Shown here: one piece after another, positions 1 through 64,000 of the stretch
How the letters are laid out: each line of letters opens with the position of its first letter
Numbering within the stretch: the stretch's first letter is position 1
Assembly (NCBI GenBank): GCA_000092065.1
Contig: CP000592.1
Reading direction: 5' to 3' (one strand)
Source: Ostreococcus lucimarinus
Taxonomy: Eukaryota
Length of the DNA: 64,000 nt
Program-made: the position numbers and the translations under genes
The notes under the pieces: model-generated
The model's input: only the letters and a program-made list of their open reading frames with translations
The model's database searches: none
What the model was told of the DNA's origin: nothing

Positions 1-198
1 CCCTAAACCCTAAACCCTAAACCCTAAACCCTAAACCCTAAACCCTAAACCCTAAACCCTAAACCCTAAACCCTAAACCCTAAACCCTAAACCCTAAACC
101 CTAAACCCTAAACCCTAAACCCTAAACCCTAAACCCTAAACCCTAAACCCTAAACCCTAAACCCTAAACCCTAAACCGAAACCCTACACCCTACGCAT
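1..198. repeat. Telomeric repeat array (CCCTAAA)n, equivalent to TTTAGGG on the opposite strand, at the left chromosome end
   Basis: About 25 perfect tandem CCCTAAA heptamers run from base 1 to 175. Degenerate units (ccgaaaccctacaccctacgc) follow up to about 198. The C-rich strand reads 5' to 3' away from the terminus, as expected for a left-arm telomere. Confidence 0.95.
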
Positions 199-862
199 GA
201 GGGAGGGAGGCGCTTCGGGAGAAGTGCCGTAACCGACCGACTAGCTAATACTTATTACACCTAACCCTGGGTTCTCTGGGTCGTACTGAGGCATGAAAAG
301 TCACTATCATTCGCATCCTTCCTGTGCACCTTCACGACACCCGACGGCCATCACTCGTCGACCAGCACGGCACCGCAGACTTCCCCCTCGACGCTCCGGA
401 CGTCGCCGGACTCTTGCGTCAAAGTGCCTTCTTCAGTGTTCGTGTTGGACGACAAACGACCGGTCGTAGTTTGTCCTCTGTGAAAATAATGGAACCCCAA
501 GCACTCCTCTTGCGTGACACACAGTCGATTTGAGTGGAAAAGTTTTTGGTTCCTTCCTCGTTAGACATCGTTCAATGCACATTATTACAACAGGGCTTTT
601 AATCAACATTCTTAAAACAAAACTTGACACGGCGACTCTCACAGCGCCGTACCGTTACCGCCAGGAGCTCGCTGGCCCTTGTCATACAGCGGTTCATTCG
701 ATTCCATGGCGTCGGCGTTCCCGTCGCGTCGCCGACGAAGCACCACGACTGCAGCGACGACCACGCCAAATGACGCAACCTTACCGATGAACGCTGACGT
801 TCTCACGCCGCGCCTACCTGTGGCAAAGTTCTTAACATCGAAGCATCGCGTCAGTACGCGAA
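199..862. other. Subtelomeric unique sequence between the telomere and the first gene
   Basis: Non-repetitive sequence of moderate GC containing only short ORFs. It ends at the stop codon of the first convincing gene. Confidence 0.4.
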
Positions 863-2245
863 TCAACGTACGGCTGGTTTCAATTTTGACCTCACGCGCG
901 ATAGAGCGCGGTCAAGACTTTTTCCATTCTTGGATTGGACGAGATCGGTCCAACTTATTACTTCGGAGCCGAAATCGAGCGGAATACTGTGCGCGGCTCC
1001 GAATGGGCATCCCATCGCTGTGCTGTGAAGCGGAACGTTGATGACGTTTTTCATCAGCTGCGGCGCGTCTCCAAGAATGACATAAACTTCGGCAAACTGA
1101 TACGCCCAGTAAGGTTTGAAAGCCATAGTGAATTCATTCAAATCGATTAACCCATCGTTGTTGATATCAAATTTACCAAAGGCTTCTTCGCACATCTTTT
1201 GCGTGGTTTCGGTTGATACACCGTTGGTGATGAAAATTTGTGCGAGCTCGAGGAGATCAAGACTACCACTGTTGTCGAAATCGACAGATTCAAAAACACA
1301 GCGTGCTTGGACATCGTCTGGAATAGTTCTTAACGGTGCTAGCTGCGAAGTGTCCTTCCCTCGTGCATCCTGGACAACTTTCAAGTATCCAGTTTCGAAG
1401 AGAATTTTCTGAACGACTTCGGGTTGATGCTTGTATCTAACGTCATGATATAACCCATGATGGGCCTCGTGAAAGTACTGCAACATCGCACTCATCTCCA
1501 AATTCAACTCACGTTGTTCATCGCCGGTATGTTTCGATTCAGCAAATCTCGCAGCGAGAGTGTACGTCTTTCGACGAAGCCATAAATTGAAACCAATCAA
1601 CCAAACGATCAAGAAAATCATAATGGAGAAACCATAGGCCTGTCCAGCGCCAATAGTTCCTGCAATTAGCACAGCCAAGGTGTATCGGCTTTCGCGAGCG
1701 GCTTGACAAAAGTAAAGCAACACCATCCATACTCGTACCCAAGCGTAGGTTTGATGATTCGCCCAAACCGTCCACAGCCACTCCAACCGTTCCAGCTCAT
1801 AGAGCGAGTCGTCGAGAAGGGCATGAATCAAGCCAGCAACGCTCACAACCTTAACCAATGCAATGAACTGGTATGCTGGGACTGTGAGCAATCTCTGCCC
1901 ATTTACGTTGGGTGTTTGAGCGATGACCGTCATCAAATGTATTACATCGAACCCCACTGTGATCCACATAATTGGCGTCGAAACCTTTGGATTTGCGCTG
2001 CAGAACGCCACAATTGGTAGACAGACATTGATAGTGCCGCTTATGAGATGCGTTCGGATGATTATTCGAGACTTACGGAGCACCGTAAACTTTGGGTGCG
2101 GTGGAGTCGTCCAATGGAAATGCAAAATTCCCGCATTCGCCACCATGGACAGCGTGGCGAAGAGCAGTCGTTGAAGCAAGTTCAGAACATGATGGGCATG
2201 GAACAGCGGGACGTCCCACGAACTTTGACTCCATAGGTATTCCAC
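863..2245 (-). CDS. Polytopic membrane protein with histidine-box-like motifs and a C-terminal EF-hand pair; function unknown
   Basis: 460-aa ORF. Hydrophobic N-terminal two-thirds with motifs HAHH, HFHWTTPPH and HEAHHGLYH. Two canonical EF-hand loops (DFDNSGSLDLLE and DINNDGLIDLNE). GC is about 40-50 percent, far below the window average. Confidence 0.55.
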   Translation of the reverse strand: MEYLWSQSSWDVPLFHAHHVLNLLQRLLFATLSMVANAGILHFHWTTPPHPKFTVLRKSRIIIRTHLISGTINVCLPIVAFCSANPKVSTPIMWITVGFDVIHLMTVIAQTPNVNGQRLLTVPAYQFIALVKVVSVAGLIHALLDDSLYELERLEWLWTVWANHQTYAWVRVWMVLLYFCQAARESRYTLAVLIAGTIGAGQAYGFSIMIFLIVWLIGFNLWLRRKTYTLAARFAESKHTGDEQRELNLEMSAMLQYFHEAHHGLYHDVRYKHQPEVVQKILFETGYLKVVQDARGKDTSQLAPLRTIPDDVQARCVFESVDFDNSGSLDLLELAQIFITNGVSTETTQKMCEEAFGKFDINNDGLIDLNEFTMAFKPYWAYQFAEVYVILGDAPQLMKNVINVPLHSTAMGCPFGAAHSIPLDFGSEVISWTDLVQSKNGKSLDRALSRVRSKLKPAVR

Positions 2246-2637
2246 GTAACTCTGAACGGCGAATGAAAAATGCGTGTCGAGTTAGTTAATTCCTCATGCG
2301 AAGTCCTACCAAATGCTTTCGTCGAGTGTCCGCGTTCGTCTCTCATACCTGGGTTTCTGTCATCACACCGACATAGCGCGCGTCGCTCATGATTAATTCG
2401 TGAACGCGCGACGTCGAGCGTCGACGACTAGCGTCAACCGTATCTTCTCGCCCGGCGTGCTGTTTAGAACGGTCGTTTTTTTAACTTAATTTTTTATTGC
2501 GCGAAACGAGACGAGATCACATACTTAAGCCATAATTAGCTTACTTGGAGAACAATTGTGGCTTGTGTCCCGGCGCGACGAGGCGTCGCGCGCTTCTTTG
2601 CGCGCGCGCGTACTCTGTTGCCGAGAGTGCTCTAAAT

Positions 2638-2667
2638 TCCCAACTTTTTCTCCTCGTTAGGTAACTT
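2638..2667. repeat. 30-nt dispersed element (copy A), located in the 3' UTR region of the SF1 gene
   Basis: tcccaactttttctcctcgttaggtaactt is the exact reverse complement of 10501..10530. Confidence 0.8.
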
Positions 2668-2727
2668 GTCATTCTAAACTACAAGGCCCTAGATGCTATG
2701 TATCTATGTTTCCAATACGTCAAGATT

Positions 2728-4797
2728 CTACAACGGCGGTGGCGGCATCGGCGGCGCCACGCCAGGCAGGACGGTGATGGCGTCTGCGGTGAAGACAGGC
2801 AGCGGCGGGGCGTCGAAGTCGTCTGGAGGCGGCGGAGGAGCTTCGTCCGGATTGCCGAGCTCGACTGTGGGCATGGCGAAATCGTACGGCGGGCCAACTG
2901 GAGGAGCGCCGTAGTACGACGCAGCCATCGCCGGATCGTATGCCGGCTGAAACCCATACGCCGGAGGCATGAAACCACCGGCTGCGACCGGAGGCACAAA
3001 GCCCATCGGCGCGAAACCTCCCATCGCGCCACCGCCACCGCTCGTCGGACCTCCACCGTTTTGCCCCGCGATTCGTACGATGAATGGTCGAGTGCTGTCT
3101 GCGAAGTACTGGCCGTCGAGTGCCGCGATCGCTGCGTGCGCGTGCGATACATCCATCATCTGCACAAACCCGTAGCCTTTGGGCACTTGCGTCGCGTGAT
3201 CGCGGATGAGTTTCGTCTTCTGCACCAAGCCGTAAGGCGCGAAGATTTCGCGCAAGCTCTCTTCCGTCATGCTCTCAGTCATGCCGCCGACGTAAAGGTT
3301 CGCGTCGGGATCAAACGATCCACTATCCCGTCTAGGCTCTTCGCGCGGCGCCGTCTTCAGGCGCACTTCCATCGGCCGATCGCCGAATAGAGCGCCATTC
3401 ATGGACGTCGCCGCCGATTTTGCTTGCTCCACTGTTGCGAAAGTGATGAAAGCGAAACCTTTGCAGGAATACCCGAGCGCTGCGTCGGGAATACACGCGA
3501 CGTCTTGCACGCCACCGATGGACTTGAACGCATCGGCCAATGCGTCCGCCGTGGCGTTGTTTGGTAGATGACCGACGTAAATCTTTCTATCGTCATCTGA
3601 GTTGTCGTCCGAGCGACGCGCGCGTCCGCGCCCGTCGACGCCGAGCTCGGATAAAAAGTCGCTGTACGCACTGTCGAGCGTACCACCGGCGCCGGCGCCG
3701 TGGAGCTTCTCTACATCTTTCCTGTAAGTCGCTTCAACAGCCTTCTTCACGGTCTCCGGCAGCTGATAAATCGAACCGCTCGCTAACTCTTCGTCTAAGC
3801 GCTTCTGCATAGCCTCGATGGACGACTCGTCCCTCCATGTTCCGTTCATGAGCGCGAGCTCGCGAAGTTGTTGACGCTTGTGCTCATTCATATCTTCGTC
3901 CACGGGAATCAAAAGCTTTTCTATCATCGCCTTGGCCTTGTCTACGTCGCTCTGCACGTCGCCCTCGATGAGCACGTGGAGAGGCTCGTGATCGAACTCG
4001 TTATTGCGCTCCGCCGCGCCCGTACCGCCCTTCGCGCTGCCTCGCCCTCGAATGACAATTTTCGTATTTGTCTCTCGCTGCATCTGCTTTTGCGTCGACC
4101 CACGAGGACCGATTATCAAACCGAAGAAGTTGTAGCCCGGATATTCGTCCACGGGAATCAGCAACTTGGCCGTTCGTTTGTTTGGCCGGTAATCCGGCGG
4201 CGGGCGGAACATCGGACACTTGCGGCAGATGTCCTCCAACAGCTCCATGCGGCGACGTTGAAACTTCTCTCGCTCTACGACTTCCCGAGTGTTCACGCGC
4301 ACGCCGTTGGCGTCGTACACAGGCGCGGGCTCGGGCTCGCGGTCGCCGTTGCGTCCTTCATCGTACGGCTCCCCGGCGAGCAAACGACGGTTCAACTGAG
4401 CGAGTTCACGAAACATGAAGTGCACTTCCGCCGTCGCTTCCGCCGGCGCGCTGTGCTCGGCGAGCACAGATGTGGGCAGTTGCACGAAAATTCCCGAGCC
4501 GACGACGAGCGAGTTCGTCGGCGTCGGCGTCGTCTGCACCGCGCGTTGCGCCGCGTCTGCGCGCTCCTTCGCTTCCCGCGCCGCCGCGACGACGAGCGCG
4601 TTCGCGACGTCATCGGTTGCATCTTCGGTCGCCCAACGACTCTTACGCTTCTTCTTCACCTCTGTCGTCGTCGCGTCGTCAGCGCCCCATCGCGATCTTC
4701 GTCGCACTCCTGTCGCCGCGTCCGTCGCGGTCGTCGTCGCCGTCGTCGCGCGCGCGTCGTGGTCACCGACACCACCGCCGTCGTCGTCGTCCGTCAT
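2728..4797 (-). CDS. SF1: Splicing factor 1 / branchpoint-binding protein with KH-QUA2 core, two RRMs and a proline-rich tail
   Basis: Contains ICRKCPMFRPPPDYRPNKRTAKLLIPVDEYPGYNFFGLIIGPRGSTQKQMQRETNTKIVIRGRGS and HVLIEGD...KAKAMIEKLLIPVDEDMNEHKRQQLRELALMNGT, the typical SF1 KH-QUA2 signature. Two RRM-like blocks follow (RKIYVGHLP...KGFAFITF and NLYVGGM...KGYGFVQM). The C-terminus is proline-rich. Confidence 0.8.
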   Translation of the reverse strand: MTDDDDGGGVGDHDARATTATTTATDAATGVRRRSRWGADDATTTEVKKKRKSRWATEDATDDVANALVVAAAREAKERADAAQRAVQTTPTPTNSLVVGSGIFVQLPTSVLAEHSAPAEATAEVHFMFRELAQLNRRLLAGEPYDEGRNGDREPEPAPVYDANGVRVNTREVVEREKFQRRRMELLEDICRKCPMFRPPPDYRPNKRTAKLLIPVDEYPGYNFFGLIIGPRGSTQKQMQRETNTKIVIRGRGSAKGGTGAAERNNEFDHEPLHVLIEGDVQSDVDKAKAMIEKLLIPVDEDMNEHKRQQLRELALMNGTWRDESSIEAMQKRLDEELASGSIYQLPETVKKAVEATYRKDVEKLHGAGAGGTLDSAYSDFLSELGVDGRGRARRSDDNSDDDRKIYVGHLPNNATADALADAFKSIGGVQDVACIPDAALGYSCKGFAFITFATVEQAKSAATSMNGALFGDRPMEVRLKTAPREEPRRDSGSFDPDANLYVGGMTESMTEESLREIFAPYGLVQKTKLIRDHATQVPKGYGFVQMMDVSHAHAAIAALDGQYFADSTRPFIVRIAGQNGGGPTSGGGGAMGGFAPMGFVPPVAAGGFMPPAYGFQPAYDPAMAASYYGAPPVGPPYDFAMPTVELGNPDEAPPPPPDDFDAPPLPVFTADAITVLPGVAPPMPPPPL

Positions 4798-4930
4798 GTC
4801 GCGCCGCGCGACGTCGGCGCGCGCCCGCGTGTGAGGATTCGTACGGGACGACGTCCGTCTCAGTGCGGTCGCGGTCGCGCACTCGCCCGAACGCCATCGG
4901 GTCGGGTCGTCGGCCGCACATTCAGTCGCG

Positions 4931-5785
4931 ATGATTGGCGCGATGCGCCGAGAGATCTCGAAACGCGCGAGCGCGTGCGTGAGAAATTATGCCGCCGGCG
5001 CGGGAAAGCCCAAGGCGAGCGGAGAAACCACCGACGTCGTCAAGCGCGTCTTCATCGAGCAGCAGACCAAATTTCGCGCGCTGCTCACGAAGACGAAGGA
5101 CTTGAAGCCGCCCGTGGGAGGAGACGCGGCGGCGGTCAAGGCGTACGCGGCGAAGAAATTGGCGGCGTTAAAAGAGGTACGTCGATCGCGCCGACGCGCC
5201 GACGCGTTGACGCGCGCGCGAGGGCGGAAACACGCGATCTCGTCGATCGGCTCGAACGCGCGCAACCCGATCGACGTGTTGGGGTTTGATTGTGGTTGTG
5301 GTCGTGGACAGGCGCGCTTTCGCCTCGGTCGAGCCGTCGACCGCTGGCTCGAGGAAAAGGACGAAGACTGACGGCACACACGTCGCGCGCGCGCACAGTT
5401 GGACATCTCAACGCCGGGAGAAAAAATTCTCGAAACCGTCGACGGCGCGTTCGCCGAAGCGGCGAGCGTGCGCGGGTTCTTGGAGTACGCGGGCGAGCTG
5501 CGACAAATGCTCGGTTTGAAAGATGAAGACGACACGATGAAGGTCATGGTGAGCGCTTTGGACGAAACTGAAAAGGCGCTCGGGAAGGCGTTACTGACGA
5601 GCGACGCGCAAGGCATGGCGAAGTACAGTAGCGCTGTGGCCAAGGCGTCGGAAGCCGCCGGTATTAAGCCTTTGGACGCCGCGGCGATGGCGAAGCTCCA
5701 AGGCGAGGTGGACTTGGAATCTATCGAAAACGAAATTCTCGAGTTGCAATCGGTCGAAGACGAAGTGAAGAAGGAGGAGGCGTAA
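4931..5785 (+). CDS. Mitochondrial ATP synthase subunit FAd (plant 24 kDa subunit, MGP1-like); two exons 4931..5176 and 5399..5785
   Basis: Exon 1 (VVKRVFIEQQTKFRALLTK...AAVKAYAAKKLAALKE) and exon 2 (LGKALLTSDAQGMAKY...QGEVDLESIENEILELQSVEDEVKKEE) are collinear with the plant FAd subunit as recalled from memory. The intron 5177..5398 starts GTACGT, ends CAG and is 222 nt, a multiple of three. The reading frame is preserved across it. Confidence 0.65.
5177..5398 (+). other. Spliceosomal intron of the FAd gene
   Basis: Donor GTACGT and acceptor CACAG. The putative branch motif agactgacg lies about 25 nt upstream of the acceptor. Confidence 0.6.
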
Positions 5786-5828
5786 TCGTGCTGCAATGAA
5801 ATGAATGTAATACTATACCAAACGTTTG

Positions 5829-6626
5829 TCATCGTCTGCTCGACGCGTTCGTCGCGTCGCCTAAGACTTTCGCGCGCGAAGGCTCGCGATTTGGATGATC
5901 GGCGCGTTCTTGTTTTCGTTTCTTACGCTCGGCTGGATAGACGTCGCATCCGACGTCGAGACGTTTGATGTCGCGCGAGTTGAACCAATCGGCGCCGTAC
6001 CACTGGAGCAACTGCGCGCCCTTCTTCACGTCTCGACTGAGAATAAACTCGCGCCCGACGAGCGTGCGTTTCGGACAGCGCGTGTCACCGAAGAACACAT
6101 TCGTGGATCGATTGTTTGATACTTCGTTGGGCCCGGGATTCGACATAAATTGTAACTGCGCGGCGTCGCCGAGCGGGCACGGATCGATGACGCCTCCGCC
6201 GGAACGGAAGTGCATCGCGTGATCGCGTCCAGCGCGTCCACACTCTCTCCACGTCTTGCGCTCGCCGAAATATACTGTTTTGTAACCTTTGGGTAAATCT
6301 CGCGTGGCGATGAGAATCTTATCGCCAAACACTGGATGCTTGACGACTCGCAACGCCTCGTCGCCGCGCTCGAGGTGCTCCGCGCAATACGGCAGGCACG
6401 AGTTTTCGCAATCCGCCCGCGCGCCGCAGATCGATCCGTTGGCGCGCGTGGCCCAGCACCACGATACGCCTTTCGCCTGCGCCCCTCGCAATCGAGTCGG
6501 GACGCCCTCGCGCGTCGTGGCTGTCGGCGTCCACGACGCCCCACCTCGCCGCGTGTCATCTTGTGCGTCGGCGTCCGTCGTGGACGCGCGTTCCTTGGCG
6601 CGCGCGCGTCGCACACGATCGCACAT
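5829..6626 (-). CDS. SET-domain-like protein with an N-terminal Cys-rich motif; start uncertain
   Basis: Cys cluster CWATRANGSICGARADCENSCLPYCAEH. The following region (GYKTVYFGERK...LQFMSNPGPNEV...GREFILSRDVKKGAQLLQWYGADW) resembles a SET fold with a degenerate NHSC block. The Arg-rich 5' extension of the long ORF to 6956 is probably not coding. Confidence 0.4.
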   Translation of the reverse strand: MCDRVRRARAKERASTTDADAQDDTRRGGASWTPTATTREGVPTRLRGAQAKGVSWCWATRANGSICGARADCENSCLPYCAEHLERGDEALRVVKHPVFGDKILIATRDLPKGYKTVYFGERKTWRECGRAGRDHAMHFRSGGGVIDPCPLGDAAQLQFMSNPGPNEVSNNRSTNVFFGDTRCPKRTLVGREFILSRDVKKGAQLLQWYGADWFNSRDIKRLDVGCDVYPAERKKRKQERADHPNREPSRAKVLGDATNASSRR

Positions 6627-6958
6627 GACGCCGCCACGCGTTCGCGCGAGCGACTCGCACGTTCGCGCGCGCGCGACACTCCGCGGAGTGAGTCGCGGAG
6701 TGTCGCCCGTCGCTTCTTCGGTCTGGTTGTTTTCAAACTCGCTCCCTTTCGCGCACTCTTCGACGGCGGCGCGCGGCGTCACAGTGCGACGCGTCGTCTT
6801 CGCCAGTCGTCGAACGCGAACGACGAAGCGAACGCGCGGAAAGTCGTCGAACCCGCGCGCGCACGCGTCGTCGAATCCGCGCGCGCGTGCGAGGAGACGC
6901 GATGTTGTCGCGCCGACGTGGCGTCGTCGAAGCCGCGTGGCGCGCGGCGTCGACATCC

Positions 6959-8425
6959 ATGCGAGCGGCGACGAATTCGGGAACGACGATCGCCGACGGC
7001 GCGCGCGTACCGTCGTACGCGTCGGCCTCGCGATCGCACGCGTCTCGCGCCGCGCGCACCGGGCACGGCGCGAGCGAAGATAAAGAAAAAGAAAATGGCG
7101 CGAAGAAGAGTCACGAGCGGGGCGGCGTTAGCGGCGGCATCACGCGCGCGGGAACATCGGGGAGACACAGAGGCGATCGGGATGGACACGGGGACAGTGT
7201 ACCTGCGTTCCGGTCGCGAAAATCCGTCGACGCGACGACAGACGTGGAGTGGGAAGGACGCACGTTTACTGGGTCCAGGCTCGAATACGCCGGCGTCGAG
7301 GTACGCGGAGAGCTTCGTTGGCCCATACCGCTGCATGCGCTGGCGGAAATCAATCCGGTCTTGAAAGAGTTACTAGAAGTGGCGAAGACGAGCGACGGGA
7401 AGGAAGAGCGCGCGATGGCTGAGCGCATGAGCGTGTTGCGTGCGAGCGGCGAATTAGGACGTCGCGAGACGCTGAGCGTCGTCTCGACGTCTTCGTCCGG
7501 ATTCGGGAATATGGGCGGCACGAACGTGCGAACGATGACTCCCGGGCTCATCGAGTTTGAGCAGTTTCTCGTCGAAAGCGGTTGGCGCGTGGATTCGGAG
7601 CGCAAAGCGATCTCTCGAGACGTGCGCGATACGCTCGTGAGCGAAGCGAAGAAAAAAACGGCGCTGAAGATGAAGGTGAATGACGCACCGATGAGCAAGA
7701 CCATGCTGAGTAAGGTAAAAGTCGGTGACTTGCGTGACGCCGCAAAGGTTCTCGGTCTCGATCAGGTCATGCAGGGCGTCACCAAGAAGGCGGACGTCGT
7801 CGCGTACCTGCTCGCGTATTATGAATACATGCATGGTACAATCGACGCGAAAACCATGGGCGTGCGCATGTCGGACGTATCCAGCATCAGCGCGGAGATC
7901 ATGCGAGAAGCCGAAAAGGATTCGAATGCCACGTCGGCGAGCGCACGCTCGGCAAAAGTGTCGAAACCGGAGCTCAAGCGCGAAACAGATCCAGGTCGTA
8001 TGGACTACGTGAAAGCTTTCGAACCGGATGAATTGGTACAGCTTCTTGTTCGCGCTCGCGGTATCGACGTGATGTCTATAAACGTTCGCGATCAGTGCAC
8101 GTGGACAGACCATCTCATTATCGCCACTGCGCGAAGCGCGCACCACCTGAAGGCGCTCGCCGGCGCAGTTCTTCACGCCGTGAAAGCGCGCACCGAGTAC
8201 GTCGCCGGCGGTCGATTGCAGCCAGTCATCGAGGGCGCCCAGAACGGCGGGGATAAGGACTGGATGGCTGTCGACTGCGGTTCGTGCATGGTGCACATAT
8301 TCTCTCCCGAGGGTCGAGCGCAGTACAATCTCGAGGAACTGTGGGCGACAGGCGAAGAGATAGTACACAATGGGCCTGAACGCCTCTCGATCGACACCAT
8401 CGGCGCCGATCACCACACAGCGTGA
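6959..8425 (+). CDS. Iojap/RsfS-family ribosomal silencing factor with a long N-terminal extension, probably organellar; start uncertain
   Basis: The C-terminus (IDVMSINVRDQCTWTDHLIIATARSAHHLKALAGAVLHAVKAR...DWMAVDCGSCMVHIFSPEGRAQYNLEELW) matches the Iojap/DUF143 signature. Upstream there is a SAP-like helix pair (KVGDLRDAAKVLGL...KADVVAYLLAYYE). Confidence 0.65.
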   Translation: MRAATNSGTTIADGARVPSYASASRSHASRAARTGHGASEDKEKENGAKKSHERGGVSGGITRAGTSGRHRGDRDGHGDSVPAFRSRKSVDATTDVEWEGRTFTGSRLEYAGVEVRGELRWPIPLHALAEINPVLKELLEVAKTSDGKEERAMAERMSVLRASGELGRRETLSVVSTSSSGFGNMGGTNVRTMTPGLIEFEQFLVESGWRVDSERKAISRDVRDTLVSEAKKKTALKMKVNDAPMSKTMLSKVKVGDLRDAAKVLGLDQVMQGVTKKADVVAYLLAYYEYMHGTIDAKTMGVRMSDVSSISAEIMREAEKDSNATSASARSAKVSKPELKRETDPGRMDYVKAFEPDELVQLLVRARGIDVMSINVRDQCTWTDHLIIATARSAHHLKALAGAVLHAVKARTEYVAGGRLQPVIEGAQNGGDKDWMAVDCGSCMVHIFSPEGRAQYNLEELWATGEEIVHNGPERLSIDTIGADHHTA

Positions 8426-8476
8426 CGCGCGCTCGAAACGTGAGCCGTTGTAAAGTAAAAAGCAATGTTACACAAA

Positions 8477-9484
8477 TTACACTGAGACTAGAATAGAGTA
8501 CGCGCGATCGGCGAACGCGTCGGCGGCGGCGATATCGTCCGCGGAAGAACTCGCTAGAAGCTCGTCGACAGTCGTCGTCCAACCCGCGCGCTCAGCTGCC
8601 GATACGCTCGCGACGCACAGTGGCACGGCGCCATCGTCGGAAAACTCGTAATTATCCAACGCAGGTCCCGCGATGTCGATCTCTAACCAAACCTGCGCGT
8701 CATCATTCGCATCTGGCGCGTCGTCTATGCGCACGATGGCCGTTTGATGAAACGCCGCGCGCGTGCCTAATTTCGCCGCAATCGATTCGTCGAATTCGTG
8801 CGTGAGCAAGTTCCGCCTCGACTTCGGGCCCTTCTCGCCGTGATACAAAATCTCGGGATTGGCAAATAGTCCCCCTTTCAACGGCCGTGGTGCCTTCATC
8901 GCGCGCACGTCGCGCACGACGCGCCCATCGCGAGCAACGAGCGCGCGCGTTTGCGTCAATTTGCGAAGCAACGCGCACGTCGCCAAGCCACCAACGCACT
9001 CACTCAACGCCGCGCGTTCGGCTTTGAAATACAACGACCGCAATAGCGCGGCGGTTTCGTTACCCGGCGTCACGCTCGGGAACAACTGTCGGATCGCCTC
9101 CGCGTTTACGTTCGCCCAAAACTCGTCGACGTCTCGCTTGCCCTCGCTCGCGCTCGCGCGTTCCACCACCCACGCCACCGACTTCGCCTCCTTCCCCGTC
9201 TTCGCCGCGACGACGTCGGTGACGGCGCCAGGATCGGTGACGTTCGACAGCGACAATCCAAGCTTCAAGACTCGATAATCAGGCTCGACCGTCGTCGCGT
9301 GCACGACGTGCGACAACACTTTCCCGGCTTCCTCGATGGTGATGGTCGCGGCCCGCACGACCGTCGTCGCGCGTCCTCGCGCGCGCGCGACGCGCGTCGT
9401 CGACGCGAAGATCTCACGCGTTTGAGCGCGCGCTGCGGTCGATCGCGTCGTCGCGCGCGTCGTCGCGCGCGGCGTCGTCATATC
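8477..9484 (-). CDS. Hypothetical protein, possibly 2H-phosphoesterase-like; start uncertain
   Basis: Open frame with two H-x-T-x tetrapeptides (HATT and HQTA) about 190 residues apart. No other recognisable domain. The Arg-rich N-terminus is probably a transit peptide or non-coding. Confidence 0.3.
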   Translation of the reverse strand, partial: DMTTPRATTRATTRSTAARAQTREIFASTTRVARARGRATTVVRAATITIEEAGKVLSHVVHATTVEPDYRVLKLGLSLSNVTDPGAVTDVVAAKTGKEAKSVAWVVERASASEGKRDVDEFWANVNAEAIRQLFPSVTPGNETAALLRSLYFKAERAALSECVGGLATCALLRKLTQTRALVARDGRVVRDVRAMKAPRPLKGGLFANPEILYHGEKGPKSRRNLLTHEFDESIAAKLGTRAAFHQTAIVRIDDAPDANDDAQVWLEIDIAGPALDNYEFSDDGAVPLCVASVSAAERAGWTTTVDELLASSSADDIAAADAFADRAYSILVSV

Positions 9485-9523
9485 CACACACAACGACGCG
9501 CAGTGACGACGACGACGACGACG

Positions 9524-10489
9524 ATGGCGACGTCGATGGCGCCGCGCGGGACGGCGCCGAGCTCCAAGTCTCAGGCGCGCTTTGGGCGACGTACGCACAT
9601 CGCGACGGCGCCGACGCGCAGAGCGCCGACGCGAACGCGCGTCGGTGCTATTAAATCCGACGTCCCACCGCAGCCATTCACAGTTCGCGAGGGCGAACTC
9701 GGTAAAGTGCTGAGCGCGGCTATTCCTCTGGTGCTGCGCCTAGGGACGGGAGCGCTGATCGGGGGGTACGAAGTACGTCTTGACGCGGACGACGATGGGA
9801 GCGAGGGCAAGTACGCCATCGCGCGTTTTGCGAAGCGACGCGTCGCGGAGCGTTCCACGACGTTGCCGACGACGCGGCCGGCCAAACCGATCACGCTGTA
9901 CGAGTACGAAGGAAGTCCGTACTGTAAGAAAGTGCGCGAAGCGTGCTCAGTGCTCGATTTGGACGTTTTGTTCAAGCCGTGTCCGCAAGGCTCGCTCGCG
10001 TTTCGAGCGGAGAGCAAAGCGCTCGGCGCGACGACGTATCCGTTTCTTCTCGATGAAAACACCGGCGCAAAGATGTCTGAAAGCGATGACATCATCGAAT
10101 ATTTATTCAACACATACGGTGGTGAGACGAAGGTTCCATTTCTGCTCAGGCGCGGGGGGCTGGCGACGAACTCGACTGCGTACGCCGCCGCGTTGGCTCG
10201 AATGAAGGGGCTCTCGGCGCGCCAGGCGAAAAAGATCCCCGAGCAACCACTCGAGTTGTGGACGTACGAAATCAGCCCTTTTAGTAAGTTGGTTCGCGAA
10301 ACGCTGACCGAGTTGTGCGTTCCGCACGTGGTGAAGTACTGCCCGCGGGGCTCCGAAAAACGCCACGAGCTATACGCGATGGTCGGGCATTTTCAAGTTC
10401 CTTTCTTGCGCGACGCCAACACTGGGAAGGCCATGTTTGAATCGAAGGATATTTGCGAGTACATCGAGAGCGAGTACGGTAGCAGCTAG
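9524..10489 (+). CDS. Protein with two tandem thioredoxin-fold (GST-N / glutaredoxin-like) domains, likely plastid-targeted
   Basis: Two homologous modules (ITLYEYEGSPYCKKVREACSVLDLDVLFKPCP...DENTGAKMSESDDIIEYL and LELWTYEISPFSKLVRETLTELCVPHVVKYCPRGS...DANTGKAMFESKDICEYI). An Arg/Thr-rich N-terminal presequence precedes them. Confidence 0.6.
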   Translation: MATSMAPRGTAPSSKSQARFGRRTHIATAPTRRAPTRTRVGAIKSDVPPQPFTVREGELGKVLSAAIPLVLRLGTGALIGGYEVRLDADDDGSEGKYAIARFAKRRVAERSTTLPTTRPAKPITLYEYEGSPYCKKVREACSVLDLDVLFKPCPQGSLAFRAESKALGATTYPFLLDENTGAKMSESDDIIEYLFNTYGGETKVPFLLRRGGLATNSTAYAAALARMKGLSARQAKKIPEQPLELWTYEISPFSKLVRETLTELCVPHVVKYCPRGSEKRHELYAMVGHFQVPFLRDANTGKAMFESKDICEYIESEYGSS

Positions 10490-10500
10490 TCAGATTGTAA

Positions 10501-10530
10501 AAGTTACCTAACGAGGAGAAAAAGTTGGGA
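10501..10530. repeat. 30-nt dispersed element (copy B), lying between the convergent GST-N-like and ABCG genes
   Basis: aagttacctaacgaggagaaaaagttggga begins 12 nt after the stop of the gene on the plus strand. It is the exact reverse complement of 2638..2667. Confidence 0.8.
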
Positions 10531-10550
10531 AAAATGTGTCGTCGTCGCGA

Positions 10551-12383
10551 CTACGCAGATTTGGACGCGCCAATCGTTTGCGCCTTCTTGGACTTTCGAA
10601 CGAACATGACGACGTACGCGAGCTTGTACGCGCATCCGATGGCGAAAAGGATCATGGCGTTTTCAAGAAGTTTATCTTCGGAGTCGATGGCGTCGTACGT
10701 GTTATGGAGCGACGCCAAGACTTCTTTGCCGTTGCGGCCGAAGCACAGCGTCGAGCTTCCACACGAGAAACCCGCGGCGGCGCTGGGGTCGGTGACGGCG
10801 CCAGTCCACGTGGCGTCGATGAAATCCAAATACACCAAGTTTTTGATCGCCCACTTCATGAAGGTGATGTAGCTCATGGCGCGGAACGGCCAAATCACGT
10901 CACCTTCTCGAACCATGATGCCACAGAAGAGAAATCCGGCGAACCAGATGTTCATGAACGTCAGCATCCCCATGAGAGGGTTGTCGAACATGATGGAGAA
11001 CACTTGCGCCGCGGACTCGAACGCCCAGAGCGTCAGCGCGTACATCAAGATCACTTGAACGAAATGCGGACCGTACCAAGCGACCATGCCGTATGCGGGG
11101 ATCGCCATCGCGAACAAGGCGAGAACAATCATGATTGGAATCTGAATTATGAGGTTGGAAAGCAAATACGCGTACGGCGACAACAACCCATTCTTCACTT
11201 CACGTTTGATCGCGAAGAATTCTTCGTTGTACACGTACGTTGCGACGACGCCGAGAGACGACGGCACGCCAAGAAACCAGAGGACGAGCCACATGCGAGC
11301 GAAAACTTGCTCTTGCGATCGGGCGCGAGACTCGATGTAAATGACACCGAAGAAGATGCACGCGAATAAGAACATCACCATACGTCCAACGTACATGGAC
11401 GGATCGCGATACGTGATTATCCAGTGACGGCGCACGAGCGTCATCGTCTGCGCGAAAAGATTCGTGCCCTTGCCCGAGACGTCCTCGAGTGGGCCGGTGT
11501 GGTCGCATCCGCTGTCGTTCGGCGTATACTGATCTAAAATCTCATCCACTTGCTTGGGATCGCTAAACTCCGAGTTCACGACGTTTAGCATGTGCTCAGC
11601 GATGGCGTCTCCCGGCGAAACTGGGTGGCCGATGTTCGCAAAGTACGACTCCGTCTTGCTCGCCGGCCCGAGGTAAGCCACGCGTCCCTTACTTAAGAGC
11701 ATAATTCGATCGAAACCATGAAACACCGCGCTCGACGGTTGGTGAATGGTGCAGCAAATGGCAATGTTTGCCGCTTGCGCGAGCTCCTTTAAGAAGGCCA
11801 TGATCGAAGCCGCCGCCGCGGCGTCCAAGCCCGACGTCGGTTCGTCGAGGAACAACACCGACGGCGAGCTCACGAGGGCGATGGCGAGCGACAAGCGGCG
11901 CTTCTGACCACCAGACAGGCCTTTCAAGAACTGATTACCGCACTTCGTATGTCTCGAAGACGCCAAACCGACCGTGTTGATGATGGCGTCCACGCGTTGC
12001 TTCTTCTCTTCCGCGGAAGATTTCAACAATAAATCAGCCGCAAACGTCAGCGTTTCTTCGACGGTGAGAAACGCCCACAAACGATCGACTTGGGGCACGG
12101 TCGAGCAGTGCTTGGTGAAAAGCTCGGGGGTGATCGGAATGCCGTTCAATCGAACGTCTCCGGTGTACGTTCCGCCCTTACCCTCGAGCGTGAGAAGGTC
12201 GATGAGACACGTTTTCCCGGCGCCCGAGGGCCCCAAAATCGCCAGCACTTCTCCCGAACACACTTGACCGCTGATTCCATGCAAGATTTCCTTGCGCTTG
12301 TCGCCTTTTCCGACCTCGAAACGCACGTCGCGGAACGCGAGCGTGGTGTCTTTGCCTGCGTTGGGTTGAACGCGCGCGCTCAA
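10551..12383 (-). CDS. ABC transporter, G-family half-transporter (NBD followed by TMD)
   Basis: Walker A GPSGAGKT, ABC signature LSGGQKRR and Walker B ILFLDEPTSGLD. Six predicted TM helices follow. Confidence 0.85.
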   Translation of the reverse strand: MSARVQPNAGKDTTLAFRDVRFEVGKGDKRKEILHGISGQVCSGEVLAILGPSGAGKTCLIDLLTLEGKGGTYTGDVRLNGIPITPELFTKHCSTVPQVDRLWAFLTVEETLTFAADLLLKSSAEEKKQRVDAIINTVGLASSRHTKCGNQFLKGLSGGQKRRLSLAIALVSSPSVLFLDEPTSGLDAAAAASIMAFLKELAQAANIAICCTIHQPSSAVFHGFDRIMLLSKGRVAYLGPASKTESYFANIGHPVSPGDAIAEHMLNVVNSEFSDPKQVDEILDQYTPNDSGCDHTGPLEDVSGKGTNLFAQTMTLVRRHWIITYRDPSMYVGRMVMFLFACIFFGVIYIESRARSQEQVFARMWLVLWFLGVPSSLGVVATYVYNEEFFAIKREVKNGLLSPYAYLLSNLIIQIPIMIVLALFAMAIPAYGMVAWYGPHFVQVILMYALTLWAFESAAQVFSIMFDNPLMGMLTFMNIWFAGFLFCGIMVREGDVIWPFRAMSYITFMKWAIKNLVYLDFIDATWTGAVTDPSAAAGFSCGSSTLCFGRNGKEVLASLHNTYDAIDSEDKLLENAMILFAIGCAYKLAYVVMFVRKSKKAQTIGASKSA

Positions 12384-12728
12384 TCGTCAGTCAACCCGTC
12401 CATTCCTCACGCGGCATCCAGGGGTACGGACAAGGGCACCGAACGCGATCGAACGCTGTTTCTTCGTCCCGCACCTTTCTCTTGCAAGTCGAGCAGGCTC
12501 GGCGCCTTCTTCATCGGCTTCCCTACTTCGACGTCCATGGTGTGTGCGCGCGCGGGTGTGGTCACGGCGCGCGCGTCGCGATCTCACGCGCGGCGCCGTC
12601 CAGGTCTGGACGCGAGGAGGTGCCGTCTTCGCGCCGACTTTTGCGATGCGAGCGTTTTGATTGGTTGGCTTCGGGAGCGGGTGCAAATGTCTGTTCTGTT
12701 TTACATCGGTTCGTTCGCTCGTTCGTTT

Positions 12729-14408
12729 CTATGCGGCGGCGACGCCCCACGCTGTTTTGAGGTACTTGACTATCCCTCCAACGTACGCGGTTTTCGTCTC
12801 GTCCTGCCAAGACTTTGGCAGTCGAGCGCACAACGAATGTTCAAATTTCTCGAGACGAGTCGTGCCGTCGCGCCAATGCTCGGTGAGAGACACCGGCGTG
12901 GCGTTCAAGTCAATCGCCGCGAGCGGCTCGCTGTCGCCGACACCAGCGTGCGGCGTGGTTCTGAATCTATCTGCGAGGCCTTTGAGTTCGCGCAACACAT
13001 CAGGGGAAACGTCTTCGCATCCGGCGTGTTCGACTTTCAGTTCGTACGGCTCGGGTTCGCCGCCGAAATCGACGCAGTGAAACATCCGAACGTCGCTCTT
13101 CTGTGAGTCGTTTCGTACGTCGTAAGGACCGACGATGGCACCCACGAAGGGTGCGATCGTTTGCGACTCACCATCGGAGCGCGCAAACATCTTTTGATAT
13201 TCAAATTGGTTTTGAATGTCGCGAATCGACGGCTGCGTCGCGAACACGGGATGAGAATGATACCAACCGACGATACCTTCACCTTTGGCCGTCAATGTCT
13301 CGACGATTGCCGGCACACTCTCTGGATCGAGCTCGACTTCGACGCCGGCGTGTTCCTGGACGAGCTGTCGAGCAGGAAGCGCTCGCGTAATGCGCAACGT
13401 CTTCGCGTCGTCGTCGTACACGCCTCCGAGAAATCCGATGATTTCGTCCGAGCACAAATGCGCGTGGAAATCCATCACCAACTCCGCGCCGGAAGTCACC
13501 GTGACTTTGAATGGCTGCGTCCGTCGTTTGTTGTACGCTTCGCACGTCACCATTTGTAAGTCGCCCTGTCCGTCGAAGCTCTCGCCAATGTTGATGTTTT
13601 TAGACGCGTTTCGGCTTTCACGCTTTTCGCGCGCGGGAACGACGATGCGTTTGACCGCCGCATGGTACCCACGCTCGTCGTCCGTGATCTTTTTCCGTTT
13701 CTTCGGCGTCGGCGTCGGCTTCGGCTCGCGCTTCGCCCGCGGCTTGGGTTCGGGCTTGGGTTCGGGAGGGAGTCGCCGCTTGATATCGCCCAACTTTACC
13801 CCGGCGTATTTCACCCAATCCCACCCGTTGTCCACCTTTCGCTCTGGGTTCTTCTCCCGCACGACTGCTAAACGGAACTCGCTCACGGTGTTAAAGACGA
13901 GCGTTTCAACGTCCGCCGCGTCGACGGCGGTTTCCTCGCCACCTTCCTCATCCTTCACCGGCGCGGGATCGACGATCTTCCTCGCTCGCCTCCAGACGAT
14001 CGTTCCGTCTTCTTTCAAATCAGCTAATGTCTCTTCCTTGCGCAGCGTCGTCGACAACACGTTTTCGCCAGCCGCGACGAGGCCGAGCTCGAGCATGCGC
14101 CGCATGATTACTCGACCATCTCGCGTCCCTCGCGCGCGAGGCGCGGTCGCTCGATTCGCCGCGCCTTCGTTCGCGCCGTCATCGTCATCGCCCTCGCCCT
14201 CGCCCTCACCGTCCGTCGTCGTCGTCGTCGTCGTCGTCTTCACCGCGCGTTTCTTTGATTTCGCAGCGGCTCGTCCAAAACGTGCATCGTCGTCGCTCTC
14301 GTCGCTCTCGTCGCTCTCGTCGTCGTCGTACGCCGCGCGTCGACGCGAGCCCGCGTACTCTTCCTCTTGCGCCTGCAGCGCCAGCGCGTAGGCGAGGTCG
14401 TCGTCCAT
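12729..14408 (-). CDS. JAMM/MPN+ metalloprotease-domain protein (MPND / deubiquitinase-like) with an acidic, lysine-rich N-terminal region
   Basis: Intact JAMM motif: E...HAHLCSDEIIGFLGG...WYHSHPVFATQPSIRD, which fits H-x-H-x7-S-x2-D. Confidence 0.7.
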   Translation of the reverse strand: MDDDLAYALALQAQEEEYAGSRRRAAYDDDESDESDESDDDARFGRAAAKSKKRAVKTTTTTTTTDGEGEGEGDDDDGANEGAANRATAPRARGTRDGRVIMRRMLELGLVAAGENVLSTTLRKEETLADLKEDGTIVWRRARKIVDPAPVKDEEGGEETAVDAADVETLVFNTVSEFRLAVVREKNPERKVDNGWDWVKYAGVKLGDIKRRLPPEPKPEPKPRAKREPKPTPTPKKRKKITDDERGYHAAVKRIVVPAREKRESRNASKNINIGESFDGQGDLQMVTCEAYNKRRTQPFKVTVTSGAELVMDFHAHLCSDEIIGFLGGVYDDDAKTLRITRALPARQLVQEHAGVEVELDPESVPAIVETLTAKGEGIVGWYHSHPVFATQPSIRDIQNQFEYQKMFARSDGESQTIAPFVGAIVGPYDVRNDSQKSDVRMFHCVDFGGEPEPYELKVEHAGCEDVSPDVLRELKGLADRFRTTPHAGVGDSEPLAAIDLNATPVSLTEHWRDGTTRLEKFEHSLCARLPKSWQDETKTAYVGGIVKYLKTAWGVAAA

Positions 14409-14739
14409 GACGCGCGCGACGCGGTGCCGACGATCGCGCGGCGGTCCGTCGTCCGGCGATTTCAGATTTCAAACGTCCGACCGGCGATTCACGATTCGAC
14501 GAGGGTCTAGGGTTTAGTCGAGCGCGCGAACGGCCGCCCGCGCGCGTCGTCGTCGGGCGGCGCCCACTCGAACGCGCGTCGACGCGCGTCGATCGCGACG
14601 TCGATCGCGTCGAGCGCGCGCGAGACGAGCGCGACTGTCGTCGTCGACGCGCGCGCGAGCGACGCGCGCGCGAGGGGCGTCGACGACGACGAGGCGCGTC
14701 GACGCGTCGACGCCGCCGCCACCGCGGACCGCGCGCGCC

Positions 14740-16242
14740 ATGTCGACGAAACGAACGAAACGCGAGGCGCTGGGGAAAGAGATCGCGGACGACGCGCTGG
14801 CGAAACCTCGGTCGAAGCGCAAGCAAACGAAGGCGCGCGCGCGGACGGCGGACGAGGAGGATTACCTCCCGGACGCGCTGTCGACGAAGATTTTGAGAGA
14901 GGCGAAGGAGCTGCGAGAGGAAGTCGAGGCGGCGACGTCGAGCGAGGAAGAGGGCGCGGACGATGAGGGGCGAGAGAATCGACGAAGGAAGAGCGGCGAA
15001 CATCGCGTCAAGCTCGGACGAACGCTCGACGCGAAGAGTGCGACTTTGATCGATGACTCGTACGGAAGCGGCGACGACGACGGCGAGGACGAGGCGATGG
15101 GCGACGAGGACGCGCCGAGTCGACGCGGTGGGGCTTTCGACGAGGACGACGATGATGAGGGGTACATCAACGAAGCCGACGGACAGTACGAGGAGGTGGA
15201 AATCAGCGCCGAGGAAGCGGCGGCGTTGGAAGCGTTCATGGCGCCCAAGCTCGGCAAAGACAAAACGCTCGCGGATATGATTATGGAAAAGATTCAAGAG
15301 CACGAGAGCGCTGGTGGGTCTACGGCGCGAGACGAGGAAGGTGAGATGATTCCAGAAGGGTTGGATTCTCGTGTGATTGAGATTTATAGACAAGTCGGCG
15401 AGCTTTTGACGAGGTACACCACGGGCAAGGTGCCAAAGGCGTTCAAAATCATCCCCGCGCTCTCCAACTGGGAAGAAGTTTTGTACTTGACCAATCCCGA
15501 TAGATGGAGTCCGCACGCGATGTATGCGGCGACGCGTCTGTTTGCGTCGAACCTGAATGTGACGATGGCCCAGCGCTTCTTTAATTTGGTGCTCCTGCCG
15601 CGCGTACGCCAGGACATCGCAGACAATCGAAGGTTACACTTCGCGCTCTTCATGGCGCTCAAGAAGGCGACCTTCAAGCCCGCGGCATTTTTCAAGGGTA
15701 TGCTTTTGCCTTTGTGCCAGAGCAAAACGTGCTCGCTGCGAGAGGCGGTCATTTTTAGCGCCGTTTTGTCGCGATGTTCGGTACCAGCGTTGCACTCCGC
15801 CGCCGTATTGATGAAGCTATCCACGTTTGAGTACGCCGGAACGACATCCTTCTTCATGCGCGTATTGCTCGACAAGAAGTATGCACTGCCGTTTAGCGTT
15901 GTGGACGCTCTAGTTGATCACTTTTTGCGCTTTTCGACTGAGGAGCGCGAACTTCCGGTGGTTTGGCATCAAACGTTGTTGACTTTCGTGCAACGCTACA
16001 AGGCGGTCATCGACAAGGAAAGCAAAAAGTTGCTCTTCAAGCTCGTGACGATCAAAAGTCACTACTTGATCACGCCCGAAATTCGTCGCGAGCTCGCACA
16101 CGGTAAGTCTCGAGGGGAGGCGGACAACATGGACGCCGACGTCGGCGTTGGAGCTTTTAGCAAAGCCGTCAAAGCCAAGGCGCTCGAGGAGAACGTGCGC
16201 GATATGCCCGCGATCCCGATGCTCGCCGACGATCAATATTAG
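14740..16242 (+). CDS. Bystin / Enp1 (40S ribosome biogenesis factor)
   Basis: The C-terminal 300 aa (YRQVGELLTRYTTGKVPKAFKIIPALSNWEEVLYLTNPDRWSPHAMYAATRLFASNL...) match the bystin family. The N-terminus is acidic and Lys-rich. Confidence 0.85.
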   Translation: MSTKRTKREALGKEIADDALAKPRSKRKQTKARARTADEEDYLPDALSTKILREAKELREEVEAATSSEEEGADDEGRENRRRKSGEHRVKLGRTLDAKSATLIDDSYGSGDDDGEDEAMGDEDAPSRRGGAFDEDDDDEGYINEADGQYEEVEISAEEAAALEAFMAPKLGKDKTLADMIMEKIQEHESAGGSTARDEEGEMIPEGLDSRVIEIYRQVGELLTRYTTGKVPKAFKIIPALSNWEEVLYLTNPDRWSPHAMYAATRLFASNLNVTMAQRFFNLVLLPRVRQDIADNRRLHFALFMALKKATFKPAAFFKGMLLPLCQSKTCSLREAVIFSAVLSRCSVPALHSAAVLMKLSTFEYAGTTSFFMRVLLDKKYALPFSVVDALVDHFLRFSTEERELPVVWHQTLLTFVQRYKAVIDKESKKLLFKLVTIKSHYLITPEIRRELAHGKSRGEADNMDADVGVGAFSKAVKAKALEENVRDMPAIPMLADDQY

Positions 16243-16352
16243 ACTAGGAACACGCGAGTGTAAAAGTGCAAACTGATGAAAGAATCGCCGTTCACTCCTT
16301 ATTAAAACGTTCGACGCTACAGGTACACAATATTAAGTTGCCAACACTCCTC

Positions 16353-17243
16353 TCAAGCCATGGTGACTTTCGTCGCGCCCATGAATCGCTCGCGCGCGGC
16401 TTCGAAAGCACCCGCCGCAGCCTTGAGCGGGTTCTTGCGCAACGCGTGCTTGCTCTTGCCCAAGCGCGCGAACGCGGTGGAGATCGGGTTCGCGTTGCGG
16501 AAGCTAAGGGACATCGCGGCCGGTCCAGCGCGACGGGATCGAGAGCTCGGTTGTTCGTCCTCGTCTTCATCCTCGTCGTCTTCATCCTCGTACTCATCGT
16601 AGTCTTCGTCCACGGTACGAAGCGTCGCCGGTGCCTCGGTCAAGAACTTGAGCTCTTGCAACTTTTGGTCATTCTCACCCTCCGGGACGTCGATGTTGTA
16701 GTATCTCCAAGCGCGCTCCCAAAGTTGGTTGAATCGCTGCATTTGCGCGAAAACCTTCGGTTGCGTTTGCTCGAGATCGGCCGGAGGCTCGAACTGCTCG
16801 CCCTTGTACCCGGGCATTTGCCACTCGGTGCCGCGATCGTACACCACCGGGTGGTGACTCTCCGCCGTATCCGGGTTCGAGATGTTCTCCAACACCACGA
16901 CTTCGCCATCGGGCTTACCCGTGAACAAACGCGCGCGCGTCGCCACTTCCATCGCGTGCATCATTGCTCTGTTTTGCTCATCCTCCCCACAACGTCCCGT
17001 GTATTCGCCGAGATATTGGTCATCCTTCCACTCGCCCACCTCGACCGCGCCCGAACCGTAGAGCTTCACCCCGCACCCGTTCTGGGAGTTATTCTGCCAA
17101 TGTCCGTAATACGTGGAGTCATCCAAACCCCACGTGTACACTCCGTAGCCGTGCATCATACCTTCGGAGTATTGTCCTTCGTATCGGTCGCCGTCGACGT
17201 ACTGAAACACGCCCAACTTTTCACACTGCCCGTAGTTACTCAC
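16353..17243 (-). CDS. MORN-repeat protein with an acidic C-terminal tail
   Basis: Repeated YEGQY..G..HGYGVYTW / YYGHWQNN..NGCGV motifs, followed by a DEDYDEYEDEDDEDEDEDE tract. Confidence 0.6.
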   Translation of the reverse strand: MSNYGQCEKLGVFQYVDGDRYEGQYSEGMMHGYGVYTWGLDDSTYYGHWQNNSQNGCGVKLYGSGAVEVGEWKDDQYLGEYTGRCGEDEQNRAMMHAMEVATRARLFTGKPDGEVVVLENISNPDTAESHHPVVYDRGTEWQMPGYKGEQFEPPADLEQTQPKVFAQMQRFNQLWERAWRYYNIDVPEGENDQKLQELKFLTEAPATLRTVDEDYDEYEDEDDEDEDEDEQPSSRSRRAGPAAMSLSFRNANPISTAFARLGKSKHALRKNPLKAAAGAFEAARERFMGATKVTMA

Positions 17244-17688
17244 GAGGCCTTCGTAACTGCGTCGAAAGACACGCGCAAGCGATGGTTAAAATATCAGTCG
17301 TACGTTTCGTGCGAGATTTCGCGCGCCATCGACGTCGCGCGCGGCGATTTCGCGCTACAATCGCGAACAATCGCCTCGAGGGTTTCCGCGCGCGCGAGCG
17401 AACGAGTTCGCGCCGCGTTCGCGTCGATGCGACGTACGTGGCGCCATCTGAGAACACGATCGCATCCCAGGTATATTTCTTCTGAAATTCTCGCGGGATG
17501 TTGGACCCCATGACGTCGCGCGCGAAGGTTCGAGAGGCGATGAGTGACGACGGCCAGAGGCGAGGGTTTGAACAGCCAGAGTGGGCGCGCGAGACAGAGC
17601 GCGCGGGAGCGGCGGGATCGAGCTATGACTACGGTGATATACAACACACACGGACTAACGGTGCGCAAAATAAGATGATGCTATGTCG

Positions 17689-19140
17689 CTACGCGCGCGC
17701 GTGCTCGCGAGAGATGATTTCGTCGCCCGGGTCGTCAGGGTGGCGCGGCTTGAAGAAATCGTACACGCGCTTACTCTTCACCTCGCCGAATCTATTCTTC
17801 CCACCGACGATGTCTTTGAGCATGTTTTCTTTATCCGCGATCGACGTGCGCGGATCTTCGTAGGCCGACATGAGAGCGGCCATGGATTTGTACTCGCGAA
17901 CGATGCCGCGCGCGTGCGGGGCGGTGACGCCAGATATGCGCTGCAGCGCTCTGAGGAAGAAATCTTGCGAGGTTGGCTTTTTACTTTTTCCCGATGTTCC
18001 ATCCATGTAATCGTGTGATTTATCGAGAAGAAAGTCTTTCGATAGCGGTGGCTCGTGACGACGCCGGGCGATGGCGTCGTGGATCATGACGACGTGCTCG
18101 ACGCACTCGGCCATTCCCGGAAGCGCGACGAGGACTACGTCGGCGTATTGCACCACTATCTGTGCGACGCACATGTCGTACTCATCTCGCGACCAACCGG
18201 CGTTTGGATTATCATAGTCGCACCCTCGGCGCTCTTTGGAGGTGCAGAACTTATCCGGTGATTCGACGATGACGCACAGTTTATGTTCGCCGCCGCCGGT
18301 TTCTCGCTCAAACGTCTCCACCATCTTTCGCAAGCCCGCGGAATCGTTTTCGATGAGCTTTAAAAACGCGTCCCCACTCAGCAACACGGCGGTATATCGC
18401 GCGCTGTGCGCACCGACGTCGTCTGAGCGCACTGGAACGTCCGACACGGCGTGATACGTCCACGTAACGCTCCGCTCGAGAGGCAAATTTTCATACTCGT
18501 ACAAAATTTGCTTATCTCCAGCCTTGTGCCGGTTGTTGTCGAACCGCACGACGAGCGAGCGCCCGTACGCCGAATCATTTTTGAAGCTCTTCGCGTCCAA
18601 CGCGCACGTCACCTGACTGTACAATTGTTTCCTGCTATCCGGTTCCGGAAACGCCTTCGATTTCGTCGCGTCGGCGTTTCGATTCGAGCGCGACGGCGCG
18701 TTTCGCACCACCGTCGTCGCCGCGTCGAGTCGCGCGTCGTCGCGCGCACCGCGCGCCTCATCATCCACGCGTCGTCGAACGCGACGCGCCTCCACGTGCG
18801 TCGTCGTCGCGTCGATCACGCGTCGTTCCGCGCGTTTCGCCGCGACGTCCTCCTCCCTCTCCGCCGCGCCGTCGTCGCCGTCGCCGTCGCCGTCGTCGTC
18901 GTCGACGTCGTCGTCGTCCAACAGATCGATCACCTCGATCGCCGCGCGCGCGCGCGCGTCGCGCTCGACGAGCGTCTCTTGCGTCGATCGCAGCGCCGGT
19001 GCGAATTCGTCCTCGACGTCTTCGAACGCGTCGTCGTCGTCGGACGTCGTCGCGTCGCGCGTCGCGCTCGGCGCGCGCGCGATCGATTCGCGCGCCGTCA
19101 GAGACGGACTCAGAAGCCACGCGCGCGCGCTTCGAAGCAT
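17689..19140 (-). CDS. EME1/MMS4-like protein (ERCC4-like domain plus tandem helix-hairpin-helix); non-catalytic partner of MUS81
   Basis: The C-terminal FLRALQRISGVTAPHARGIVREYKSMAALMSAYED...ENMLKDIVGGKNRFGEVKSKRVYDFF parallels the EME1 (HhH)2 tail. A nuclease-like region precedes it but lacks the ERK catalytic triad. Confidence 0.5.
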   Translation of the reverse strand: MLRSARAWLLSPSLTARESIARAPSATRDATTSDDDDAFEDVEDEFAPALRSTQETLVERDARARAAIEVIDLLDDDDVDDDDGDGDGDDGAAEREEDVAAKRAERRVIDATTTHVEARRVRRRVDDEARGARDDARLDAATTVVRNAPSRSNRNADATKSKAFPEPDSRKQLYSQVTCALDAKSFKNDSAYGRSLVVRFDNNRHKAGDKQILYEYENLPLERSVTWTYHAVSDVPVRSDDVGAHSARYTAVLLSGDAFLKLIENDSAGLRKMVETFERETGGGEHKLCVIVESPDKFCTSKERRGCDYDNPNAGWSRDEYDMCVAQIVVQYADVVLVALPGMAECVEHVVMIHDAIARRRHEPPLSKDFLLDKSHDYMDGTSGKSKKPTSQDFFLRALQRISGVTAPHARGIVREYKSMAALMSAYEDPRTSIADKENMLKDIVGGKNRFGEVKSKRVYDFFKPRHPDDPGDEIISREHARA

Positions 19141-19354
19141 CGCGCGCGCGCGCGCGCGCGCGAGCGAGTGGGGAGTCTCGACCCGCCAACGTCTCGACCG
19201 CTCGACCGCGCGTTCGCGATCGAGGCGCCATTCCTCCGCGCGTCGCGCGCGTCGCGCGCGCGTCGATCGCCGCGGCGACGACGAGGACGACCGTCATCGC
19301 TCTCGTCGTCGTCGCCGCGATCGACGCGTCGCGCGCTCGGATCGCCTCGACCGT

Positions 19355-19389
<35 letters not shown>

Positions 19390-19446
19390 CGCGTGCCCGG
19401 TTCGCGCGTGCCTCGAATCGCGATCCGCGTCGCGGTCGAGCGCGCG

Positions 19447-20916
19447 ATGGAGCGCGCGATGGAGACCGTGAAACTCGACGTCGCGACGCGCGCGTGGAAC
19501 GTCGACGGGAGCGCCGGCGCGCGCGCGGCGAGCGGGCTGTCGTGGATCGCGGAGGCAGAGCGCGTCACGGGACGACGACGGGGACGGTGCGCGTACGACG
19601 GATGCGACGAGGAGGCGGAGCACGGCGGACACGTCTGGATCGCGGGCGTGTCGACGCGAGGCGCCGACGCGAAGTGCGCGTTGGTGCCGATATGCGCAGA
19701 TTGTAATTGGCCGGGCAATACGCGACGGATGCAGAACGGGGGGTCGTATTTGCGCGCGGGCGTGGTGGCGACGGCGGTGGAGATGACTCCGGAGATGCTG
19801 AACGCGCGGCGACGGTTCGCGCGGGACGAAGGAGACGAGGACGACGGCGAGGACGAGGAAGACGGCGAGGACGAGGGAGACGTGAGGGTGTGTGTTTCGT
19901 GCGGCACAGACATCTCGGGTATGCCGGCGAACCACACGGTGTGTCTCGCGTGTTTTCGACGCGGATCGCTGAGCGGCGATGGTCGTTCGGATGCCCGTCC
20001 TTGTGTTTCGTGCGGCACAGACATCTCGGGTATGCCGGCGAACCACACGGTGTGTCTCGCGTGTTTTCGACGCGGATCGCTGAGCGGCGATGGTCGTTCG
20101 GATGCCCGTCCTTGTGTTTCGTGCGGCACAGACATCTCGGGTATGCCGGCGAACCACACGGTGTGTCTCGCGTGTTTTCGACGCGGATCGCTGAGCGGCG
20201 ATGGTCGTTCGGATGCCCGTCCTTGTGTTTCGTGCGGCACAGACATCTCGGGTATGCCGGCGAACCATACGGTGTGTCTCGCGTGTTTTCGACGCGGATC
20301 GCTGAGCGGCGATGGTCGTTCGGATGCCCGTCCTTGTGTTTCGTGCGGCACAGACATCTCGGGTATGCCGGCGAACCACACGGTGTGTCTCGCGTGTTTT
20401 CGACGCGGATCGCTGAGCGGCGATGGTCGTTCGGATGCTCGTCCTTGTGTTTCGTGCGGCACAGACATCTCGGGTAGGCCGGCGAACCACACGGTGTGTC
20501 TCGCGTGTTTTCGACGCGGGTCGCTGAGCGGCGATGGTCGTTCTGATGCCCGTCCTTGTGTTTCGTGCGGCACAGACATCTCGGGTATGCCGGCGAACCA
20601 CACGGTGTGTCTCGCGTGTTTTCGACGCGGATCGCTGAGCGGCGATGGTCGTTCGGATGCCCGTCCTTGTGTTTCGTGCGGCACAGACATCTCGGGTATG
20701 CCGGCGAACCACACGGTGTGTCTCGCGTGTTTTCGACGCGGATCGCTGAGCGGCGATGGTCGTTCGGATGCCCGTCCTTGTGTTTCGTGCGGCACAGACA
20801 TCTCGGGTATGCCGGCGAACCACACGGTGTGTTTCGCGTGTTTTCGACGCGGATCGTACGACAGCGAGTACGACAGCGAGTACGACAGCGAGTACGACAG
20901 CGAGTACGACAGCTAA
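19447..20916 (+). CDS. Tandem-repeat cysteine-rich protein with nine C-x2-C...C-x2-C zinc-ribbon-like modules
   Basis: Unique N-terminal Cys/His-rich domain (GRCAYDGCDEEAEHGGHVWIAG...CALVPICADCNWPGN). An acidic linker follows, then nine copies of the 37-aa unit PCVSCGTDISGMPANHTVCLACFRRGSLSGDGRSDAR, then (SEYD)x5 and a stop. Because the repeat is a multiple of three, all six frames are open across it. This frame is chosen for the contiguous ATG, the unique N-terminal domain and the clean stop. Confidence 0.6.
   Translation: MERAMETVKLDVATRAWNVDGSAGARAASGLSWIAEAERVTGRRRGRCAYDGCDEEAEHGGHVWIAGVSTRGADAKCALVPICADCNWPGNTRRMQNGGSYLRAGVVATAVEMTPEMLNARRRFARDEGDEDDGEDEEDGEDEGDVRVCVSCGTDISGMPANHTVCLACFRRGSLSGDGRSDARPCVSCGTDISGMPANHTVCLACFRRGSLSGDGRSDARPCVSCGTDISGMPANHTVCLACFRRGSLSGDGRSDARPCVSCGTDISGMPANHTVCLACFRRGSLSGDGRSDARPCVSCGTDISGMPANHTVCLACFRRGSLSGDGRSDARPCVSCGTDISGRPANHTVCLACFRRGSLSGDGRSDARPCVSCGTDISGMPANHTVCLACFRRGSLSGDGRSDARPCVSCGTDISGMPANHTVCLACFRRGSLSGDGRSDARPCVSCGTDISGMPANHTVCFACFRRGSYDSEYDSEYDSEYDSEYDS
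19891..20856. repeat. Tandem array of a 111-bp unit, about 8.7 copies, more than 97 percent identical
   Basis: Units start at 19891, 20002, 20113, 20224, 20335, 20446, 20557, 20668 and 20779. Only a few single-base differences distinguish copies. Confidence 0.9.
20857..20913. repeat. 12-bp microsatellite (tacgacagcgag)n encoding (SEYD)n at the C-terminus of the repeat protein
   Basis: About 4.75 tandem copies immediately precede the stop codon at 20914..20916. Confidence 0.85.
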
Positions 20917-21048
20917 CTGGCTACGTAGATCGGGATGGATGTAAATAACGCAACGGAATAATCGTTTCACGCGCGTCTCTTCGTTCTCTTTGCGGTGTTC
21001 GATTTACAACGTCTCGCGCGCGCGCGGCGGGCCGAGACGACGAGTAAG

Positions 21049-21924
21049 CTAACGTAAGCGTTCGAGCGCCCGGGCGGTCGTGGACTTCTTACTCGGCGAC
21101 GCGTTTTCGTCGGCTAAATCGAGCTTGCGTCGGGCGCCGCGCTTGCCACCTTCGTAACCGCCGCGCGAGCCCCATTCAACTTTACCGGCGTGATCTTCGT
21201 CGTCGTCCAGAACCGATCGCGCCACGCTACCGACGATGTTTGTCATCGTGCCCGGGGACATCATGAGCGACGTCGGCGCGCTGGGTGAGGCGAAACCGGC
21301 GGCGCCCACGAGCGGCGACTCGGCTTGACTCGCCTTGAACGGCGAACTAAATCCTAAAGCCTCCGCCGCCGCGTTGACGACGCGACCGACTATACCGATC
21401 GGCGGTGATGCCGGTACATCGGGTTCGACCACCTTGCGACGCTTCGCGGGCGACCTTGGACTCGTGGACGCGCGCTTCGGCGACTTTTTTGGCGACTTTT
21501 TCGGCGGCGACGTCTGCATTTGACTCGCCGTTTGCGTCGGCATGATTTCCTCGTCATCGTCGTCGTCGTCGTCGTCGAAAACAATCGTCGGTTTCTTCGT
21601 TTTACGCTCCAGCGCGAGTTTCTTCGCGTTAGGGCTCGCGAGTAGCAACGGTTTCACCCCCGGCGCCGGCACGTTTGAAAATTCGCCTTCCTGCGTCGCC
21701 TTTGCCGTCGCCGCCGTCACCAACTCATCCTCATCTTCGCTTTCGCTCTCCATCTCCAACGCGCGCTGATTTGCCATGTACTTCCCACGTCCAGGCGAGC
21801 TCGTCGTCGCGCGCATCGTTCGACTCGCGTTCGCCGCGCCGCCGTCTCGTCGCGGCGAACGCGCCTGCGATTCGCCGCCGCCGTAATCCTCGGGCGTGTC
21901 ATCGATCGGTGCGATTTTCTGCAT
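21049..21924 (-). CDS. Hypothetical low-complexity protein with SPKK-type motifs
   Basis: 291-aa ORF containing SPKKSPKKSPKR and acidic tracts. No recognisable domain. Coding status is uncertain. Confidence 0.35.
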   Translation of the reverse strand: MQKIAPIDDTPEDYGGGESQARSPRRDGGAANASRTMRATTSSPGRGKYMANQRALEMESESEDEDELVTAATAKATQEGEFSNVPAPGVKPLLLASPNAKKLALERKTKKPTIVFDDDDDDDDEEIMPTQTASQMQTSPPKKSPKKSPKRASTSPRSPAKRRKVVEPDVPASPPIGIVGRVVNAAAEALGFSSPFKASQAESPLVGAAGFASPSAPTSLMMSPGTMTNIVGSVARSVLDDDEDHAGKVEWGSRGGYEGGKRGARRKLDLADENASPSKKSTTARALERLR

Positions 21925-22276
21925 CGCGAGCGCACGGCGTCAGTCATCGCTGTCATTTCTCCGAGTCGCATCGCCCGACGCGTTCGCGCGCGCATCGCCG
22001 CGCGCGCACGCGCACGCACCGCATCGACGTTTGAAAACCATCCTGGGATGCGCGCCAACGCGCTTTTTTGGTCGCTCGGCACGACGGCGTCGACGGCGAA
22101 TTGCGCGCGATCGAACGCGGGGGCGTCGCCTCGCGAGAGCGTCTTCAAGGTTGACATCGCGCGCGCGCGACGACGACGGCGTCGGAACGTGCGGTTCGTG
22201 GATGCGGTGGCTTTGGTTCAAGTTTTCTTCTCGTTTTTTGAAAACAAAACTTCTACTACGCGAGACGATTGGTGTC

Positions 22277-23641
22277 CTACAGAAATTGTATCGAGCGGCA
22301 GCTTAAGGTGTCGATGTCGACCAAGACGGCGATGCCGGTGGATGAGAATTTCGGCACGGCGACGACGAGGGTGTCGGCGACTCCGGCGGCTGGGTCGTGG
22401 GAAACGCGCTCGTAGCCGAACGCGTCTTGACATCCCGCAAAGTACACTCGCGGGGTGCGTTCGATGACGAACGGATCGCGGTCTTTGAAAGGGTAACACG
22501 CCAACGTATCGGGGGCGCCCGGGGCGATGTGTTGCCATCGCAAGGTTTGAGTCAACGCGGCGACGGGACGTTTGGCGGCGGCGGCGCCGACAAAAGCGCT
22601 GGAGACGTCGTCGGCGTCGATGGTGCTAAATTTCATCACGTCTTCGACGTTTTGCCCAGACGTGCCCAGGAAAGAGGTCTGATCGACCGTCAAATCGTGC
22701 GGATTCGTCACTAAACACATCGTCTTTTCGTACTTTGACGCCTCGGGAAAGTACACCGGGTGCAGCGGTTGCTGCGGCATCGCCTTGTTCGTCGGGTCCG
22801 TCTTCCCGCTCATCACGTCCACGGGCACCGCGCTCGCGAGCTCGGCGAGCATGATGTCGAGTTCTTTGAGCGCTTCACTCGTCGCCGCCGAAGGTTCTTC
22901 CGAGCTCGTCTTTAAATCCATCGTCCCACCGGCGATGATGACGCGACAAATCTTCGCCGCGTCCGAGTCGCTCGGCGATTCGTCGCCGTAGGCGATGGAC
23001 GCCCCGGTGACGTAATCGACAAACATTTGATTGCGCGCCGACGCCGCGGCATCGTTGCCACCGATCTCAAATCCAGAGACCAAACACACGTATTTGGTCG
23101 CCGTCGATGCCTCGGACTTTGATTTCTTCGCCTCGCCCGTCGTCGGCGGCGCGTACGCCACGACGTCGTCGACGAGGAAATCTCCCTTCACCGCCTTCCC
23201 CTTCACCGCGCACACCACCCCGGTGACGAATTTCCCCGCGTCCACGCCCAGCAGTTTCACTCGCGCGCCCTCGTCCTCGAACTCTAGTCCATCGTCCTCG
23301 CGCGTGTACGTCGCCCGCTCCTCGCGCGTCGTCGCCGCCGCGCCCTCCGCCTCCTCGCCGTATCCCTTGACGTACTCGTCGAGTATGATTGGTTTATCCT
23401 TCATATCCTTATAAATCGTCCCCACGATGACGCACGCCTCGTCCTCGCACAGCTCCAGCACCGCGCGCGTCGGCATCGTCGGCCATCGCGCGCGCGCCGC
23501 CTCGCGCGCGCGCGGTTTCAGCGCCTGCAGCCGGTTAAAGTACAACTGAAAGTACTGCCCGTGCATCTTGTTCGCCAACGAGAATCGCGCGTCGTCGATC
23601 GCGCGCGTCGCCGACGCGCGCGTCGCGCCGTCGCCCGCCAT
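22277..23641 (-). CDS. POLD2: DNA polymerase delta subunit 2 (B-subunit, Pol31/POLD2)
   Basis: TNPHDLTVDQTSFLGTSGQNVEDVMKFS...LRWQHIAPGAPDTLACYPFKDRDPFVIERTPRVYFAGCQDAFGYE...AVLVDIDTLSCRSIQF closely parallels the POLD2 C-terminus. The start is placed at MAGDGATRA, upstream of MHGQYFQLYFNRLQ. The longer ORF to 24049 overlaps the divergent MSI1 gene. Confidence 0.8.
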   Translation of the reverse strand: MAGDGATRASATRAIDDARFSLANKMHGQYFQLYFNRLQALKPRAREAARARWPTMPTRAVLELCEDEACVIVGTIYKDMKDKPIILDEYVKGYGEEAEGAAATTREERATYTREDDGLEFEDEGARVKLLGVDAGKFVTGVVCAVKGKAVKGDFLVDDVVAYAPPTTGEAKKSKSEASTATKYVCLVSGFEIGGNDAAASARNQMFVDYVTGASIAYGDESPSDSDAAKICRVIIAGGTMDLKTSSEEPSAATSEALKELDIMLAELASAVPVDVMSGKTDPTNKAMPQQPLHPVYFPEASKYEKTMCLVTNPHDLTVDQTSFLGTSGQNVEDVMKFSTIDADDVSSAFVGAAAAKRPVAALTQTLRWQHIAPGAPDTLACYPFKDRDPFVIERTPRVYFAGCQDAFGYERVSHDPAAGVADTLVVAVPKFSSTGIAVLVDIDTLSCRSIQFL

Positions 23642-23728
23642 CGTCGAATCGGCGCGTCGCCGCGCGCGCGTCGCGCGTCGTCGAGTGCCGCGCCGCCGCC
23701 GACGTCCGGCGCGCGCGAGTGTGCGTAA

Positions 23729-25114
<1,386 letters not shown>

Positions 25115-25149
25115 AACAATGCTGATGATAATACAAATGAATCGAACGA

Positions 25150-25986
25150 TTAACACCGCGCCCAGCACCGATTACACTCGCCCAAGCACGCCTTACCTTC
25201 GCCCGCGCAATCCAAGTTGTTGCCGAGCGCTTGGGGCACGCGCACGACGTACTTGACGAAATTCCTCGTATCGCGCTTCATGAAGTAATTCTTCTCGATG
25301 TGTTCCGTCGCCGCCGTCAACTGCTCGACGTCGCACGCTAAAATTTCTGGTTGTTTCTTCACAATCTTCGCCAAATCACACTCCGACGCTCTCGTCGTCA
25401 CGCCGATCGATTCCAAAAACGCCACGCGCGCCGTCACATCCGCCGCCGTCGGCACCTCTCGCACCTTGGTGTTTCGCCAGTATCCTTGCCCGCGCCACCC
25501 GAACGCCTTTTCCATCATCGCGTCCACGTCGTCATCGTTCATTTCGTCGCCGTTCGCTCCCACGGCGTCGCGCACGACCGCGCGCGCGTCGTTCCAGAGC
25601 TTTCGCGCGTCGTCATCCATCGTCGACGTCGCGCGCGCGTCGACGTCGACGTCGGCGTCGTTCGTCGTCGACGCGCGGACGCGCGCGCGACGACGGCGCG
25701 CGCACCGCGTCGTCGCGCGCGTCATCGTCGGCGTCGTCGCGCGCGTCGCGCGCGGCGTCGGCATCGTCGTCGGCATCGCGGCGACGCGTCGCGAGATGGA
25801 GAGGTGTCGGCGTCTCGTCTCGGCGCGGCGTGTTTCATTCTTCGGTCTTCTTACAAGCGCCCGCGTAGGACGGCGCGACAAGTGTGGGTGGATAAATGTG
25901 TGAACGATCGAATGAAAGAACGTAAGGGCATGGAAGGCGCCGGGCGCCGCGGCGGACGCCGTCATAAATTCTCGGCGTTGGTACAA
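25150..25986 (-). CDS. mTERF-like protein (single or few repeats), probably organellar
   Basis: AADVTARVAFLESIGVTTRASECDLAKIVKKQPEILACDVEQLTAATEHI fits the mTERF repeat consensus. The N-terminus is Arg/Thr-rich. Confidence 0.4.
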   Translation of the reverse strand: MYQRREFMTASAAAPGAFHALTFFHSIVHTFIHPHLSRRPTRALVRRPKNETRRAETRRRHLSISRRVAAMPTTMPTPRATRATTPTMTRATTRCARRRRARVRASTTNDADVDVDARATSTMDDDARKLWNDARAVVRDAVGANGDEMNDDDVDAMMEKAFGWRGQGYWRNTKVREVPTAADVTARVAFLESIGVTTRASECDLAKIVKKQPEILACDVEQLTAATEHIEKNYFMKRDTRNFVKYVVRVPQALGNNLDCAGEGKACLGECNRCWARC

Positions 25987-25997
25987 AAAGACGTCGT

Positions 25998-28070
25998 TTA
26001 GGCTTCGGCGATCATCTTGCGAATCGCGTCCGTCGTCGCCTGGGTTAAGGTGGTGTTCTTCTTCTCAGCGTACGCTTGAAGCGCCTCGAACGCATCGCGC
26101 TCGATCATGACGCGCGGCAAACGCCCGACGGTCTCGACGGCGGCGGCGGTCGGCGCGGCGGCGGCGGCGGCGGCGACGGGGGCGGCGCTCGGAACGTACG
26201 AGTCGCAAAACGCGCGAAGCGCGTCGAACCCGACGCGATTGATAAAGTTGCCGAAGAACTCACCCGCATTGCGCTGCTGCGCCCACATGGCAAAGATGGG
26301 CTCAAAGAACGTTTCGATGTCATCCACCTTGACGCGCTCGGCGTACGCGCTCGACACGCCCGTCATCGCGCGCGTGCCTCCGAGCCAAATTTGGTAGCTC
26401 GCCGGACCGTCGCCGACGAAACCGAGCTCAGCCATGTACGGACGCGCGCAACCGTTGGGGCAACCAGTCATACGAATGACTAAGTCGTCCGACATCGCCA
26501 AGCCAACCTTGGTCATGGTCGTGCGCAAACGCGCGTTAATCTCCGGCAAACCGCGCTCGGCTTCGGTGATGGCGAGACCGCACAAAGGTAACGCCGGGCA
26601 CGCCATGGAGAGACGTTCGAGAGCGTCGACTTCGGACGCGTCTTTCACGCCCGCGGCTTGCAAAGTGGCCATGATATCCGCCTTCCACGCCGGATCGACG
26701 TCGGTGAGCAACATATCTTGCTGAGCGGTGAGACGAACCGGAAGTTCGTATCGCTCGATGACGTTGCGCAAAGCCTTCCTCATTTCGCCACGAAGACGAC
26801 CGTTTTGGACGTGCACACCGTACCAAAGCTTACCGTCGCCTTGTTCGTTCCATCCCAAGTACGTAGGGAATTCGAACGGCGCCAACTCAACGCCGGCTTC
26901 AAACTTCTTGCCGTAGTATTGCTCCGTCACCGTCTTGAATCGCTCCATGCCCCAGCTCTCGACCAAGTACTTCAATCTACTCTGCTTGCGATCATCGCGG
27001 CGACCGTAGTCACGCTGCGTGCACGTGATGGCCTTGACCGCGTACAAGATGTCGCGCGGTCCGCAGAAACCGAGAAGGGTGGCTGCCCGCGGGAACGTGG
27101 CGTCGTTGCGGTGCGAGCGCCCCATGCCACCGCCGACGTAAACGTTGTACCCGACGTGCTTGCCGTCGCGCATGACGACGACGATGCCGATATCGTTCGT
27201 CAAGACGTCGATGTGGTTATCGCCCTCCACGGTGACGCCAATCTTAAACTTACGCGGCAAGAATAACGAACCGTAAATGGGTTCGGGCGAACCCTCAAAG
27301 TTGGTGCCGTGGCGGTTTTCCATGCGCGCCGCCGTCACTTCGGGCTTTTCAGCCGTCATGATTTGCTCGCCGTCGAGCCAGACGTCGTAATACGCCCCGC
27401 TTTGCGGCGCCAACAAGTCGGCGATATCTTTGGCCAGTTCTTGCGCGATATCATACTCCGGTTTGTTGGCGTACGGCGCCGGAGACGCGGTGACGTTGCG
27501 ATTGATGTCTCCGCACGCCCCCAACGTTGAACCCATGTTACGAATCACCGTCGCGAACGTTTCCTTCAGGTCGCTCTTCAAGATTCCGTGCAATTGATAC
27601 GTTTGTCGCGTCGTCAATCGCAGCGTTCCGTTCCCGTGCGTGTTCGCCAAGTCATCCATGGTCAGGTACAACTTGTTCGGCACCTTGCCCGCGGGCTGCT
27701 TCGTGCGCATCATGAATTGATAAAACTTCCCCTCCCCGAACGCTCGCTTCTCTCGATCGTCCTGTTGATACCCGCCGTGAAACTTATACAACTGCGCCGC
27801 GTCCTCGGAGATGTTCGACGCCGTCGTCGCCAACTCCTCGATCAGCGGGTGTCGCAGGTAGTCGCTGTTTTCCTTGATGATTTCAACCTTGCTTCGCTTC
27901 GCCGGTTCCTTCTGCGCGCCCGAGCTCGGCGTCGCGACGTTCGTCACGACGCACCGTCGGTTCTTCGCGCGCTTCACCGTCGTCCCCGCGCGCGTCACCG
28001 CGCGGTGCGCTCGCGTCGCCGGCGTCGGCACCGCGCGCGCCATGGTCGATCGCTCGGCACCGATTTTCAT
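25998..28070 (-). CDS. SIR: Ferredoxin-sulfite reductase (siroheme, plastid type) with a C-terminal extension
   Basis: [23 protein letters not shown], the siroheme/4Fe-4S block [31 protein letters not shown] and [11 protein letters not shown] transit-peptide-like N-terminus. About 80 extra C-terminal residues. Confidence 0.85.
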
Positions 28071-28335
28071 TCGCGACGTCGCGATTCGCGTCGCGTTCGC
28101 GCGTCGGCGCGCGCGAGGTCTTCGACGGCGTCGACCGGTCGAGCGTTCGCGACGTTCGCGTCGCGTCGCGTCGCGTCGCGTCGCGTTCGCGTCGCGCGTC
28201 GATGTGCGTCGACGTCGAAAAGACCCGGAAAGAAATCCAGGGTTTCCTCCCGTCCGCCGGCGTCGCCAAAGCGGGGTCTTCGGGCACTGGCGGACTGGCG
28301 CGGCGAGACTGTCAGCCGCGACTGCGCCGACTGCG

Positions 28336-29319
28336 CTATCCGCGCCGACGCGGGAACAGCGCGCCTCGATCGCGCGGGTACGCGTCGCCGAAGGTTTTTA
28401 AATACCACGCGTGGTGCGAAGACGCGACGCACGCGAGGTTGGCGACGACGGCGGCGAGCAGGGCGAGCGGGGCGAGACGCGGGACGCGCGCGGCGACGAC
28501 GGCGGACGACGACGACGCGCGCGATACCGACGACACCGACGGACGCGCGGAGACGGAGAGCTTGCCGAGGAAGACGTCGGTGGGAACGACGATGAGCGCG
28601 AGACCGAGGTAAAGGACGATCTCGGCGAGGTAGTGCGCGCAGGAGACGCGCTCGAACCAACCGCCGCGCGGGATAAAGTATCGCGAGCGGCGCGCGACGT
28701 CGGCGTCGGCGTCGCGCGCGCTCGAGGACGGCGCGCTCGGTTCGCGCAAACGCGCGAGTATGACGTGACACTCGTACTGCCGATAATTTCCGAGCGCGAA
28801 CAGCGCGACGCCGAGCGCGCCGAGCGCCGTCGCCGCGAGCGTCTCGAGCGGCTCGAGCGTCGTCTTCGCCGCGTCGCCGCAGTCGTACGCCGCCCACGTC
28901 TTCGGCGCGCACACGTAATACGCCAACCCGCCCGCGTACACGATCGCGTGCATCGTCGCGTCGTCTCCGTACGTGCTCACGCGCGCGCTCTCGTACAATC
29001 TCCTCAAACAGTGCGCCTGAAACAGCGTCGCCGCGACGACCGCCGCGCGCGCGTCCGCCCGTCCCGTCGCCGCGCCTCTCGCCCACAGCCTCGCCAGCTC
29101 GCGCGCGTTCGCCGCGCACCCGACGACGTAAAAGTGTCGAAACCACGCGTGCGGCGCTCGTCCGCGCTTCAGTCCCTTCCCGTCCTTGCCTCGCGCCGCC
29201 GCGCCGCGCGCCGCCTCGACGTCCCGTCGCGCCGCGACGAGCGCGCTGCACGTCACGAGCGCGAGCCACGTCAGCGCGAGCGCGACGTTCGCCGTCGAGT
29301 CATCGTCCCAGTCCCACAT
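28336..29319 (-). CDS. Polyprenol reductase / steroid 5-alpha-reductase family protein (SRD5A3/DFG10-like)
   Basis: WFRHFYVVG near the N-terminus. C-terminal [30 protein letters not shown]...[22 protein letters not shown] matches the 3-oxo-5-alpha-steroid 4-dehydrogenase C-terminal domain. The start is placed at MWDWDDD. Confidence 0.7.
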
Positions 29320-29620
29320 CCTCCGGCGTCCCGCCCCGCGCGCCGACGTCTGCGCGCCGCGCGTTTCGCGTCGCGTCGGTCGCGTCCCGGCGGCCCACCG
29401 AAACACCCACCAGTGGCGAACGACAAAAACACCCGGGAGCGCGCGCCGACGCGACGGCTCGACGATTGACCCGACGCGACGTTTCGCACACGTCGACGCC
29501 TCGACGCGCGACGCCACGCGACGCGCCGAGAACCTCGCGCGAGAACCTCTACTCAACGCTCGCCGCTTCCGAGCGCGAAACGTCGACGCGAAGACCGACC
29601 TCGAGCGATCGAAACGCAAG

Positions 29621-32222
29621 ATGAGCGTCGTCGGGATCGACTTCGGGAACGCGAATAACGTCGTCGCGCTGGCGCGAAGGAAAGGGATCGACGTCGTGCT
29701 GAACGACGAGTCCAAGCGAGAGACGCCGAGCATGATTAATTTCGGGGACAAGCAGGCGCGTGGAGAAAAAAAACGCTCGGCGAGGCGAGCGACGACGCGC
29801 GAACGAAGAGACAGATGAAGATGAAGCTTCTTCTTTTTCATTCCTCGAGCGAACCGAGAGACGAGAGCGATGGGGCGACGGCGAACGGGAGGGGCGACGC
29901 GGTGATGAAGACTGACGATTGGTGGATGATTTTCGCGACGCGCAGCGATTCGTCGGGTGCGCGGCGGCGGATAAGATTAACATGCAACCGAAGAACACGC
30001 TGACGCAGCTCAAGCGCTTGATTGGGAAAAAGTACGACGACGTCGAGGCGCAGAGCGATTTGCAAAACTTGCCGTTCGCCGCCAAGCGCGGAGCGAACGG
30101 GGAGTTGATGTTTACCATGCAGTACATGGGGGAGACGCGAGATTTCGTGCCGGAACAGTGCGTAGCGGCGATTTTGGCTGATTTGAAGAGAATCGCGGAG
30201 AACGACAACGGCACCAAGGTGACGGATTGCGTCATCTCGGTGCCAGTCTTCGCCACGGACGCGGAGCGCCGCGCGATGCTGGATGCGGCGTCGATTTGTG
30301 GCTTGAACGTGTTGCGATTGATGCACGAAACTACGGCGACGGCGTTGGCGTACGGGATCTTCAAAACCTCAGAGTTCACCGACGAGCCGGTGAACACGGC
30401 GTTCATCGACGTCGGTCACTCTGCGATGCAAGTGTGCATCGCGCAGTTCACGAAGAAGGGGTTGAAGATTCTGTCTACCGGTTTCGACCGAAACTTGGGT
30501 GGACGCAACTTTGATGAAGTCATGTTCGATCACTTTTGCGAAGAGTTCAAGGCGTCGAAGAAGATTGACATTCGTTCCAACGCTCGCGCGTCGCTTCGTC
30601 TGAAGACGGCGATCGAGAAGATGAAGAAGATTCTTTCCTCGAACCCGGAGGCGCCGCTCAGCATCGAGTGTCTCATGGATGATGTCGACGTTCAATCGAT
30701 GATGACTCGTGAGAAGATGGAAGAGCTCGCGGCGGACACGATCTCCAAGCTCATGGGCCCGGTGGAGACGGCGGTGAAGGAAGCCGGACTCACCGTGGAC
30801 GACATCTCTGCCGTCGAACTCGTTGGCAACGCTTCGCGCATGCCCGCCATTTCGAGTCGACTTCAAGAGTACTTCGGCAAGGTGCCGGGGCGCACGGTGA
30901 ACGCGTCAGAGTGCGTGGCGCGCGGTTGCGCGCTTCAAGGCGCCATGCTTTCGCCACTCTTCCGCGTGCGCGAGTTTGAAGTTCAAGACTCGTTCCCGTT
31001 CCCGATCTCCGTTGCGTGGGCCAGCGATGACGGCACGAACAAGACGATGGAACTTTTCGAGCGCAATAACTTAGTTCCCAGCACCAAGCTCATGACATTC
31101 TTCAAGAACGACAAATTCTCCATTCAAGCGAGTTACGCCGGAAGTGAGCTTTTGTCCGAGTCCACAGAACCCGTCGTCGGCACGTACGAAATCGGCCCGT
31201 TCGCAAAAGCCGCGGATGGTGAGAAACAAAAACTCAAGGTGAAAGTACGTTTGAACCTGAACAGTTTGGTCACTGTCGAATCCGCGCAAGTCGTGGAGGA
31301 AATCGAAGAAGAGGAAGCGCCGGCGCCGGAGGAAGAGATGAAGGACGAAGCCGCGCCGCCAGCCGACGGCGCGGAGGGCATGGAAACCGACGCCGCGAGC
31401 CAGGAACCCAAGGCGGAGGAGCCAAAGGCGGAGGAAAAGCCCCCGGCCAAGAAGAAGGTTAAAAAGACGGACGTACCGGTGACGAGCCACGTCGGCGGTT
31501 TGCCGCCAAAAATCGTCGAGCGCTTCACCAACGAAGAGTACGACATGGCACTGCAGGACAAGGTGATAGAAGAGACGAAGGAGCGCAAGAACGCCGTCGA
31601 GGAGTATGTGTATAGCATGCGCTCTAAGATTGCCGAACAACTCGCCGAGTACGTCGATGACGCCACTCGCGAGAGCTTCAACGCGCTGTTGAACGCCACG
31701 GAGGATTGGTTGTACGAGGATGGCGAGGACGAGACCAAGGGTGTGTACGTGAACAAGCTCGAAGAACTCAGAGCGATCGGAGAGCCCATCGTCGGCCGCG
31801 AGAGAGAAGAAAGCGAACGCCCCGGCGCGATCGCCGCGCTCACGGCGTTGGCCGAAAACTTCTTGTCCCTGGCTGGAGATGAGGCGCACGCCCACATCGA
31901 CGCCGCAGACTTGGAAAAAGTTGCGCAAGAGTGCAACGACGCCCTGGCGTGGTTGAACGAAAAGGCTACTCTGCAAGCCGCCACGCCGAAGACGCAACCG
32001 GCTGTTTTGTTGATTTCGGACATAGACAAGAAGCGTGCCACGTTAGAGCGCGTCGCGACGCCCATTTTGAGCCGCCCCAAGCCGGCGCCAAAGGTTGAGA
32101 CGCCGCCGCCCGCGGCTGAAGACGCCGAACCGATGGACGACGGCACCGCCGAAGAAGGCGCCGAAGAAGGCGAAGAGGCAAACGATGAGGCCATGGATGA
32201 CGCTGCGGACTCTCTCGACTGA
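29621..32222 (+). CDS. Hsp110/Sse1-type Hsp70-family chaperone; exon 1 29621..29755 and exon 2 29946..32222
   Basis: Exon 1 encodes MSVVGIDFGNANNVVALARRKGIDVVLNDESKRETPSMINFGDKQ. Exon 2 continues RFVGCAAADKINMQPKNTLTQLKRLIGKKY..., collinear with plant HSP91 (FGDKQRFIG). There is a long C-terminal acidic tail. The exact donor position is not resolved. Confidence 0.85.
29756..29945 (+). other. Intron of the Hsp110 gene (apparent GC-AG type)
   Basis: A 190-nt intron is required to join DKQ to RFVG in frame. No GT is available at the junction and the intron would begin gcgcgt. The branch-like agactgacg sits 31 nt before the acceptor cgcag. Confidence 0.5.
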
Positions 32223-32340
32223 GCTCCTTTTGCGAATTGATTTCAATACCATTTCATTACCTTTACACTACCCGTACCGACCCGACGACGGCTAACACGA
32301 CGGCTAACAACGGCTGTGTGCACAACGGCTGCGGGCGCAT

Positions 32341-33969
32341 GTGGAGCCGCACACACGCGCACCCACCATGCACACAACATTGATCGCCATCGCCATCGTG
32401 CACGCACTCGTCAAGCACGTTTCAGCGCAGACGTGCGCGCTCGCTAGCGAAATCGCGCGAGAAGATGTCAAGAACGCGCTGGCGTCGGCGTTTTACGTCG
32501 ACGAAGGCTCCACGTGGATGTTCGATTTCGACCAACTTCCTGCCGATTGTACTGATTGCGGAAACGCAAATCCAGCTTCCACGTACGGGTGTCCACGATT
32601 CAGCGTCTCGCGCGTGAGACGCCGTAGCCGCCGCACACGTGGCGACGATGAAGATGCGCCGCGGCGCGTCGTGAGAGCGTCGGCGACCGAACCGGAATAT
32701 CACACGTTGCCGGTTTTGGACAGCCCGAACATCGAGTTTGCGGAGGGATCATCTCCGGGTGCGCAACGGGATGGAGTTCTGCCACAGACGTGTGAATGGA
32801 CTCTTGAACCGACGGAAGTCGTACTTATTTATGGTTGCACTCCGTCCGCGCTGGCTTACTTCGGAATCACCCCGTATTGGTATCGGTTAGGGGGAGCCAC
32901 GTCAAGTCTCGTGTTTGCGAGTTTGAGTGACACGTTCAGCATGGGTGAAAACGGCGACTTCGGCGCGTTTACGCGTTTGAGCACAGAGGCAGCCACCGTG
33001 TCTCCCGGGACGTTCATTCGTGCGCCAACTGCGCCCTGGAACTCCTCGTTTTCGTTTATAATGTCGCGAAACAGAGCCGCGCTTTCCCTCGCCGCGGCGG
33101 TACTGCGTGACCGCGGTTTAGTGGTGAACGAAGTGGGCGTACCGCCACCGCCATCTTCCGATTCGACGTATACGGTGCTTTATCGCGGCGCCTTACCGGC
33201 GTCATCTGAGGCTTGGAAAAACTGGGTAAGGGCTCCACCCATCACGACGCTTCGACTAAAACCGAAGTCCGCCGCCGCGCCGGAAGCGATTTTCGAAGCC
33301 GCCGCGCCGTTGATCGCAAGGCGCACGGTCGATGAGCTCAGTCTCACGCAAGCGTACGACGCTCTCGTGAGCGCGGTCCGCGAACGCGTGGCGAGCGTTC
33401 CCGGACGAGACGCCGCGGTTGCGGCCACCGTGAGACCTCAAATCGTGATTGATTCTTCGATGACATGCGTCAACTTTCGCATCAATTGCGGCGGAGACAA
33501 CCGTGACACGAACTACATTCGAGCGCCAGCGTTTACGCTCGCATCGAACGACGACTTGGTGTACGCCATCGGCGTGCGTCACGTCTGGACGCGAAACGCC
33601 TATTATCACAGCGTCGCGTTGTACAATCGCGCCCGGCGTCTCGCCGTCGTATCCATCGAAGACGCCGTCTTCAAAAACTCCGCCGCGCCGTGGTCGACAT
33701 CCGACGCGTTTTACGTCGTCGCGTTCGCGCGCGATTGCTCTCGACACGACGTCCCCATCGGCGTCCCGTGCGTCGACGTGCCGCAAAACGGATTTCCGAG
33801 CGCCTCCCGCGACGAATCCATCGAGCTCTGGGAGCGTCCGTACTCCACCTATTCCACCACCATCGGTCCGTGGTGGCAATCTATGATTTTACCGACGCTA
33901 GTGCGTTCGATCCCGGCGCCGCCGCCGTCGTCGTCGAACCCGTTCTCCGCGCTCTTCGCGTCGTTTTAA
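32341..33969 (+). CDS. Hypothetical secreted protein with an N-terminal signal peptide
   Basis: Hydrophobic MHTTLIAIAIVHALVKHVSAQ leader. The 500-aa body contains scattered Cys and no recognisable domain. Confidence 0.45.
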   Translation: MEPHTRAPTMHTTLIAIAIVHALVKHVSAQTCALASEIAREDVKNALASAFYVDEGSTWMFDFDQLPADCTDCGNANPASTYGCPRFSVSRVRRRSRRTRGDDEDAPRRVVRASATEPEYHTLPVLDSPNIEFAEGSSPGAQRDGVLPQTCEWTLEPTEVVLIYGCTPSALAYFGITPYWYRLGGATSSLVFASLSDTFSMGENGDFGAFTRLSTEAATVSPGTFIRAPTAPWNSSFSFIMSRNRAALSLAAAVLRDRGLVVNEVGVPPPPSSDSTYTVLYRGALPASSEAWKNWVRAPPITTLRLKPKSAAAPEAIFEAAAPLIARRTVDELSLTQAYDALVSAVRERVASVPGRDAAVAATVRPQIVIDSSMTCVNFRINCGGDNRDTNYIRAPAFTLASNDDLVYAIGVRHVWTRNAYYHSVALYNRARRLAVVSIEDAVFKNSAAPWSTSDAFYVVAFARDCSRHDVPIGVPCVDVPQNGFPSASRDESIELWERPYSTYSTTIGPWWQSMILPTLVRSIPAPPPSSSNPFSALFASF

Positions 33970-33989
33970 CAAAACTTTCACTCCGCGCG

Positions 33990-34277
33990 TCAACTCATGA
34001 ACGCCCGCACCGCTCGCCCGCGATGGTCGTACTCGTCGAAATCGCTGACGTTCGCGTCGTACGGTTTCGCGCCGTCGTCTCGTTCGACGCGCATGGGTTT
34101 AAACGCCTCCGTCGCGCGCAACGCCGCGTAGCAGTGCAGGACCAGAGCGATGATGACGAGCGCGGCGATCGACGCTTTCGACGCCGACGCGTCGTCGCTG
34201 GCGATGACGGCCGTGCGACACGCGGCGGCGAGCGCGATGGAACCGCCCGCGGCGGCGGCGACGGCATCGCGACGCAT
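33990..34277 (-). CDS. Small hypothetical single-pass membrane protein
   Basis: 95-aa ORF with one hydrophobic helix (IAALVIIALVLHCYAAL), convergent with the neighbouring gene. Coding status is uncertain. Confidence 0.2.
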   Translation of the reverse strand: MRRDAVAAAAGGSIALAAACRTAVIASDDASASKASIAALVIIALVLHCYAALRATEAFKPMRVERDDGAKPYDANVSDFDEYDHRGRAVRAFMS

Positions 34278-34347
34278 GGCGCGTTGTGCAGCGTGAACAA
34301 CTCGAAAATCAGCAATACAGGAGACTAGTGACTACAGCTAGAGGCGC

Positions 34348-35904
34348 TCACACCGCGGCGCCGTATTGACGGGTTAAATCATTCGCCCTCGCGGATTCTA
34401 ACAGCGCGAAGCTCGAAGACCGCGGAACGTAGCCCGCTTCGGCGGCGTGAGACGTCGAAAGCGCGTGACGATCGCGCGCAGAGACGACTTCGGCGTCCCA
34501 ATCGAGACGGCGCGCGATGACGAAGCCGAGCGCGCCGGTGTGGACCACCGTGGCGACTAAACCGCCGAGAACGAGACCGAGGGCGCCCATGTGCGCACCG
34601 AAGGCTAATGCGAGCGATAGTGGAATACCTATGATCCAGTACGCGACGACGACGATTTTTGCGGCGAGCGATTGCTTACCGCACGCTCGCATCACGCCCG
34701 CTTGCACGGCGCCTGCGCAATCAAACAGCGCGTACGCCGCAAGCGCAATCATGAGCTCGGACACGAGCTCGCGCACCTCTTCACGCGAGGTGAACAAGTT
34801 TGCCCAATCTTTCCTCGCGACGATGATGCCCACGCTCGCGATGACGCCAACGCAGGCGATGAGTTGGAACGAGACGGCGACGGCGCGCCGCGCCCTCTTA
34901 GCGTTGCCGGCGCCGAGCTCGTGCGTTACGCGCGTCAACGACGCCACGCCGAGCCCGATCGACGCGTCGAACACGAACGCATTCGTACTGCCGTAAATAG
35001 ACAGCGCTGAGAGCGCAATCTCGGGATTCGGCAAGTATCCCGCCATTACTACCGTCATCTCGCTGGCCCACCACTCCATCTTCATAGCAACGCCCGGCAA
35101 CGCGAGCGCGAAGTATTCCCGCAATCCCTCCGTCGAGATCGCGCGTCGCAGTTGCCATCCTGGCCAGCACATATCGCGCTTGAGCGCCAACGCCTCGTCG
35201 CGTTCGCGAAACATTCTTCGCCAGACCGTCGCGTACGCCACCTGCGTAGCCAAACAAACCGCCGACGACGCGCTCCACGCCAACGCCGCGCCGATGACCC
35301 CGATCTCCCATCGCCACACGAAGTAATAGCACAAAATCGGATGCGCGATCGCCGCGAGCACGCCGCCCAACGCCTGCGGCCGCGTGATTCCCTGCGAATG
35401 CAAGTACGTCATCGTGCACTGCGTCCACGCGTAGCACAACACCCCCGGCGTCGCCGCTCGCAAAAATCGTCCCGCCTCGCGACTCACGCCCGCGTCTTGC
35501 CCCGTCGCCGCTAAAAATTCCTCACCCCTCGTCGCGAACACCGCGCACGTCAACGCCGCGTACGTCGTCGTCACCAAGAGCGCGCGTTGCGTCGTCTCTC
35601 CCACGCGCTCGTACGCCCCTAATCCGTACGCCGTACCGGCCAGCGTGTTCACCGCGCTCGCCAGTCCCACCAGCACCGATTTACACGCGATGTTTATCGT
35701 CGTCATCGCGAGCGCGGCGCCCGCGAGCTCGACCGTCGCGCGCGCTCGTCCGACGAAGACGAGCGTCACTAAATCTCTCAGCGTGTTCATCGTCATCGAC
35801 ACGCTCACCGGGATCGCGAGCGCGATCTGCGCCGCGCGCTCGACGCTCGCGCCGTCGTCGTCGTCGTCGTCGCCCGCCGCGCCGTCGCGATCGTCCGCGC
35901 CCAT
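34348..35904 (-). CDS. MATE-family efflux transporter
   Basis: Twelve predicted TM helices with MATE-like blocks (LALPGVAMKMEWWASEMTVVMAGYLP, ALSIYGST). Confidence 0.75.
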   Translation of the reverse strand: MGADDRDGAAGDDDDDDGASVERAAQIALAIPVSVSMTMNTLRDLVTLVFVGRARATVELAGAALAMTTINIACKSVLVGLASAVNTLAGTAYGLGAYERVGETTQRALLVTTTYAALTCAVFATRGEEFLAATGQDAGVSREAGRFLRAATPGVLCYAWTQCTMTYLHSQGITRPQALGGVLAAIAHPILCYYFVWRWEIGVIGAALAWSASSAVCLATQVAYATVWRRMFRERDEALALKRDMCWPGWQLRRAISTEGLREYFALALPGVAMKMEWWASEMTVVMAGYLPNPEIALSALSIYGSTNAFVFDASIGLGVASLTRVTHELGAGNAKRARRAVAVSFQLIACVGVIASVGIIVARKDWANLFTSREEVRELVSELMIALAAYALFDCAGAVQAGVMRACGKQSLAAKIVVVAYWIIGIPLSLALAFGAHMGALGLVLGGLVATVVHTGALGFVIARRLDWDAEVVSARDRHALSTSHAAEAGYVPRSSSFALLESARANDLTRQYGAAV

Positions 35905-35926
35905 GACGCGCGCGACGCGTCGGTGA

Positions 35927-36643
35927 GTGCGGCGGCGTCGAGCGTCGACGTCGAATCGTCACTCGGCGCCGCTCGACGCGCGTCGCGACCGCGCGTCGTC
36001 TCGATCGCGCGACATGCGCGCGTCCACGTCCGCCGCGCCGCCGCGCGCGTCGTGGGCGCGTCGCGGCGCGTCGGCGCGCGCGCGAGCGCCGCGAACGCGC
36101 TCCGCCGCCGGTCGCGACGTCACGCGTCGCGGGCTTCACCGCCAGCCCGTCGCGCTCGGAGAGACGCTGCCGATGGACGTCCAGGTGTCGTACTTCGACG
36201 ACGACGGGAACCTGGTGCGGTGCGAGTTCGGGGATTTGCTGCGAGGGAAGACGGCGGTGGTGTTCGCGGTGCCCGGCGCGTTTACGCCGACGTGCTCGAC
36301 GAAACATTTGCCGGGATACGTCGAACGCGCGGACGCGATGCGCGAGCGCGGCGTGGATGAGGTGATTTGCGTGTCCGTGAACGATGCCTTCGTGATGAAC
36401 GCGTGGGGGAACAGCGCGGGAGCGAAGATGGCGAAAATTAAGATGGTCGCGGACGGGTCGGCGGCGTGGAGCAAGGCGTGCGGAGTGGATTTGGATCTTC
36501 ACGAGCAAGGGATGGGAACGCGCAGTCGCCGCTACGCGCTCATCGCGCGCGATGGGGTGATCGAGTACTTGGCCATGGAGTCGGGGCAAAAGTACGAGAC
36601 GAGTGGTGCGGCGGATATTTTGGAAAGGTTGCCGCTTCCGTGA
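35927..36643 (+). CDS. Type II peroxiredoxin (Prx5 / PrxII-like) with an N-terminal presequence
   Basis: GKTAVVFAVPGAFTPTCSTKHLPGYVERADAMRERGVDEVICVSVNDAFVMNAWG is the classic PrxII active-site block. Confidence 0.8.
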   Translation: MRRRRASTSNRHSAPLDARRDRASSRSRDMRASTSAAPPRASWARRGASARARAPRTRSAAGRDVTRRGLHRQPVALGETLPMDVQVSYFDDDGNLVRCEFGDLLRGKTAVVFAVPGAFTPTCSTKHLPGYVERADAMRERGVDEVICVSVNDAFVMNAWGNSAGAKMAKIKMVADGSAAWSKACGVDLDLHEQGMGTRSRRYALIARDGVIEYLAMESGQKYETSGAADILERLPLP

Positions 36644-36733
36644 ACGAGCGCGACGGCGATTTACTCTTCGTTTTACTCTTCGCATAGATACCCTAGCGCG
36701 CGACGGATGAGCGATGAATCATTTAATCAAAGA

Positions 36734-36807
36734 TACTTACGTCTTCTTCTACGAGTGGTTTCGAAGAGATAATTACGTCTTCTTTTACAAGTGGATTTGA
36801 ACAATAC
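36734..36807. repeat. Imperfect tandem duplication of about 37 bp in the convergent 3' region
   Basis: acttacgtcttcttctacgagtggtttcgaagagata is followed by attacgtcttcttttacaagtggatttgaacaatact. A (ttactcttcg)2 mini-repeat lies at 36661..36682. Confidence 0.6.
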
Positions 36808-36832
36808 TCATGTGGACGATGTATCAAGACGT

Positions 36833-38524
36833 TCATCGCGCCGGGGCATTTTGAGTGACGCCCTTTTTGCCCTTTCCTCTACCCGCGGCCTCGAGCGCTT
36901 CGAGGTAAGGCTCGTCGATATCGCCCGTGACGTAATCGCCATCGAAGCACGACGCATCGAAACGCGGGATTTGCGCGTTCATGCCGAGACCCGCTTGCAA
37001 GAGGTCTTCGACGGTTTGGTAAATCAAACCATCCGCGCCGAGGGTGGCGCAAATTTCATCCTCAGTCTTGTCGTCGGCGACGAATTCCTTGCGCGACGGC
37101 ATGTCGACGCCGTACACGTTGGGAAAGCGAACTGGCGGCGCTGCGGAGGCGAGGTAGACCTTGACCGCACCCGCGGCGCGGCACATTTGCACGATTTGGT
37201 TCATCGTCGTCCCGCGAACGATGGAGTCGTCGATGAGCAAGACGCGCTTACCGTTGAACACCGATCGCATGGCGTTGAGCTTACGCCGCACGGACAATTC
37301 GCGGATGCGCTGGTCGGGCATGATGAACGTACGACCGACGTATCGGTTCTTGACCAAACCTTCGCGGTAAGGCAAGTCGAGCGCCGACGCGACTTCGATG
37401 GCGCTCGGACGAGAGCCATCCGGCACGGGCACGATGGTATCAATCTCCCATCCGCGCTCGCTGATGCGCTTAGCCAAACGGCGGCCGAGTTCAAGTTGGA
37501 ACTCGTACACGGAGATGCCGTTGATTTGAGAATCCGGGCGCGCCAAGTAAATGTACTCGAAGATGCACGGCGAGATGGAACCCTTCATGCACTGACGAGA
37601 AATCATCTTGCCCTCGGCCGTGATCAGGATCGCCTCCCCGGGATTGACATCACGCACGGTGGTGAATCCGAGCGGTCCGAACGCGGCGTCTTCACTCGCG
37701 ACGCACCACTCGTCTTCGCCGTCGGCGTTTTGACGTTGCCCCAACACGAGCGGGCGAATGCCGTTCGGGTCGCGAAACGCGAACATGCCTTGGCCGTTGA
37801 TGAGCGAGATGATCGAGTACGCCCCTTTCACCTTACCCATCGTCACCGTCACCGCGTCAAACAACTGCTTGTCGCTATCCTTATCGGGGTGCGCCGCGAT
37901 TTCCTTGCTCAAATCTTCCGCGAAGACGTTCAACAAAACCTCCGAATCGCTCCCGGTGCGCAAGTGCCTGTTGTTCAGCTCCTTCGCCCGCAGCTCATCC
38001 GTGTTCGTGAGATTCCCGTTATGAATCAAATAAATCCCCAGCGGTTGGTTCACGAAGAACGGTTGCGCCTCGGTCGCGCTCAGCCCCCCGGCCGTGGGAT
38101 ATCGCACGTGTCCCATGCCGATGTGTCCGTCCAAATACTTCATCGCGCTCTTATCGAACACGTCCTTCACCAGCCCGTTATCCTTCTTCTCCTTGAACCT
38201 CATCCCGTCGTACGTCACCATTCCCGCGCTGTCCTGACCTCGATGTTGCAGCATGAGCAATCCTTCGTAAATCTCCGCCGCCACGCCCTTGCCCTCGTCC
38301 CTCGTGACGACGCCGATGATCCCGCACGCGCGCGCCGCGCCGTCCCCGCGTCTCGCGCCTCGTCCTCGCGTCCCCGCGTTCGCGCGCGCGCGCGCGCCCA
38401 GCGCGTCGCCCGCGCCGCCGCGCCGCATCGCGCACGCGCGGCTCGACAGCGCCGTCGTCGCGCGTCGCGCATCCCGCGTCGCGCGCGTCGTCGTCGCCGT
38501 CGTCGTCGCCGTCGCCGCCGTCAT
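36833..38524 (-). CDS. Amidophosphoribosyltransferase (glutamine PRPP amidotransferase, PurF)
   Basis: Nucleophile CGIIGV follows a transit-peptide-like leader. The glutaminase and PRTase domains are conserved throughout (RGQDSAGMVT, PRTase motif VLLIDDSIVRGTT). Confidence 0.9.
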   Translation of the reverse strand: MTAATATTTATTTRATRDARRATTALSSRACAMRRGGAGDALGARARANAGTRGRGARRGDGAARACGIIGVVTRDEGKGVAAEIYEGLLMLQHRGQDSAGMVTYDGMRFKEKKDNGLVKDVFDKSAMKYLDGHIGMGHVRYPTAGGLSATEAQPFFVNQPLGIYLIHNGNLTNTDELRAKELNNRHLRTGSDSEVLLNVFAEDLSKEIAAHPDKDSDKQLFDAVTVTMGKVKGAYSIISLINGQGMFAFRDPNGIRPLVLGQRQNADGEDEWCVASEDAAFGPLGFTTVRDVNPGEAILITAEGKMISRQCMKGSISPCIFEYIYLARPDSQINGISVYEFQLELGRRLAKRISERGWEIDTIVPVPDGSRPSAIEVASALDLPYREGLVKNRYVGRTFIMPDQRIRELSVRRKLNAMRSVFNGKRVLLIDDSIVRGTTMNQIVQMCRAAGAVKVYLASAAPPVRFPNVYGVDMPSRKEFVADDKTEDEICATLGADGLIYQTVEDLLQAGLGMNAQIPRFDASCFDGDYVTGDIDEPYLEALEAAGRGKGKKGVTQNAPAR

Positions 38525-39240
38525 TTTTTCAAACCCGGCGCGTCGCGCGTTCGATCGACGTCTCTTCGCGCGTTCGCGCCTCGCTCGCGGTCTCTCTCGG
38601 CGGCGAGTCGATCGTCACCGTCGTCGGGTCGCCGTCGCCGTCGGCGCGCGCGCGTCGCGGTGTGCGTCGACGCCGACGCCGCGCGCGCCGACGGGTCCAC
38701 ATCGCGGTCGGGCAAACGTATGCGCAAACAGTCCGACTGCGTGTATATTGATGCAGGTGCGCCATCGAGGAGGGGTGTTCATACTCGGCACCCGCGCGAG
38801 GGTCGCCGCGACGCCGCGACTCCGCGACGCCGCGACGCGGAAGCGCGCCGAAGAGCGCCGCGAGCGACGCGAACGGTCGACCGCGCGCGCGTCCGCGCGG
38901 ACCGGCGACGCCGCGAACGCGCGCGCGAGCGCGAACGCGCGCGAATCTCGATCGACGCCGCGCGATGGGGCGATGGACGCGCGCGTGCGGCGCGCTCGCG
39001 CGACGCGCGCTCGCGATCGAGATTCGCGCGCCGGCGCGCGCGCCGGTGATGGCGATGCGCGCGCTCGAGCGACGGTTCGCGACGATGACGACGACGACGA
39101 CGACGACGACGACGGCGAGCGCGGCGAGCGCGGCGGCGGCGCGAGGACGCGGCGACGCGACGACGACGACGACGGCGGCGGCGGCGGCGGCGACGAGCGC
39201 GGACGCGACGACGGCGACGGTTTTCGGTGAGAGCGCGCGG

Positions 39241-39462
39241 ATGGTCGACGCGCGATCGAACGAGAGCGATCACGGGAAACACGCGACGACGGGGATGACG
39301 GTGGGCGCGCTGCTCGGACGCCTGCGCGCGCTCGAGCGAGACGCCGAGCGCGATATCGGTGGGTTTTTCGACATGGCGAGCGTGAAACGGAAGCGGAAGA
39401 AGGCGATGAATAAGCACAAGCATCGCAAGCGCAGGCGTAGGGATAGGCACCAGAACAAGTAG
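39241..39462 (+). CDS. Small mitochondrial protein with a C-terminal mS38/DUF1713-type motif (Cox24/AURKAIP1-like); start uncertain
   Basis: The C-terminus MASVKRKRKKAMNKHKHRKRRRRDRHQNK matches the mS38 signature. The long ORF from 38965 is Thr/Ala-rich upstream. Confidence 0.45.
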   Translation: MVDARSNESDHGKHATTGMTVGALLGRLRALERDAERDIGGFFDMASVKRKRKKAMNKHKHRKRRRRDRHQNK

Positions 39463-39524
39463 CATTCGTAATCGCAAACCTCACACGGCGACTCGACGCT
39501 CGACGCGCGCGTCTGCAGACAGCC

Positions 39525-39869
39525 ATGCTCGCCCGATCGCTCGCGCGGCGCGCGCGCGCGATCGTTGACCGCGCGTCCGCGCGCTCGCGCGTCGCCGCGG
39601 CGACGACGCGCGAGAGTCGCGCGTTTTCCGACGAAACCTCGGAGGACGCGGCCGCGCCTTCGCCGAGCGCCGAAGACGTTGAGCGCGTGCGAGCGCTGTT
39701 GGCGCGCGCGAACGTCGACGGCAAACACGCGGATAAGTTTCCATCGTTTGAGCACGCGTTAGGGGCGAAGAGCGAGCGGCTGAAAGCGATGGGACTCGGG
39801 GTGAAGGAACGCAAAGCGTTTCTGCGCGAGGCAAACTTACAGCGGCGAGAGCGAGGTAGCACACGATAG
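39525..39869 (+). CDS. Small mitochondrial-targeted protein, IGR-domain (mS41-like) candidate
   Basis: Presequence MLARSLARRARAIV, then KHADKFPSFEHALGAKSERLKAMGLGVKERKAFLREANLQRR, which resembles the IGR motif. Confidence 0.35.
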   Translation: MLARSLARRARAIVDRASARSRVAAATTRESRAFSDETSEDAAAPSPSAEDVERVRALLARANVDGKHADKFPSFEHALGAKSERLKAMGLGVKERKAFLREANLQRRERGSTR

Positions 39870-39926
39870 ATTGATTTTGAAACAGCACGTAGTAGATTAC
39901 AACACAAAACGAAACGAGCGACGCGA

Positions 39927-40733
39927 TCACGCCGCGACGTTGGCGTCGGCGTCCGCGTCGGAGGCCTCGGCGCTCGCGCTCGCGCTCGCTCGACTCGTCG
40001 CGCGAAGGCGAAATCGAGACAACCCATCCGCGAGCGAGCTCGCGAGCTTATTCGCGTTCGCCGTGATCGCGGCGCCAAATTTTACCCCAGCTGCGCCTCG
40101 GGCGTCGCCCTCGCCCTCGTCGTGGTCGTCGTCGTCGAAGTAATACGCTCCGGGCGACGTCGGCGACGTCGGCGACGCCGCCGCCGTCTCTCCGCCCTCC
40201 GTCCCTCTCCCCGCGGACATCCGCCACGTCTCCGTGATCGCTCCCACCTTACCGAACAAGCTTCCAAACTGCGTCTTCACGCTCTCCAGCGCCTTCCCGG
40301 CGTGTCGTCCAATCTCTAGTTCCGCGCGTTCCGCGCCCCCCGTCGCTCGCTCGAGCGACGTCAGCGCGTTCTCGATCGACCGCAGCGCGTCCTCGATCGA
40401 GTCGATCAGCGCGTAGTCCCTTCGCACGTTTACCAGCGTTTGTTCGAGCGCGTCTCGAGACGCCGCGCTTCCCCGCCGCGCCTCGTCGCGCGCGCGCTGG
40501 ACGCTCCGTTCCGTCTCGTCGAGTCGCGCGAGCAAGACTTCGACCGTTTGCGTCAGCGACTCGGCGTACTCGCGCGCGGACGCGCTCGTGCGGTCGCACG
40601 CGTCGGCGACGTCGCGGCACAGGTCGTTTCGCAGCGTCGCGTCGTCCAGCGCGCGCATCGCCGCGTCGCCGACTGCGGACGATCGAAGACGATGATGATG
40701 ATGAATGCGCGAAACGTTTCGAGCGCCGCACAC
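39927..40733 (-). CDS. Hypothetical coiled-coil protein
   Basis: 268-aa ORF with heptad-like helical segments. No recognisable domain. Confidence 0.35.
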   Translation of the reverse strand: MCGARNVSRIHHHHRLRSSAVGDAAMRALDDATLRNDLCRDVADACDRTSASAREYAESLTQTVEVLLARLDETERSVQRARDEARRGSAASRDALEQTLVNVRRDYALIDSIEDALRSIENALTSLERATGGAERAELEIGRHAGKALESVKTQFGSLFGKVGAITETWRMSAGRGTEGGETAAASPTSPTSPGAYYFDDDDHDEGEGDARGAAGVKFGAAITANANKLASSLADGLSRFRLRATSRASASASAEASDADADANVAA

Positions 40734-40747
40734 GGCGCCGCGGCGCG

Positions 40748-40892
40748 ATGCGCGCGCGCGCGGGCGACGACGCGAGCGCGGACGTGCGAGAGGAGGAAGA
40801 CTTCGAGGTCGACGACGCGATGGACGACGCGAGCGACGACGAGAGCGATGACGAGAGCGGTGACGAGAGCGACGAGAGCGACGACGACGCGA

Positions 40893-40927
<35 letters not shown>

Positions 40928-43279
40928 GAAGACGACCGCAGCGTTCGTCGCGACCGTTGGGACGAGTTTTATCGGCTCAGATCCATGATCGACGACACCG
41001 ACGAGGGCCGCGTCGCGCGAGCGATGGCGCTGAGAGCCTTCCAGGACGAGGTTCGAGCGATGTACGCTCCCGAGAACCTTCATAGCGGTGAGTCGGATAG
41101 CGACTACGAGAACGGAAACGAGAGCGTGAGCGTGGACTCGGGAATGTTTCACGAGGGAGAGTCGTCGGAGGACGAAGTCGACGACGAAGTCCCCGCCGGG
41201 CCGTTCGTGACGTACGGAGACTACCAGGATCTTCGGAGGTTGCATGAACAGTACGACCATTGTGAGGAACGGTTGCGTATTGGGGGGAATAAGGATGAAT
41301 TTCATCATCAAGTCGCGGATTGTCTGTGCGCGTTTCCGCGCCATCGACGATTGGCGACCAAGTACTTGTCGCACTCGGAACGGACAAAACCGCGCGCGAT
41401 GGATAGGCGCGAATTCTACGAGGACTATACGTGCTCCGATCTAAAGTATTTTGTCTCTGGAGAGGCTGTCATGCTACGTAACGGATTCAAGCTAGCTGCG
41501 CACACCAACGAACCGAGATACAGCGACGACGATCGCGTTCCGTTTACAGTGTATAGCATGGCGTACGACGAGGAGTCACGCACCCTCGCGGTGTGCGGGA
41601 CGGGATCACAAAATACGCGCGCGTACAACGTCATGGTATACCGTTGCGAGCAGAGCGAGACGGATACAGTGGTCGAGCGTATCGAAGAAGACATGGGTGG
41701 TTTGATGGCCCTCGCCCATAACCCTGGGCGAGTTTGGTCGAATGGGCAGCGCGAGGTTGGAGCGATGTGGAAGGACGACGACCCGGCGTGGGATTTCGTT
41801 CAACTCTGCAAGGCTAACATTGGCTTCGAATATGGTCACGATGATTATTCGGACGACGACGACTACGATCCTTTCCACGAAGACTCCATGCACGAGGTCG
41901 AACAGGCAAATTGTGTTCGATTCGGCTGGTTAGAGGACCCTAGAGAACCCGGAAAACCGCGCGAGTTGCGCCTCATTCTTTCGAGCAATGACGGGCACGT
42001 ATACGTGTGCCGTTTAGATGAAAATGACCGTGCCATCCTAGGAGCTTCACCGTACAAACTGGAGAAAGACTTCGTTATCGACAACCCAGTGCCCGTGAAC
42101 TGTGCAGTGGCATCGCCGTGTGGCAAGTTCATAGCGTTTTCGGGTGACTCACACTATGTCTGCTTGAAGGAATTCAGTCTGAGAGAGGCAGGGGACGATG
42201 GTTTAGCGGTATACTGTAGATGCAGTGAGTCAGGCAGCAGATCGGCGAGATCATATGTCGACGCCGGCGCCGAGTATAGCTTTCGCATTCCATGTGCTGA
42301 TGACAACGATGAAAGGATGAGTAGCCAGTACTTGACGTATAGCGGAGACGGTCGTTACTTGGCGGCAACGAGCGATGCATACCACTCTGTCACGGTTTGG
42401 CGCGTTGAGAACGTGATCGGTTATAGAGGCGAGGCAGTAGACGGCATTTACCCGATCGCACACTTCTACGCGTGTACATATGCGTGCTTACCGGTGACTT
42501 TTTCAATTTCGAACCCATCCATCATGATTTGGGCAGAGCGCGGGGCGAAGTTGCACGTGTTTGACTGCGCAGAGGCCGAGGAACACCGCGAGGAAATGCT
42601 CAACATAAGAGACGATTTCCTGGAAAAGTTTGGATCTGAGGCGGAGCTTCGCGAGCGTCTGCGACGCGAAAAAGCATCATTCACGAAAGAACACGACGGC
42701 CGCGATGATTATTTCTTTGGCTCTGCAGAGCCCACTAGTAAGGATTACGCCGATCCGGATGCTCTAGCAATGTGTGCGTTTGTCGACATGACGCGGAAGT
42801 CACGATTGCAAGCGGGGTGGTACAAACCAAATCTATCGCTCCGCGAACGCTACGAAGTTTGGCGCAACAGCTTGGTCGACAAGAACACTGGCAAGCACTT
42901 CTCCATTCAAACAATACGTTACGGTGTGCATAGAACGTTCATCACTGGGCTAAGCGTAAGTCAAGGCGTACCGATCCAAAAGGAAAGCGATGTGTCGATG
43001 GACGAGCATGTCTCGGATGTAATCTTGTACTCGAGTGGTACCGCCGTGCACAAGCTAGAGTTGCAAACGGGACTGCGCCGAGACATGAAAAACTTTCAAG
43101 ATTTCTCACGTTCTTTCCAGCGCGCCGTGGTAGCATTTTTGCTTTGCGTCAAACGTAGTCGCCGAAATTCGAGTGGAGATATTTGTCTCGCCGATTTGCC
43201 GAGCGATGTGATTCGCGACATCATCGCGAAGATGGCGATGCCAGTGTACAAATGGCGACAGAAACCTCACGTTCGGTGA
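40748..43279 (+). CDS. Large hypothetical protein with an acidic Asp/Ser N-terminus and an F-box-like C-terminal motif
   Basis: 843-aa ORF. The DDDDDDDDDG tract near the N-terminus is GC-rich, while the body is about 52-57 percent GC. C-terminal ICLADLPSDVIRDIIAKM. No confident domain. Confidence 0.5.
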
Positions 43280-43353
43280 GACGAAGATTGTACGTTACAG
43301 TAGCGAATCCGATCGATAAATTTGTAATGGATACGACAAGAACTAGAACAGCG

Positions 43354-44685
43354 CTATGTCGAAACTTTGTAAATGTCCTGTAACCACACGAATAAGATGC
43401 AGTAGCCCGCGAAGAGGAGATACGCGACGAGGAAGGCGCCCCCAGCGCGACGAGTGAGTCGCCAGCCATTAAAAAATAACGCGAAATAGTACATGGCTAG
43501 CACGCCAAAGAGAATACCGATGGAAGGCATGAGCTGAGATGTCTCGATGAGTACTCGGCCGCCTGGCTTTGTCGGTAAAATGATGAGCCAAGGAAGACCG
43601 AGGCCGAGCCAAATGTCAAACACGTTGCTGCCGACGGCGTTCGCTACGGCCATGTCGCCTTCGCCGGCTTTCGCCACGGCAATGGAACCGAGAGCATCTG
43701 GGATCGAGGTACCGGCGGCGACGACCAACATTCCCATGACGACTTCGGGGATCCCGATTATGCATCCCATGCGAGCGGCCCATGAAACCATAAAGTAGGA
43801 AATCACGCTGATCCATGAGATGGACGCGAGGAAGGCGACGACGAACCACTTCTCGAGATGGCGCTTTGAGCAGTCTGGAATGGTGTAATGAAATGCATAT
43901 CTCCACGGTAGGCCCAGGACGTGTAATGGAACCGCGGCCATGGAATCGGGCCATTCGAATCCTTCATCGACACCGTGAGTTTCCTCCTTCGTCGGTCTTC
44001 GAGACTGTCGACGCGTATCTGCGCGTCGCAAGACTGGCATCGCCAGGGGCGCCGGCTCGGGATTCGGTTGTTTCGCACCTTTACCACTCATCCATCGCAT
44101 AATTTTTTCGTTGTAACACATGAAACAGACATACGTGAAGTACAATATAACTGAAATCAGCCCCTCGTACCAGTACACTTCACCGTCGTGAAAGATCAGC
44201 AGAATGGTTGTAATGGCGAGGGCGTAAAACGAGCAATCGCGCGTCACCGGTCGCCAATCCAACTCGAGCGTCTGACCAGCGCAGAGCACCGTGGCACCTA
44301 TGATGAAGAGTATGTTGAAAACTGCGGAACCAACGATTGCGCTAATTCCAATCTCATTCGTAGCGTCGGGGGATATCAAGCTCATCCCAGAGGAGAAGAG
44401 TTCTGGAGCAGACGATCCCGCCGCCATGAACGTCGCGCCTGCGACGTCTTCGCTCAGGTTGAGCTTGTCGCAAATCTTTTCCAACGAAGCCACGAAGTAA
44501 TCGTCGCATACGATGGCTATGCCTAAAAACATGTATAAGATACCGATTACGTACAGCGTCCAGCCACCTTGATGAATCCAATCTGGGTACTCGTCAGAGC
44601 ATCCGCCGCTCGAGGCGAGCCGGCGCGAATGCGCCATTGGCGACGACATTACGCGATCAACCCCGTAGAGCAGTTGATAAGACAC
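43354..44685 (-). CDS. Cation/calcium exchanger of the CaCA superfamily (NCKX/CCX-like)
   Basis: Alpha-1 (GATFMAAGSSAPELFSS) and alpha-2 (GTSIPDALGSIAVAKAG) repeat motifs. About 11 TM helices. Confidence 0.8.
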   Translation of the reverse strand: MSYQLLYGVDRVMSSPMAHSRRLASSGGCSDEYPDWIHQGGWTLYVIGILYMFLGIAIVCDDYFVASLEKICDKLNLSEDVAGATFMAAGSSAPELFSSGMSLISPDATNEIGISAIVGSAVFNILFIIGATVLCAGQTLELDWRPVTRDCSFYALAITTILLIFHDGEVYWYEGLISVILYFTYVCFMCYNEKIMRWMSGKGAKQPNPEPAPLAMPVLRRADTRRQSRRPTKEETHGVDEGFEWPDSMAAVPLHVLGLPWRYAFHYTIPDCSKRHLEKWFVVAFLASISWISVISYFMVSWAARMGCIIGIPEVVMGMLVVAAGTSIPDALGSIAVAKAGEGDMAVANAVGSNVFDIWLGLGLPWLIILPTKPGGRVLIETSQLMPSIGILFGVLAMYYFALFFNGWRLTRRAGGAFLVAYLLFAGYCILFVWLQDIYKVST

Positions 44686-45074
44686 CGTACAAAACGATAT
44701 TAAAGCGATTGAAGTGCATCTACGGTCGCGAGTCGCGAGATCAAGACGCTCGACGTGTTAGTCAATCCGAGTCTGAGTCGAAGTTGGGTCTTTACGCTCG
44801 CTCGCCGACACAATACGTACACGAAAATACGCCACGAACGACGCGTGCGCGTGCGGAGCGCGCGTCGTTGACGCAGTACACTCGTCGTTTTCGACATTTC
44901 AAGTTCGATGCTCTCGCACGGCGCGCGCGTACACTCAGGTCTCGTTCGCGCGAGAGTCATAAAAATAGCCAAATGTTACCGTCGCTCTGAAATAAATAAC
45001 AACATCTCGGTTCGGCGCCGGCAATCGATGCGACTAAAACTACCATGGTACAACACGCATACGATTAATATCCA

Positions 45075-45728
45075 TCACTCAAATTTCGCCACGTACGGCA
45101 AAACTAACCTTCGCAGCGTCGCGCTTTCGTCTTGTTCGACTCGCGTCAGCAACGCCGCGCGCGCCAACTCCTCCCCATCCCGCGTTCGCGCGATTACCTC
45201 GAACGCCCCGACGTTCAACGCATCGTGTCGAATCACAGAGCTCAGATCGACCGCATCGAACGCGCACATCACCTCTATTTCGTCGGCGGCGCCACCGCCG
45301 CCGCTCAAAGCCGTCGCTCTCGCCTCTTCGCCGGCAGCCACCACCCTCGCGCGTGCGCGCGCGTGCGCGACGTCACAAGCGAAAGAACACTCGAACGTGC
45401 AATTCTCTACCTCGCGCAAACCGACGAATCGCGCGCGAATGACACCCGCGGCGTCGAGCTTCGCCCAACTCTCTAACCCAGCGCCAAAGAATTTCCGTCG
45501 CCCGTTCGCGCCTATCGCGCTCGCGTCGTCCGTGACCCCGTCCGACGTCGTGCACTCATCCAGCGTCGTCTCTGAAAACGCGCACGACGCGCAGCGCGCC
45601 ATGCGAACCGCGCGACACACTGTGTGAACGTTGCGAGGAGATTTAAATCGCTTTATGCCGCACTTTGCAGCGCCTCGCGAGCATCGCCGCGCGCTTCGAC
45701 GCTCGAGGTGATCGTCGAACGCGAACAC
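45075..45728 (-). CDS. Hypothetical protein
   Basis: 217-aa ORF with no recognisable motifs. Coding status is uncertain. Confidence 0.25.
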   Translation of the reverse strand: MFAFDDHLERRSARRCSRGAAKCGIKRFKSPRNVHTVCRAVRMARCASCAFSETTLDECTTSDGVTDDASAIGANGRRKFFGAGLESWAKLDAAGVIRARFVGLREVENCTFECSFACDVAHARARARVVAAGEEARATALSGGGGAADEIEVMCAFDAVDLSSVIRHDALNVGAFEVIARTRDGEELARAALLTRVEQDESATLRRLVLPYVAKFE

Positions 45729-46332
45729 GAAACGTGCGCGACGCGTGTGCGACGCGAATCGCGGCGTGAACGCGCGGCGGCGACCCGAGAGCTTCGGGAC
45801 GACGTTTCAGAGAAGCGTGACGTCTGAGGGTTCGCGGTCGGTGCTGAAGCTCTGACGCGCGACGCGACGGTGCGAAGCGCGCGCGGGGGCGAACGATACG
45901 TGCGCGAGAAATTCTCGTGGCGAACGCGCGCGAAACACGCGCCGTACGACGCGAGACGGGCGCGTGAGAATCGTAAAGTTCGGAACTTTTTGGGGCCGGA
46001 TAAAGGCTGAGCCTGAGAAAGCGCACGCGACGACTTGCAACGGGGCGCGTGCATTCGCATACGAGATTTGGACACAAAAGCGGTCGTGAACGTAAATGCG
46101 AACGGAGATTGAAACGAGATACGAACGCTTGAAGGCGTTGGTGGTCGTGAATACGCGACATTTGGACGCCGGTCGAGGTGGGGAGGCGCGCGAGGGCGCC
46201 GAGCCGAACGACGTGACGCAGTTGAGCGCGGGTGGAGGCCAGGTTTAGGCGAACTATCGAAGGCTGAGTCGTATTAGTTAGAAGGTTTAGGAACGCCTGG
46301 GGCTGATCGCGGGAATCGCTGACGCTACCGTC

Positions 46333-47703
46333 ATGACGGAGACCCTGAGCCGAACGGCGACGCCGAGACCTTCGACGCCGAGCGTGTTGTCGCTGCATCA
46401 ACTCGATGATCTTGACAGCGACAAAAGTTCGGCGAAAGTCGGGGCACTGTCACGCACGTCGAAGTTTCAACTCCCGAAGATCGGATACTTGAAACACGAA
46501 GCCGTGCAAGTGTTCAAGCGCGTGCGTTCGTTTGGGTCTTTTCAAGATCTCATCGTTCCCGACATTGATGGGTACGCTTCGAGCGTGTCCGACGACGAAG
46601 ACGATGACAACGACTCTTGGGGTCTTTCTGGTTACGTCACCGACGCGAGTGAATTCGATCGCATTTTGATCTCCGCGTGGGAAGATCGATTCGCCGGCGG
46701 CTTGTTTCGGTACGACGTCACCGCGGTCAGCACAAAGGTTATAGACGGCAAAAAGAAGTACGTCGCGCAGTTCAACATCGGTCGAGCGACGAATAAACGC
46801 CCGACAGAGTTTTCTGTGGATAAGGTTTGCCAAGACTTTGACGCGAACAAGTTCAACTTCACGAAAGCGGATCTCAAAGAGGTGCTCTTTTCTTTCACCA
46901 AGCTCGCTGGTGAGGCGGACGAAAACGTCAGTCGCTCTGTGTTTGAACCGTCAGCAGCCGTGGGTGAGAGCCCGACCGTGGTTCTGATCAATGTTTCGCC
47001 GATCGAGTACGGACACGTGCTGCTTTGTCCTCGCGTGACAGACATGCTTCCGCAGCAAATCAGCCCAGAAAATTTGCTTCCGGCGCTGTACATGGCGGCT
47101 GAATCGCGAAATCCGTACTTCCGCGTAGGATACAACTCCCTCGGAGCGTACGCGACGATCAATCATCTTCATTTTCAGGCGTACTATCTCATGGAAGCGT
47201 TTCCCATCGAGCGTGCGAACACGGTCGAAATCTTCCCGGGTACGCATGGCGACTGCACCGTATACCGCGTGAACGGTTACCCGGTGCGCTGCTTGTGCTT
47301 TGAAGTCGGCGATTCCTTCGAAGAGCTCGCCTCGCTCGTGGGTGGATGCGCCGTGAAGTTGCAAGGGGCGAACATTCCGTTTAACATTTTGATCGCCGAT
47401 CACGGCGCGAGAGTGTTTTTGATCCCTCAGGTCTTTTCGATTCGCATCGCGAACAACAAAATTCCAGAGCACGTCATTCACACGGGCGTAAATCCGGCGG
47501 TGTTTGAAATATCTGGACATCTTCTCTACAAACAAGAATCGGACTACGATCAGTGCACCGAGACTAGTGCAGAGGAGCTTTTGGCGTGCGCATCGTTGAC
47601 TGAAGAGCAGTTCGTTAAGCTCATCGACCACACAGTGGGCGATAAAAAATCAAACGAAGACGCCGTCGCGGCGTTGGCTTCTATTGTTGAGTCTGAGTTG
47701 TGA
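46333..47703 (+). CDS. VTC2: GDP-L-galactose phosphorylase (VTC2/VTC5-type), ascorbate biosynthesis
   Basis: ILISAWEDRFAGGLFRYDVTAVSTKVIDGKKKYVAQFN parallels Arabidopsis VTC2. HIT-like INHLHFQAYYL motif. Confidence 0.8.
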   Translation: MTETLSRTATPRPSTPSVLSLHQLDDLDSDKSSAKVGALSRTSKFQLPKIGYLKHEAVQVFKRVRSFGSFQDLIVPDIDGYASSVSDDEDDDNDSWGLSGYVTDASEFDRILISAWEDRFAGGLFRYDVTAVSTKVIDGKKKYVAQFNIGRATNKRPTEFSVDKVCQDFDANKFNFTKADLKEVLFSFTKLAGEADENVSRSVFEPSAAVGESPTVVLINVSPIEYGHVLLCPRVTDMLPQQISPENLLPALYMAAESRNPYFRVGYNSLGAYATINHLHFQAYYLMEAFPIERANTVEIFPGTHGDCTVYRVNGYPVRCLCFEVGDSFEELASLVGGCAVKLQGANIPFNILIADHGARVFLIPQVFSIRIANNKIPEHVIHTGVNPAVFEISGHLLYKQESDYDQCTETSAEELLACASLTEEQFVKLIDHTVGDKKSNEDAVAALASIVESEL

Positions 47704-47924
47704 AGACGCAGACGTTACTTTGATTGCTCGGGCGAGTTGAACGTTCTCACGCGTCCAGCCGTATATCACCACCATCTGATTCTATTTTTTCATTGACAAC
47801 ATTGCACGTAGGCGCGTTGCCGCGGATTCCAGCGCGCTCGTCAGACGCCTTTTTGACGCACAGTTTTTTCGTTTGGTAGCGGATTAAACGTGTTTTGCTA
47901 TATCATATATCATATATCAGTTAT

Positions 47925-49268
47925 CTACTTGCGGTGCGCCGCGCCGATGGCGTCTTGCACACTCTTGAAACCGTCGCGCGCCAAGCACTCCTCGAGTTCT
48001 CGCTTGATTCTAGGTATCAAAGGCGGACCTTCGAAGGCAAACGCGGTGTACAACTGCACCAACGACGCGCCCGCGCGAATCTTTGCGTACGCGTCTTCGC
48101 CGCTGGCGATGCCGCCGCATCCCACCAAGGTGATTTTGCCGCCCGTGAGCTTGTACAGGTCGTGCAACACCTTAGTGCTCGGCTCCATGAGCGGTTTACC
48201 GCTCAGACCGCCCGCTTCGTCGCCGTGCGCGTGCGCTTTGATGGCGTCCGGTCGCGCGATGGTGGTGTTGCTCACGATGACTCCGTCGACCTTTTCGCTC
48301 TTCACCACGCTCGCGATATCCCTCAACGCGGCGTCGGTGAGATCGGGGGCGATTTTCACCAACACCGGCGTCTTCGCGGTGCCCGGATTTTTGTCGCGCG
48401 CGTCCAAAACCTTGCGCAGCAACCCGCTCAAATGCTTGCGACCTTGCAAGTTTCTCAAACCCGGCGTGTTCGGCGAGGAAATGTTCACGACGATGTAATC
48501 GCCGAATTCCCCGATATTCTCCACCCCCAAGACGTAATCATCCGCCGCGTTGTCTTCAGGAGTGAGCTTATTCTTCCCGAGATTTACGCCGAGCACCCCG
48601 CGCGGCTCCGCCGTCGCGTCGTCGCCCTCGGCGGCGACGGCGTCGCGCCGCCTCGCCAATCGCGTCCTCGCGCTCTCGTGTCCCTGGCTGTTGAACCCAT
48701 ACCGATTGATCACCGCCCCGTGTTCGCGCAGGCGGAACGCGCGCGGTTTCGGATTCCCCGGCTGCGGCTTCGGCGTCACGCTCCCGATCTCCACGAACCC
48801 GAATCCCACCCTCAGCAACGCCTCGAACGCCCTCGCGTCCTTATCGAATCCCGCCGCCAGACCGATCGGGTTCGAAAACGTCGTCCCGAGCGCCTCCACG
48901 CGCAGCGCCTCCCCGTCTCGCCGCCTTCGTCTCGGTCCCAGTCCCAGCGCGAGCGCCGCCACCGCGACGTCGTGCGCCGTCTCCGCGTCGAGCGCTCGCA
49001 GCGCCGGCGTCGCCGCGCCGTACGCCGCGAACTCCGCGTCCTCCGCCCAGTCTCCGTCCGCGAATCGCACCGCCGCCATCGCGCCGCAGACGCCGAGCGC
49101 GCCGGCCGCGAGCGTCGAGATTCCGCCTCGGCGCGCGCGCGGCGCCGTCGCGCAATCATCCGCCGCGCGCGACGCGAACGCGCGCGCGCCGTCGCTCGCG
49201 CCGCGATGGCGAACGGCGCGCAGCGCGATTTCGACGCCGCGACGCGCGGCGCGCCGACCGGCGTCCAT
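47925..49268 (-). CDS. Dihydroorotate dehydrogenase (quinone), class 2
   Basis: NPIGLAAGFDKDARAFEALLRVGFGFVEIGSVTPKPQPGNPKPRAFRL and the C-terminal FMN-binding blocks (VIVSNTT, LVGCGGIASGEDAYAKIRAGASLVQLYTAF). Confidence 0.85.
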   Translation of the reverse strand: MDAGRRAARRGVEIALRAVRHRGASDGARAFASRAADDCATAPRARRGGISTLAAGALGVCGAMAAVRFADGDWAEDAEFAAYGAATPALRALDAETAHDVAVAALALGLGPRRRRRDGEALRVEALGTTFSNPIGLAAGFDKDARAFEALLRVGFGFVEIGSVTPKPQPGNPKPRAFRLREHGAVINRYGFNSQGHESARTRLARRRDAVAAEGDDATAEPRGVLGVNLGKNKLTPEDNAADDYVLGVENIGEFGDYIVVNISSPNTPGLRNLQGRKHLSGLLRKVLDARDKNPGTAKTPVLVKIAPDLTDAALRDIASVVKSEKVDGVIVSNTTIARPDAIKAHAHGDEAGGLSGKPLMEPSTKVLHDLYKLTGGKITLVGCGGIASGEDAYAKIRAGASLVQLYTAFAFEGPPLIPRIKRELEECLARDGFKSVQDAIGAAHRK

Positions 49269-49598
49269 GGCGACGCGACGCGCGACGGCGAGTGCGGCAC
49301 ATCGCGACGCGAACGCAGAGGTGCGACGGCGCGACGCGAACGCGCATCGCGAGGCGCGACGCGAACGCGATTCGCGAGAGGCGGTCGCGCGTCGCGACGT
49401 CGCGCCGCGTCCGCGCGCGACGCGGCGCGACGCGGCGCGACGCGCGAAAGATTATCCAAAGCGTCGACGTCGACGCGATGACGGCGGCGCGACGACGACG
49501 ACGACGACGACGGGACGACGACGAGAGACGAGGACTGACGATGATGGATGCCGCGCTCCGAACGCGACGCGCAGGCGCGACGCGAACGAATAATCGAG

Positions 49599-50312
49599 AT
49601 GTCGACGACGACGCGCGCGCTCGGGACGCGATCGGCGACGCTCGCGACGACGCGAGGACGCGCGGCGAGACGACGAGGCGGTGCGGTCAGAGCGGAGGGC
49701 GGCGACGCGAGCGCGTGGAAACCGATGGCGGTGACGAAACCGAACTTGGTGAATAATCTGGACGGGAAGACGACGCGAAACATCGATGGGAAGGTGTACA
49801 CGATCGAGGCGAGAGGGGACGAAGTCGCGGTGACGGATAAATTCGGGGCGTCGTTCGAGACGCGAGTGAACAAGGCGGGCGTGATCGAGGCGGACATGTC
49901 GAAGAAGACGGGCGCGAGCGCTGGGGATGACGTGGATTTTGCGTCGTTGCAAATCACCGATTTCGTTGGATTTAACGCCAAGTATAAGATTCCGGAGGTG
50001 GTGAACGGACGCGCGGCGATGGTGGGCGCCGTCTTGGCGTTGCTGTCGAAAATCGGCGGCGGCGGCTCGGTGGCGCATCAAATGTTCACCGCCGGCGGCT
50101 TCAGTTCCATGCTCTTCATCATGGCTGCCGTTACCGCGGCGACGATCGCGCCCGCGGCGACCGGCGCGACGTCTCTTCGCGGCGCCATTCCGGACGAGAA
50201 CGCCACGTTCCCGGACGAGCGCTTGCCCACGACGTGGACGGCGACCGCCGAGGGCGTCAACGGCAAGGTCGCCATGGTGATCCTCACCCTCGCGCTCATC
50301 ACGGGCAACTAA
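49599..50312 (+). CDS. ELIP-type light-harvesting-like (Lhc-like) chlorophyll-binding protein
   Basis: Helix I IPEVVNGRAAMVGAVLALL and helix III AEGVNGKVAMVILTLALITGN both carry the E..NGR/K.AM chlorophyll-binding motif. An Arg/Thr-rich transit peptide precedes them. Confidence 0.7.
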   Translation: MSTTTRALGTRSATLATTRGRAARRRGGAVRAEGGDASAWKPMAVTKPNLVNNLDGKTTRNIDGKVYTIEARGDEVAVTDKFGASFETRVNKAGVIEADMSKKTGASAGDDVDFASLQITDFVGFNAKYKIPEVVNGRAAMVGAVLALLSKIGGGGSVAHQMFTAGGFSSMLFIMAAVTAATIAPAATGATSLRGAIPDENATFPDERLPTTWTATAEGVNGKVAMVILTLALITGN

Positions 50313-50444
50313 TCACGCGCGAGTAGGCCGCTCCGAGGCAAGCATTCATTTTTAATTTTCAAAGCGAGAAAATGACGTATTCGCGCCTTTGCCTAAACAC
50401 GGGTGATGTGAATATTAAATTCGTGTGTCGGGAAACGGGAGCGC

Positions 50445-52013
50445 TTAGGACTGACGGTACCCTTGGCCGCCGTACTGCGCGTATTGCTGCGCGTACTGCG
50501 ACTGCTGGGTGTAGTAGCCTTGTTGTTGCATCTGCTGCTCGGTGTATTGAGCCGCGCGACCGTTGTTCTGACGCGCGCCGTTTTGATCGGATCCGTCTTG
50601 GGTCTTGTATCCCGGCGGAGCGCCTTGCTTGGCGCCCGGCGCCGCGGCATACGCCGGGGGGTACGCGGGAGGGTAGGCTTGCTGCACCGCGTACGGGTAC
50701 GCAGGTTGGTGCGGCATGGCGTAAGGGTAGGAGTACATGGGATGGCCATACGCGTTGGGCATGTTGGCGAACGCTTGTTGCGGCGCCGCGCTCGAGCCCG
50801 AAGTGGACTGCGTCTTGTCGCCGCCCGCTTGTTGGCTCTGCGCCGCGGCTTGTTGCTTGTAGTAATCCGCATACGCGTTGTTTTGATCAGCGGGTTGCGC
50901 CGATTGCTGGTAACCTTCGTAGCCAGTGTAGCCGCCCGCCATGGGCACCGCCGGAGGCATCATGTAGTTGCCGTAGGCGTTGGGCATCATACCGCCAAAG
51001 TACGCCGGGTACGCTGCTTGCTGCTCCGCGGCACCGCTCGTCGTCGTGCTGCCGTTGACGGCGTCCGGCAACTTGGAGGCCACACCAGAATTTCTGCTAG
51101 ATTGCTTCTTGTTCGCTTGCGGCTGTTGCTGCTGCACGCCCCAGCCCGCCGCCGAGCCGTTGACGGCTGAGGACGAATCAAATCCAAAGCCAAAGTCACC
51201 GCCTGAGGTGGAGAAGTTGCCAAACTGAAGGCCAAGATCTTGCGCTTGCGCGCGATCGTTCGCTTGCGCTTGCTGCGGTCGCGGCACCGCAGCAGCCTGC
51301 GCGGCGGCGTCGAAACCAAAGCCAAAGCTCTCGGCGGATTGTTGCTGCGCCGCCGCGGGTCGTTGCTGTTGCTGTTGCTGCTGCGCGGGAGGTTGCGCCG
51401 CCACCGGCGCCGCCGCCGCGGGCGCGGGCGCACCCGGACCCGCCACCTTCTTGGCCCAGTTCATCGTCGCCTCGGCCGCGCTCGCCGGCGCCGCAGCTTG
51501 TTTGGGCGCCGGCTTGCCGCCTTGCGGGCGCGGCACCGCGCCACCCTTGGCGCCGCCGCGACCAGCTTGCGGCGCCGCCGACGGCGCCGGAGCCGCCACC
51601 GCGGGCTCACCACGAACTAAATCAGCGAGTGTTTTCCCACCAGGCCGAATCGGCGCGGGATTCGGCGCCGGTTCGAGCTTCGCCGGCGCCGCCGAGGGCG
51701 CCGCCGCCGCCGCGGGCGCCGCCGCGGCTCTCGCCGGCTTCCCTCCGCGCTCATCCCCGCGCTCACCCGCGCGCGGCGTCGGGAACTTCCCACCATTCTC
51801 AAACTTCCCATTTCTCCCCGGCTTACCATCGCGCCCTTGACCGTCGTACGCGCGTCCGTTCGTCCGTTCCCCGCCGAACTTTCCGCCTCGTCGTTCGCCG
51901 CCGTCTCTGTTATTATGTTGATTCCCAACCTTACCCCCCGCCCCGCTCTGCGCCCCGTTCGCCGGCTTCTTCTTCTGTTTCTTTCCGATCGTCTCAAACT
52001 TATCCACTGTCAT
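50445..52013 (-). CDS. Low-complexity Gly/Gln/Ala/Tyr-rich protein (prion-like; RGG-like N-terminus, FGFGFD motifs, Q tracts)
   Basis: 522-aa ORF. An N-terminal Lys/Gly/Arg-rich segment is followed by poly-A/P, a QQQQQQQ tract, two SFGFGFD motifs and a Y/Q/A-rich tail ending QYGGQGYRQS. Confidence 0.45.
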   Translation of the reverse strand: MTVDKFETIGKKQKKKPANGAQSGAGGKVGNQHNNRDGGERRGGKFGGERTNGRAYDGQGRDGKPGRNGKFENGGKFPTPRAGERGDERGGKPARAAAAPAAAAAPSAAPAKLEPAPNPAPIRPGGKTLADLVRGEPAVAAPAPSAAPQAGRGGAKGGAVPRPQGGKPAPKQAAAPASAAEATMNWAKKVAGPGAPAPAAAAPVAAQPPAQQQQQQQRPAAAQQQSAESFGFGFDAAAQAAAVPRPQQAQANDRAQAQDLGLQFGNFSTSGGDFGFGFDSSSAVNGSAAGWGVQQQQPQANKKQSSRNSGVASKLPDAVNGSTTTSGAAEQQAAYPAYFGGMMPNAYGNYMMPPAVPMAGGYTGYEGYQQSAQPADQNNAYADYYKQQAAAQSQQAGGDKTQSTSGSSAAPQQAFANMPNAYGHPMYSYPYAMPHQPAYPYAVQQAYPPAYPPAYAAAPGAKQGAPPGYKTQDGSDQNGARQNNGRAAQYTEQQMQQQGYYTQQSQYAQQYAQYGGQGYRQS

Positions 52014-52596
52014 CGCGCGCGCTCAGTCGTCGTCAGTCGTCCGCGTCGTTCGCGTCGTCGCGCGTCGTCCCCATCCCTCGAGTCGCGATTCGTCAGCCGC
52101 CAAACGCGGCGGGGCCGCGATCGCCCGTCGTCCCATCGTCTACCGTCGCTCGCGCGTTCGCCGCGCCTCGCTCGCCCGTCCGCGCCGTCTCGTCGCACGC
52201 ACTGTTTAACAACCGATCGATCGCGCGATCGACGTCGCCGCCGCACGCGTCGAGGACGTCGGCGCAGTCTCGCTCGGCGTGCCCGCTCATCTGCGCGAGC
52301 GCCTTCGCGGACGTCATCTTTCGCGGTCCGCGAGCGGTGCGACGCGCGCGGCGGGTTCGCGCGCGGGTGACGCGGCGCGTGGATTTTTTTCTCGGCGGCG
52401 CGAGCGAGTCGAGCGACGCGGGAGGCGGCGCGCGCGCGTGTGCGGCGGCGCGCGCGCGCGCGAGGGCGTGACGTCTTTCGCGGGGCGCTACAATACGGAA
52501 CCATCCCTATGTACATCGCGGTGTCGATTTCGCGCGGGAAACTTTGGAATTTGGCTGGGTGGCTAGAGGGAGTTTGTTTTGTTTTAGGCGATCGTT

Positions 52597-53581
52597 TCAG
52601 GCGTCTCCGGGCGCGAGCGCGCGCATCGCGCACTCGTACGCGAAGAAACTGAGCGAACTCATCGGGATGGTTTTCACGGTCGTCGCGCGAAGGCCGGCGT
52701 AGAAACCGCGGAGACCGCGGTCGCGGAATAACGCGCGGGCGACGGCGAGAAAACCGCCGCGCTCGACGACCATTCGACGGGAGACGACGTCGAGGGGAAA
52801 GCTCACGGCTTGACCACACGCGGCGCTGATCATGCCGAACGCGAGGCTCGGAGCGGCGGCGGCGGCGGCGGAGCGAGCGGCGGACTTGGCGCGACGGCTG
52901 CGACGAAGACGCGCGTCAGTCGGACGAAAAAGCGACGAGGCGAAAGAGGACGCACCCGTACCAATCGCGCATTAAATCGTAACTCCCGAACGTGATCGCG
53001 GCCTCGGGAACGACGGCTATCGCCGCCGGTAACGCGCCTCGGTACAGGCCCCGCGCGCCTTCGTCGCGAAAAATTTTACGCAACCCGCGTCCCAAGCCGA
53101 GCGTCGCCGCGCTCGGCCCGCCCGTCGCCTGTCGCACCAGCAACGAGTCGAGCGGGTACAACAGCGCGAGCGACGACAATCCCGCGACCGCGCCCGAGAT
53201 CAGCGCGTCGCTCGCGCGCGCCGCGTTCGACGTCGACGTCCCCGCGGCGGCTCGAGCGCGCCGCAGCGCCTCCTTCACCGCGCCGAAGACCAAAAAGTTC
53301 AACCCTTTCGCGGGCGCGTGTCGCGCGACCGAGGCTTTGGTGCCGGCGAACAGCGCGGACGCGCCCTCGGTGCGATAGATGGCGCGCAGGGACGTGGATT
53401 CGTTGGAACCGCGACCCGTCATCACGCGCAGCCGTCGCACCTCCAACGGCTGCGTCGCGATCCGCGACACCGCGCCGGACGCGCATCCGGCGACGAAGCG
53501 CGCGGACGCGTTCGTCGTCGACGACGGCGCGTCGTCGCGCGAAGTCGACGACGGGGCGTCGACGACGCGCGAACGCGCCAT
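52597..53581 (-). CDS. Mitochondrial carrier family protein; exons complement 52962..53581 and complement 52597..52897
   Basis: Three Mito_carr repeats. Repeats 1-2 are in exon 1 (RFVAGCASGAVSRIATQPLEVRRLRV; LISGAVAGLSSLALLYPLDSLLVRQ). Repeat 3 is in exon 2 (MISAACGQAVSFPLDVVSRRM). The 64-nt intron 52898..52961 on the minus strand runs GTACGG...CAG with ccgactgacg 20 nt before the acceptor. Confidence 0.7.
52898..52961 (-). other. Intron of the mitochondrial carrier gene
   Basis: Phase-2 intron with donor gtacgg and acceptor cgcag. It is needed to join repeat 2 to repeat 3 in frame. Confidence 0.55.
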
Positions 53582-53708
53582 GACGCGTCGAGCGAGTCGA
53601 CGAGTGCGGGACGAGGCGCCGCGTCGACGGGAAACGACGAGAAACGAGGCGCCTAAATGCGTCGCGGTTAAAAGAACGCGCGTGACGACGCTCGAAATCG
53701 TCGCGGCT

Positions 53709-54167
53709 TCACTTCTTCGGACGCAAAGCGACCTCGAGCTCGGCGCCGTCCGGGCCGTCGACGACGCACTGACACGATAACCGCCAACTCTCCTTCAACT
53801 TTCCAGCGCTGAGCTTTCGCGCCTCGGGGTCGGTGCGCTCGCTCAGAAATTCGCCGCCTCGGAGAACGTCGACGCCGCACGTGCCGCAGTTGCCCATGCC
53901 GCCGCAGTTGAGCAATTTGTTCACGCCCGCGTACAGCTCGCGCTTCGCGTCCAACGCGACGGTTCGCAGCACCTCCGGTTTCTCCACCGTCGTCGTCACC
54001 GGCGCCGATTTACCGTCCTCGGAGATGAACGTCACCTTTACGGCCGCGCGCGGCGTCGGCGCGCGCGCGGTGGAGGACGCGCGCGCGCGCGTTCGGCGGT
54101 GCCGGAAAGCGTCGCAGTTTGAGCGGGGACACGCGCGCGCGACGCGCGCGGCGGTGAAGCCGGGCAT
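53709..54167 (-). CDS. 2Fe-2S ferredoxin-like protein with a transit peptide
   Basis: Cys cluster NCGGMGNCGTCGV (C-x5-C-x2-C) plus distal LSCQCV, resembling plant-type ferredoxin ligands. Confidence 0.5.
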   Translation of the reverse strand: MPGFTAARVARACPRSNCDAFRHRRTRARASSTARAPTPRAAVKVTFISEDGKSAPVTTTVEKPEVLRTVALDAKRELYAGVNKLLNCGGMGNCGTCGVDVLRGGEFLSERTDPEARKLSAGKLKESWRLSCQCVVDGPDGAELEVALRPKK

Positions 54168-54312
54168 GAGGGACGCGCGAGAGAGAGTCTTCGCGTTCGC
54201 GCGTCCGCGAGCGCGGCGTCGAGCGCGAGCGGGAGCGCGCGCTGAAGAGTGCGGTGGGAAAGCGGCGCGCGCGGTTTGCTGTTACAAGGCGAAGATTTCG
54301 ACTCGCGATCGA

Positions 54313-55434
54313 TCACGTGCGACCGCCGAATCGACGGTCGCGCTTGGCGTAGGCGTATAACGCCCGGCGCAGTTCTGCTTCGCCGAACTCGGGCCAAAAC
54401 ATTTGCGCAAAGTACAGTTCGGTGTACGCGAGGTCCCAGAGGAGAAAGTTGCTCAGGCGCTGCTCGCCGCTCGTGCGAATCAATAAATCCGGCGCCTGCG
54501 CGAAATCGATCTCGTTCGTCGCCGCGCGTGCGTCGTATGTCGATAAATGCGCGCTCAGTGCCGCTTCGTCGATGTCCTCGGCGCGCATCTCCCCGTCCGC
54601 AACCTTTTGCGCGAGCGTCTTGGCGGCTTGCACGATGTCCTGCCGACCGCCGTAACTCAACGCCACCACCAGACGCAACGAATCGTTATCCTTCGTCGCC
54701 TCCATCGCTCGCGTCACCGCACTGCGCACGCCCTCGTTCACTTTACTCAAATCCCCGATGACTTCCACGCGCACGCCTTCCTTGACGAGCAACGGCAACT
54801 CCTCTCGCATCGCCGTCTCCACGAGCGCCATGAGCTCTTCAATTTCCGCTTGGTTCCGCCCCCAGTTCTCCTGACTGAACGCAAACACCGTCAGTGTGCT
54901 TATGCCCCAAGCCACGCAGCATTTCACCACCCCCCGCAGCGCGTTCACGCCGCGTTCGTGTCCAATCGTCCGCGGCAATCGCCGCCGTTCCGCCCACCGC
55001 GAGTTCCCATCCATGATGATCGCCACGTGTCTCGGCACCTGATCCCTCGCCAAGTCCCGCAGCGCGCTCGGTTTACTGTCCCATCTCGACACCGCCCCTC
55101 GCGGCAGGTTCAGAATCCCGGGAAATCCGAGCAAACCGGGGAATCGTCCTCCCGGCGTCGCGTTCGCCGTCGTCGCCGTCCCGTTCGCCGCGCGTCGGCC
55201 CTCGACGCCGTCGTCCTCGTCGCTCGACGCCTCATCCGCGGTCGACGCCGCGATCGCATCGTTCGCGGGCGCGCCGTCGGCGTCGTCTCGCCACGACGAC
55301 GCCCGCGCGCGCGAAGAGAAGGCGCGAAACGAATTCGTTGGATGAATTCGCGGTCGATCGCACGGTCGCCGCGCCGCGCGACGCGCGCGCGGCGCGGTTC
55401 GCGGCGCGCTCGACGCGCTCGCGCGCGCGCGCAT
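54313..55434 (-). CDS. cis-Prenyltransferase (undecaprenyl / dehydrodolichyl diphosphate synthase family)
   Basis: PRHVAIIMDGNSRWAERRRLPRTIGHERG...TVFAFSQENWGR...IRTSGEQRLSNFLLWDLAYTELYF, the UPPS signature blocks. Confidence 0.85.
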   Translation of the reverse strand: MRARASASSAPRTAPRARRAARRPCDRPRIHPTNSFRAFSSRARASSWRDDADGAPANDAIAASTADEASSDEDDGVEGRRAANGTATTANATPGGRFPGLLGFPGILNLPRGAVSRWDSKPSALRDLARDQVPRHVAIIMDGNSRWAERRRLPRTIGHERGVNALRGVVKCCVAWGISTLTVFAFSQENWGRNQAEIEELMALVETAMREELPLLVKEGVRVEVIGDLSKVNEGVRSAVTRAMEATKDNDSLRLVVALSYGGRQDIVQAAKTLAQKVADGEMRAEDIDEAALSAHLSTYDARAATNEIDFAQAPDLLIRTSGEQRLSNFLLWDLAYTELYFAQMFWPEFGEAELRRALYAYAKRDRRFGGRT

Positions 55435-55590
55435 CGACGCCGGCGACGACGGCGGCGGGACGCGACGCGCGGGAGTCTCGCAGTGCGGACGGCGTCGGCG
55501 CGGCGCGTCGACGACGAGCGAGCGCGCGCGAGCGCGGAATCGACGACGACGCGCGACGAACGAGCGTCGAGATGTGAAGATGATGACGAT

Positions 55591-57126
55591 TCACGCGCGA
55601 TCGAATAGGATTAAGTGCTCGGTGCGAGCCTGGTTGTACACCCTGCCCTCCTCCGTGGTGGTCGTGAGCTTCATCGTGCAGCCGGCGACTTCGCGCAGGG
55701 CGAATTTGGCGGCGGCGGCGACGATGGAGGCGCGAGTGTCGATGTTTGCGCCGTCGCCGACCATGATCGCGGCGCGACCGCGAGGGGTGAGCGAATCGGC
55801 GACGACGGCGAGCCATTCCTCTTGTTCGCGCTGCCAGACGTCCTTGAAGGCGTAAGGATCGGAACGGAGCGCGCGCCGAGAACCTATTTCGCCCTCCGTC
55901 CAACCGGCGGGCCAATTTCTGTCTCCCGGAACGACGGTGTTGACGTACGAGGACGTCGGACCGGATCGCGCCGAGAACGACGCGGATGATGGCACGACCG
56001 CACCGCTCCCAGCGCGCACCTTGCGCGCGAACGACAAGTAATCGTACACCGCCGGGTACGGACACGACGTCAACACGGCGTCGACTTTGTCCTCCGCCGA
56101 AAGCTTGAATTTCCTGACGTCGACGTTGTGAATCGACGCGGGCGGCGCGGGCGCACCCGCATGTTTCGCACATTCCTCTCGAAACTGCTCCAAACGATTC
56201 GCGTATTCCTCGACAGTTTTAAGAAACGTCTCCGCATTGACGCGCGAGGCGTCGTCGCCGCCGCCGCCGCGTTTTCCCTTACTCTTACCCTTATGCCGAC
56301 GCTTGTTTTGAGACTTTTGCGTCCTTTGCAGCGCGACTGACATGCAAAACCACAACCCCTCGGCGACGCGCGGCGCACCGACGAACGCATCGCTCGCCAA
56401 GTATTCCCTCAACGCGTCCCGAACCGCCCGCCAAGATCTCGGGACGTCGCTCGCGTCCTCATCGTTCGCTCCGTCTTTCTCCTCCCTCGTCCCCGCTCGA
56501 TCCGTCACCGTCCGCGCGCTTTCGAGCATCACTTCCACCTCCTCCTCGCTCGCGCGCCAATTTCTATTCGCGCTCACGAAGCACGCCAACGGCGACACGT
56601 CCGCGCCGACGGCGCGCCACCCGAGCGTCTGCGCGCACACCAGCGTCGTCCCTCCACCCGCGAACGGATCCAGCACGCTCCGCGTCTCCGTCGCCTCGAA
56701 GCACTCTCGCATTATCAAATCGCACGCCGCGGGCTGCATGCCCGCCAGAATCTCCCCGAATCCGTGCGTGCACCGCGCGAACCCGCTCGGCGCGCTCGCG
56801 TAGCCGTGCGTCCACTGCACGCGCATCGCCCGCAGGCACGACTCCGCGAGCGCGGCGTCGCCGAACGCGCGCTCGGTGAAGACATCGCTCGGCGTCGACG
56901 CGCGCTCGAGGTACTCGAGCTCGCGCTCGCGCGCGGCGTCGCTCGAGCGCGCGGCGGCGGTTCGAGTCCCGACGCCGCGTCGCGCGCGTCGCGCCGCGCT
57001 CGAGCGACGCGACGCGTCGCGCGCGTCGCGACGCGTCGAGATCACCGCGCGCGAGGTCGCGCGCGCGACGCGCGCCATCGGGCGCGTCGCGAGGCGGCGC
57101 GAAGTGCCGACCGCCGGCGCCGTCAC
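55591..57126 (-). CDS. Prokaryote-like SAM-dependent amino-methyltransferase homolog (N6-adenine/N4-cytosine MTase family) with motif I before a degenerate motif IV
   Basis: HGFGEILAGMQPAACDLIMRECFEATETRSVLDPFAGGGTTLVCAQTLGWRAVGADVSP resembles the HPT-KP...VLDPFaGSGTT...lGR..iGiE block. Downstream, KVDAVLTSCPYPAVYDY...WLAVVADSLTPRGRAAIMVGDG resembles the DPPY...RVLKpgG block, with the catalytic tetrapeptide changed to SCPY. Confidence 0.55.
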   Translation of the reverse strand: MTAPAVGTSRRLATRPMARVARATSRAVISTRRDARDASRRSSAARRARRGVGTRTAAARSSDAARERELEYLERASTPSDVFTERAFGDAALAESCLRAMRVQWTHGYASAPSGFARCTHGFGEILAGMQPAACDLIMRECFEATETRSVLDPFAGGGTTLVCAQTLGWRAVGADVSPLACFVSANRNWRASEEEVEVMLESARTVTDRAGTREEKDGANDEDASDVPRSWRAVRDALREYLASDAFVGAPRVAEGLWFCMSVALQRTQKSQNKRRHKGKSKGKRGGGGDDASRVNAETFLKTVEEYANRLEQFREECAKHAGAPAPPASIHNVDVRKFKLSAEDKVDAVLTSCPYPAVYDYLSFARKVRAGSGAVVPSSASFSARSGPTSSYVNTVVPGDRNWPAGWTEGEIGSRRALRSDPYAFKDVWQREQEEWLAVVADSLTPRGRAAIMVGDGANIDTRASIVAAAAKFALREVAGCTMKLTTTTEEGRVYNQARTEHLILFDRA

Positions 57127-57159
57127 TTTTCGTCACTTTTCCGCGCGGTTTTCGGCGGC

Positions 57160-58119
57160 ATGCGCCGTCGCGGCGCGTCGACGGCGGCGCGCGGCGCCGC
57201 GGTCGGGTTCATCGGAATGGGCATCATGGGCGCCGCGATGTCGCGCGCGCTCGCGCGCGCGGGCGCGCGCGTGGTGGCGTGGAATCGGTCGCGGGACAAG
57301 GCGGAGGCGACGCGCGCGGCGTTCGAGCGCGACGACGCCGAGGCGATGCGCGCGAACGGAGGGGCGATCGACGTCGTGGACGCCGTGGCGGACGTCGCGG
57401 CGCGGTGCGAGGTGACGTTCGCGATGCTGGCGGATCCGCGAGCGGCGCTGGAGGTGGCGAGGGCGTACGCGGCGGCGAGCGGGACGCGGGACGGAGACGC
57501 GAGGACGTACGTCGATTGTTCCACCGTCGACGGCGCGTGCGGAGAGGCGACGCGAGAGATTTTGGGAGAAAACGTGCGGTTCTTAGCCGCGCCGGTGTCT
57601 GGGGGGTGGCGCGACGCGGCGAAAGGGGAGCTTTTGTTCCTGGGAGGCGGCGACGCGCGGGCGTACGAAGACGGCGCGCGGTTCATGGACGTCATGGGCG
57701 CGAAGCGTTGGCTCGTCGGTGACAGCCCGACGCACGCGGCGAGGGCGAAATTGATGTTGCAAATCATGATGGGGAACGTCGTCGGCGCGCTCGGGGAGAT
57801 GCACGCGCTGAGCGAACGCGCGGGGTTGGACTCGAACGCTATTTTGGAAATGCTGTCGCACAGCGCGATGGGATCGCCGCTCACGACGGCCAAGGGTAAG
57901 CTCATGGCCGATCGGAACTTTGCCCCGAATTTCCAGGTGTATCTACAACAGAAAGACCTACGTCTAGCGTTGAACTTGGCGGATGAGCTTGATTTCGCCG
58001 CGCCGATCACGGCGGCGACGAACGCGCAATATCTCAAGGCGAAATCGCTCGGGCACGCCAACAGCGATTTCGCCGCCGTCGCCGCGGCGTACACGGGCGA
58101 AAAGCCCGATTCGAGTTGA
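57160..58119 (+). CDS. NAD(P)-dependent beta-hydroxyacid dehydrogenase (3-hydroxyisobutyrate dehydrogenase / GLYR family)
   Basis: Rossmann GFIGMGIMGAAMSRAL, and the NAD-binding domain 2 signature of this family (GDSPTHAARAKLMLQIMMG). Confidence 0.75.
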   Translation: MRRRGASTAARGAAVGFIGMGIMGAAMSRALARAGARVVAWNRSRDKAEATRAAFERDDAEAMRANGGAIDVVDAVADVAARCEVTFAMLADPRAALEVARAYAAASGTRDGDARTYVDCSTVDGACGEATREILGENVRFLAAPVSGGWRDAAKGELLFLGGGDARAYEDGARFMDVMGAKRWLVGDSPTHAARAKLMLQIMMGNVVGALGEMHALSERAGLDSNAILEMLSHSAMGSPLTTAKGKLMADRNFAPNFQVYLQQKDLRLALNLADELDFAAPITAATNAQYLKAKSLGHANSDFAAVAAAYTGEKPDSS

Positions 58120-58212
58120 CGCGTGTAAAGCGCGAAAGAAGCCGAAAGCACGCGATGGACGCGCTGTCGTCGTCACCATTAATCCCCACGAGTTGTATTG
58201 CGAACGATTTGA

Positions 58213-59034
58213 TTGACGCTCGTCGCTCGTCGCTCGCCGCTCGCCGCCGCCGCCTCAGACGACGCCGCGTCCGGCATGCCGCCCACCGCGCGCGAGTGGC
58301 GCCACTTCACCGCATCCAGCGACGGCACGCGCATCGAATGTCTCATCACCGATTTCCCGCGCGCCGAGGACGAGAAGCGCGCGCGCGAGGACTGGTTTAT
58401 TCTCGTCCACGCCCATCCAAAGCTCGGTGGTTGTCGACAGATGATGCTCCCGCTCGCGCGTTCTCTCGCCGCTCGCGGGCACGGCTCGGTGTGCGTCGCG
58501 CTGCGCGGTACTTCTGAGTCCCTGGGCTCGAGCACGTGGCGAGGGAGCGAGGCGGAGGGAGAGGACGTGCTCGCGGCGTGCGCGCTCGCGGCGAACGGGA
58601 CGCTCGCGGGCGCGAACGCGAACGCGCGATGTCATTTGGTCGGATATTCGTACGGTGGGACGATATGCGGGTACGCGCTGAAGAGGAAACATCCGAACGT
58701 GGCGTCGTACATCGCGATCGGGTACCCGCGAGGGTCGTACGGGTGTGGATTGTACGGAGTCGGGGCGAAGTGGTTGATGCGAGACCACTTCGACGCGCTC
58801 GCGGAGAGCGAGACGCCGAAATTGTTCATTCATCCCGAACGCGACGAGTTTACGACGGTGAAGACGATGGAAACGCTCGTAGAGGAGAAGCTCGAGCGTG
58901 GAGTGAGGGAACTGCGAGTGTTAAAGGGGGCGGATCACTTTTCCGCCGCGACGGACGCGCGCGTCGTCGAGCAGACGGTGGATTGGATCTTAGAGTTTGT
59001 GGCGCGTTGTGCGCGACGGGAGGATTCTTCTTAG
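58213..59034 (+). CDS. Alpha/beta-hydrolase-fold protein
   Basis: Nucleophile elbow GYSYGG. Secondary-structure pattern typical of small alpha/beta hydrolases. A distal His is present. Confidence 0.5.
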   Translation: MTLVARRSPLAAAASDDAASGMPPTAREWRHFTASSDGTRIECLITDFPRAEDEKRAREDWFILVHAHPKLGGCRQMMLPLARSLAARGHGSVCVALRGTSESLGSSTWRGSEAEGEDVLAACALAANGTLAGANANARCHLVGYSYGGTICGYALKRKHPNVASYIAIGYPRGSYGCGLYGVGAKWLMRDHFDALAESETPKLFIHPERDEFTTVKTMETLVEEKLERGVRELRVLKGADHFSAATDARVVEQTVDWILEFVARCARREDSS

Positions 59035-59098
59035 AAATAGACATAGCATTTCAATAGTCAAGAGTTAGCAAGGCATCTATATATAAGGTACAGTAGCT

Positions 59099-61381
59099 CT
59101 ACTTGGCGACGAGGATAACGCTCGCGCGCGGCGCGACGTTATATCGCGACTCGACGCCAAATTTGCCCTCCGCGATGAAGTCTTCGGGCGATGGCAAGTT
59201 TGTGTCCACGACTCTCGCCCAACGCTTACCGTGAGGTGGCGCAGGTAGCGCGGCGTCGACGTAGAATTCGTGCGCGTTGAAGGCGATGTATGTATCGCCG
59301 AAACCTTGCCCGCGGTCGTGCAACGTAAACGCCAAAAACTTTGACGACGGATCGTCCCATCGATCTTCGTGCCACGTGACGTCATCGTCGTTCAAGAAGT
59401 CTTCGCGACCGAGCAAAGGGTTCGCAAGTCGGAACTTGATCATCTCGGACGAAAATCGAAAGTAGTGCGCTTTTTGCTTTTCGAGTTCGTTCCACTGAAA
59501 GTTGTTCAACTTGTCGTCGTGGCCGTACGTGTTATTATTCCCGTACCGTGTGTGACCGTACTCATCGCCCATCACCATCATGGGCGTCCCTTGAGAGATC
59601 ATCAGCGCCACTTGAAAGTTTTTCATCTGACGCCAGCGAAGTCCTCGCACCGCCTTGTCGCCAGTTTCGCCCTCGTGTCCGCAGTTCCAAGACAAGTTGT
59701 CGTTCGAGCCGTCGTTGTTTGATTCCCCGTTTGCCATGTTGTGCTTACCGTTGTAGCTGACCAGATCGTGAAGCGTGAACCCATCGTGCGCGGTGATAAA
59801 GTTGACCGAGTGGTATGGCTTGCGTTTGTTCGTGTGGTACATGTCGGCAGAGCCGCTGATGCGTCTCGCAAAGTCGCTCTTGACGCCCTCGTCGCCCTTT
59901 ATGAAGCGCCGCAACACGTCGCGATAGGCGCCGTTCCATTCAGACCAGCGGTCCCAGTTGGGGAAACTACCGACTTGGTACAGTCCGCCGCAATCCCAAG
60001 GCTCGGCGATGAGCTTGACGTGCGAAAGTTCGGGATCCTTCGCGATGGCTCGAATCACCGGAGGCGAGTTCATGGGATGTCCCTTCTCGTCCCGGCACAG
60101 CGCGCTGGCGAGATCGAAACGGAAGCCGTCGACGTGATATTCTCGCACCCAGTGTTTCAGCGAATCGACGATGAACTTGGAAACGTACGGATGGTTCGCA
60201 TTCAGCGTGTTGCCGCACCCCGTAAAGTTTAACATTTGCACGTACTTTGACGTGTCCGTCATGTAATACGTCTTGTTGTCGATTCCACGCATAGAACACA
60301 GGTTCGGCAACTCGTCGTTCATCTCTCCCGTGTGATTGTACACGACGTCGAGAATGACTTGGATCCCGGCCGCGTGTAACGCTTTCACCATCTCCTTGAA
60401 CTCTCGAGACGCTCGCGCCGCGGACGCGCCCTTTGTGCCGAACCGCGACATCGGCGCGAAGAAACTCATCGTACTGTAACCCCACGTGTTTATCATGTGA
60501 TCGCGCGGGTTCGGAATGCGTTGAAACTCCATCTCGTCGTATTCGAACACCGGCAAGAGCTCGACGACGTTGACGCCGAGCGCTTTCAAGTGATCCACCC
60601 TGGCGGCGACGCCCGCGTACGAACCTCTCGTCTTCTCATCCAACCCCGAGCTCGCATCCGCGGTGAACGCGCGCACCGTCATTTCATAAACGATCATATC
60701 TTTCTCTTCGATCTTCGGCGATTCCACGCCCGCCCAATCGAACGGCTCGGATTCGAAATCGTACCCGCTCAACATGTCGGGATCGTTGACGTCGCCGTGC
60801 GTCGCGTGTTTCGGCCCTTCCCCGAAAACCTTCCTTCGCGCCTCCACGAGCGGCGCGTACGGATCCATCATCACCCGATCCTCGTACCATCGCGCGCCCG
60901 TCTCCCACCCCCCCGCGCCCTTGCATCGATACCCGTACCTCGCCCCTCGTCTCGGCGCCCCGCGCTCGACGCGCGCGTGCCACACGTTCCCCGTCCTCGT
61001 CATCGGCACCTCCCACCGCGGCGTCGCCTCGCTCCAATCATCGCTCTCATCGTACACGCACAGGCTCACCTCGCTCGCGCTCTCGCTGTACGTCGCGAAG
61101 TTTATCCCTCCCGACGTCGTCGCCGTCGGTCCCAGCGGCGCCGGTTCGCCGCTCGAAATCTCCAATCCATCCGTCCTCGTCCCTCTCGCCGTCGCCGTCG
61201 CCCTCGCGCGCGCGCCGTCCGGTCTCGACGCGCGCGCGCCGCCCATCGCGCGTCGCGCGTCGCGCGCGCGCGTCGTCGCGCGCCGTCGTCGCGCGCGCGA
61301 TGCCGTCCCGACGCGATTCAAATCGCTTCGCGCGACGCGCGCGCCGCCGTCGCGCGTCGCGCGCGCCGCGCCGGGGCGCAT
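59099..61381 (-). CDS. Isoamylase-type starch debranching enzyme (GH13 with N-terminal CBM48)
   Basis: GH13 catalytic regions ([24 protein letters not shown]). N-terminal CBM48-like [20 protein letters not shown]. Arg-rich transit peptide. The start may instead be the internal Met at 61246. Confidence 0.85.
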
Positions 61382-61485
61382 GCGTTCGCGCCGCGCCGCG
61401 CGTCGCGCGCGCGACGATCGCGCGGCGCGCGTCGACGAGCGCGGACGACGACGACGACGACCGCGGCGTCAAAAAGCGACGCGGG

Positions 61486-62233
61486 ATGGCGGACGCGACG
61501 ACGACGGCGACGACGGCGACGGCGACGGCGGGCGCGAGCGCGGGCGTGCCCGGGGCCAAGGTGCGCGCGACGGCGCGACGCGCGCGCGAGGAAAACCGAC
61601 GACGCGACGCGCGCGATCGCGTTGACTCGCGGGACGAACGTCCGGTCGACGTCGAAACGACGAACGACGACGACGCGCGCGCGCGAGCGCGCGAGAGACT
61701 GACGTGCGACGCGTCGGACGCATACGCGATAGTTCATCGAGGACGTCGCGGCGCACGTGGGCGAGCGCGCGATCGATGAGGTCATGGAGGAGATGCGCGC
61801 GCGGTACGGACGATACAAACGCCTCGAGGCGGAGCTGCAGCAGGCGCGGATACGACTCTCGACGCAGCTGCCGGACGTGCGGCGATCGCTCGAGGCCGTG
61901 GAGACGCTGTGTGAGAAGCGCGATCGCGGCGACGCGAGCGGGACGACGGTGAAGTATCAGTTGACCGAGGCGACGTTCGCGGAGGCGACGGTGGAGACGC
62001 CGGAGAGCGCGTACCTGTGGCTCGGGGCGAACGTGATGCTGGAGTACACGCTGGACGAGGCGAAGGAACTGTTGGAGACGAACGTGACGGCGTGCGAGAG
62101 CGGGCTGGAGGCGAACGCGAGGGATTTGGCGGTTTTGAAGGACAACGCGACAATCATGGAGGTGAACATGGCGCGCGTGTATAATTTCGACGTCAAGCGC
62201 CAGCGCGAGCGCGAGGCGGCGGCGGCGAAGTGA
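61486..62233 (+). CDS. Prefoldin subunit 3 (alpha-type, VBP1); exons 61486..61560 and 61733..62233
   Basis: Exon 1 (MADATTTATTATATAGASAGVPGAK) splices to FIEDVAAHVGERAIDEVMEEMRARYGRYK...LWLGANVMLEYTLDEAKELLETN...EVNMARVYNFDVKRQRE, collinear with VBP1. The intron 61561..61732 starts GTGCGC, ends ATAG and carries gagactgacg. Confidence 0.7.
61561..61732 (+). other. Intron of the prefoldin subunit 3 gene
   Basis: 172-nt intron. It shifts the frame from phase 1 to phase 2 exactly as needed to join the two exons. The branch-like motif sits 35 nt upstream of the acceptor. Confidence 0.6.
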
Positions 62234-62280
62234 GCGTCGCGTCGACCGCTCGAACCGCAACACGGATTAGGACGCTTAGA

Positions 62281-63183
62281 ATGAATGAGAGAGCGATTCG
62301 CGCCCACCGCGCCGCGCCCGCCGCGCCGTCCCGCACGCCTCGCCGCGCCCGCCGCGCCGTCCCGCACACCTCTCCGCGCATGCGCGCCGTCGCGCGCGCG
62401 CCCGCCGCCCTCGTCGCGCGCGAGCGACGCGCGACGATTCGTTCGAACCGCGCGCGTCGCGACGCGCGCGTCGACGCGACGAATGAGAGAGAAAACGCGA
62501 CGTCATCGCCCATCACCCGACGCGGCATCATCAACGCCGCGTCGCTCGCCCTGGCCGCGCCGCTCGCGATCGACGCCGCGCACGACCTCGGTTTCATCAC
62601 CGGTGACGAGGATTTACCCGCGGATTTACCCGCGGTCGGCGCGAACGAGGCCGTGGCCGTGTTCGCGGGAGGATGCTTTTGGTGCATGACGGCGCCGTTC
62701 GAGACGCTCGACGGCGTGCGCGCGGTGACGAGCGGGTTCATCGGTGGCGACGTGGCGCGTCCTCGATATCGCGACGTGGGATCGGGAAAGACTGGTCACG
62801 TCGAAAGCGTGAGAGTGGTGTACGACGCGGCGAAGACGAGTTATGAAAAGTTGTTGAGCGTTTACTGGCGTCAAATAGACGCGACGAGAGACGACGGGCA
62901 GTTCGTGGACGCGGGCAAACAATATCGCCCGGTTATCTGGGCGATGGACGACGCGCAGAAGCGGGCGGCGGAGAAGTCAAAGGAAGAGCTCGAACGGGCG
63001 AACGTGTTCGGGGCGCCGATTAAAGTTGAAGTCGTGGACGCGAGCGGGATGACTTTTTGGCCGGCGGAGCGATACCATCAAGATTATTATTTGAAGAACC
63101 CGAATAGATATCGGTTCTATCGCGCGGTGTCCGGGCGAGACGAGTACATCGCATCGGTTTGGGGCATCGAGCGGTCGTCGTGA
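62281..63183 (+). CDS. Peptide methionine sulfoxide reductase MsrA with an organellar presequence
   Basis: Active site VAVFAGGCFWCMTAPFE, then GHVESVRVVYD and the C-terminal YHQDYYLKN. Confidence 0.85.
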   Translation: MNERAIRAHRAAPAAPSRTPRRARRAVPHTSPRMRAVARAPAALVARERRATIRSNRARRDARVDATNERENATSSPITRRGIINAASLALAAPLAIDAAHDLGFITGDEDLPADLPAVGANEAVAVFAGGCFWCMTAPFETLDGVRAVTSGFIGGDVARPRYRDVGSGKTGHVESVRVVYDAAKTSYEKLLSVYWRQIDATRDDGQFVDAGKQYRPVIWAMDDAQKRAAEKSKEELERANVFGAPIKVEVVDASGMTFWPAERYHQDYYLKNPNRYRFYRAVSGRDEYIASVWGIERSS

Positions 63184-63546
63184 GTGAGTGTTTGCGGGTC
63201 AATCGCTCGATGTCCGAACGCGGGCGTCGCGCGGTTTGGAGGACGCGCGTGAGATCCTCAGAAGTTAGTTAATGTGAGTAGTTTTATCGTTGTAGTCGTT
63301 ATGTGCCGGAATCGCTGACGGATGATCGATCAGAAAGCGAGGCGAACGAAGAGCGCGGGTGAGGGAGACGACTCGAAGGCGCGTAAAGGGAACCACGAAG
63401 TGCACATACGTATGTGGTTCAATAACACGCCAAAGTCATCTCTCGTATCATCTCGCGCGTTCGTTCGCTACTAAACAATGTGATCCGATCGGGTTCTCCG
63501 CCTTCCGATTTCCAGCTGTAAATCAATTCGTTCGCCCGTTATTTAT

Positions 63547-63786
63547 TTAATACGGTCTCGATCCGAATGGGTTTCCGCCGCCACTGCCGCCGCCACCAGC
63601 CCAGCCGCCGCCGCCGCCGCCGCCGTAGCCGCCGCCACCGCCGCCGCCGTAGCCGCCGCCTCGTTGCGGGCCACCGTAGCCGCCGCCTCCCCCGTAGCCG
63701 CCACCACCACCGCCGTAGCCGCCGCCGCCGCCGCCGTAGCCGCCGCCGCCGCCGCCGTAGCCGCCGCCGCCGCCGCCGTAGCCGCC

Positions 63787-63821
<35 letters not shown>

Positions 63822-64000
63822 CGCGACGACCACCACCACCGCGACGACCGCCCTTGGGGCGACCGAACCCGGCAGAACGCGCCATCTCTTCAATTTCCGG
63901 CGACACGATTTGGTTCGCGTCGCGAAGAATGGGGATGAGCTTGCGAGCCATGTTGCCTTCGCCGCCGTCGATGAACGAGAACGCCCAGCCCTTTTTGCCG
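63547..64000 (-). CDS. C-terminal part of a DEAD-box RNA helicase (DDX5/Dbp2/RH20-like) with a Gly-rich GGY/RGG tail; partial at the window edge
   Basis: GKKGWAFSFIDGGEGNMARKLIPILRDANQIVSPEIEEMARSAG parallels the helicase C-terminus (GKKGTAYTFFT...ILEEAGQKVSPEL). (GGGGGGY)n repeats follow. Confidence 0.55.

Follow-up and report, generated by a model that had tools for sequence, protein, structure and literature searches.

Genomic organization of an inverted repeat near the chromosome end

The stretch of DNA analysed here (the window) covers 64,000 nt of contig CP000592.1 of Ostreococcus lucimarinus, contains about 40 genes and opens with telomere repeats. We examined a 30-mer (TCCCAACTTTTTCTCCTCGTTAGGTAACTT) that is located at positions 2638-2667 on the plus strand and of which the exact reverse complement is found at 10501-10530. 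Both copies are therefore at most 10.5 kb away from the chromosome end. The 30-mer matches the window at these two positions only, even when three mismatches are allowed, and no match was obtained in 100 dinucleotide shuffles. A blastn comparison extended the identity to 31 nt (2637-2667 against 10501-10531), which ends abruptly on both sides, and identified no gapped or longer homology around the two copies past these 31 nt. The features of the region are as follows.

1-180, no strand: telomere repeat array (CCCTAAA)n, which marks the window as a chromosome end
863-2245, minus strand: gene for an EF-hand membrane protein, in a terminal segment of low GC content (~47-52%)
2246-2636, no strand: a2, the unique flank of copy A on the telomere side
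2637-2667, minus strand: copy A of the 31-nt element, with the minus-strand reading AAGTTACCTAACGAGGAGAAAAAGTTGGGAA
2668-2727, minus strand: a1, the 60-nt 3' flank of SF1
2728-4797, minus strand: SF1/branchpoint-binding protein (SF1/BBP) gene (SF1-HH, KH and two RRM)
2668-10500, no strand: single-copy spacer between the copies, 7,833 nt
between SF1 and GST_N, mixed strands: Mt_ATP_synt, an unnamed gene, RsfS and another unnamed gene
9524-10489, plus strand: tandem GST_N (thioredoxin-fold) gene
10490-10500, plus strand: b1, the 11-nt 3' flank of GST, terminating in TGTAA
10501-10531, plus strand: copy B of the 31-nt element
10532-10550, no strand: b2, the 19 nt from copy B to the stop of the convergent ABC-G gene
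10551-12383, minus strand: ABC-G (ABC transporter) gene
past ABC-G, mixed strands: JAB, Bystin and MORN
10501-21123, no strand: the arm, which starts with copy B and comprises ABC-G, JAB, Bystin, MORN and onwards

A preliminary description of this DNA had reported an exact inverted repeat of 30 nt just downstream of the stop codons of SF1 and the tandem thioredoxin-fold gene, in the same sense as both genes. This geometry was borne out, with gaps of 60 nt between the SF1 stop and copy A and of 11 nt between the GST_N stop and copy B. The GC contents given there (43% for the element, ~65% for the background) were too high, as we measured 40% for the 30-mer and 61.6% for the window. The spacer holds six genes (SF1, Mt_ATP_synt, RsfS, two unnamed genes and GST_N), with SF1 on the telomere side and GST_N at the opposite end, and these two end genes face outward. 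Because they do so, the element has the same mRNA sense in both 3' flanks. The shared sense is automatic for an inverted repeat around such a segment, and the argument built on it therefore carries no weight.

The SF1 protein falls in a 90% cluster with XP_001420719.1 of O. lucimarinus CCE9901, and the exact protein is also encoded on hundreds of marine metagenome contigs. Copy A lies ~390 nt upstream of the EF-hand gene, which always adjoins SF1 in metagenome contigs of the reference type. We considered whether the EF-hand gene is a subtelomeric module common to other chromosome ends and rejected this, as the exact protein was found only beside SF1. Copy B occupies half of the 61-nt spacer between the convergent GST_N and ABC-G genes. 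As the ABC-G stop is 19 nt beyond it, copy B belongs to the 3' flank of a third gene too, in antisense orientation.

The element is confined to two Ostreococcus loci

A Hamming scan of the 64-kb window detected no third copy at up to nine mismatches, and matches to half of the element were scattered and at chance level only. The element is thus found beside only two of the genes of the window. A scan of JGI metagenomes in which the 5' neighbour served to leave out sites A and B (K plus 22-mer) gave no matches. An open scan with a core of 21 specified bases gave ten stretches. Seven of these are site A or site B in O. lucimarinus-like DNA, on five contigs from five assemblies. The other three are on low-GC, mutually homologous contigs, where 22 of 24 nt match inside an apparent coding exon. 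These plant-like matches were rejected as further copies since their flanks are unrelated, and they were counted as a single chance match. In the JGI metagenomes the core is therefore present at two Ostreococcus loci only, and the element is not a high-copy dispersed repeat.

No match was found in IMG/VR for the 30-mer or for a degenerate 20-mer core, and an origin from a prasinovirus or another virus was rejected on this basis. A bacterial origin was rejected as well: one match, in a bacterial MAG, was obtained in 596 Gb with a 20-mer containing two 2-fold positions, which is about the chance estimate. No terminal inverted repeats or target-site duplications were visible in the flanks of the copies. 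Neither many copies nor such terminal repeats or duplications, by which a dispersed repeat or miniature mobile element would be recognized, were thus observed.

The element in relation to 3'-end formation and RNA structure

The dominant poly(A) signal of O. lucimarinus is UGUAA (PMC6413133). TGTAA (10496-10500) directly abuts copy B, and a TGTAG variant (CTACA on the plus strand, 2679-2683) is located 11 nt before copy A. From these positions, cleavage is likely to occur within or just after the element, so that mature mRNAs may carry only part of it. The element thus resembles the polyadenylation region of green algae in that it starts in the expected cleavage zone. In contrast, the known signal is a pentamer for which no 31-nt downstream element has been described (PMC6413133), and the element accompanies two genes here.

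A search of the whole window against Rfam gave no match at the gathering score. The element can form a candidate RNA hairpin of 6 bp (-6.3 kcal/mol) with a marginal z score of -2.07, and bases that pair in this hairpin are changed in the versions of the element on two other contigs, from a sister lineage (L017) and from a lineage with 83% identity (L038). A structured RNA family was therefore rejected. Across 22-23 population contigs no excess constraint on the element relative to its flanks was detected, the flanks being equally invariant, and the commonest SNP within ~150 nt of copy B is found inside copy B itself (A-to-C at element position 23, in 4 of 22 contigs). Between lineages, the conservation of a1 (~55/60) is on a par with that of the element (18/20). 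A motif that recurs in 3' UTRs of a gene set was not observed either, with two loci only in the window at up to nine mismatches and in the JGI metagenomes. The interpretation given in the preliminary description therefore stands as far as geometry and low copy number are concerned. The RNA-level roles that it proposed, including a shared cis-regulatory site, found no support from a motif family, an Rfam match, extra constraint or a conserved hairpin, and beyond the geometry a regulatory role is not supported. What positive evidence was obtained links the element to junctions of structural rearrangements.

Metagenome contigs carry palindromic junctions at the element

All variant structures described below derive from metagenome assemblies. 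The element is denoted E, its variant in the sister lineage E*, and an inverted copy is marked by a prime (ABC', JAB'). The junctions of the reference, a1-E-a2 and b1-E-b2, are present in more than 20 contigs. A third junction, a1-E-b2, in which the SF1 flank is connected through the element to the ABC side, was found in five independent assemblies (L008, L018, L019, L037, and L039). In L008 and L019 it consists of a1, the 31-nt element and b2, and in L018, L037, and L039 it is present in a lineage-specific version. In those five, the SF1 flank leads through the element into an inverted second arm (ABC, JAB, Bystin and onwards) of at least 10 kb.

The L008 sequence is a JGI short-read contig that runs from 127 nt of the ABC side through E, a1 and SF1 onwards to GST-b1-E-b2-ABC. 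The overlap of 127 nt is four times the length of the repeat, which rules out an assembly error caused by those 31 nt. The L008 contig is the only one from its sample in the JGI scan and carries a1-E-b2 and b1-E-b2 and no a2-type junction. In L019, a single contig reads JAB-ABC-...-GST...SF1-a1-E-b2-ABC'-JAB'-Bystin'-MORN', and its two arms are 99.76% identical. L018 has the same layout. Its distal arm is inverted and aligns to window positions 10515-21123 at ~97.8%, compared to an identity of 99.4% with the window in the proximal arm. Between the two arms the identity is 96.7%, and the distal ABC and JAB genes are frameshifted. The junction in L018 is the variant AAGTTACCTAACGCGGAGAAAAAGTTGGAG followed by a 23-nt tandem duplication, and the contig extends for a further 8.4 kb beyond the distal arm that was analysed. 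It combines a spacer of the reference type with a distal junction of the sister type and could be a recombinant or a chimera of co-occurring strains. L037 and L039 belong to the sister lineage, with 93-97% nucleotide identity to the window over the aligned segments, and contain the junction SF1-E*-ABC'. L039 holds both arms in one contig, with 98.5% identity over 725 nt.

Since the arms are not identical within the single contigs of L018, L019, and L039, the same DNA has not simply been traversed twice. Inverted copies of the segment separated by a single-copy spacer are seen in L019 and L039, and the distal arm is inverted in L018. In the variant contigs, the arm takes the place of a2, the EF-hand gene and the telomere, and the EF-hand gene is absent after SF1 in L018 and L019. 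The reciprocal junction b1-E-a2 was found in none of the ~50 junctions that contain the element, so that a1-E-b2 does not occur together with b1-E-a2 as in an inversion with staggered breaks. As assembled, the contigs show that the chromosome exists in wild populations in at least two forms:

reference form: telomere - EF-hand - copy A - spacer - copy B - ABC...
second form: SF1 flank - element - inverted second copy of the ABC-JAB-Bystin... arm

The simplest reading of the second form would be a terminal inverted duplication (palindrome) with 2668-10500 as its spacer and with arms that start with the element. The a1-E-b2 junctions, together with the second, inverted arm, would place the element at the inner edge of a terminal palindrome that is polymorphic and has a spacer of 7.8 kb.

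Ancestry of the two sites in related lineages

The convergent GST and ABC genes are neighbours also in a species with ~70% SF1 identity (L021/L022), and the site of copy B is therefore probably ancestral. A weak likeness of the element to the GST-ABC spacer of the species with 70% identity (19/28) was dismissed as indistinguishable from chance. In the lineage with 83% identity (L038), the GST flank reads TAG-ATAAGAATGTAA-22 nt-AATTTACCTATCGCGGA; after a conserved GAATGTAA it matches the element at 14 of 17 positions, a score that 57 of 5,000 shuffles reach as well.

Each of the lineages examined has a different neighbour downstream of SF1 (EF-hand, cyclase-like, ADK, Neur_chan, JAB, or inverted ABC). 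As this neighbour is never constant, the site behaves as a rearrangement hot spot. In L009, a1-E and the first ~30 nt of a2 (2608-2636) are followed by a different, cyclase-like gene, the ORF of which (Guanylate_cyc match) reads into the element. In L017, a1 is followed by the first 20 nt of the element (18/20) and by 11 diverged nt; a convergent ADK gene comes next, with a stop region that reads ATTTAGAGGAC. At this offset the reference enters a2, and the 11 nt with which it does so, ATTTAGAGCAC, align with ATTTAGAGGAC. A remnant of the ADK gene hidden in a2 was rejected, as tblastn found none and only ~11 nt around the ADK stop align. A micro-inversion of 9 nt between L017 and the reference within the element (7/9 as reverse complement) was set aside as a post hoc proposal, since a forward alignment sharing AGTT fits about equally well.

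The length of the stretch that is shared between sites A and B varies between lineages, from 31 nt in the window to ~51 nt for the sister-lineage contigs L017 and L040, which are from the same sample, and at least 129 nt in L019. At the sister-lineage GST-ABC site on L040, 29 nt of a1-like sequence precede E*, and because of this the GST frame ends in GI* and not in SS*. The junction on the GST side of L019 is composed of b1, AAGTCACCTAACG, 86 nt without a match, the last 31 nt of SF1 coding sequence, a1, E and b2, and sharing between the arms goes at least 129 nt past the outer edge of E in this contig. From these comparisons we infer that the core of the element is probably old at both loci and that the ends of the shared stretch have probably moved repeatedly.

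A probable fold-back inverted duplication at the subtelomeric segment

Taken together, the element is best explained as a short inverted repeat that marks the inner boundary of a terminal palindrome, the palindrome being naturally polymorphic. Human chromosomes with inverted duplication and adjacent terminal deletion have inverted arms of kilobases around a spacer of 1.9-70 kb that is present in a single copy (Hermetz et al., 2014; PMC3907307), and in human fold-back cases short inverted homology is found at the junction between disomy and inversion (PMC3907307). In yeast, a break near natural inverted repeats leads to an inverted duplication, after which a telomere is captured (Al-Zain et al., 2023; PMC10622511). 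The matching architecture is the reason why a fold-back inverted duplication is proposed here. Like the human and yeast cases, the Ostreococcus locus has inverted arms, a spacer (of 7.8 kb) and short inverted homology exactly at the boundary of spacer and arm, and it is near a chromosome end. The replacement of the sequence distal to the spacer in the variant contigs may correspond to the terminal deletion. Unlike these cases, it represents a standing polymorphism of a wild marine picoalga, apparently in two sister lineages, instead of an event in a patient or a mutant, and it is known from contigs rather than from a break, a dicentric or stabilisation steps. The homology also differs: it is at least 31 nt long in Ostreococcus compared to mostly 2-8 bp, and the arms have diverged in some haplotypes. 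The case would be a new natural example of a mechanism of rearrangement that is already known from yeast and human.

Two further systems show partial resemblance. In the rDNA of Tetrahymena, 42-bp repeats direct the formation of a large palindrome at a free end, and yeast models behave similarly; the Tetrahymena spacer is tens of bp long and palindrome formation is developmentally programmed. The Ostreococcus locus is similar in that short inverted repeats near a DNA end define the centre of a palindrome with a non-palindromic spacer. It differs in the size of the spacer, 7.8 kb with six genes, and in showing no sign of programming. In Drosophila, staggered breaks leave inverted duplications at the breakpoints of inversions, and this model predicts one native and one new junction for each copy and a reciprocal pair of junctions. 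Common to both situations are short inverted duplicates around a segment whose orientation is not the same in related genomes. In contrast to the Drosophila inversions, no b1-E-a2 junction was found here, and copy A appears to be native on both sides.

We think it probable that the two copies represent an ancient short inverted repeat bounding the 7.8-kb subtelomeric segment and that they interact at the level of DNA and not of RNA. A break or a loss of the telomere distal to copy A would be followed by resection, which would expose copy A. Annealing of copy A to copy B could then take place over a distance of 7.8 kb, within one strand (fold-back priming) or with the sister chromatid as the partner, after which the arm would be copied by DNA synthesis and the resulting mirror chromosome would be stabilised later. 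Short-patch copying between the two sites, for example through synthesis-dependent repair that overruns the homology and is then end-joined, would keep the copies identical and shift the ends of the shared stretch. Such copying may account for the 31/31 identity in the window compared to 20 nt at site A of the sister lineage (20 to more than 129 nt among relatives), for the 29-nt piece of a1 at the GST site of the sister lineage and for the complex boundary in L019. The near-identical arms of L019 on a background of the reference type suggest a recent event, and the sister lineage's own version suggests recurrence or an old polymorphism. Several points count against fold-back. A mirror duplication primed at copy B should, by copying through the centromere, give a dicentric chromosome. 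The repeat of 31 nt exceeds the microhomology that is typical for fold-back (2-8 bp), and a conserved function would likewise be compatible with a core that is found 3' of both genes in several lineages.

The polarity of the change could be the reverse, an unlikely alternative in which the palindrome came first. The reference would then have lost the distal arm by a break just past the element and captured the EF-hand segment and a telomere, which healed the end; copy A, or at any rate the final 11 nt of it, would be a leftover of the arm and not a substrate. The SF1 flank of the sister lineage matches only the first 20 nt of the element, whereas copy A agrees with copy B over its last 11 nt as well, as such a leftover would. 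The low GC content of the foreign-looking terminal EF-hand segment and the arms of L018, of which the 3.3% divergence and the frameshifted distal genes suggest an old duplication, likewise favour a reference derived from a truncated palindrome, and telomere capture after breakage of a dicentric is documented (PMC10622511). Against this polarity, the alignment of ATTTAGAGCAC with the sister ATTTAGAGGAC at the same offset makes the junction of copy A and a2 look native and favours a native copy A; the break would have had to fall within 11-31 nt of the junction in a very long interval between centromeres; and the nearly identical arms of L019 point to a recent event on a reference-like background. 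We regard it as quite unlikely that the element is instead a functional 3'-UTR or 3'-end-processing element under selection, such as a binding site or a downstream element of UGUAA, which the rearrangements exploit. The core does follow both stops in the same sense in lineages down to ~83% identity, close to TGTAA or TGTAG, and can form the small hairpin mentioned above, but the shared sense is forced by the geometry, only two loci carry the core in the Ostreococcus DNA of the JGI metagenomes, and the 64-kb window has no other copy. The hairpin is lost in L017 and L038, there is no Rfam match and no excess constraint, and the commonest local SNP is inside copy B. Moreover, the ends of the shared stretch vary by lineage as those of conversion tracts do, unlike a fixed motif.

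A simple inversion polymorphism, in which the 7.8-kb segment flips between the copies and the palindromes are chimeric assemblies of both orientations, is very improbable in our judgement. It would be in line with the inverted gene order around the block between Ostreococcus species, with the mixed composition of L018 and with the strain mixtures that are expected in metagenomes. Nevertheless, the reciprocal b1-E-a2 was never seen among ~50 junctions, the sole contig of the L008 sample in the JGI scan has both a1-E-b2 and b1-E-b2, and L019 and L039 each hold both arms, with an inner boundary in L019 that is private and complex. That a very small mobile element left the repeat behind, as a footprint or as a fragment of its end, or that the repeat belongs to a dispersed family, is close to refuted. 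Sharp edges, perfect identity and a short AT-rich stretch in two intergenic sites are what this reading has to offer, but no more copies are present in the window, in viral contigs or at other Ostreococcus sites in the JGI metagenomes, the flanks lack visible terminal inverted repeats and target-site duplications, and the matches elsewhere (plant-like coding sequence and one bacterial MAG) are at chance level.

Implications for chromosome-end plasticity and motif searches

If the fold-back reading is true, a 31-nt repeat that looks regulatory would be both the scar and the substrate of rearrangement at a chromosome end. A wild picoeukaryote would carry alternative chromosome ends, as revealed by metagenome contigs alone. 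These ends have a low-GC gene with a telomere, a cyclase-like gene, ADK or a palindrome that exceeds 10 kb, and every one of them is joined no more than a few tens of bases from a single short repeat. The locus would then provide a natural fold-back duplication at an inverted repeat, defined by its sequence, outside yeast, human disease and cancer, and a testable hot spot for genome plasticity in Ostreococcus. We consider it improbable, as an extension of the fold-back reading, that the repeat is a selected fold-back site, kept at the 3' ends of SF1 and GST for a recurrent and reversible palindrome of ABC transporter, JAB, and Bystin genes, or that, instead of or besides this, it doubles as a 3'-end-processing element common to both genes. 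As a fold-back site it would act as a ready-made copy-number switch for wild Ostreococcus populations and be a natural analogue of the programmed rDNA palindrome of Tetrahymena. For motif hunting in compact genomes, the locus calls for caution, as pairs of 3' UTRs that share a sequence in the same sense arise automatically from repeats that flank outward-facing end genes.

Junctions in the sister lineage and gene order between species

The predicted GST_N protein ends in GI* in the sister lineage (L040, 3700-3860; L039, 10850-11000), that is, in the metagenome contigs related to the window at 93-97% nucleotide identity, and in SS* in the reference type. This different C-terminus arises because 29 nt of sequence resembling the SF1 flank are fused directly to the last codons of the gene. 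The GST_N end of the sister lineage is a rearrangement junction that changed a coding end. The sister-lineage version of the element also carries a tandem duplication of a 23-nt unit, GGAGAAAAAGTTGGAGAAAATTC, which is built out of the element's 3' half and is found at the SF1-side and GST-side junctions alike.

Contigs carrying the tandem duplication of GGAGAAAAAGTTGGAGAAAATTC
L018, 12153-12215 (reference-type spacer with a sister-type distal junction)
L037, 7760-7830 (sister lineage)
L039 (sister lineage)
L040 (sister lineage)

Comparison of window 2700-16000 with contigs of other Ostreococcus species (L021/L022 and L023/L024) showed that the gene order of the block is shuffled among species. 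X, GST and ABC are inverted as one unit, JAB is located either after SF1 or after ABC, and the orientation of Mt_ATP_synt is flipped. It is the entire neighbourhood, and not the element alone, that is rearrangement-prone.

Variation at the telomeric end

Two further contigs depart from the reference type on the telomere side of SF1. Scaffold_45 of ENA ERZ23487415 (L030) is reference-type apart from its tail, matching the window as far as position ~1323, within the EF-hand gene, and continuing into unrelated sequence with a 288-aa ORF on the opposite strand; this tail is either an additional structural variant of the chromosome end or a chimera. In JGI contig Ga0257114_1000315 (L009, 1-1369) the EF-hand segment is replaced by a 368-aa ORF with a Guanylate_cyc match. 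This ORF is convergent with SF1, and its reading frame crosses the ~30 nt of the telomere-side flank of copy A that this contig shares with the window (2608-2636) and enters the element (...CRECSKFPTFSPR*).

The GC content of the terminal 2.5 kb beside the telomere (window 200-2700) is 47-54%, compared to ~62% in the remaining window, and its sole gene encodes a multi-pass membrane protein bearing an EF-hand pair. The composition of this segment looks foreign, and it may represent a captured chromosome end.

Element-like match and other repeats

Three plant-like JGI contigs (L010, L013 and L016; 37-47% GC) share GGTACCTAACGAGGAGAAAAGGTT, which matches the element at 22 of 24 positions and falls within an apparent coding exon (...NLFSSLGTHNSSD...). 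We judged this likeness to be a chance match.

Elsewhere in the window, a 111-nt unit is repeated nine times in tandem (19780-20967), its seven central copies being ~99-100% identical. Gene calls across this region range from 226 to 717 aa among the metagenome contigs, and repeat copy-number variation is one possible cause of these length differences. A long GCC/GCCGTA-rich repeat with units of ~9, 12 and 21 nt (63575-63900) reaches the window end and would encode, on the opposite strand, a predicted Gly/Tyr-rich low-complexity protein segment.

Follow-up and report, generated by a model that had tools for sequence, protein, structure and literature searches.

A protein of Ostreococcus lucimarinus with a head domain of no described family and a recently expanded array of Cys4 modules

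Introduction

Nucleases can be modular and carry zinc-finger extensions that bind DNA, as in the GIY-YIG enzyme I-TevI and in ZRANB3, which combines an NZF finger with an HNH domain. Ostreococcus and related algae rank among the most abundant of the eukaryotic phytoplankton, and their genomes are used as models of a minimal eukaryotic genome. Here we describe a gene in a 64,000-nucleotide stretch of O. lucimarinus DNA (contig CP000592.1; hereafter the window), whose product resembles these nucleases in having a compact head followed by small predicted zinc modules on flexible linkers. Two other proteins, P0298 and P0299, have the identical module type behind a GIY-YIG domain, although the head of the window protein is neither GIY-YIG nor demonstrably HNH.

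The modules also recall the Pfam DZR family and generic Cys4 ribbons in that C-x2-C ... C-x2-C units are repeated, but they have a signature of their own and, in a structural model, the second Cys pair lies on a helix. Fast-evolving finger arrays, such as the C2H2 array of PRDM9 and the RanBP2-type arrays of nucleoporins, are comparable in that head-to-tail units would change through unequal recombination, but the window fingers are of the Cys4 type with x13 spacing. Moreover, the nine window units are almost identical to one another and thus cannot read nine different sequence elements.

Results and Discussion

The gene and its genomic setting

19447-20916, plus strand: coding sequence of the zinc-module protein (translation; frame kept in homologues)
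17689-19140, minus strand: EME1/MUS81-like divergent neighbor, given for context only (Pfam EME1-MUS81_C, PDB Mus81)

The open reading frame runs from the ATG at 19447 to the TAA stop at 20914-20916 and codes for 489 residues, or for 485 from a second in-frame ATG at 19459; its translation is exactly as the initial annotation gave it. Only this plus-strand frame is conserved in homologues, at 40 to 55% identity, which confirms a protein-coding gene on this strand, and the long open reading frames in other frames and on the opposite strand merely result from the repeat and from the high G+C content. The gene is thus a genuine one of the O. lucimarinus nuclear genome. Two neighboring proteins are exact matches to XP_001420563.1 and XP_001420727.1 of strain CCE9901, and the gene is found again, neighbors included, in syntenic metagenome contigs (L001-L004, L011, L012, and L017-L019). 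The zinc-module protein itself appears to be absent from public protein sets, whereas its neighbors are present, and no paralogues were found elsewhere in the window.

The divergent neighbor had been described as an EME1-like partner about 300 bp away. Its start is indeed 306 bp from the gene, and its product scores just under the cut-off for Pfam EME1-MUS81_C (26.6 bits, E=7.2e-6; cut-off 27.4); it also matches PDB Mus81 over residues 385-468 (E=2.8e-5). Since unrelated neighbors are found at other family loci, where the pairing is absent, the significance first attached to it is not supported.

A large family with varied architectures

By its sequence, the window protein is not an orphan but a member of a large family, as yet unnamed, that is found in marine picoeukaryotes. 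It fits the family profile (W-N-V-D-G-S ... T-G-R-x-R-G-x-C-x4-C-x3-A-E-x-G-G-H-V-W ... A-P-I-C-x2-C-N ... R-M-Q), carries every invariant residue, and has homologues at E=6e-40 to 3e-19. Hits numbered 17 by single-sequence search and 126 by profile. An exhaustive search with the family HMM returned 2043 clusters when the limit was set at E<=1e-3; 499 of them passed E<=1e-10, and 106 passed E<=1e-30. The family thus comprises at least 499 clusters at 50% identity (E<=1e-10) in marine picoeukaryote data. With its hundreds of sequence clusters, it lacks a Pfam model, a solved structure, and a name.

Family members carry from zero to six modules after the head, or CCHC knuckles instead. In P0298 and P0299 the same modules follow the GIY-YIG nuclease domain (33 bits, cut-off 22.6) together with a CCHC knuckle. 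P0238 joins the head to RPA-type OB folds (REPA_OB_2, E=4.8e-16), although this is a single predicted protein and possibly a gene-calling artefact; Pfam scans of ten more long family members revealed no further fusions. We note that the GIY-YIG link bears on the modules, not on the head. A survey of 185,579 prokaryotic species genomes gave a single family member, on a contig (L008/L016) that is probably misbinned; this contig has a GC content of 0.36 and codes for polB, a dCMP deaminase, a sigma70-like gene, and an LHC-like gene. A giant-virus origin of this contig was considered but dropped, as no relative was seen in IMG/VR scans and there was no BFVD match.

The GIY-YIG fusion of the modules, the OB-fold fusion of the head, and the conserved Arg residues in the head and ahead of each module lead us to favor a nucleic-acid-binding reading, and we consider the chances about even that this is a modular, multivalent nucleic-acid-binding zinc protein whose module number changes by unequal recombination. 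The 125-residue head would be held by a Cys4 zinc site (C44, C49, C79, and C82), with the invariant His58 and Asn83 alongside. Behind it come an acidic linker, nine Cys4 mini-fingers that would each fold on their own and are joined by flexible Ser/Gly/Arg linkers, and an acidic-aromatic (SEYD)n tail. The head may offer a surface for specific contacts at the zinc site, the sole part that varies between alleles, and the module array may increase avidity or let the protein reach further along DNA or RNA. We infer that the protein binds zinc and nucleic acid and that its number of modules plays a role; searches of PDB, Pfam, and BFVD gave no significant sequence or fold match of head or modules to a characterized nucleic-acid binder. 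A confidently predicted head with no fold match, combined with modules shared with a GIY-YIG nuclease, suggests that the family could represent an unrecognized class of DNA- or RNA-targeting picoplankton proteins. If it is a plain nucleic-acid binder, it would offer one new domain family plus a striking but ordinary repeat expansion.

The head domain

19459-19833, plus strand: 125-residue head domain of no described family (family alignments, AlphaFold2 model)
19588-19605, plus strand: C44-x4-C49, predicted first zinc-ligand pair (codons 19588-19590 and 19603-19605)
19630-19632, plus strand: invariant His58 of the GGHVW motif, starting the first strand of a central beta-hairpin
19693-19707, plus strand: C79-x2-C82, predicted second zinc-ligand pair, followed by the invariant N83 (alignments)

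All of the head motifs initially described (C-x4-C, EHGGHVW, and C-x5-C-x2-C-N-W) are present. Numbered from METV, the residues C44, C49, G56, G57, H58, P77, C79, C82, and N83 are invariant in the alignments; across 112 family members C49 is invariant and C44 at least 90% conserved. N87 is also conserved to at least 90%. Distant members have His in place of C82, and there are conserved Arg residues at positions 41, 90, 99, 118, and 119. The four Cys residues are the predicted zinc ligands. In the AlphaFold2 model (pLDDT 89.9, pTM 0.83), the Cys4 arrangement fits a treble-clef-like zinc site, with a knuckle, a beta-hairpin, and a short helix. Of the two descriptions offered earlier, HNH-like or treble-clef, the model is thus consistent with the latter, and HNH is unsupported.

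The architecture had been called unrecognized, and the head indeed fits no described family: neither the head nor its distant relatives matched Pfam, NCBIfam, or PHROGs, the sequences in PDB yielded nothing beyond chance matches (e.g., tau and C2H2 fingers) to either the single protein or the family profile, and Foldseek comparison of the head model with PDB and BFVD found nothing at E<1. Literature searches did not find a description of the head-domain family.

It is possible, if unlikely, that the head is a divergent beta-beta-alpha-metal nuclease of the HNH/endonuclease VII type, either a selfish homing-type enzyme or one serving repair or defense, targeted by the array. HNH enzymes have an invariant His in the first strand and a metal-binding Asn or His on the helix. 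In the head, His58 and Asn83 are invariant and N87 is at least 90% conserved, but in the model His58 stands at the start of a strand and the helix is only four residues long, and no structural match to the HNH beta-beta-alpha core was found. There is no Pfam HNH-type match at E<=1, the PDB profile search contains no nuclease, and hhalign gives a probability of 0.2% for a relationship to T4 endonuclease VII (using an approximate T4 sequence).

Linker, C-terminal tail, and allelic variation

19825-19881, plus strand: acidic Asp/Glu/Gly linker (DEGDEDDGEDEEDGEDEGD) from head to array (translation; low pLDDT)
20856-20913, plus strand: 12-bp microsatellite GTACGACAGCGA encoding (SEYD)n (Tandem Repeats Finder, 4.8 copies)
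20909-20944, plus strand: conserved tail TANWLRRSGWM*, out of frame in the window but read in frame in further O. lucimarinus alleles

The head of the window protein is identical to that of wild alleles save at hot-spot residues, and the allelic differences are almost confined to positions beside the predicted zinc ligands. The variable residues (40, 43, 51, 52, 81, and 84) all flank the Cys residues (permutation p=1.5e-5). The acidic linker region contains an 18-bp repeat (19834-19882), and the protein ends, as first described, in a SEYD repeat, encoded by a 12-bp unit. The copy number of GTACGACAGCGA is polymorphic within the species, with 2.8 copies in L001, 5.6 in L019, and 5.9 in L018. 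A 5-nt indel between alleles places the C-terminal tail in or out of frame, and its motif W-L-R-x-[AS]-G ends the paralogues P0004, P0007, and P0008 and lies near the C terminus of P0005.

One gene thus contains three fast-changing features: how many modules it has, which residues flank the predicted zinc ligands, and whether a 5-nt indel leaves the tail in frame. Together these make it a convenient natural system for the study of coding-minisatellite evolution in a very compact eukaryotic genome. A more far-reaching proposal, which we put forward only tentatively and regard as unlikely, is that the head is an undescribed zinc-dependent nucleic-acid-targeting fold, possibly a new nuclease, that is widespread in marine picoeukaryotes, with specificity residues at the zinc site under diversifying selection and with the array and C-terminal tail switching rapidly by repeat slippage. 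It would then be a contingency-type gene in a genome conflict between the alga and a virus or selfish element.

The restriction of variation to a putative recognition surface would also suit a lineage-specific transcription factor with a WRKY/GCM-like head, in which the acidic linker and the SEYD tail act as activation regions; we find this rather unlikely. The typical family spacing C-x4-C-x22-C-x2-C mirrors the C-x4-5-C-x22-23-H-x-H of WRKY-GCM1 fingers, both have Gly just ahead of the second Cys, hhalign pairs RGRCSFEGC with YYKCTTPGC of WRKY, and the window protein has long acidic stretches. However, the second pair of the head is Cys-x2-Cys/His where WRKY has His-x-His, hhalign assigns 4% against a small, approximate WRKY alignment, and no WRKY/GCM structures are among the fold matches of the head model.

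The predicted zinc modules

19891-20856, plus strand: 111-bp tandem array coding for nine Cys4 modules (CVSCGTDISGMPANHTVCLACF) with linker RRGSLSGDGRSDARP (Tandem Repeats Finder, unit comparison)

The modules all show C-x2-C-x13-C-x2-C on translation, as had been reported. Across 219 family units the signature is R-x-C-x2-C-G-x-D-I-S-D-R-P-x2-H-x2-C-L-x-C-[FYW], with a conserved Arg two residues ahead of the first Cys, and units are more alike within one protein (0.48 identical) than between proteins (0.36). An AlphaFold model that covers the modules (pTM 0.56) has confident modules (pLDDT of about 90) and low-confidence, disordered linkers (50 to 64), which agrees with the initial picture of nine Cys4 modules as beads on a string. 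A DZR ribbon comprises two beta-hairpin zinc knuckles; the model contains only short bridges, and helices 163-171 and 200-207 begin at the second Cys pair. A strict zinc ribbon, the class first proposed, is therefore not supported, and Pfam DZR (PF12773) passes its cut-off of 27.3 only when summed over repeats: the whole protein scores 56.6 bits over seven stretches, two units 23.5, and one unit 14.8. As modeled, the module appears closer to a treble-clef mini-finger. Searching PDB with the module profile and Pfam with single modules turned up no more than weak matches scattered over Cys4 proteins. A RanBP2/NZF finger (W-x-C-x2-4-C-x3-N-x6-C-x2-C) was rejected, as the module lacks the conserved Trp and Asn, has x13 spacing, and has no zf-RanBP match.

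The modules could instead bind proteins or ubiquitin-type partners, in the manner of NZF, RING-like, and ZZ fingers, and make the protein a scaffold. We judge this improbable. Whole-protein summed scores for Pfam zf-RING_5, zf-RING_14, and ZZ_ADA2 come close to their cut-offs or exceed them, and an N-terminal stretch of P0257 looks UBA-like by eye, but single units score just 14 to 20 bits, and do so for many Cys4 families that are unrelated, NZF/RanBP2 fingers differ in both spacing and signature, and the CCHC, GIY-YIG, and OB associations point to nucleic acids.

Recent expansion of the array

The 111-bp unit with few substitutions, put at about 8.7 copies, is upheld by Tandem Repeats Finder (period 111, 8.7 copies, 98% matches, no indels, score 1890), and the array consists of eight complete 37-codon units and one further unit, the ninth, which leads into the SEYD tail. 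Units 1-3, 7, and 8 are identical to one another. The eight full units differ by five substitutions in 888 bp (20268, 20439, 20477, 20520, and 20544), of which four are synonymous and one, at 20477, changes Met to Arg; amplification or homogenization was therefore very recent, as had been suspected. Except in unit 6, every module (eight of nine) has Met where 67% of family units have Arg, and the unit of wild alleles is the same as that of the window except for Arg at this position. The array would have grown or been homogenized through unequal recombination, or through replication slippage, between 111-bp units, and the unit that spread bears Met in place of the conserved Arg. The frameshifted tail and the Met in eight modules suggest that the window allele may be partly disabled.

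These same two departures, together with the absence of the exact protein from public sets that hold its neighbors, would fit a gene decaying in the window strain, in which case the gene would be dispensable and the array a coding minisatellite whose expansion is neutral. Such decay has a low probability in our view: the reading frame is intact across 1470 bp, the head matches wild alleles outside the hot-spot residues, four of the five between-unit differences are synonymous, and the truncated-tail allele is common among wild contigs.

Metagenome assemblies contain only one or two units, but these are short-read assemblies with k-mers (119-141) longer than the 111-bp unit, which must collapse a near-perfect repeat, so that unit counts cannot be compared between strains from them. 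An assembly artefact in the window is very improbable, since the unit-specific substitutions leave identical stretches of <400 bp, which Sanger-length reads should span, and the window agrees with the published CCE9901 reference proteins.

The repeat had also been described as T-rich at third codon positions and hence as a sign of a young or unusual gene. The bias is real (0.32 in the unit, or 12 of 37 codons, binomial P = 0.002, compared with 0.12 to 0.15 in six neighboring genes and 0.04 in the protein's own head domain), but the family is old and large. A paralogue from a different G+C-rich alga shows the same bias where its modules are encoded, and the bias thus belongs to the module region and not to the age of the gene; only the expansion of the array is young.

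A tandem array of zinc modules in an undescribed family

The zinc-module gene of Ostreococcus lucimarinus is a new, extreme variant in a family of modular zinc proteins that is large and undescribed. The core of the initial annotation stands, namely that a Cys/His-rich head carries an array of Cys4 modules amplified recently, and the + strand translation agrees exactly with the protein it described. Tandem Repeats Finder and a unit-by-unit comparison likewise bear out a 111-bp repeat of 8.7 copies with few substitutions. The features are as follows:

19447-20916, + strand: ORF of 489 residues, from the ATG at 19447 (further in-frame ATG at 19459) to the TAA at 20914-20916
19459-19833, + strand: conserved head, numbered from the second ATG
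19891-20856: array of period 111, 8.7 copies, 98% matches, zero indels (Tandem Repeats Finder)
20856-20913: 12-bp repeat GTACGACAGCGA, 4.8 copies, encoding the SEYD tail (Tandem Repeats Finder)
20856-20944: 5-nt indel polymorphism acting as a tail switch, seen across the window and metagenome contigs L001, L011, L012, L018, and L019

In codon register the array comprises eight full 37-codon units and a ninth merging into the SEYD tail. Only five bases vary among the eight full units, four of them synonymous and one changing Met to Arg (unit 6); units 1 to 3, 7, and 8 are identical. The + frame alone is conserved in other species, and the long ORFs found on the opposite strand and in the remaining frames are a consequence of the repeat in G+C-rich DNA. 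Repeat expansion alone is ordinary; what makes the gene worth an experiment is an unnamed family, a head without a fold match, and fast-switching features.

Third-position T is enriched in the 111-bp unit (0.32, versus 0.12 to 0.15 across six nearby genes and 0.04 for the head of the same gene; binomial P = 0.002), as originally noticed. The bias is real but is no sign of a young gene, because the paralogue P0004 (contig L010, 7001-7765, from another G+C-rich picoeukaryote) shows T-rich third positions, with TGT for Cys, solely across its modules (0.28, versus 0.13 in the head and ∼0.10 in neighbours). It is thus a property of the module region. We note that two of the three P0004 modules share an identical core (C-x2-C to C-x2-C), and that the related P0008 is one module shorter.

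Zinc modules and the head domain

The module signature, from 219 units in 115 proteins, is C-x2-C-[G]-x-D-I-S-D-R-P-x2-H-x2-C-L-x-C-[FYW], with Ile, Pro, and His each about 90% conserved; conservation also reaches at least 90% for an Arg two residues ahead of the first Cys. AlphaFold places a helix starting at the second Cys pair, and in a model of the head plus two modules the modules have a pLDDT of about 90, the linkers 50 to 64, and the pTM is 0.56, so the modules are predicted to be beads on a string. Pfam DZR scores 56.6 bits, above the cut-off only when summed over repeats (14.8 bits for one unit), and a search of PDB with the module profile gave nothing significant.

Within the head, C49, G56, G57, H58, P77, C79, and N83 are invariant across 112 members, and W13, N14, G17, S18, T37, C44, A53, I78, C82, N87, R90, M113, R118, and R119 are at least 90% conserved. 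The conservation of C44, C49, C79, and C82, with His in place of C82 in distant members, is consistent with a Cys4 (or Cys3His) zinc site. The AlphaFold2 model built with the family alignment (pLDDT 89.9, pTM 0.83) shows an N-terminal hairpin followed by a helix, then a central hairpin (55-62/71-78) and a short helix beginning at C79, a predicted arrangement that is treble-clef-like.

The head has no model match in Pfam, PHROG, or NCBIfam and no match among PDB sequences. The initial suggestion of an HNH-like head was not borne out: the motif order fits and ICxxCN pairs with LCNLCN of T4 endonuclease VII, yet the hhalign probability is 0.2%. Similarly, the C-x4-C-x22-C-x2-C spacing typical of the family recalls WRKY domains and RGRCSFEGC pairs with YYKCTTPGC of a small WRKY alignment, yet the probability is 4%, so this relationship is unsupported too. 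The best description of the head is a zinc domain that is uncharacterised and lacks any recognisable relative.

Allelic variation

In wild alleles the 111-bp unit is identical save that unit position 32 has G in place of T, giving Arg and not Met; since Arg at this codon is the family consensus, the Met-bearing unit has spread to eight of nine modules in the reference strain. The metagenome contigs show one or two units, but they must collapse the array because the assembly k-mers (119 to 141) exceed the unit length, and they are unusable for comparing copy number. That the nine-unit array is itself an assembly artefact is unlikely: unit-specific substitutions in the window divide it into identical stretches of <400 bp, so we infer that Sanger-length reads could place its units. 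The SEYD 12-bp repeat is within reach of short reads and is clearly polymorphic, with 2.8, 4.8, 5.6, and 5.9 copies.

The C-terminus also switches between alleles. In the window and L001-L004 the ORF ends straight after the SEYD repeat, whereas three distinct 5-nt insertions at the SEYD junction bring the conserved tail TANWLRRSGWM into frame in L011, L012, L018, and L019. This tail is ancestral and the reference-strain allele truncated, as a W-L-R-x-[AS]-G motif is terminal in the paralogues P0004, P0007, and P0008 and near the C-terminus in P0005.

Within-species head variation, compared among alleles of L001-L004, L011, and L012 (proteins P0001 and P0018-P0031), is confined to residues 40, 43, 51, 52, 81, and 84 (window 19576-19710 for residues 40-84). 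All six adjoin the four predicted Cys ligands (permutation p = 1.5e-5, in a test chosen post hoc), some have three states (D/N/K at 81), and the DNA changes are three nonsynonymous versus one synonymous. Because this variation flanks the four Cys, the surroundings of the zinc site are likely a specificity or interaction surface, on which diversifying selection may act.

The family and clues to function

The head plus one module as query matched 17 clusters and the head profile 126; an HMM run exhaustively over 1.84 billion representatives gave 2043 proteins at E ≤ 1e-3 (499 at E ≤ 1e-10; 106 at E ≤ 1e-30). Some of the weakest may align just to the profile's module portion. Members are mostly 90 to 270 aa with uninformative names, come from metagenomes, MMETSP, and EukProt, and lie in eukaryotic, mutually unrelated contexts, such as aldolase and SDR genes on L010, CLC channel, DPH4, TGT, and capping enzyme genes on L014, and ORFan-rich contigs. 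They have 0 to 6 modules, mostly diverged from each other. Mean unit identity is 0.48 within one protein versus 0.36 between proteins and the best-matching unit sits in its own protein for 60 of 172 units, so local duplication recurs in the family, and the nine near-identical units are its extreme case. Among P0247, P0257, P0262, and P0186, some have several tandem head cores (three in P0247; a degenerate second copy in P0186), and others bring together an N-terminus that may be UBA-like, a CCHC knuckle, a head that is degenerate, and 5 to 6 diverged modules.

Two scans of IMG/VR returned no relatives, and across 185,579 prokaryotic species genomes the family occurs in one contig only. That contig (L008/L016; PAOZ01000033.1, 58.5 kb, GC 0.36) is filed under an archaeal MAG; its family member adjoins polB (B-family DNA polymerase), dCMP deaminase, sigma70-like, and chlorophyll a/b-binding (LHC)-like genes. 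It is probably misbinned and looks like eukaryotic or giant-virus DNA.

Seven to eight members have CCHC knuckles instead of modules, and in one the head is joined to two RPA-type OB folds (REPA_OB_2, E = 4.8e-16; OB anticodon-type, E = 8e-9). The array query also found P0298 (L015, 2514-3302) and P0299. Both begin with a GIY-YIG nuclease domain (33 bits; cut-off 22.6) plus a CCHC knuckle, ahead of two modules of exactly the zinc-module protein's type, with the DISDRP signature; the module is therefore a mobile accessory common to two different head domains. We infer mechanism from domain associations only: since all of the associated domains (CCHC, OB, and GIY-YIG) act on nucleic acids, and arginines are conserved, a multivalent nucleic-acid-binding protein is most likely, and a catalytic head is possible.

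Database presence and gene neighbourhood

The exact protein, from either ATG, was not found among 15 billion public protein sequences, a collection that does contain three O. lucimarinus proteins from its neighbourhood under accessions, and homology searches gave no hit from NCBI or UniRef annotation of the species. The reference genome therefore probably lacks an annotation of this gene or models it wrongly. Two neighbour proteins match O. lucimarinus CCE9901 XP_001420563.1 and XP_001420727.1 exactly, and the bystin-like neighbour clusters with A4S578 (CCE9901).

The gene and its set of neighbours (bystin, MORN, EME1/MUS81-like, 291-aa, DNA polymerase delta subunit 2, and RBBP4-like genes) recur together in marine metagenome contigs L001-L004, L011, L012, and L017-L019. 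The proposed EME1-like divergent partner is indeed weakly EME1/MUS81-like, but the pairing is not kept at other family loci and therefore no functional link can be drawn. Metagenome gene calls for this neighbour range from 482 to 536 aa. A (CGT)n microsatellite of 16 copies (18870-18918) lies in its 5' coding part, encoding poly-Asp on the - strand, and another of 11 copies (19356-19387) lies inside the 306-bp divergent intergenic region. The 291-aa downstream ORF (XP_001420727.1/A4S582; 21049-21924, - strand) has no Pfam match; it is Ser/Pro/Lys-rich with an acidic run and is kept in the species cluster.

Follow-up and report, generated by a model that had tools for sequence, protein, structure and literature searches.

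We identified a ribbon-helix-helix (RHH) module at the extreme C-terminus of the ferredoxin-sulfite reductase (SiR) of Ostreococcus lucimarinus, encoded within a 64,000-nucleotide stretch of contig CP000592.1 (GCA_000092065.1; hereafter the window). We hold both the RHH fold of this tail and its orthology to the C-terminally encoded peptide (CEP) of SiR with high confidence. A 2016 publication had already described the SiR peptide as an RHH with a role in targeting nucleoids, and the Ostreococcus tail is an ordinary member of that family. As an explanation of the whole, we moderately favor a model in which the RHH tail, carried on a disordered linker, tethers an SiR dimer to plastid DNA.

The SiR coding sequence, defined from the open reading frame list, Pfam and RefSeq identity, is complete and intronless and occupies positions 25998..28070 on the minus strand, specifying 690 aa followed by a TAA stop codon that reads 'tta' on the plus strand at 25998-26000. 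Along its full 690 aa the product shows 100% identity to the RefSeq sulfite reductase of Ostreococcus lucimarinus CCE9901 (XP_001420730.1), and its Pfam matches comprise NIR_SIR (3.9e-48) and NIR_SIR_ferr (3.3e-25), two stretches each. When the protein was compared with maize SiR (5h8v_A) using phmmer, the two aligned over aa 56-628 without large gaps (E 1.2e-231), delimiting a siroheme/4Fe-4S catalytic core at 26187..27905 (minus strand), and Cys491, 497, 537 and 541 were invariant across the 85 sequences of SiR alignment A3. Together, the domains, the four cluster/siroheme cysteines and the similarity to plant SiR identify an assimilatory ferredoxin-sulfite reductase (EC 1.8.7.1), and the Pfam, 5h8v and RefSeq matches substantiate the initial annotation of a plastid-type enzyme of this class. 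Ahead of the core, aa 1-53 (27912..28070, minus strand) were unconserved and modeled with pLDDT <50; given this disorder and lack of conservation, and with the match to mature maize SiR beginning at aa 56, the segment is presumably a plastid transit peptide.

The tail peptide originally proposed for positions 25998-26140 agrees with the open reading frame on the minus strand. A hidden intron or an earlier true stop codon would remove it from the enzyme, and we ruled out both. The contiguous match to maize SiR over aa 56-628 indicates that no intron is hidden in the core, the reading frame is identical to the RefSeq protein, and transcript-derived orthologues (MMETSP, e.g. P0015) have the same tail. 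When the tail was compared with those of three Ostreococcus-like relatives, pS was near saturation at 0.69-0.79 and pN was 0.05-0.09, giving a pN/pS of 0.07-0.13; the tail is thus under strong purifying selection. Two overlapping plus-strand open reading frames (26076-26483 and 26107-26397) were rejected as Arg/Gly/Ala-rich artefacts of GC-rich sequence.

The RHH module comprises 43 residues, aa 648-690 (26001..26129, minus strand), and ends at the stop codon, lying beyond the end of the core at about aa 628 as set against maize SiR, which lacks the CEP. Between the two lies a flexible linker, aa 629-647 (26130..26186, minus strand), which had been described as Ala-rich and which we found to be rich in both Ala and Pro and predicted to be disordered. 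Orthologues differ in the sequence of the linker and in its length, with Bathycoccus (about 7 aa) and Trichodesmium-type cyanobacteria (>200 aa) at the two ends of the range. When the 43-aa tail was modeled alone, AlphaFold2 (pLDDT 94.5) left residues 1-10 in an extended conformation and folded residues 11-23 and 28-42 into helices; the full-length model placed the same elements, at pLDDT 83-95, behind a linker of pLDDT <50 (residues 636-650). The predicted ribbon strand, PRVMIE (aa 652-657; 26100..26117, minus strand), was extended and non-helical in both models. It is followed on the same strand by helix A (aa 658-670; 26061..26099), an inter-helix turn of sequence KNTT (aa 671-674; 26049..26060) that is the counterpart of the G/N-x-T/S loop of the family, and helix B (aa 675-689; 26004..26048), the DSSP boundaries of both helices coinciding in the tail-only and full-length models.

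Searches with this model and with a family profile point to the RHH superfamily. The best 50 Foldseek matches to the tail model were almost all RHH proteins, with TM scores of 0.75-0.85 for the best; their E-values of 0.4-5 are not significant, owing to a query of only 43 residues. A profile built from 85 SiR tails matched solved RHH proteins with better statistics (AvtR 4hv0, E 3e-7; VapB26, 7e-4; MazE7, 0.012), and its weak match to CopG 1b01, not significant alone at E 0.12, nevertheless aligned positions 7-41 to 7-41. When searched against 1.84 billion representative proteins, the tail profile also recovered free-standing RHH proteins that pass the Pfam RHH_1 or RHH_3 thresholds, and among the 85 single tails 31 matched RHH_5 and 24 matched RHH_1 in Pfam. 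The Ostreococcus tail alone, submitted to Pfam as the last 71 aa or as the 43-aa tail, matched no RHH family, which is why a family-level profile was needed; a word-indexed search with a 46-aa tail returned only two fragments of the same tail.

We considered it very improbable that the tail has a fold other than RHH, such as a helical hairpin of ANTAR-like or similar type, or that it packs as a peptide onto the catalytic core. The sole Pfam match of the Ostreococcus tail was to ANTAR (E 0.024, sub-threshold), weak ANTAR matches occurred in 31 of the 85 tails (best 3e-4), and DSSP assigned no beta strand in the monomer models. However, every ANTAR match fell below the gathering score and spanned just 21 of the 54 profile positions, and we rejected assignment to the ANTAR RNA-binding domain (PF03861) as sub-threshold, partial and contradicted by the fold searches. 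The missing strand is likewise no objection, given that a lone RHH chain cannot pair its strand without a partner chain, and the predicted disorder of the linker speaks against packing onto the core.

The RHH assignment is further borne out by the residues that the tails conserve. In the tail alignment, strand columns 7 and 9 were V, I or L in nearly all tails, L17 and A21 of helix A were at least 90% conserved, and in the turn column 25 was G or N in 82 of 85 green tails and column 27 was T or S in 83 of 85, cyanobacterial tails having P at column 27. We take this turn to resemble the G-x-S/T/N turn of the RHH family. At column 6, a position that aligns with Thr6 of CopG, Arg was present in 57 of 59 cyanobacterial tails and R or K in 47 of 85 green tails. 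Collectively, the strand-helix A-turn-helix B topology, superposition on solved chains, family-level profile similarity and this residue signature place the tail in the RHH superfamily, as the initial annotation had anticipated in likening it to Arc/MetJ/CopG-type domains; structure prediction returned neither a disordered nor a non-RHH tail, and sister tails matched RHH families in Pfam.

We next considered the distribution of the tail. A tail HMM matched 95 of the 120 closest full-length green-lineage SiRs, so that most of these orthologues have the extension and the tail is a conserved domain, not a chance pattern, and it also matched streptophyte algae, a liverwort, a lycophyte and, in register, the angiosperm SiR tails of Cephalotus, Hibiscus, Victoria, Camellia, Ensete and Magnolia (E 3e-8 to 5e-4). 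Among the closest homologues, the Volvocales SiRs (Chlamydomonas schloesseri, Volvox, Gonium and others) had no tail, and according to the literature the SiR tail was lost in grasses and brassicas. Most cyanobacterial SiR loci examined were matched as well, with E down to 1e-12, indicating that the tail is ancestral. This contradicts earlier suggestions that the extension is plant-specific or a lineage-specific variant. Judged from these comparisons, the SiR tail is of cyanobacterial origin and was lost later in some lineages, Volvocales among those sampled; its presence on most cyanobacterial SiRs, taken with the orthology to the land-plant CEP, indicates that the fusion of SiR to RHH is older than the plastid and was inherited. 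The observation has little discovery value. Of modest value is the distribution of the module: it occurs in Mamiellales and other prasinophytes, which are early-branching green algae, in the majority of the remaining chlorophyte and streptophyte SiRs sampled and in most of the cyanobacteria sampled, and it is absent from Volvocales.

A link between the tail and the nucleoid-type SiR of land plants, also put forward at the outset, held up, the C-terminal peptides of angiosperms being homologous to the tail and aligning with it in register, and a conserved peptide of about 50 aa at the extreme C-terminus past the catalytic domains, homologous to that of land plants, is what defines a CEP. Kobayashi et al. 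(2016, Genome Biol Evol; PMC4898807) modeled the CEP as a CopG-like RHH and found that fusion of the bean peptide (PvCEP) to AtSiR relocated the Arabidopsis enzyme to chloroplast nucleoids; the angiosperm tails that we retrieved match the PvCEP primers of that study at both ends. The text of the paper does not mention green algae, and it cites cyanobacterial SiRs and the red-algal CmSiR as carrying the CEP yet not localizing to nucleoids, from which it follows that the peptide alone is insufficient for nucleoid localization (PMC4898807). The SiR of Chlamydomonas reinhardtii is reported to lie close to the pyrenoid, possibly with no association with nucleoids (PMC4758235).

Regarding mechanism, two SiR molecules would join through their tails, the PRVMIE strand of each supplying one strand of an antiparallel ribbon. 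An RHH domain folds only within an intertwined homodimer, and by analogy we consider dimerization of the Ostreococcus tail likely. V654 and I656 are predicted to face the core, and by comparison with CopG, R653 and M655 would be on the side with which that protein touches DNA. Such a ribbon would turn Arg653 and Met655 of both chains toward the DNA major groove, and the N-terminus of helix B, at the K-N-T-T turn, would sit on the phosphate backbone. In this arrangement a dimer of active enzyme would be tethered to plastid DNA. Little sequence specificity is reported for the land-plant enzyme, and the same probably applies to this tether. For binding of DNA or nucleoids by the tail in Ostreococcus itself, which we infer from these analogies, we judge the chances to be evenly balanced.

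The electrostatics of the tail bear on this last step. Overall the Ostreococcus tail is roughly neutral, with one Arg kept on the presumed DNA-facing side, and the charge of its arm plus strand is +1, vs 0 to +2 in angiosperm CEPs; cyanobacterial tails have a strongly basic arm (R-H/R-R) with a mean charge of +3.7. We regard low basicity as a weak argument against DNA binding, given that the Ostreococcus charge is like that of the angiosperm CEPs, of which PvCEP targets nucleoids according to PMC4898807.

These features nonetheless leave room for a rather unlikely alternative, in which the RHH tail serves solely as a dimerization or protein-interaction module, pairing SiRs or binding a partner as RHH antitoxins do, and does not bind DNA in Ostreococcus. 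RHH domains are obligate dimers in any case, the near-neutral tail retains just one basic residue on its presumed DNA face, and many of its closest structural matches are antitoxins, where the RHH makes up one portion of a molecule that binds proteins. The CEP-bearing cyanobacterial SiR and CmSiR cited above as absent from nucleoids (PMC4898807) fit this alternative as well. However, RHH antitoxins bind DNA too, through their RHH part, and column 6, a position on the DNA-reading face of CopG, has remained basic all the way from cyanobacteria (57 of 59 Arg) to angiosperms (K/R), which counts against pure dimerization, as that would not need a basic residue there. The homologous bean peptide, moreover, suffices to move AtSiR to nucleoids in the experiments of PMC4898807.

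If the tail does contact DNA, it could conceivably do so with sequence specificity, SiR then resembling the 'trigger enzyme' PutA and its tail acting as an RHH repressor or activator at operators of the cyanobacterial chromosome or the algal plastid genome. Classical RHH proteins are operator-specific regulators, and the enzyme and the RHH were fused long ago, a combination that occurs widely in cyanobacteria, where the strand is strongly basic and highly conserved (R-H/R-R-V). A redox-sensor role for SiR is also raised as a possibility by Kobayashi et al. (PMC4898807). Against this, reviews describe land-plant SiR as compacting DNA in bulk, and columns 4, 8 and 10, which hold the would-be base-reading residues of the strand, vary widely among lineages, which argues against a conserved operator. 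We accordingly consider such regulation improbable. If true, it would, in cyanobacteria and perhaps to this day in prasinophyte plastids, couple sulfite or redox state to transcription of sulfur-assimilation or plastid genes, going beyond a passive nucleoid tether. For the tethering model that we prefer, Ostreococcus, with a plastid genome of 72 kb, would offer a simple system in which to study whether, and why, the SiR tail holds the enzyme on plastid DNA, and O. tauri can be transformed.

Comparison with known systems places the tail closest to the CEP. Both form the very C-terminal end of a plastid or cyanobacterial ferredoxin-dependent SiR, after the catalytic core; both have a size of about 45-50 aa and a predicted RHH fold; and the Ostreococcus tail is in register with the angiosperm consensus RYNLKLFADKxTYEAMxELAKLQNKxAHQLAMEVIRNYV and with the cyanobacterial tails. 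It differs in the strand motif of Ostreococcus and other Mamiellales, RLPRVM(I/V)ER, in an N-T-T turn instead of G-K-T/S, and in its Ala/Pro-rich linker. With the free-standing RHH regulators and antitoxins (CopG, Arc, MetJ, Omega, AvtR/SvtR and the N-domains of VapB, MazE and ParD; Pfam RHH_1 and RHH_5) the tail has in common a strand of alternating hydrophobic residues and the G/N-x-T/S turn; however, those are regulators of 45-100 aa, whereas the SiR tail is fused through a disordered linker to a metabolic enzyme of about 65 kDa. PutA of Escherichia coli and Salmonella likewise joins a redox enzyme to an RHH module, and its RHH was among the structural matches to the tail (2jxg, 2rbf). The N-terminal RHH of PutA binds specific put operators as an autorepressor; in SiR the module is C-terminal, and the two enzyme families are unrelated.

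The window is nuclear DNA of a prasinophyte green alga and encodes ferredoxin-sulfite reductase (SiR) as a 690-residue ORF on the minus strand (25998..28070), whose C-terminus, ...[63 protein letters not shown], is followed by TAA and which is 100% identical to XP_001420730.1 ('sulfite reductase [Ostreococcus lucimarinus CCE9901]') over all 690 residues. Pfam identified two NIR_SIR_ferr/NIR_SIR pairs, as in sulfite/nitrite reductase. The top solved relative, maize ferredoxin-SiR 5h8v (E 1.2e-231), covered residues 56-628 with no large gaps, making a hidden intron unnecessary and indicating that the catalytic core stops about 60 residues short of the stop codon. The 43-residue tail (residues 648-690; 26001-26129, minus strand) and its Ala-rich linker, when read off the ORF, match the initial annotation in both peptide and coordinates. 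Three Ostreococcus-like relatives, whose genes came from metagenome contigs and whose proteins are 82-90% identical, were compared over the 39 tail codons: synonymous sites were close to saturation (pS 0.69-0.79) and pN was 0.05-0.09. The tail is under strong constraint, and the preceding linker varies freely in length and sequence among orthologues. A true stop upstream of the tail, which the initial annotation had allowed for, is excluded by the pN/pS of 0.07-0.13 and by the transcript-derived MMETSP orthologues, which end in the same tail.

[quoted passage not shown] AF2 modeling of the tail with 85 aligned tails (pLDDT 94.5) returned an extended segment at residues 1-10 and helices at 11-23 and 28-42, an RHH-like arrangement consistent with the proposal. 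In the full-length model the tail helices fall at 658-670 and 675-689 (pLDDT 83-95), with linker residues 636-650 below 50 and N-terminal residues 1-53 disordered. Nearly all of the top 50 Foldseek matches were RHH proteins (TM up to 0.85), with E-values of 0.4-5 that are not significant for a query so short. A profile of the 85 tails aligned in register with the solved RHH proteins AvtR (3e-7), VapB26 (7e-4), MazE7 (0.012) and StnY (0.047), and, weakly, with CopG at E 0.12 (7-41 to 7-41). Pfam matched RHH_5 in 31 and RHH_1 in 24 of the 85 tails; the window's own tail, scanned alone against Pfam, reached no RHH family. Among 1.84 billion representative proteins the profile found 494 matches, including SiR fragments and free-standing RHH proteins above Pfam thresholds, such as P0260 (RHH_1, 1.5e-9). 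It also retrieved two proteins unrelated to SiR, P0142 (362 aa, about six tandem RHH-like units) and P0195 (93 aa, a small RHH and HTH_17 fusion). Column statistics reveal the RHH signature: V/I/L at strand columns 7 and 9, a basic column 6 (Arg in 57/59 cyanobacterial tails, R/K in 47/85 green tails, K/R in angiosperms), near-invariant L17 and A21, and a G/N-x-T/S turn at columns 25-27. An ANTAR-like hairpin, the alternative to an RHH fold, is unlikely, as the fold searches speak against it. Collectively, the single-chain models, Foldseek, the profile and the Pfam matches of sister tails support an intact SiR core followed by a flexible tether and an RHH-type module that folds independently.

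Of the 120 closest full-length SiRs, 95 carry this domain C-terminally, as judged by an HMM iterated starting from the tail; these span prasinophytes (Ostreococcus, Micromonas, Bathycoccus, Pycnococcus, Cymbomonas, Pyramimonas, Tetraselmis), Trebouxiophyceae, Ulvophyceae, Mesostigma, Chlorokybus, Closterium, one liverwort and one lycophyte. Within this set the HMM found no tail in Volvocales (Chlamydomonas, Volvox, Gonium, Astrephomene, Edaphochlamys), Helicosporidium, Auxenochlorella or Parachlorella; the tail-less remainder also takes in truncated fragments. Volvocales SiRs have Ala/Gly/Asn-rich low-complexity C-termini; in P0054, P0061, P0073, P0074 and P0077 Ala-rich and (NG)n sequence replaces the tail and finishes ...GKQL(A/T)(A/T)(K/R). 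Other Chlorophyceae (P0057, P0076, P0095, P0105, P0119) keep a degenerate tail with a poorly conserved strand. Two full-length SiRs, P0034 (Cymbomonas tetramitiformis) and P0046 (Trebouxia sp.), are titled 'transcriptional regulatory protein' in NCBI, which may be automatic annotation triggered by the tail, and precomputed Pfam annotation of the metagenomic SiR fragment P0318 shows RHH_5 beside NIR_SIR. Angiosperm SiR fragments (Cephalotus, Hibiscus, Victoria, Camellia, Papaver, Ensete, Magnolia) end RYNLKLFADKxTYEAMxELAKLQNKxAHQLAMEVIRNYVAxQQNGKxE, and the HMM matched most of them in register (E 3e-8 to 5e-4). We also scanned bacterial genomes with the C-terminal 166 residues of SiR and translated each of 80 loci through to the stop. 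Most cyanobacterial SiRs among them (Nostoc, Fischerella, Leptolyngbya, Microcystis, Planktothrix, Microcoleus, Prochloron, Trichodesmium and others) carry the tail after a variable linker, in the pattern R-H/R-R-V/I-x-V-..-Y-..-LK-..-A-..-GKPMT-..-EA-..-YL, with HMM E-values as low as 1e-12. Among the 80 loci, some Synechococcales, Cyanobium, Chamaesiphon and the Verrucomicrobia loci end directly after the core without a tail. The linker is about 15 residues in Nostoc and exceeds 200 low-complexity residues in Trichodesmium sp. and Microcoleaceae MAGs (L060, L064), partly as tandem repeats such as 'TPTNLDEE(V/L)GQPTV' and 'SQPVSQPGQSF'. The presence of the tail in cyanobacterial, green-algal and angiosperm SiRs indicates that it is ancestral and cyanobacterial in origin, and the initial view of a plant- or lineage-specific extension is wrong.

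In essence, the initial hypothesis is a result published by Kobayashi et al. 2016 (PMC4898807), who described a C-terminally encoded peptide (CEP) of ~50 residues common to nucleoid-type SiRs, modelled it as RHH on CopG 1B01, and detected it also in cyanobacterial and red-algal SiRs. Maize and Arabidopsis SiR lack it, and fusing Arabidopsis SiR to the bean CEP moved the enzyme from stroma to nucleoids (PMC4898807). Green algae are unmentioned in the text of that paper, making Ostreococcus SiR one more CEP-bearing SiR. In C. reinhardtii, SiR has been reported close to the pyrenoid and may lack nucleoid association (PMC4758235); the tail-less SiRs of C. schloesseri, Volvox, Gonium and other Volvocales fit the CEP account given that localization, as does the PDB maize SiR stopping at the core. 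However, cyanobacterial SiRs and the red-algal CmSiR carry the CEP yet are cited as not nucleoid-localized (PMC4898807), so the tail is no proof of nucleoid binding, and a rival explanation is that the RHH serves dimerization or partner binding only.

The ORF directly downstream of SiR (25150-25986, minus strand), separated by about 12 nt from the SiR stop codon, matched mTERF weakly and below threshold (E 4e-4; 19.8 bits, cut-off 23.1). This ORF could encode an organellar transcription-termination-factor-like protein, which would put such a protein beside a putative plastid DNA-binding enzyme; the two probably lie side by side by chance. Beyond it, an RBBP4/MSI1-type histone-binding WD40 gene (23816-25114, plus strand; CAF1C_H4-bd, 3.7e-32) is arranged head-to-head with the gene for DNA polymerase delta subunit 2 (22277-24049, minus strand; DNA_pol_D_N 5e-35, DNA_pol_E_B 2e-34), whose mechanical ORF overlaps the WD40 gene, so that its correct start has to be sought further in. 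Upstream of SiR, a 3-oxo-5-alpha-steroid 4-dehydrogenase-domain ORF (28336-29841, minus strand; Steroid_dh, 2e-18) probably encodes a polyprenol or steroid reductase.

As an RHH module, two tails would pair as a dimer, and the register with CopG predicts that the ribbon PRVMIE puts R653 and M655 on the DNA-reading face. A PutA-like, operator-specific regulator is a rival reading of such a module. In the CEP reading, an active-enzyme dimer would be tethered to plastid DNA. The N-arm and strand together carry a charge of +1 in the Ostreococcus tail, 0 to +2 in angiosperm CEPs and on average +3.7 in cyanobacterial tails. The Ostreococcus value is far lower than in cyanobacterial tails but similar to that of angiosperm CEPs, the family to which the bean peptide that is functional in vivo belongs.

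Follow-up and report, generated by a model that had tools for sequence, protein, structure and literature searches.

Gene model and genomic context

The window, a stretch of 64,000 nucleotides from Ostreococcus lucimarinus, carries on its minus strand an intronless, single-copy methyltransferase gene that corresponds to XP_001420740.1/A4S5A3. Since an ATG start is expected for a nuclear gene, we preferred the first ATG, Met17 at 57078, over the GTG at 57126 that opens the mechanical reading frame, and the resulting 495-aa start agrees with metagenome gene calls. The 411-aa NCBI model begins at Met101 and removes a conserved N-terminal segment. Residues are numbered on the 511-aa frame (GTG = 1) unless 495-aa numbering (Met17 start) is stated. 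The locus is laid out as follows.

55591..57126, minus strand: mechanical open reading frame, GTG start, 511 aa, stop included
55591..57078, minus strand: likeliest coding sequence, ATG at Met17, 495 aa, single exon
57079..57159, unstranded: divergent intergenic region of 81 bp, methyltransferase ATG to dehydrogenase ATG
57160..58119, plus strand: head-to-head neighbour, beta-hydroxyacid/6-phosphogluconate-type dehydrogenase (NAD_binding_2 and NAD_binding_11)
54313..55434, minus strand: downstream neighbour, a cis-prenyltransferase (Prenyltransf, E 7e-78), not a restriction enzyme

The dehydrogenase and cis-prenyltransferase neighbours were syntenic at all orthologous algal loci examined (n = 4, identical synteny), and the other window neighbours are an alpha/beta hydrolase and a 2Fe-2S ferredoxin; the neighbours are housekeeping genes. 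A preliminary description of this DNA had placed the gene 33 bp head-to-head with the dehydrogenase gene, which is the distance from GTG 57126 to the neighbour's ATG at 57160, but from the likely ATG at 57078 the gap is 81 bp, and this interval (57079..57159) is presumed to be a bidirectional promoter. The dehydrogenase has no functional link to the methyltransferase. As the same description had remarked of a restriction partner, no restriction endonuclease or defence gene lies near the methyltransferase in the window, nor at the four orthologous algal loci, and no mobile-element context was seen at the algal loci or at 80 myxobacterial loci examined.

Fold and motif order

The following elements were placed along the protein.

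56920..57078, minus strand: N-terminal presequence-like extension, aa 17-69, rich in Arg, Ala, Ser and Thr
56812..56919, minus strand: conserved N-terminal strand and helix of the catalytic domain, LEYLERASTPS...LRAMRVQW, aa 70-105
56698..56769, minus strand: motif X-like block THGFGEILAGMQP..., aa 120-143, counterpart of the H-P-x-x-x-P block preceding motif I in PF01555 enzymes
56629..56679, minus strand: strand 1 and motif I, SVLDPFAGGGTTLVCAQ, AdoMet-binding loop
56584..56616, minus strand: strand 2 and motif II, RAVGADVSPLA, with G174 and D176 invariant
56167..56547, minus strand: four-helix insertion domain between strands 2 and 3, aa 194-320 (127 residues), family-specific
56251..56319, minus strand: Lys/Arg/Gly-rich flexible loop QKSQNKRRHKGKSKGKRGGGGDD, aa 270-292, within the insertion domain, pLDDT about 63
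56107..56139, minus strand: strand 3 and motif III, ASIHNVDVRKF, with D336 near-invariant
56002..56085, minus strand: strand 4, motif IV and family signature, VDAVLTSCPYPAVYDYLSFARKVRAGSG; family consensus TSPPYPGVYDY
56062..56064, minus strand: codon TGT, Cys355, standing where SPPY has its first Pro (CCG in ortholog P0004)
55855..55893, minus strand: conserved GEIGSRRALRSDP loop, motif IV to helix D, with G415 invariant
55744..55836, minus strand: helix D and strand 5, WQREQEEWLAVVADSLTPRGRAAIMVGDGAN, aligning with the 'RvLkpgG' block of beta-class methyltransferases
55603..55629, minus strand: C-terminal strand 7, ARTEHLILF, with E503 near-invariant

The AF2 model (pLDDT 91, pTM 0.92) has the strand order 1-2-[4 helices]-3-4-5-6-7, and the modelled fold is that of an ordinary unpermuted class-I Rossmann methyltransferase with an intact AdoMet-binding loop, DPFAGGGT. 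Within motif I, D153, P154, F155, G157, G159 and T160 are family-invariant; THGFGEILAGMQP...SVLDPFAGGGTTLVCAQ...RAVGADVSP spans aa 120-181, VDAVLTSCPYP aa 348-358 and RGRAAIMVGDG aa 448-458. The motifs run in the canonical Rossmann order, I-II-insert-III-IV-...-VIII, motif I occupying aa 153-160 and motif IV aa 354-357. The four-helix insertion also occurs in myxobacterial and haloviral relatives and is a probable substrate-recognition module. Its loop QKSQNKRRHKGKSKGKRGGGGDD keeps its basic character in eukaryotic homologs, whereas in bacterial homologs the corresponding segment is different and shorter. A Lys/Gly insert had been noted between the two halves of the protein; the basic loop is indeed present, but the large insert that holds it sits between motifs II and III.

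Judged by its profile matches, the window protein is a member of the (D/N/S)PPY amino-methyltransferase superfamily and kin to the N6_N4 DNA methylases, as first proposed. PF01555 passes its gathering threshold narrowly (27.5 vs 26.7 bits, E 3.7e-6), and the match is limited to motif I (aa 150-179, profile positions 184-213 of 221). The family profile matches the beta-class enzyme 2zie at E 2.4e-21 in three blocks of circularly permuted order, and the PADLOC Type II methyltransferase model PDLC03306 matches collinearly from motif I to motif IV (E 5e-9; aa 131-353 in 495-aa numbering, aa 147-369 in 511-aa numbering). Beta-class DNA methyltransferases (PF01555; TTHA0409/2zie, M.RsrI, M.MboIIA and the bdelloid N4CMT 8s9m) share the motif X/I block H..YPA...LDPFxGxGT..A...GR..xGxD with the window protein, and share with the family the TSPPY motif IV followed by a 'W...L.pgG' block. 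They are ordered IV...VIII-TRD-X-I, whereas the window protein has I-II ahead of III-IV-V..., has a 127-aa helical insert where they have a TRD, and matches the Pfam model over only about 30 residues. Both the 2zie block alignment and the AF2 topology place the beta-class order outside the window protein, so the initial observation that motif I precedes motif IV, permuted relative to the beta class, was borne out.

The closest structural matches of the model are Trm11, Trm14 and TrmN, and the family profile is collinear with Trm11 (5e71, E 2e-13). PF01170 stays below its gathering threshold for the window protein (17.1 vs 22.3 bits), and many homologs pass it (P0245 38.9, P0273 38.4 bits) over the first ~50 profile positions only. 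Membership in a Trm11/RlmL-type family with normal motif order had been named as the outcome that would overturn the initial assignment: the order is canonical and collinear with Trm11, but the PF01170 score falls short. The m2G tRNA/rRNA enzymes Trm11, Trm14, TrmN and RlmL share this collinear order, and their RNA substrates would be a further likeness, given the RNA substrate predicted below. They differ in having THUMP and an Asp/Asn motif IV ((D/N)PPYG), whereas the window protein has Ser and, separating strands 2 and 3, a large helical insert; its Pfam scan showed no THUMP domain, and in the model its N-terminus consists of a single strand and a single helix. NCBIfam matches to isoprenyl transferase, CcrM and DUF1156 were set aside as weak, motif-I-only or spurious, and Syntaxin matches of the family profile as coiled-coil noise from the helical insert.

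A variant motif IV in a gene under purifying selection

The SCPY reported at the catalytic site is real, though not characteristic of the family: of 170 family sequences, 154 have SPPY, 9 SCPY, 5 GPPY and 2 SCVY, and the SCPY/SCVY forms are restricted to Ostreococcus-like lineages (11 of the 170). The window protein, reading S-C-P-Y, thus departs from the (D/N/S)PP(Y/F) pattern that the family consensus SPPY retains. Replacement of Pro by Cys at position 355 is a two-nucleotide change (CCG in P0004 to TGT), and in the two SCVY lineages both prolines are gone, which may alter the chemistry. The PROSITE N4_MTASE signature is [LIVMF]-T-S-P-P-[FY]; in a regular-expression search with this pattern the window protein gave no match, because its sequence reads LTSCPY, and the family's VLTSPPY would match. 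A serine in motif IV is associated with N4-cytosine specificity but is no proof of it.

Over 414 codons, dN/dS was 0.16-0.29 for all ortholog pairs, SCPY/SCPY and SCPY/SCVY included; SCPY/SCVY pairs gave 0.16-0.25 and pairs with SPPY 0.24-0.29. The methyltransferase gene is under purifying selection and intact. The catalytic Ser354 and the stacking Tyr357 are retained, with Ser near-invariant in the family and the AdoMet loop invariant. In the archaeal rRNA m4,2C synthase, whose motif is DPPR, P206A (the first Pro) is still active and D205A is dead (PMC11551388), and what the proline position of motif IV provides is a backbone carbonyl (PMC4738411). Because the position supplies backbone rather than side chain, Pro-to-Cys at 355 is probably a tolerated, lineage-specific change. 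The suggestion that the motif is degenerate and catalysis may be lost is not favoured, considering the low dN/dS (0.16-0.29), the invariant SAM residues and the dispensable first proline (PMC11551388).

That archaeal 16S rRNA enzyme, TK2045 (PDB 8VYD; PMC11551388), is a Rossmann amino-methyltransferase shown to methylate RNA cytosine N4, and it shares with the window family a strand-4 (D)PPx motif, the first proline of which TK2045 can do without. Its sequence match is marginal (E 0.039), and it differs in having DPPR rather than SPPY, in its N-terminal domain and in acting on assembled ribosomes (PMC11551388).

Distribution and origin of the family

An exhaustive search returned 927 representatives at E<=1e-3, with the consensus TSPPY. 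Prokaryotic relatives came from 351 GTDB species genomes; of the 80 best, almost every one is full-length (query residues ~39-431) and almost every one belongs to Myxococcota. REBASE-derived Type II methyltransferase models match a myxobacterial member full-length (E 4e-31). No recurrent endonuclease was found at the 80 myxobacterial loci, and an RlmL-like THUMP methyltransferase lies directly upstream at 7 of them. Named eukaryotic members come from plastid-bearing algae only (prasinophytes, xanthophytes/ochrophytes, chlorarachniophytes and dinoflagellates), and in the tree all eukaryotic sequences group as a single clade (bootstrap 64, or 49 once the CCCH clade described below is included), which gives eukaryote monophyly only moderate support.

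Haloarcula virus HJTV-2 gp44 ('N4-cytosine Mtase') has motif I at residue 54 and LLVTSPPY at 272, and an Eco29kI endonuclease adjoins it (E 8e-56), the sole such neighbour among the loci compared. Together with PDLC03364/03322/03306, it has the architecture of the window family, with motif I, then an insert of roughly 200 aa, then LLVTSPPY, and aligns collinearly with family members over the full length; it differs in its restriction-modification context with a presumed DNA substrate, its identity of about 23% and the lack of a presequence. The next ORF, gp45, is Trm112-like, just under threshold (21.5 vs 22 bits), and none of 722 small ORFs beside the bacterial genes matched it. No full-length member from prasinoviruses or other viruses appeared in the IMG/VR scan, where 63 loci matched the generic motif X/I/II segment only; BFVD gave one distant full-length structural match, Pandoravirus dulcis S4VQ82, a predicted DNA N4C methyltransferase (E 1e-10, TM 0.55). 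As the viral matches are partial or distant, a prasinoviral or other viral source of the gene was rejected, and Pandoravirus was kept as a distant relative. 4mC is present in pandoravirus DNA. Of the horizontal origin originally proposed, the bacterial version agrees with the Myxococcota relatives and the single eukaryotic clade (bootstrap 64), but the viral version does not survive the scarcity of full-length viral members, of which the IMG/VR scan gave none.

RNA-binding fusions and N-terminal extensions

N-terminal PPR arrays were found in 8 of the 10 longest homologs (E down to 1e-97) and in 2 of 30 others, and dinoflagellate members are among those with PPR fusions. Four further homologs carry an N-terminal C-x8-C-x5-C-x3-H (CCCH) finger and form a separate clade. 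Considering that PPR and CCCH domains bind RNA, their fusion to relatives suggests organelle RNA rather than DNA as the substrate. No PPR or CCCH domain was found in the Ostreococcus protein itself, and the RNA reading is therefore carried over to it from paralogous or orthologous fusions.

There is no further ATG from Met17 up to the conserved domain, so the N-terminal extension must be translated. Its first 40 residues hold 13 R+K against 2 D+E, and it is basic and hydroxylated in Ostreococcus-type proteins; its composition is conserved among orthologs, although its sequence is conserved poorly, and it is absent in bacterial homologs. In chlorarachniophyte homologs a hydrophobic segment resembling a signal peptide comes first and a basic stretch after it, and the Tribonema gayanum homolog has an ASAF-like 'TGA|F'. 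From this composition we infer that the extension is an organelle transit peptide, and the plastid would be the most likely destination. In Ostreococcus and Micromonas, nuclear 6mA occupies ApT sites and has been ascribed to AMT1 (PMC12695648), so that the window methyltransferase is not needed there. The role in DNA 6mA or 4mC that had been envisaged for the gene is thus unlikely, given the fusions to PPR (10) and CCCH (4), the presequence-like N-termini and AMT1 (PMC12695648).

Proposed function and alternatives

We propose that the gene encodes an organelle-targeted, AdoMet-dependent exocyclic-amino methyltransferase of bacterial descent with a predicted RNA substrate, and that the family passed long ago from Myxococcota-type bacteria to an ancestor of plastid-bearing eukaryotes; jointly, these two statements have in our judgement an even chance of being right. 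After import, the helical and basic insertion would bind organellar RNA, a task that the fused PPR array would perform in dinoflagellates and the CCCH finger in another clade. The target base would be flipped into the pocket and stacked on Tyr357, its amino group held by Ser354 and by the backbone carbonyl after residue 355, and the methyl group would be transferred to it from AdoMet. The Ser-type motif suggests N4-methylcytidine as the product. A bolder version, to which we would give only a minority chance, is that the family constitutes a class of organellar RNA N4-cytosine methyltransferases from Myxococcota-like bacteria, unrelated to RsmH/METTL15/CMAL, in which the Ostreococcus S-C-P-Y/S-C-V-Y sites are catalytic. 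If so, the 'PP' of the universal (D/N/S)PPY would be dispensable in vivo, possibly with a redox-sensitive cysteine at the catalytic centre.

Against an RNA substrate, the closest relatives among prokaryotes and viruses resemble DNA enzymes. An organellar DNA methyltransferase that kept its prokaryotic or viral specificity and placed 4mC or 6mA on plastid or mitochondrial DNA would explain the same architecture in gp44 beside its Eco29kI endonuclease, the full-length PADLOC Type II matches among family members, the full-length structural match of S4VQ82, and a family profile nearer to 2zie (E 2e-21) than to Trm11 (E 2e-13); the presequence-like N-terminus fits its organelle location. The PPR/CCCH fusions of eukaryotic members, however, point to single-stranded RNA, neither the algal nor the 80 myxobacterial loci have a restriction partner or mobile-element context, and neither 4mC nor 6mA is known to be established in the plastid DNA of such algae; we hold this explanation to be unlikely. 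The kinship with DNA amino-methyltransferases could also indicate a nuclear orphan enzyme adding 6mA or 4mC to chromatin. Its basic loop KRRHKGKSKGKR resembles a nuclear localisation signal, and this internal K/R-rich segment, if it acts as one, counts against organelle targeting; the horizontally acquired bdelloid N4CMT (PDB 8s9m), among the PDB sequence matches, is a precedent. We consider this very improbable, considering the organelle-presequence-like N-terminus, the bipartite signals on homologs from secondary-plastid algae, the confinement of the family among eukaryotes to plastid-bearing lineages, the relatives fused to RNA-binding domains, and the attribution of nuclear 6mA at ApT to AMT1 (PMC12695648).

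Alternatively, the Ostreococcus-lineage protein may have lost methylation through disruption of the motif IV PP (to SCPY, and to SCVY in a sister lineage) while still binding AdoMet and RNA as a chaperone, assembly factor or reader. The change at the catalytic tetrapeptide is a rare one of two nucleotides (11/170 sequences), one lineage has lost both prolines, and METTL14 of the same superfamily is a precedent, described in PMC4738411 as conserved yet inactive, with disrupted active-site motifs. Such a pseudo-enzyme would nonetheless have kept Ser354, Tyr357 and an invariant AdoMet loop, and its dN/dS shows no rise in SCPY/SCVY pairs (0.16-0.25) over pairs that include SPPY (0.24-0.29). The rRNA m4,2C synthase works without the first proline (PMC11551388), and what that position supplies is a backbone carbonyl (PMC4738411); we regard a pseudo-enzyme as decidedly unlikely. 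A different acceptor, either guanine N2 or adenine N6 in tRNA/rRNA (Trm11/RlmL-like) or protein glutamine (HemK-like), is suggested by the m2G tRNA enzymes Trm11, Trm14 and TrmN as top structural matches, the PF01170/UPF0020 matches in many homologs, the RlmL-like THUMP methyltransferase upstream at 7 myxobacterial loci and the borderline Trm112-like ORF after the haloviral relative. We find this improbable, since the window protein has no THUMP domain and its motif IV has the Ser typical of N4-cytosine enzymes, not Asp/Asn, with the family's [LV]TSPPY fitting the N4_MTASE signature.

Relation to earlier predictions

Iyer, Zhang and Aravind (BioEssays 38:27, 2016; PMC4738411) predicted that eukaryotic Group-1 Clade 2 writes RNA N4-methylcytosine. 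As they describe it, Clade 2 shares with our family the strand-4 Ser, frequent PPR fusion, a sporadic occurrence in microbial eukaryotes, and relatives in myxobacteria and archaeal dsDNA viruses, and our analysis reproduced all four features. It is labelled 'circularly permuted' there, whereas the window model is canonical I-II-III-IV and permuted only relative to PF01555/beta-class enzymes, and the Ostreococcus member also differs in having SCPY and no PPR. Clade 5, described in the same paper as unpermuted, Ser-type, from photosynthetic protists and sometimes PPR-fused, has a topology that fits the window protein; its prokaryotic counterparts are given as EcoRII-like restriction-modification systems, and the relatives found here differ. 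We take the family to be Clade 2, though not with certainty, and Clade 5 remains the alternative label. The family and its predicted RNA role had already been described in 2016, and the window gene is an additional member. A literature search on N6_N4 methyltransferase-PPR or N4-methylcytosine-PPR in chloroplasts gave nothing relevant beyond this paper.

If the RNA prediction holds, the family would represent a second, evolutionarily independent route to organellar N4-methylcytidine or another amino-methylated base, and in dinoflagellates the targets would be chosen by PPR arrays and potentially be readable from the PPR code. Since Ostreococcus is genetically tractable and the gene is a single intronless copy, the 2016 prediction is open to genetic test, and the natural SPPY/SCPY/SCVY series in strict orthologs is a ready-made experiment on the need for the catalytic tetrapeptide. 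PDB 8urk/9c3s, considered as a candidate RNA m4C enzyme, was discarded, as it is M.BceJIV, a DNA N6A enzyme. UniProt's rule-based annotation names the family's proteins 'site-specific DNA-methyltransferase (cytosine-N(4)-specific)', a label that could lead searches for eukaryotic 4mC writers astray.

Gene model and genomic locus

The window comes from the nuclear genome of Ostreococcus lucimarinus CCE9901, and the following features on it concern the methyltransferase (MTase) gene and its neighbors.

Features of the window
55591..57126, minus strand: MTase ORF, 511 aa from a GTG codon
56812-57078, minus strand: conserved N-terminal segment and putative presequence absent from the 411-aa RefSeq/UniProt model
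53709-55434, minus strand: 2Fe-2S ferredoxin-like gene and cis-prenyltransferase gene, both with presequence-like N-termini in their products
58213-59034, plus strand: alpha/beta hydrolase gene

The preliminary description had started the gene at the GTG codon. We corrected the start to the first ATG, Met17 at 57078 (residues are numbered from the GTG), which gives a 495-aa product, the same as the model of metagenome gene callers. The closest homolog, P0001, is 99% identical to the ORF product, and its 90%-identity cluster includes XP_001420740.1 / ABO99033.1 / UniProt A4S5A3, named 'predicted protein' in the databases. The RefSeq/UniProt model (XP_001420740.1/A4S5A3) has 411 aa, starts at Met101 and is missing the segment LEYLERASTPS...LRAMRVQW, which all algal homologs keep. 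Since the stretch from Met17 to this conserved segment is free of ATG codons, the 53-residue N-terminal extension must be translated. The reported head-to-head distance of 33 bp is true from the GTG at 57126 to the dehydrogenase ATG at 57160, and becomes 81 bp from the likely MTase ATG.

Family assignment and predicted structure

All peptide blocks quoted in the preliminary description were found in the ORF product. In Pfam, PF01555 (N6_N4_Mtase) reached 27.5 bits (cut-off 26.7) over motif I only (aa 150-179), and PF01170 (UPF0020) stayed under threshold at 17.1 bits. Motif I alone was also matched in NCBIfam and single-sequence PDB searches, where the matches were beta-class DNA methylases and archaeal Trm11. 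An exhaustive HMMER search returned 927 representatives at E<=1e-3, of which 216 also passed E<=1e-10 and 35 passed E<=1e-30, so the family is real; UniProt names its proteins by rule as 'site-specific DNA-methyltransferase (cytosine-N(4)-specific)'. When profile A2, built from 64 family members, was searched against PDB sequences, it aligned with beta-class TTHA0409 (2zie) at E 2.4e-21 in three blocks of swapped order (profile 252-280 to chain 23-52, 327-359 to 70-102 and 67-132 to 216-282), and with archaeal Trm11 (5e71) at E 2e-13 in collinear blocks. Together with the PF01555 match, the 2zie alignment upheld the proposed N6_N4-type superfamily membership, and its swapped blocks bore out motif I preceding motif IV, by which the MTase is permuted relative to beta-class enzymes.

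The AlphaFold2 model of aa 80-511, computed with a 64-sequence alignment, had a pLDDT of 91 and a pTM of 0.92.

Elements of the AlphaFold2 model
Strand 1 and DPFAGGGT loop: first element
Strand 2 (RAVGAD): after strand 1 and the DPFAGGGT loop
Four long helices: aa 194-320
Basic loop QKSQNKRRHKGKSKGKRGGGGDD: low confidence, joins helix 3 to helix 4 of aa 194-320
Strand 3 (SIHN): after the four-helix insertion
Strand 4: C-terminal end is S354-C355-P356-Y357
Loop region of ~70 residues with invariant YDY and GEIG motifs: past strand 4
Helix D, then strands 5, 6 and 7: C-terminal to the loop region

The predicted topology follows the canonical order of class-I enzymes, interrupted by an insertion that separates strand 2 from strand 3; it is no new permutation. 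The insert that had been placed between the two halves is real, but its position is corrected.

Two family representatives have other architectures. P0322 (859 aa, prokaryote-like) is a tandem fusion in which the family N-terminal module (residues 49-285) comes before a canonical PF01555 domain that is complete (266-519, E 2.9e-41). In P0233 (678 aa), a membrane domain of the VTT/DedA type (PF09335, E 4.7e-16) precedes the methyltransferase module; this could be a genuine fusion or a gene-model merge.

Catalytic tetrapeptide and selection

The altered tetrapeptide SCPY is present in the window protein (TCG TGT CCG TAC), but it is not a trait of the family. Across 170 family sequences, motif IV was SPPY in 154, SCPY in nine, GPPY in five and SCVY in two, with SCPY and SCVY confined to the Ostreococcus-like group. 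The motif is encoded by TCG CCG CCG TAT in P0004 and TCG TGC GTC TAC in P0011, and the change from Pro to Cys requires two nucleotide changes. For strict orthologs, this natural series of SPPY, SCPY and SCVY seems to be without an earlier report in the literature that we searched.

Over 414 aligned codons, Nei-Gojobori dN/dS was 0.16-0.29 in every ortholog pair and was not raised where both orthologs have a variant motif IV, the ratios being only approximate because dS is near saturation (0.8-2.3). The AdoMet-loop residues D153, P154, F155, G157, G159 and T160 are invariant in the family alignment, and Y357 is near-invariant. In the mechanism that Iyer et al. outline (PMC4738411), two elements hold the amino group, namely the residue that opens the motif and the backbone carbonyl lying between both prolines; the aromatic residue provides stacking against the base. 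In an archaeal rRNA m4,2C synthase, activity was lost in D205A but not in P206A, which replaces the first proline (PMC11551388). Based on these ratios, the invariant loop, the backbone-carbonyl mechanism and the active P206A enzyme, we regard SCPY as a tolerated variant and not as a sign of lost catalysis. The loss of catalysis that the preliminary description had considered from the same tetrapeptide is accordingly disfavored, and we consider a pseudo-enzyme improbable.

P0004 and P0005 are SPPY orthologs (66-68% identity) lying amid SCPY/SCVY orthologs (the window gene and those of the algal loci L147, L148 and L149), and certain of the latter are more distant from O. lucimarinus than P0004 and P0005 are. 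This implies either a two-nucleotide reversion to SPPY or a Pro-to-Cys change that arose repeatedly and independently. In the GPPY variant, Gly replaces the catalytic Ser; its five representatives (P0201, P0202, P0225, P0226 and P0243), three of them pentatricopeptide repeat (PPR) fusions, may be paralogs that are inactive or have another specificity.

Prokaryotic and viral relatives

In GTDB, a scan brought up relatives in 351 species genomes. Of the best 80, almost every one was full-length (residues ~39-431 of the trimmed query, at 24-31% identity), and almost every one came from a Myxococcota/Polyangiaceae MAG. In a neighbor-joining tree, the eukaryotic sequences formed one clade adjoining the myxobacterial sequences (bootstrap 64), with a Mamiellophyceae clade at bootstrap 99. 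The suggested horizontal origin is therefore supported on its bacterial side; as for a viral source, an IMG/VR scan gave matches at motif-I level only. Several MAGs in which the myxobacterial-type gene occurs have GTDB record titles reading 'uncultured Enterobacterales' or 'Klebsiella pneumoniae' (L070-L074, L077, L080, L083, L103 etc.), and look like mislabelled bins, since the gene is otherwise Myxococcota-restricted.

The absence of a restriction partner also held: no endonuclease was found when neighbors within 4 kb were clustered at the best 80 loci from the 351 species genomes, nor in the orthologous algal gene order. The recurrent neighbors at the 80 myxobacterial loci reflect ordinary chromosomal synteny (Ser/Thr kinase-ATPase, SRPBCC-like protein, PlsB-like acyltransferase). 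At seven of them, an RlmL-like THUMP and UPF0020 methyltransferase (DPMCGSGT...NPPYG) lies directly upstream on the same strand (e.g. L094 4464-5639).

The more distant relatives resemble DNA enzymes. Haloarcula virus HJTV-2 gp44 shares the family architecture and adjoins an Eco29kI endonuclease (PF09517, E 8e-56). Among REBASE-derived PADLOC models, the Type II MTase model PDLC03364 matched a myxobacterial member over its full length (E 4e-31), and PDLC03306 aligned collinearly with the window protein over the span of motifs I to IV (E 5e-9). Pandoravirus dulcis S4VQ82 matched structurally over the full length (E 1e-10, TM 0.55); the virus, whose DNA carries 4mC, has five predicted DNA MTases, S4VQ82 among them (PMC7253447).

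In HJTV-2 (L150 2971-5222, MZ334513.1 32073-34324), gp44 overlaps by 4 bp with gp45, a 72-aa Trm112-like zinc-ribbon ORF of borderline score (21.5 bits, cut-off 22), and the Eco29kI-type endonuclease gp46 follows on the opposite strand. A Trm112-like partner would be unusual for a DNA R-M methylase and recalls the Trm11-Trm112 structural similarity.

RNA-binding fusions and proposed organelle location

In eight of the ten longest homologs, PPR arrays (PF13041/PF01535, E 1e-24 to 1e-97) stand at the N-terminus, ahead of a module that aligns over the whole query. Two of 30 further representatives are PPR fusions as well. Those with a named source are from the dinoflagellates Effrenium, Symbiodinium and Durusdinium; CAJ1401635.1 and CAJ1334936.1 are two of the dinoflagellate fusions. 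Four other members, forming a separate clade, have an N-terminal C-x8-C-x5-C-x3-H finger. PPR and CCCH domains bind single-stranded RNA. These two independent fusions are the strongest functional clue at hand.

The named eukaryotic members all belong to plastid-bearing algae (Ostreococcus, Prasinococcus, Cymbomonas, Tribonema, Phaeothamnion, Norrisiella, Amorphochlora and dinoflagellates), and several sequences come from transcriptomes, so some homologs are expressed. Ostreococcus-type N-termini contain 8-13 R+K against 0-3 D+E in the first 40 residues. Chlorarachniophyte homologs have an N-terminal hydrophobic segment (Kyte-Doolittle 2.2-2.9) and then a basic stretch, a composition that fits a bipartite plastid signal, and the Tribonema gayanum N-terminus '...SSMTGA|FQHA' resembles the ochrophyte ASAF motif. 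Bacterial homologs are without such extensions. By composition, the algal N-termini point the same way, to putative organelle targeting.

The best explanation, to which we give about an even chance, is that the MTase is an organelle-targeted RNA amino-methyltransferase, probably N4-cytosine-specific. The preliminary description had suggested a 6mA or 4mC role in DNA, now the less likely reading given the RNA-binding-domain fusions and presequence-like N-termini. HJTV-2 gp44, the PADLOC Type II MTase models and S4VQ82 look DNA-directed, and with them an organellar DNA methyltransferase seems unlikely but is worth some weight. Inside the nucleus, the 6mA of Ostreococcus and Micromonas occupies ApT sites that lie downstream of where transcription starts, and it is already attributed to the AMT1 pathway (PMC12695648), so that no unexplained nuclear mark calls for the MTase and a nuclear DNA methyltransferase, whatever its DNA-directed relatives, is very doubtful. 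Methylation of another acceptor has a small probability.

An RNA amino-methyltransferase would agree with earlier proposals. Iyer, Zhang and Aravind (2016) describe two eukaryotic Ser-type amino-methyltransferase clades with frequent PPR fusion, and propose that both make N4-methylcytosine in RNA (PMC4738411). Three features found independently here agree with their Clade 2, namely Ser in the motif, fusion to PPR arrays, and relatives in myxobacteria and a halovirus. The wording on Clade 5 likewise fits the unpermuted topology and phyletic pattern of the MTase family, and either label may apply. A 2026 review treats dinoflagellate PPR proteins with a putative methyltransferase domain as unproven (PMC12787238), and our literature search did not find experimental work on family members. 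The MTase is a member of a kind known from computational description.

Neighboring genes

Gene order is identical in the four recovered orthologs: isoamylase, hydrolase, dehydrogenase head-to-head with the MTase, cis-prenyltransferase, an unknown gene and LHC. The block of ferredoxin-like, cis-prenyltransferase and hydrolase genes is syntenic throughout Ostreococcus-like genomes, and the cis-prenyltransferase has an Arg/Ala/Ser-rich N-terminal extension of ~140 aa. Elsewhere in the window, GC content falls to 0.49-0.54 at 1-2000, 42001-44000 and 46001-48000, against a background of 0.60-0.69.
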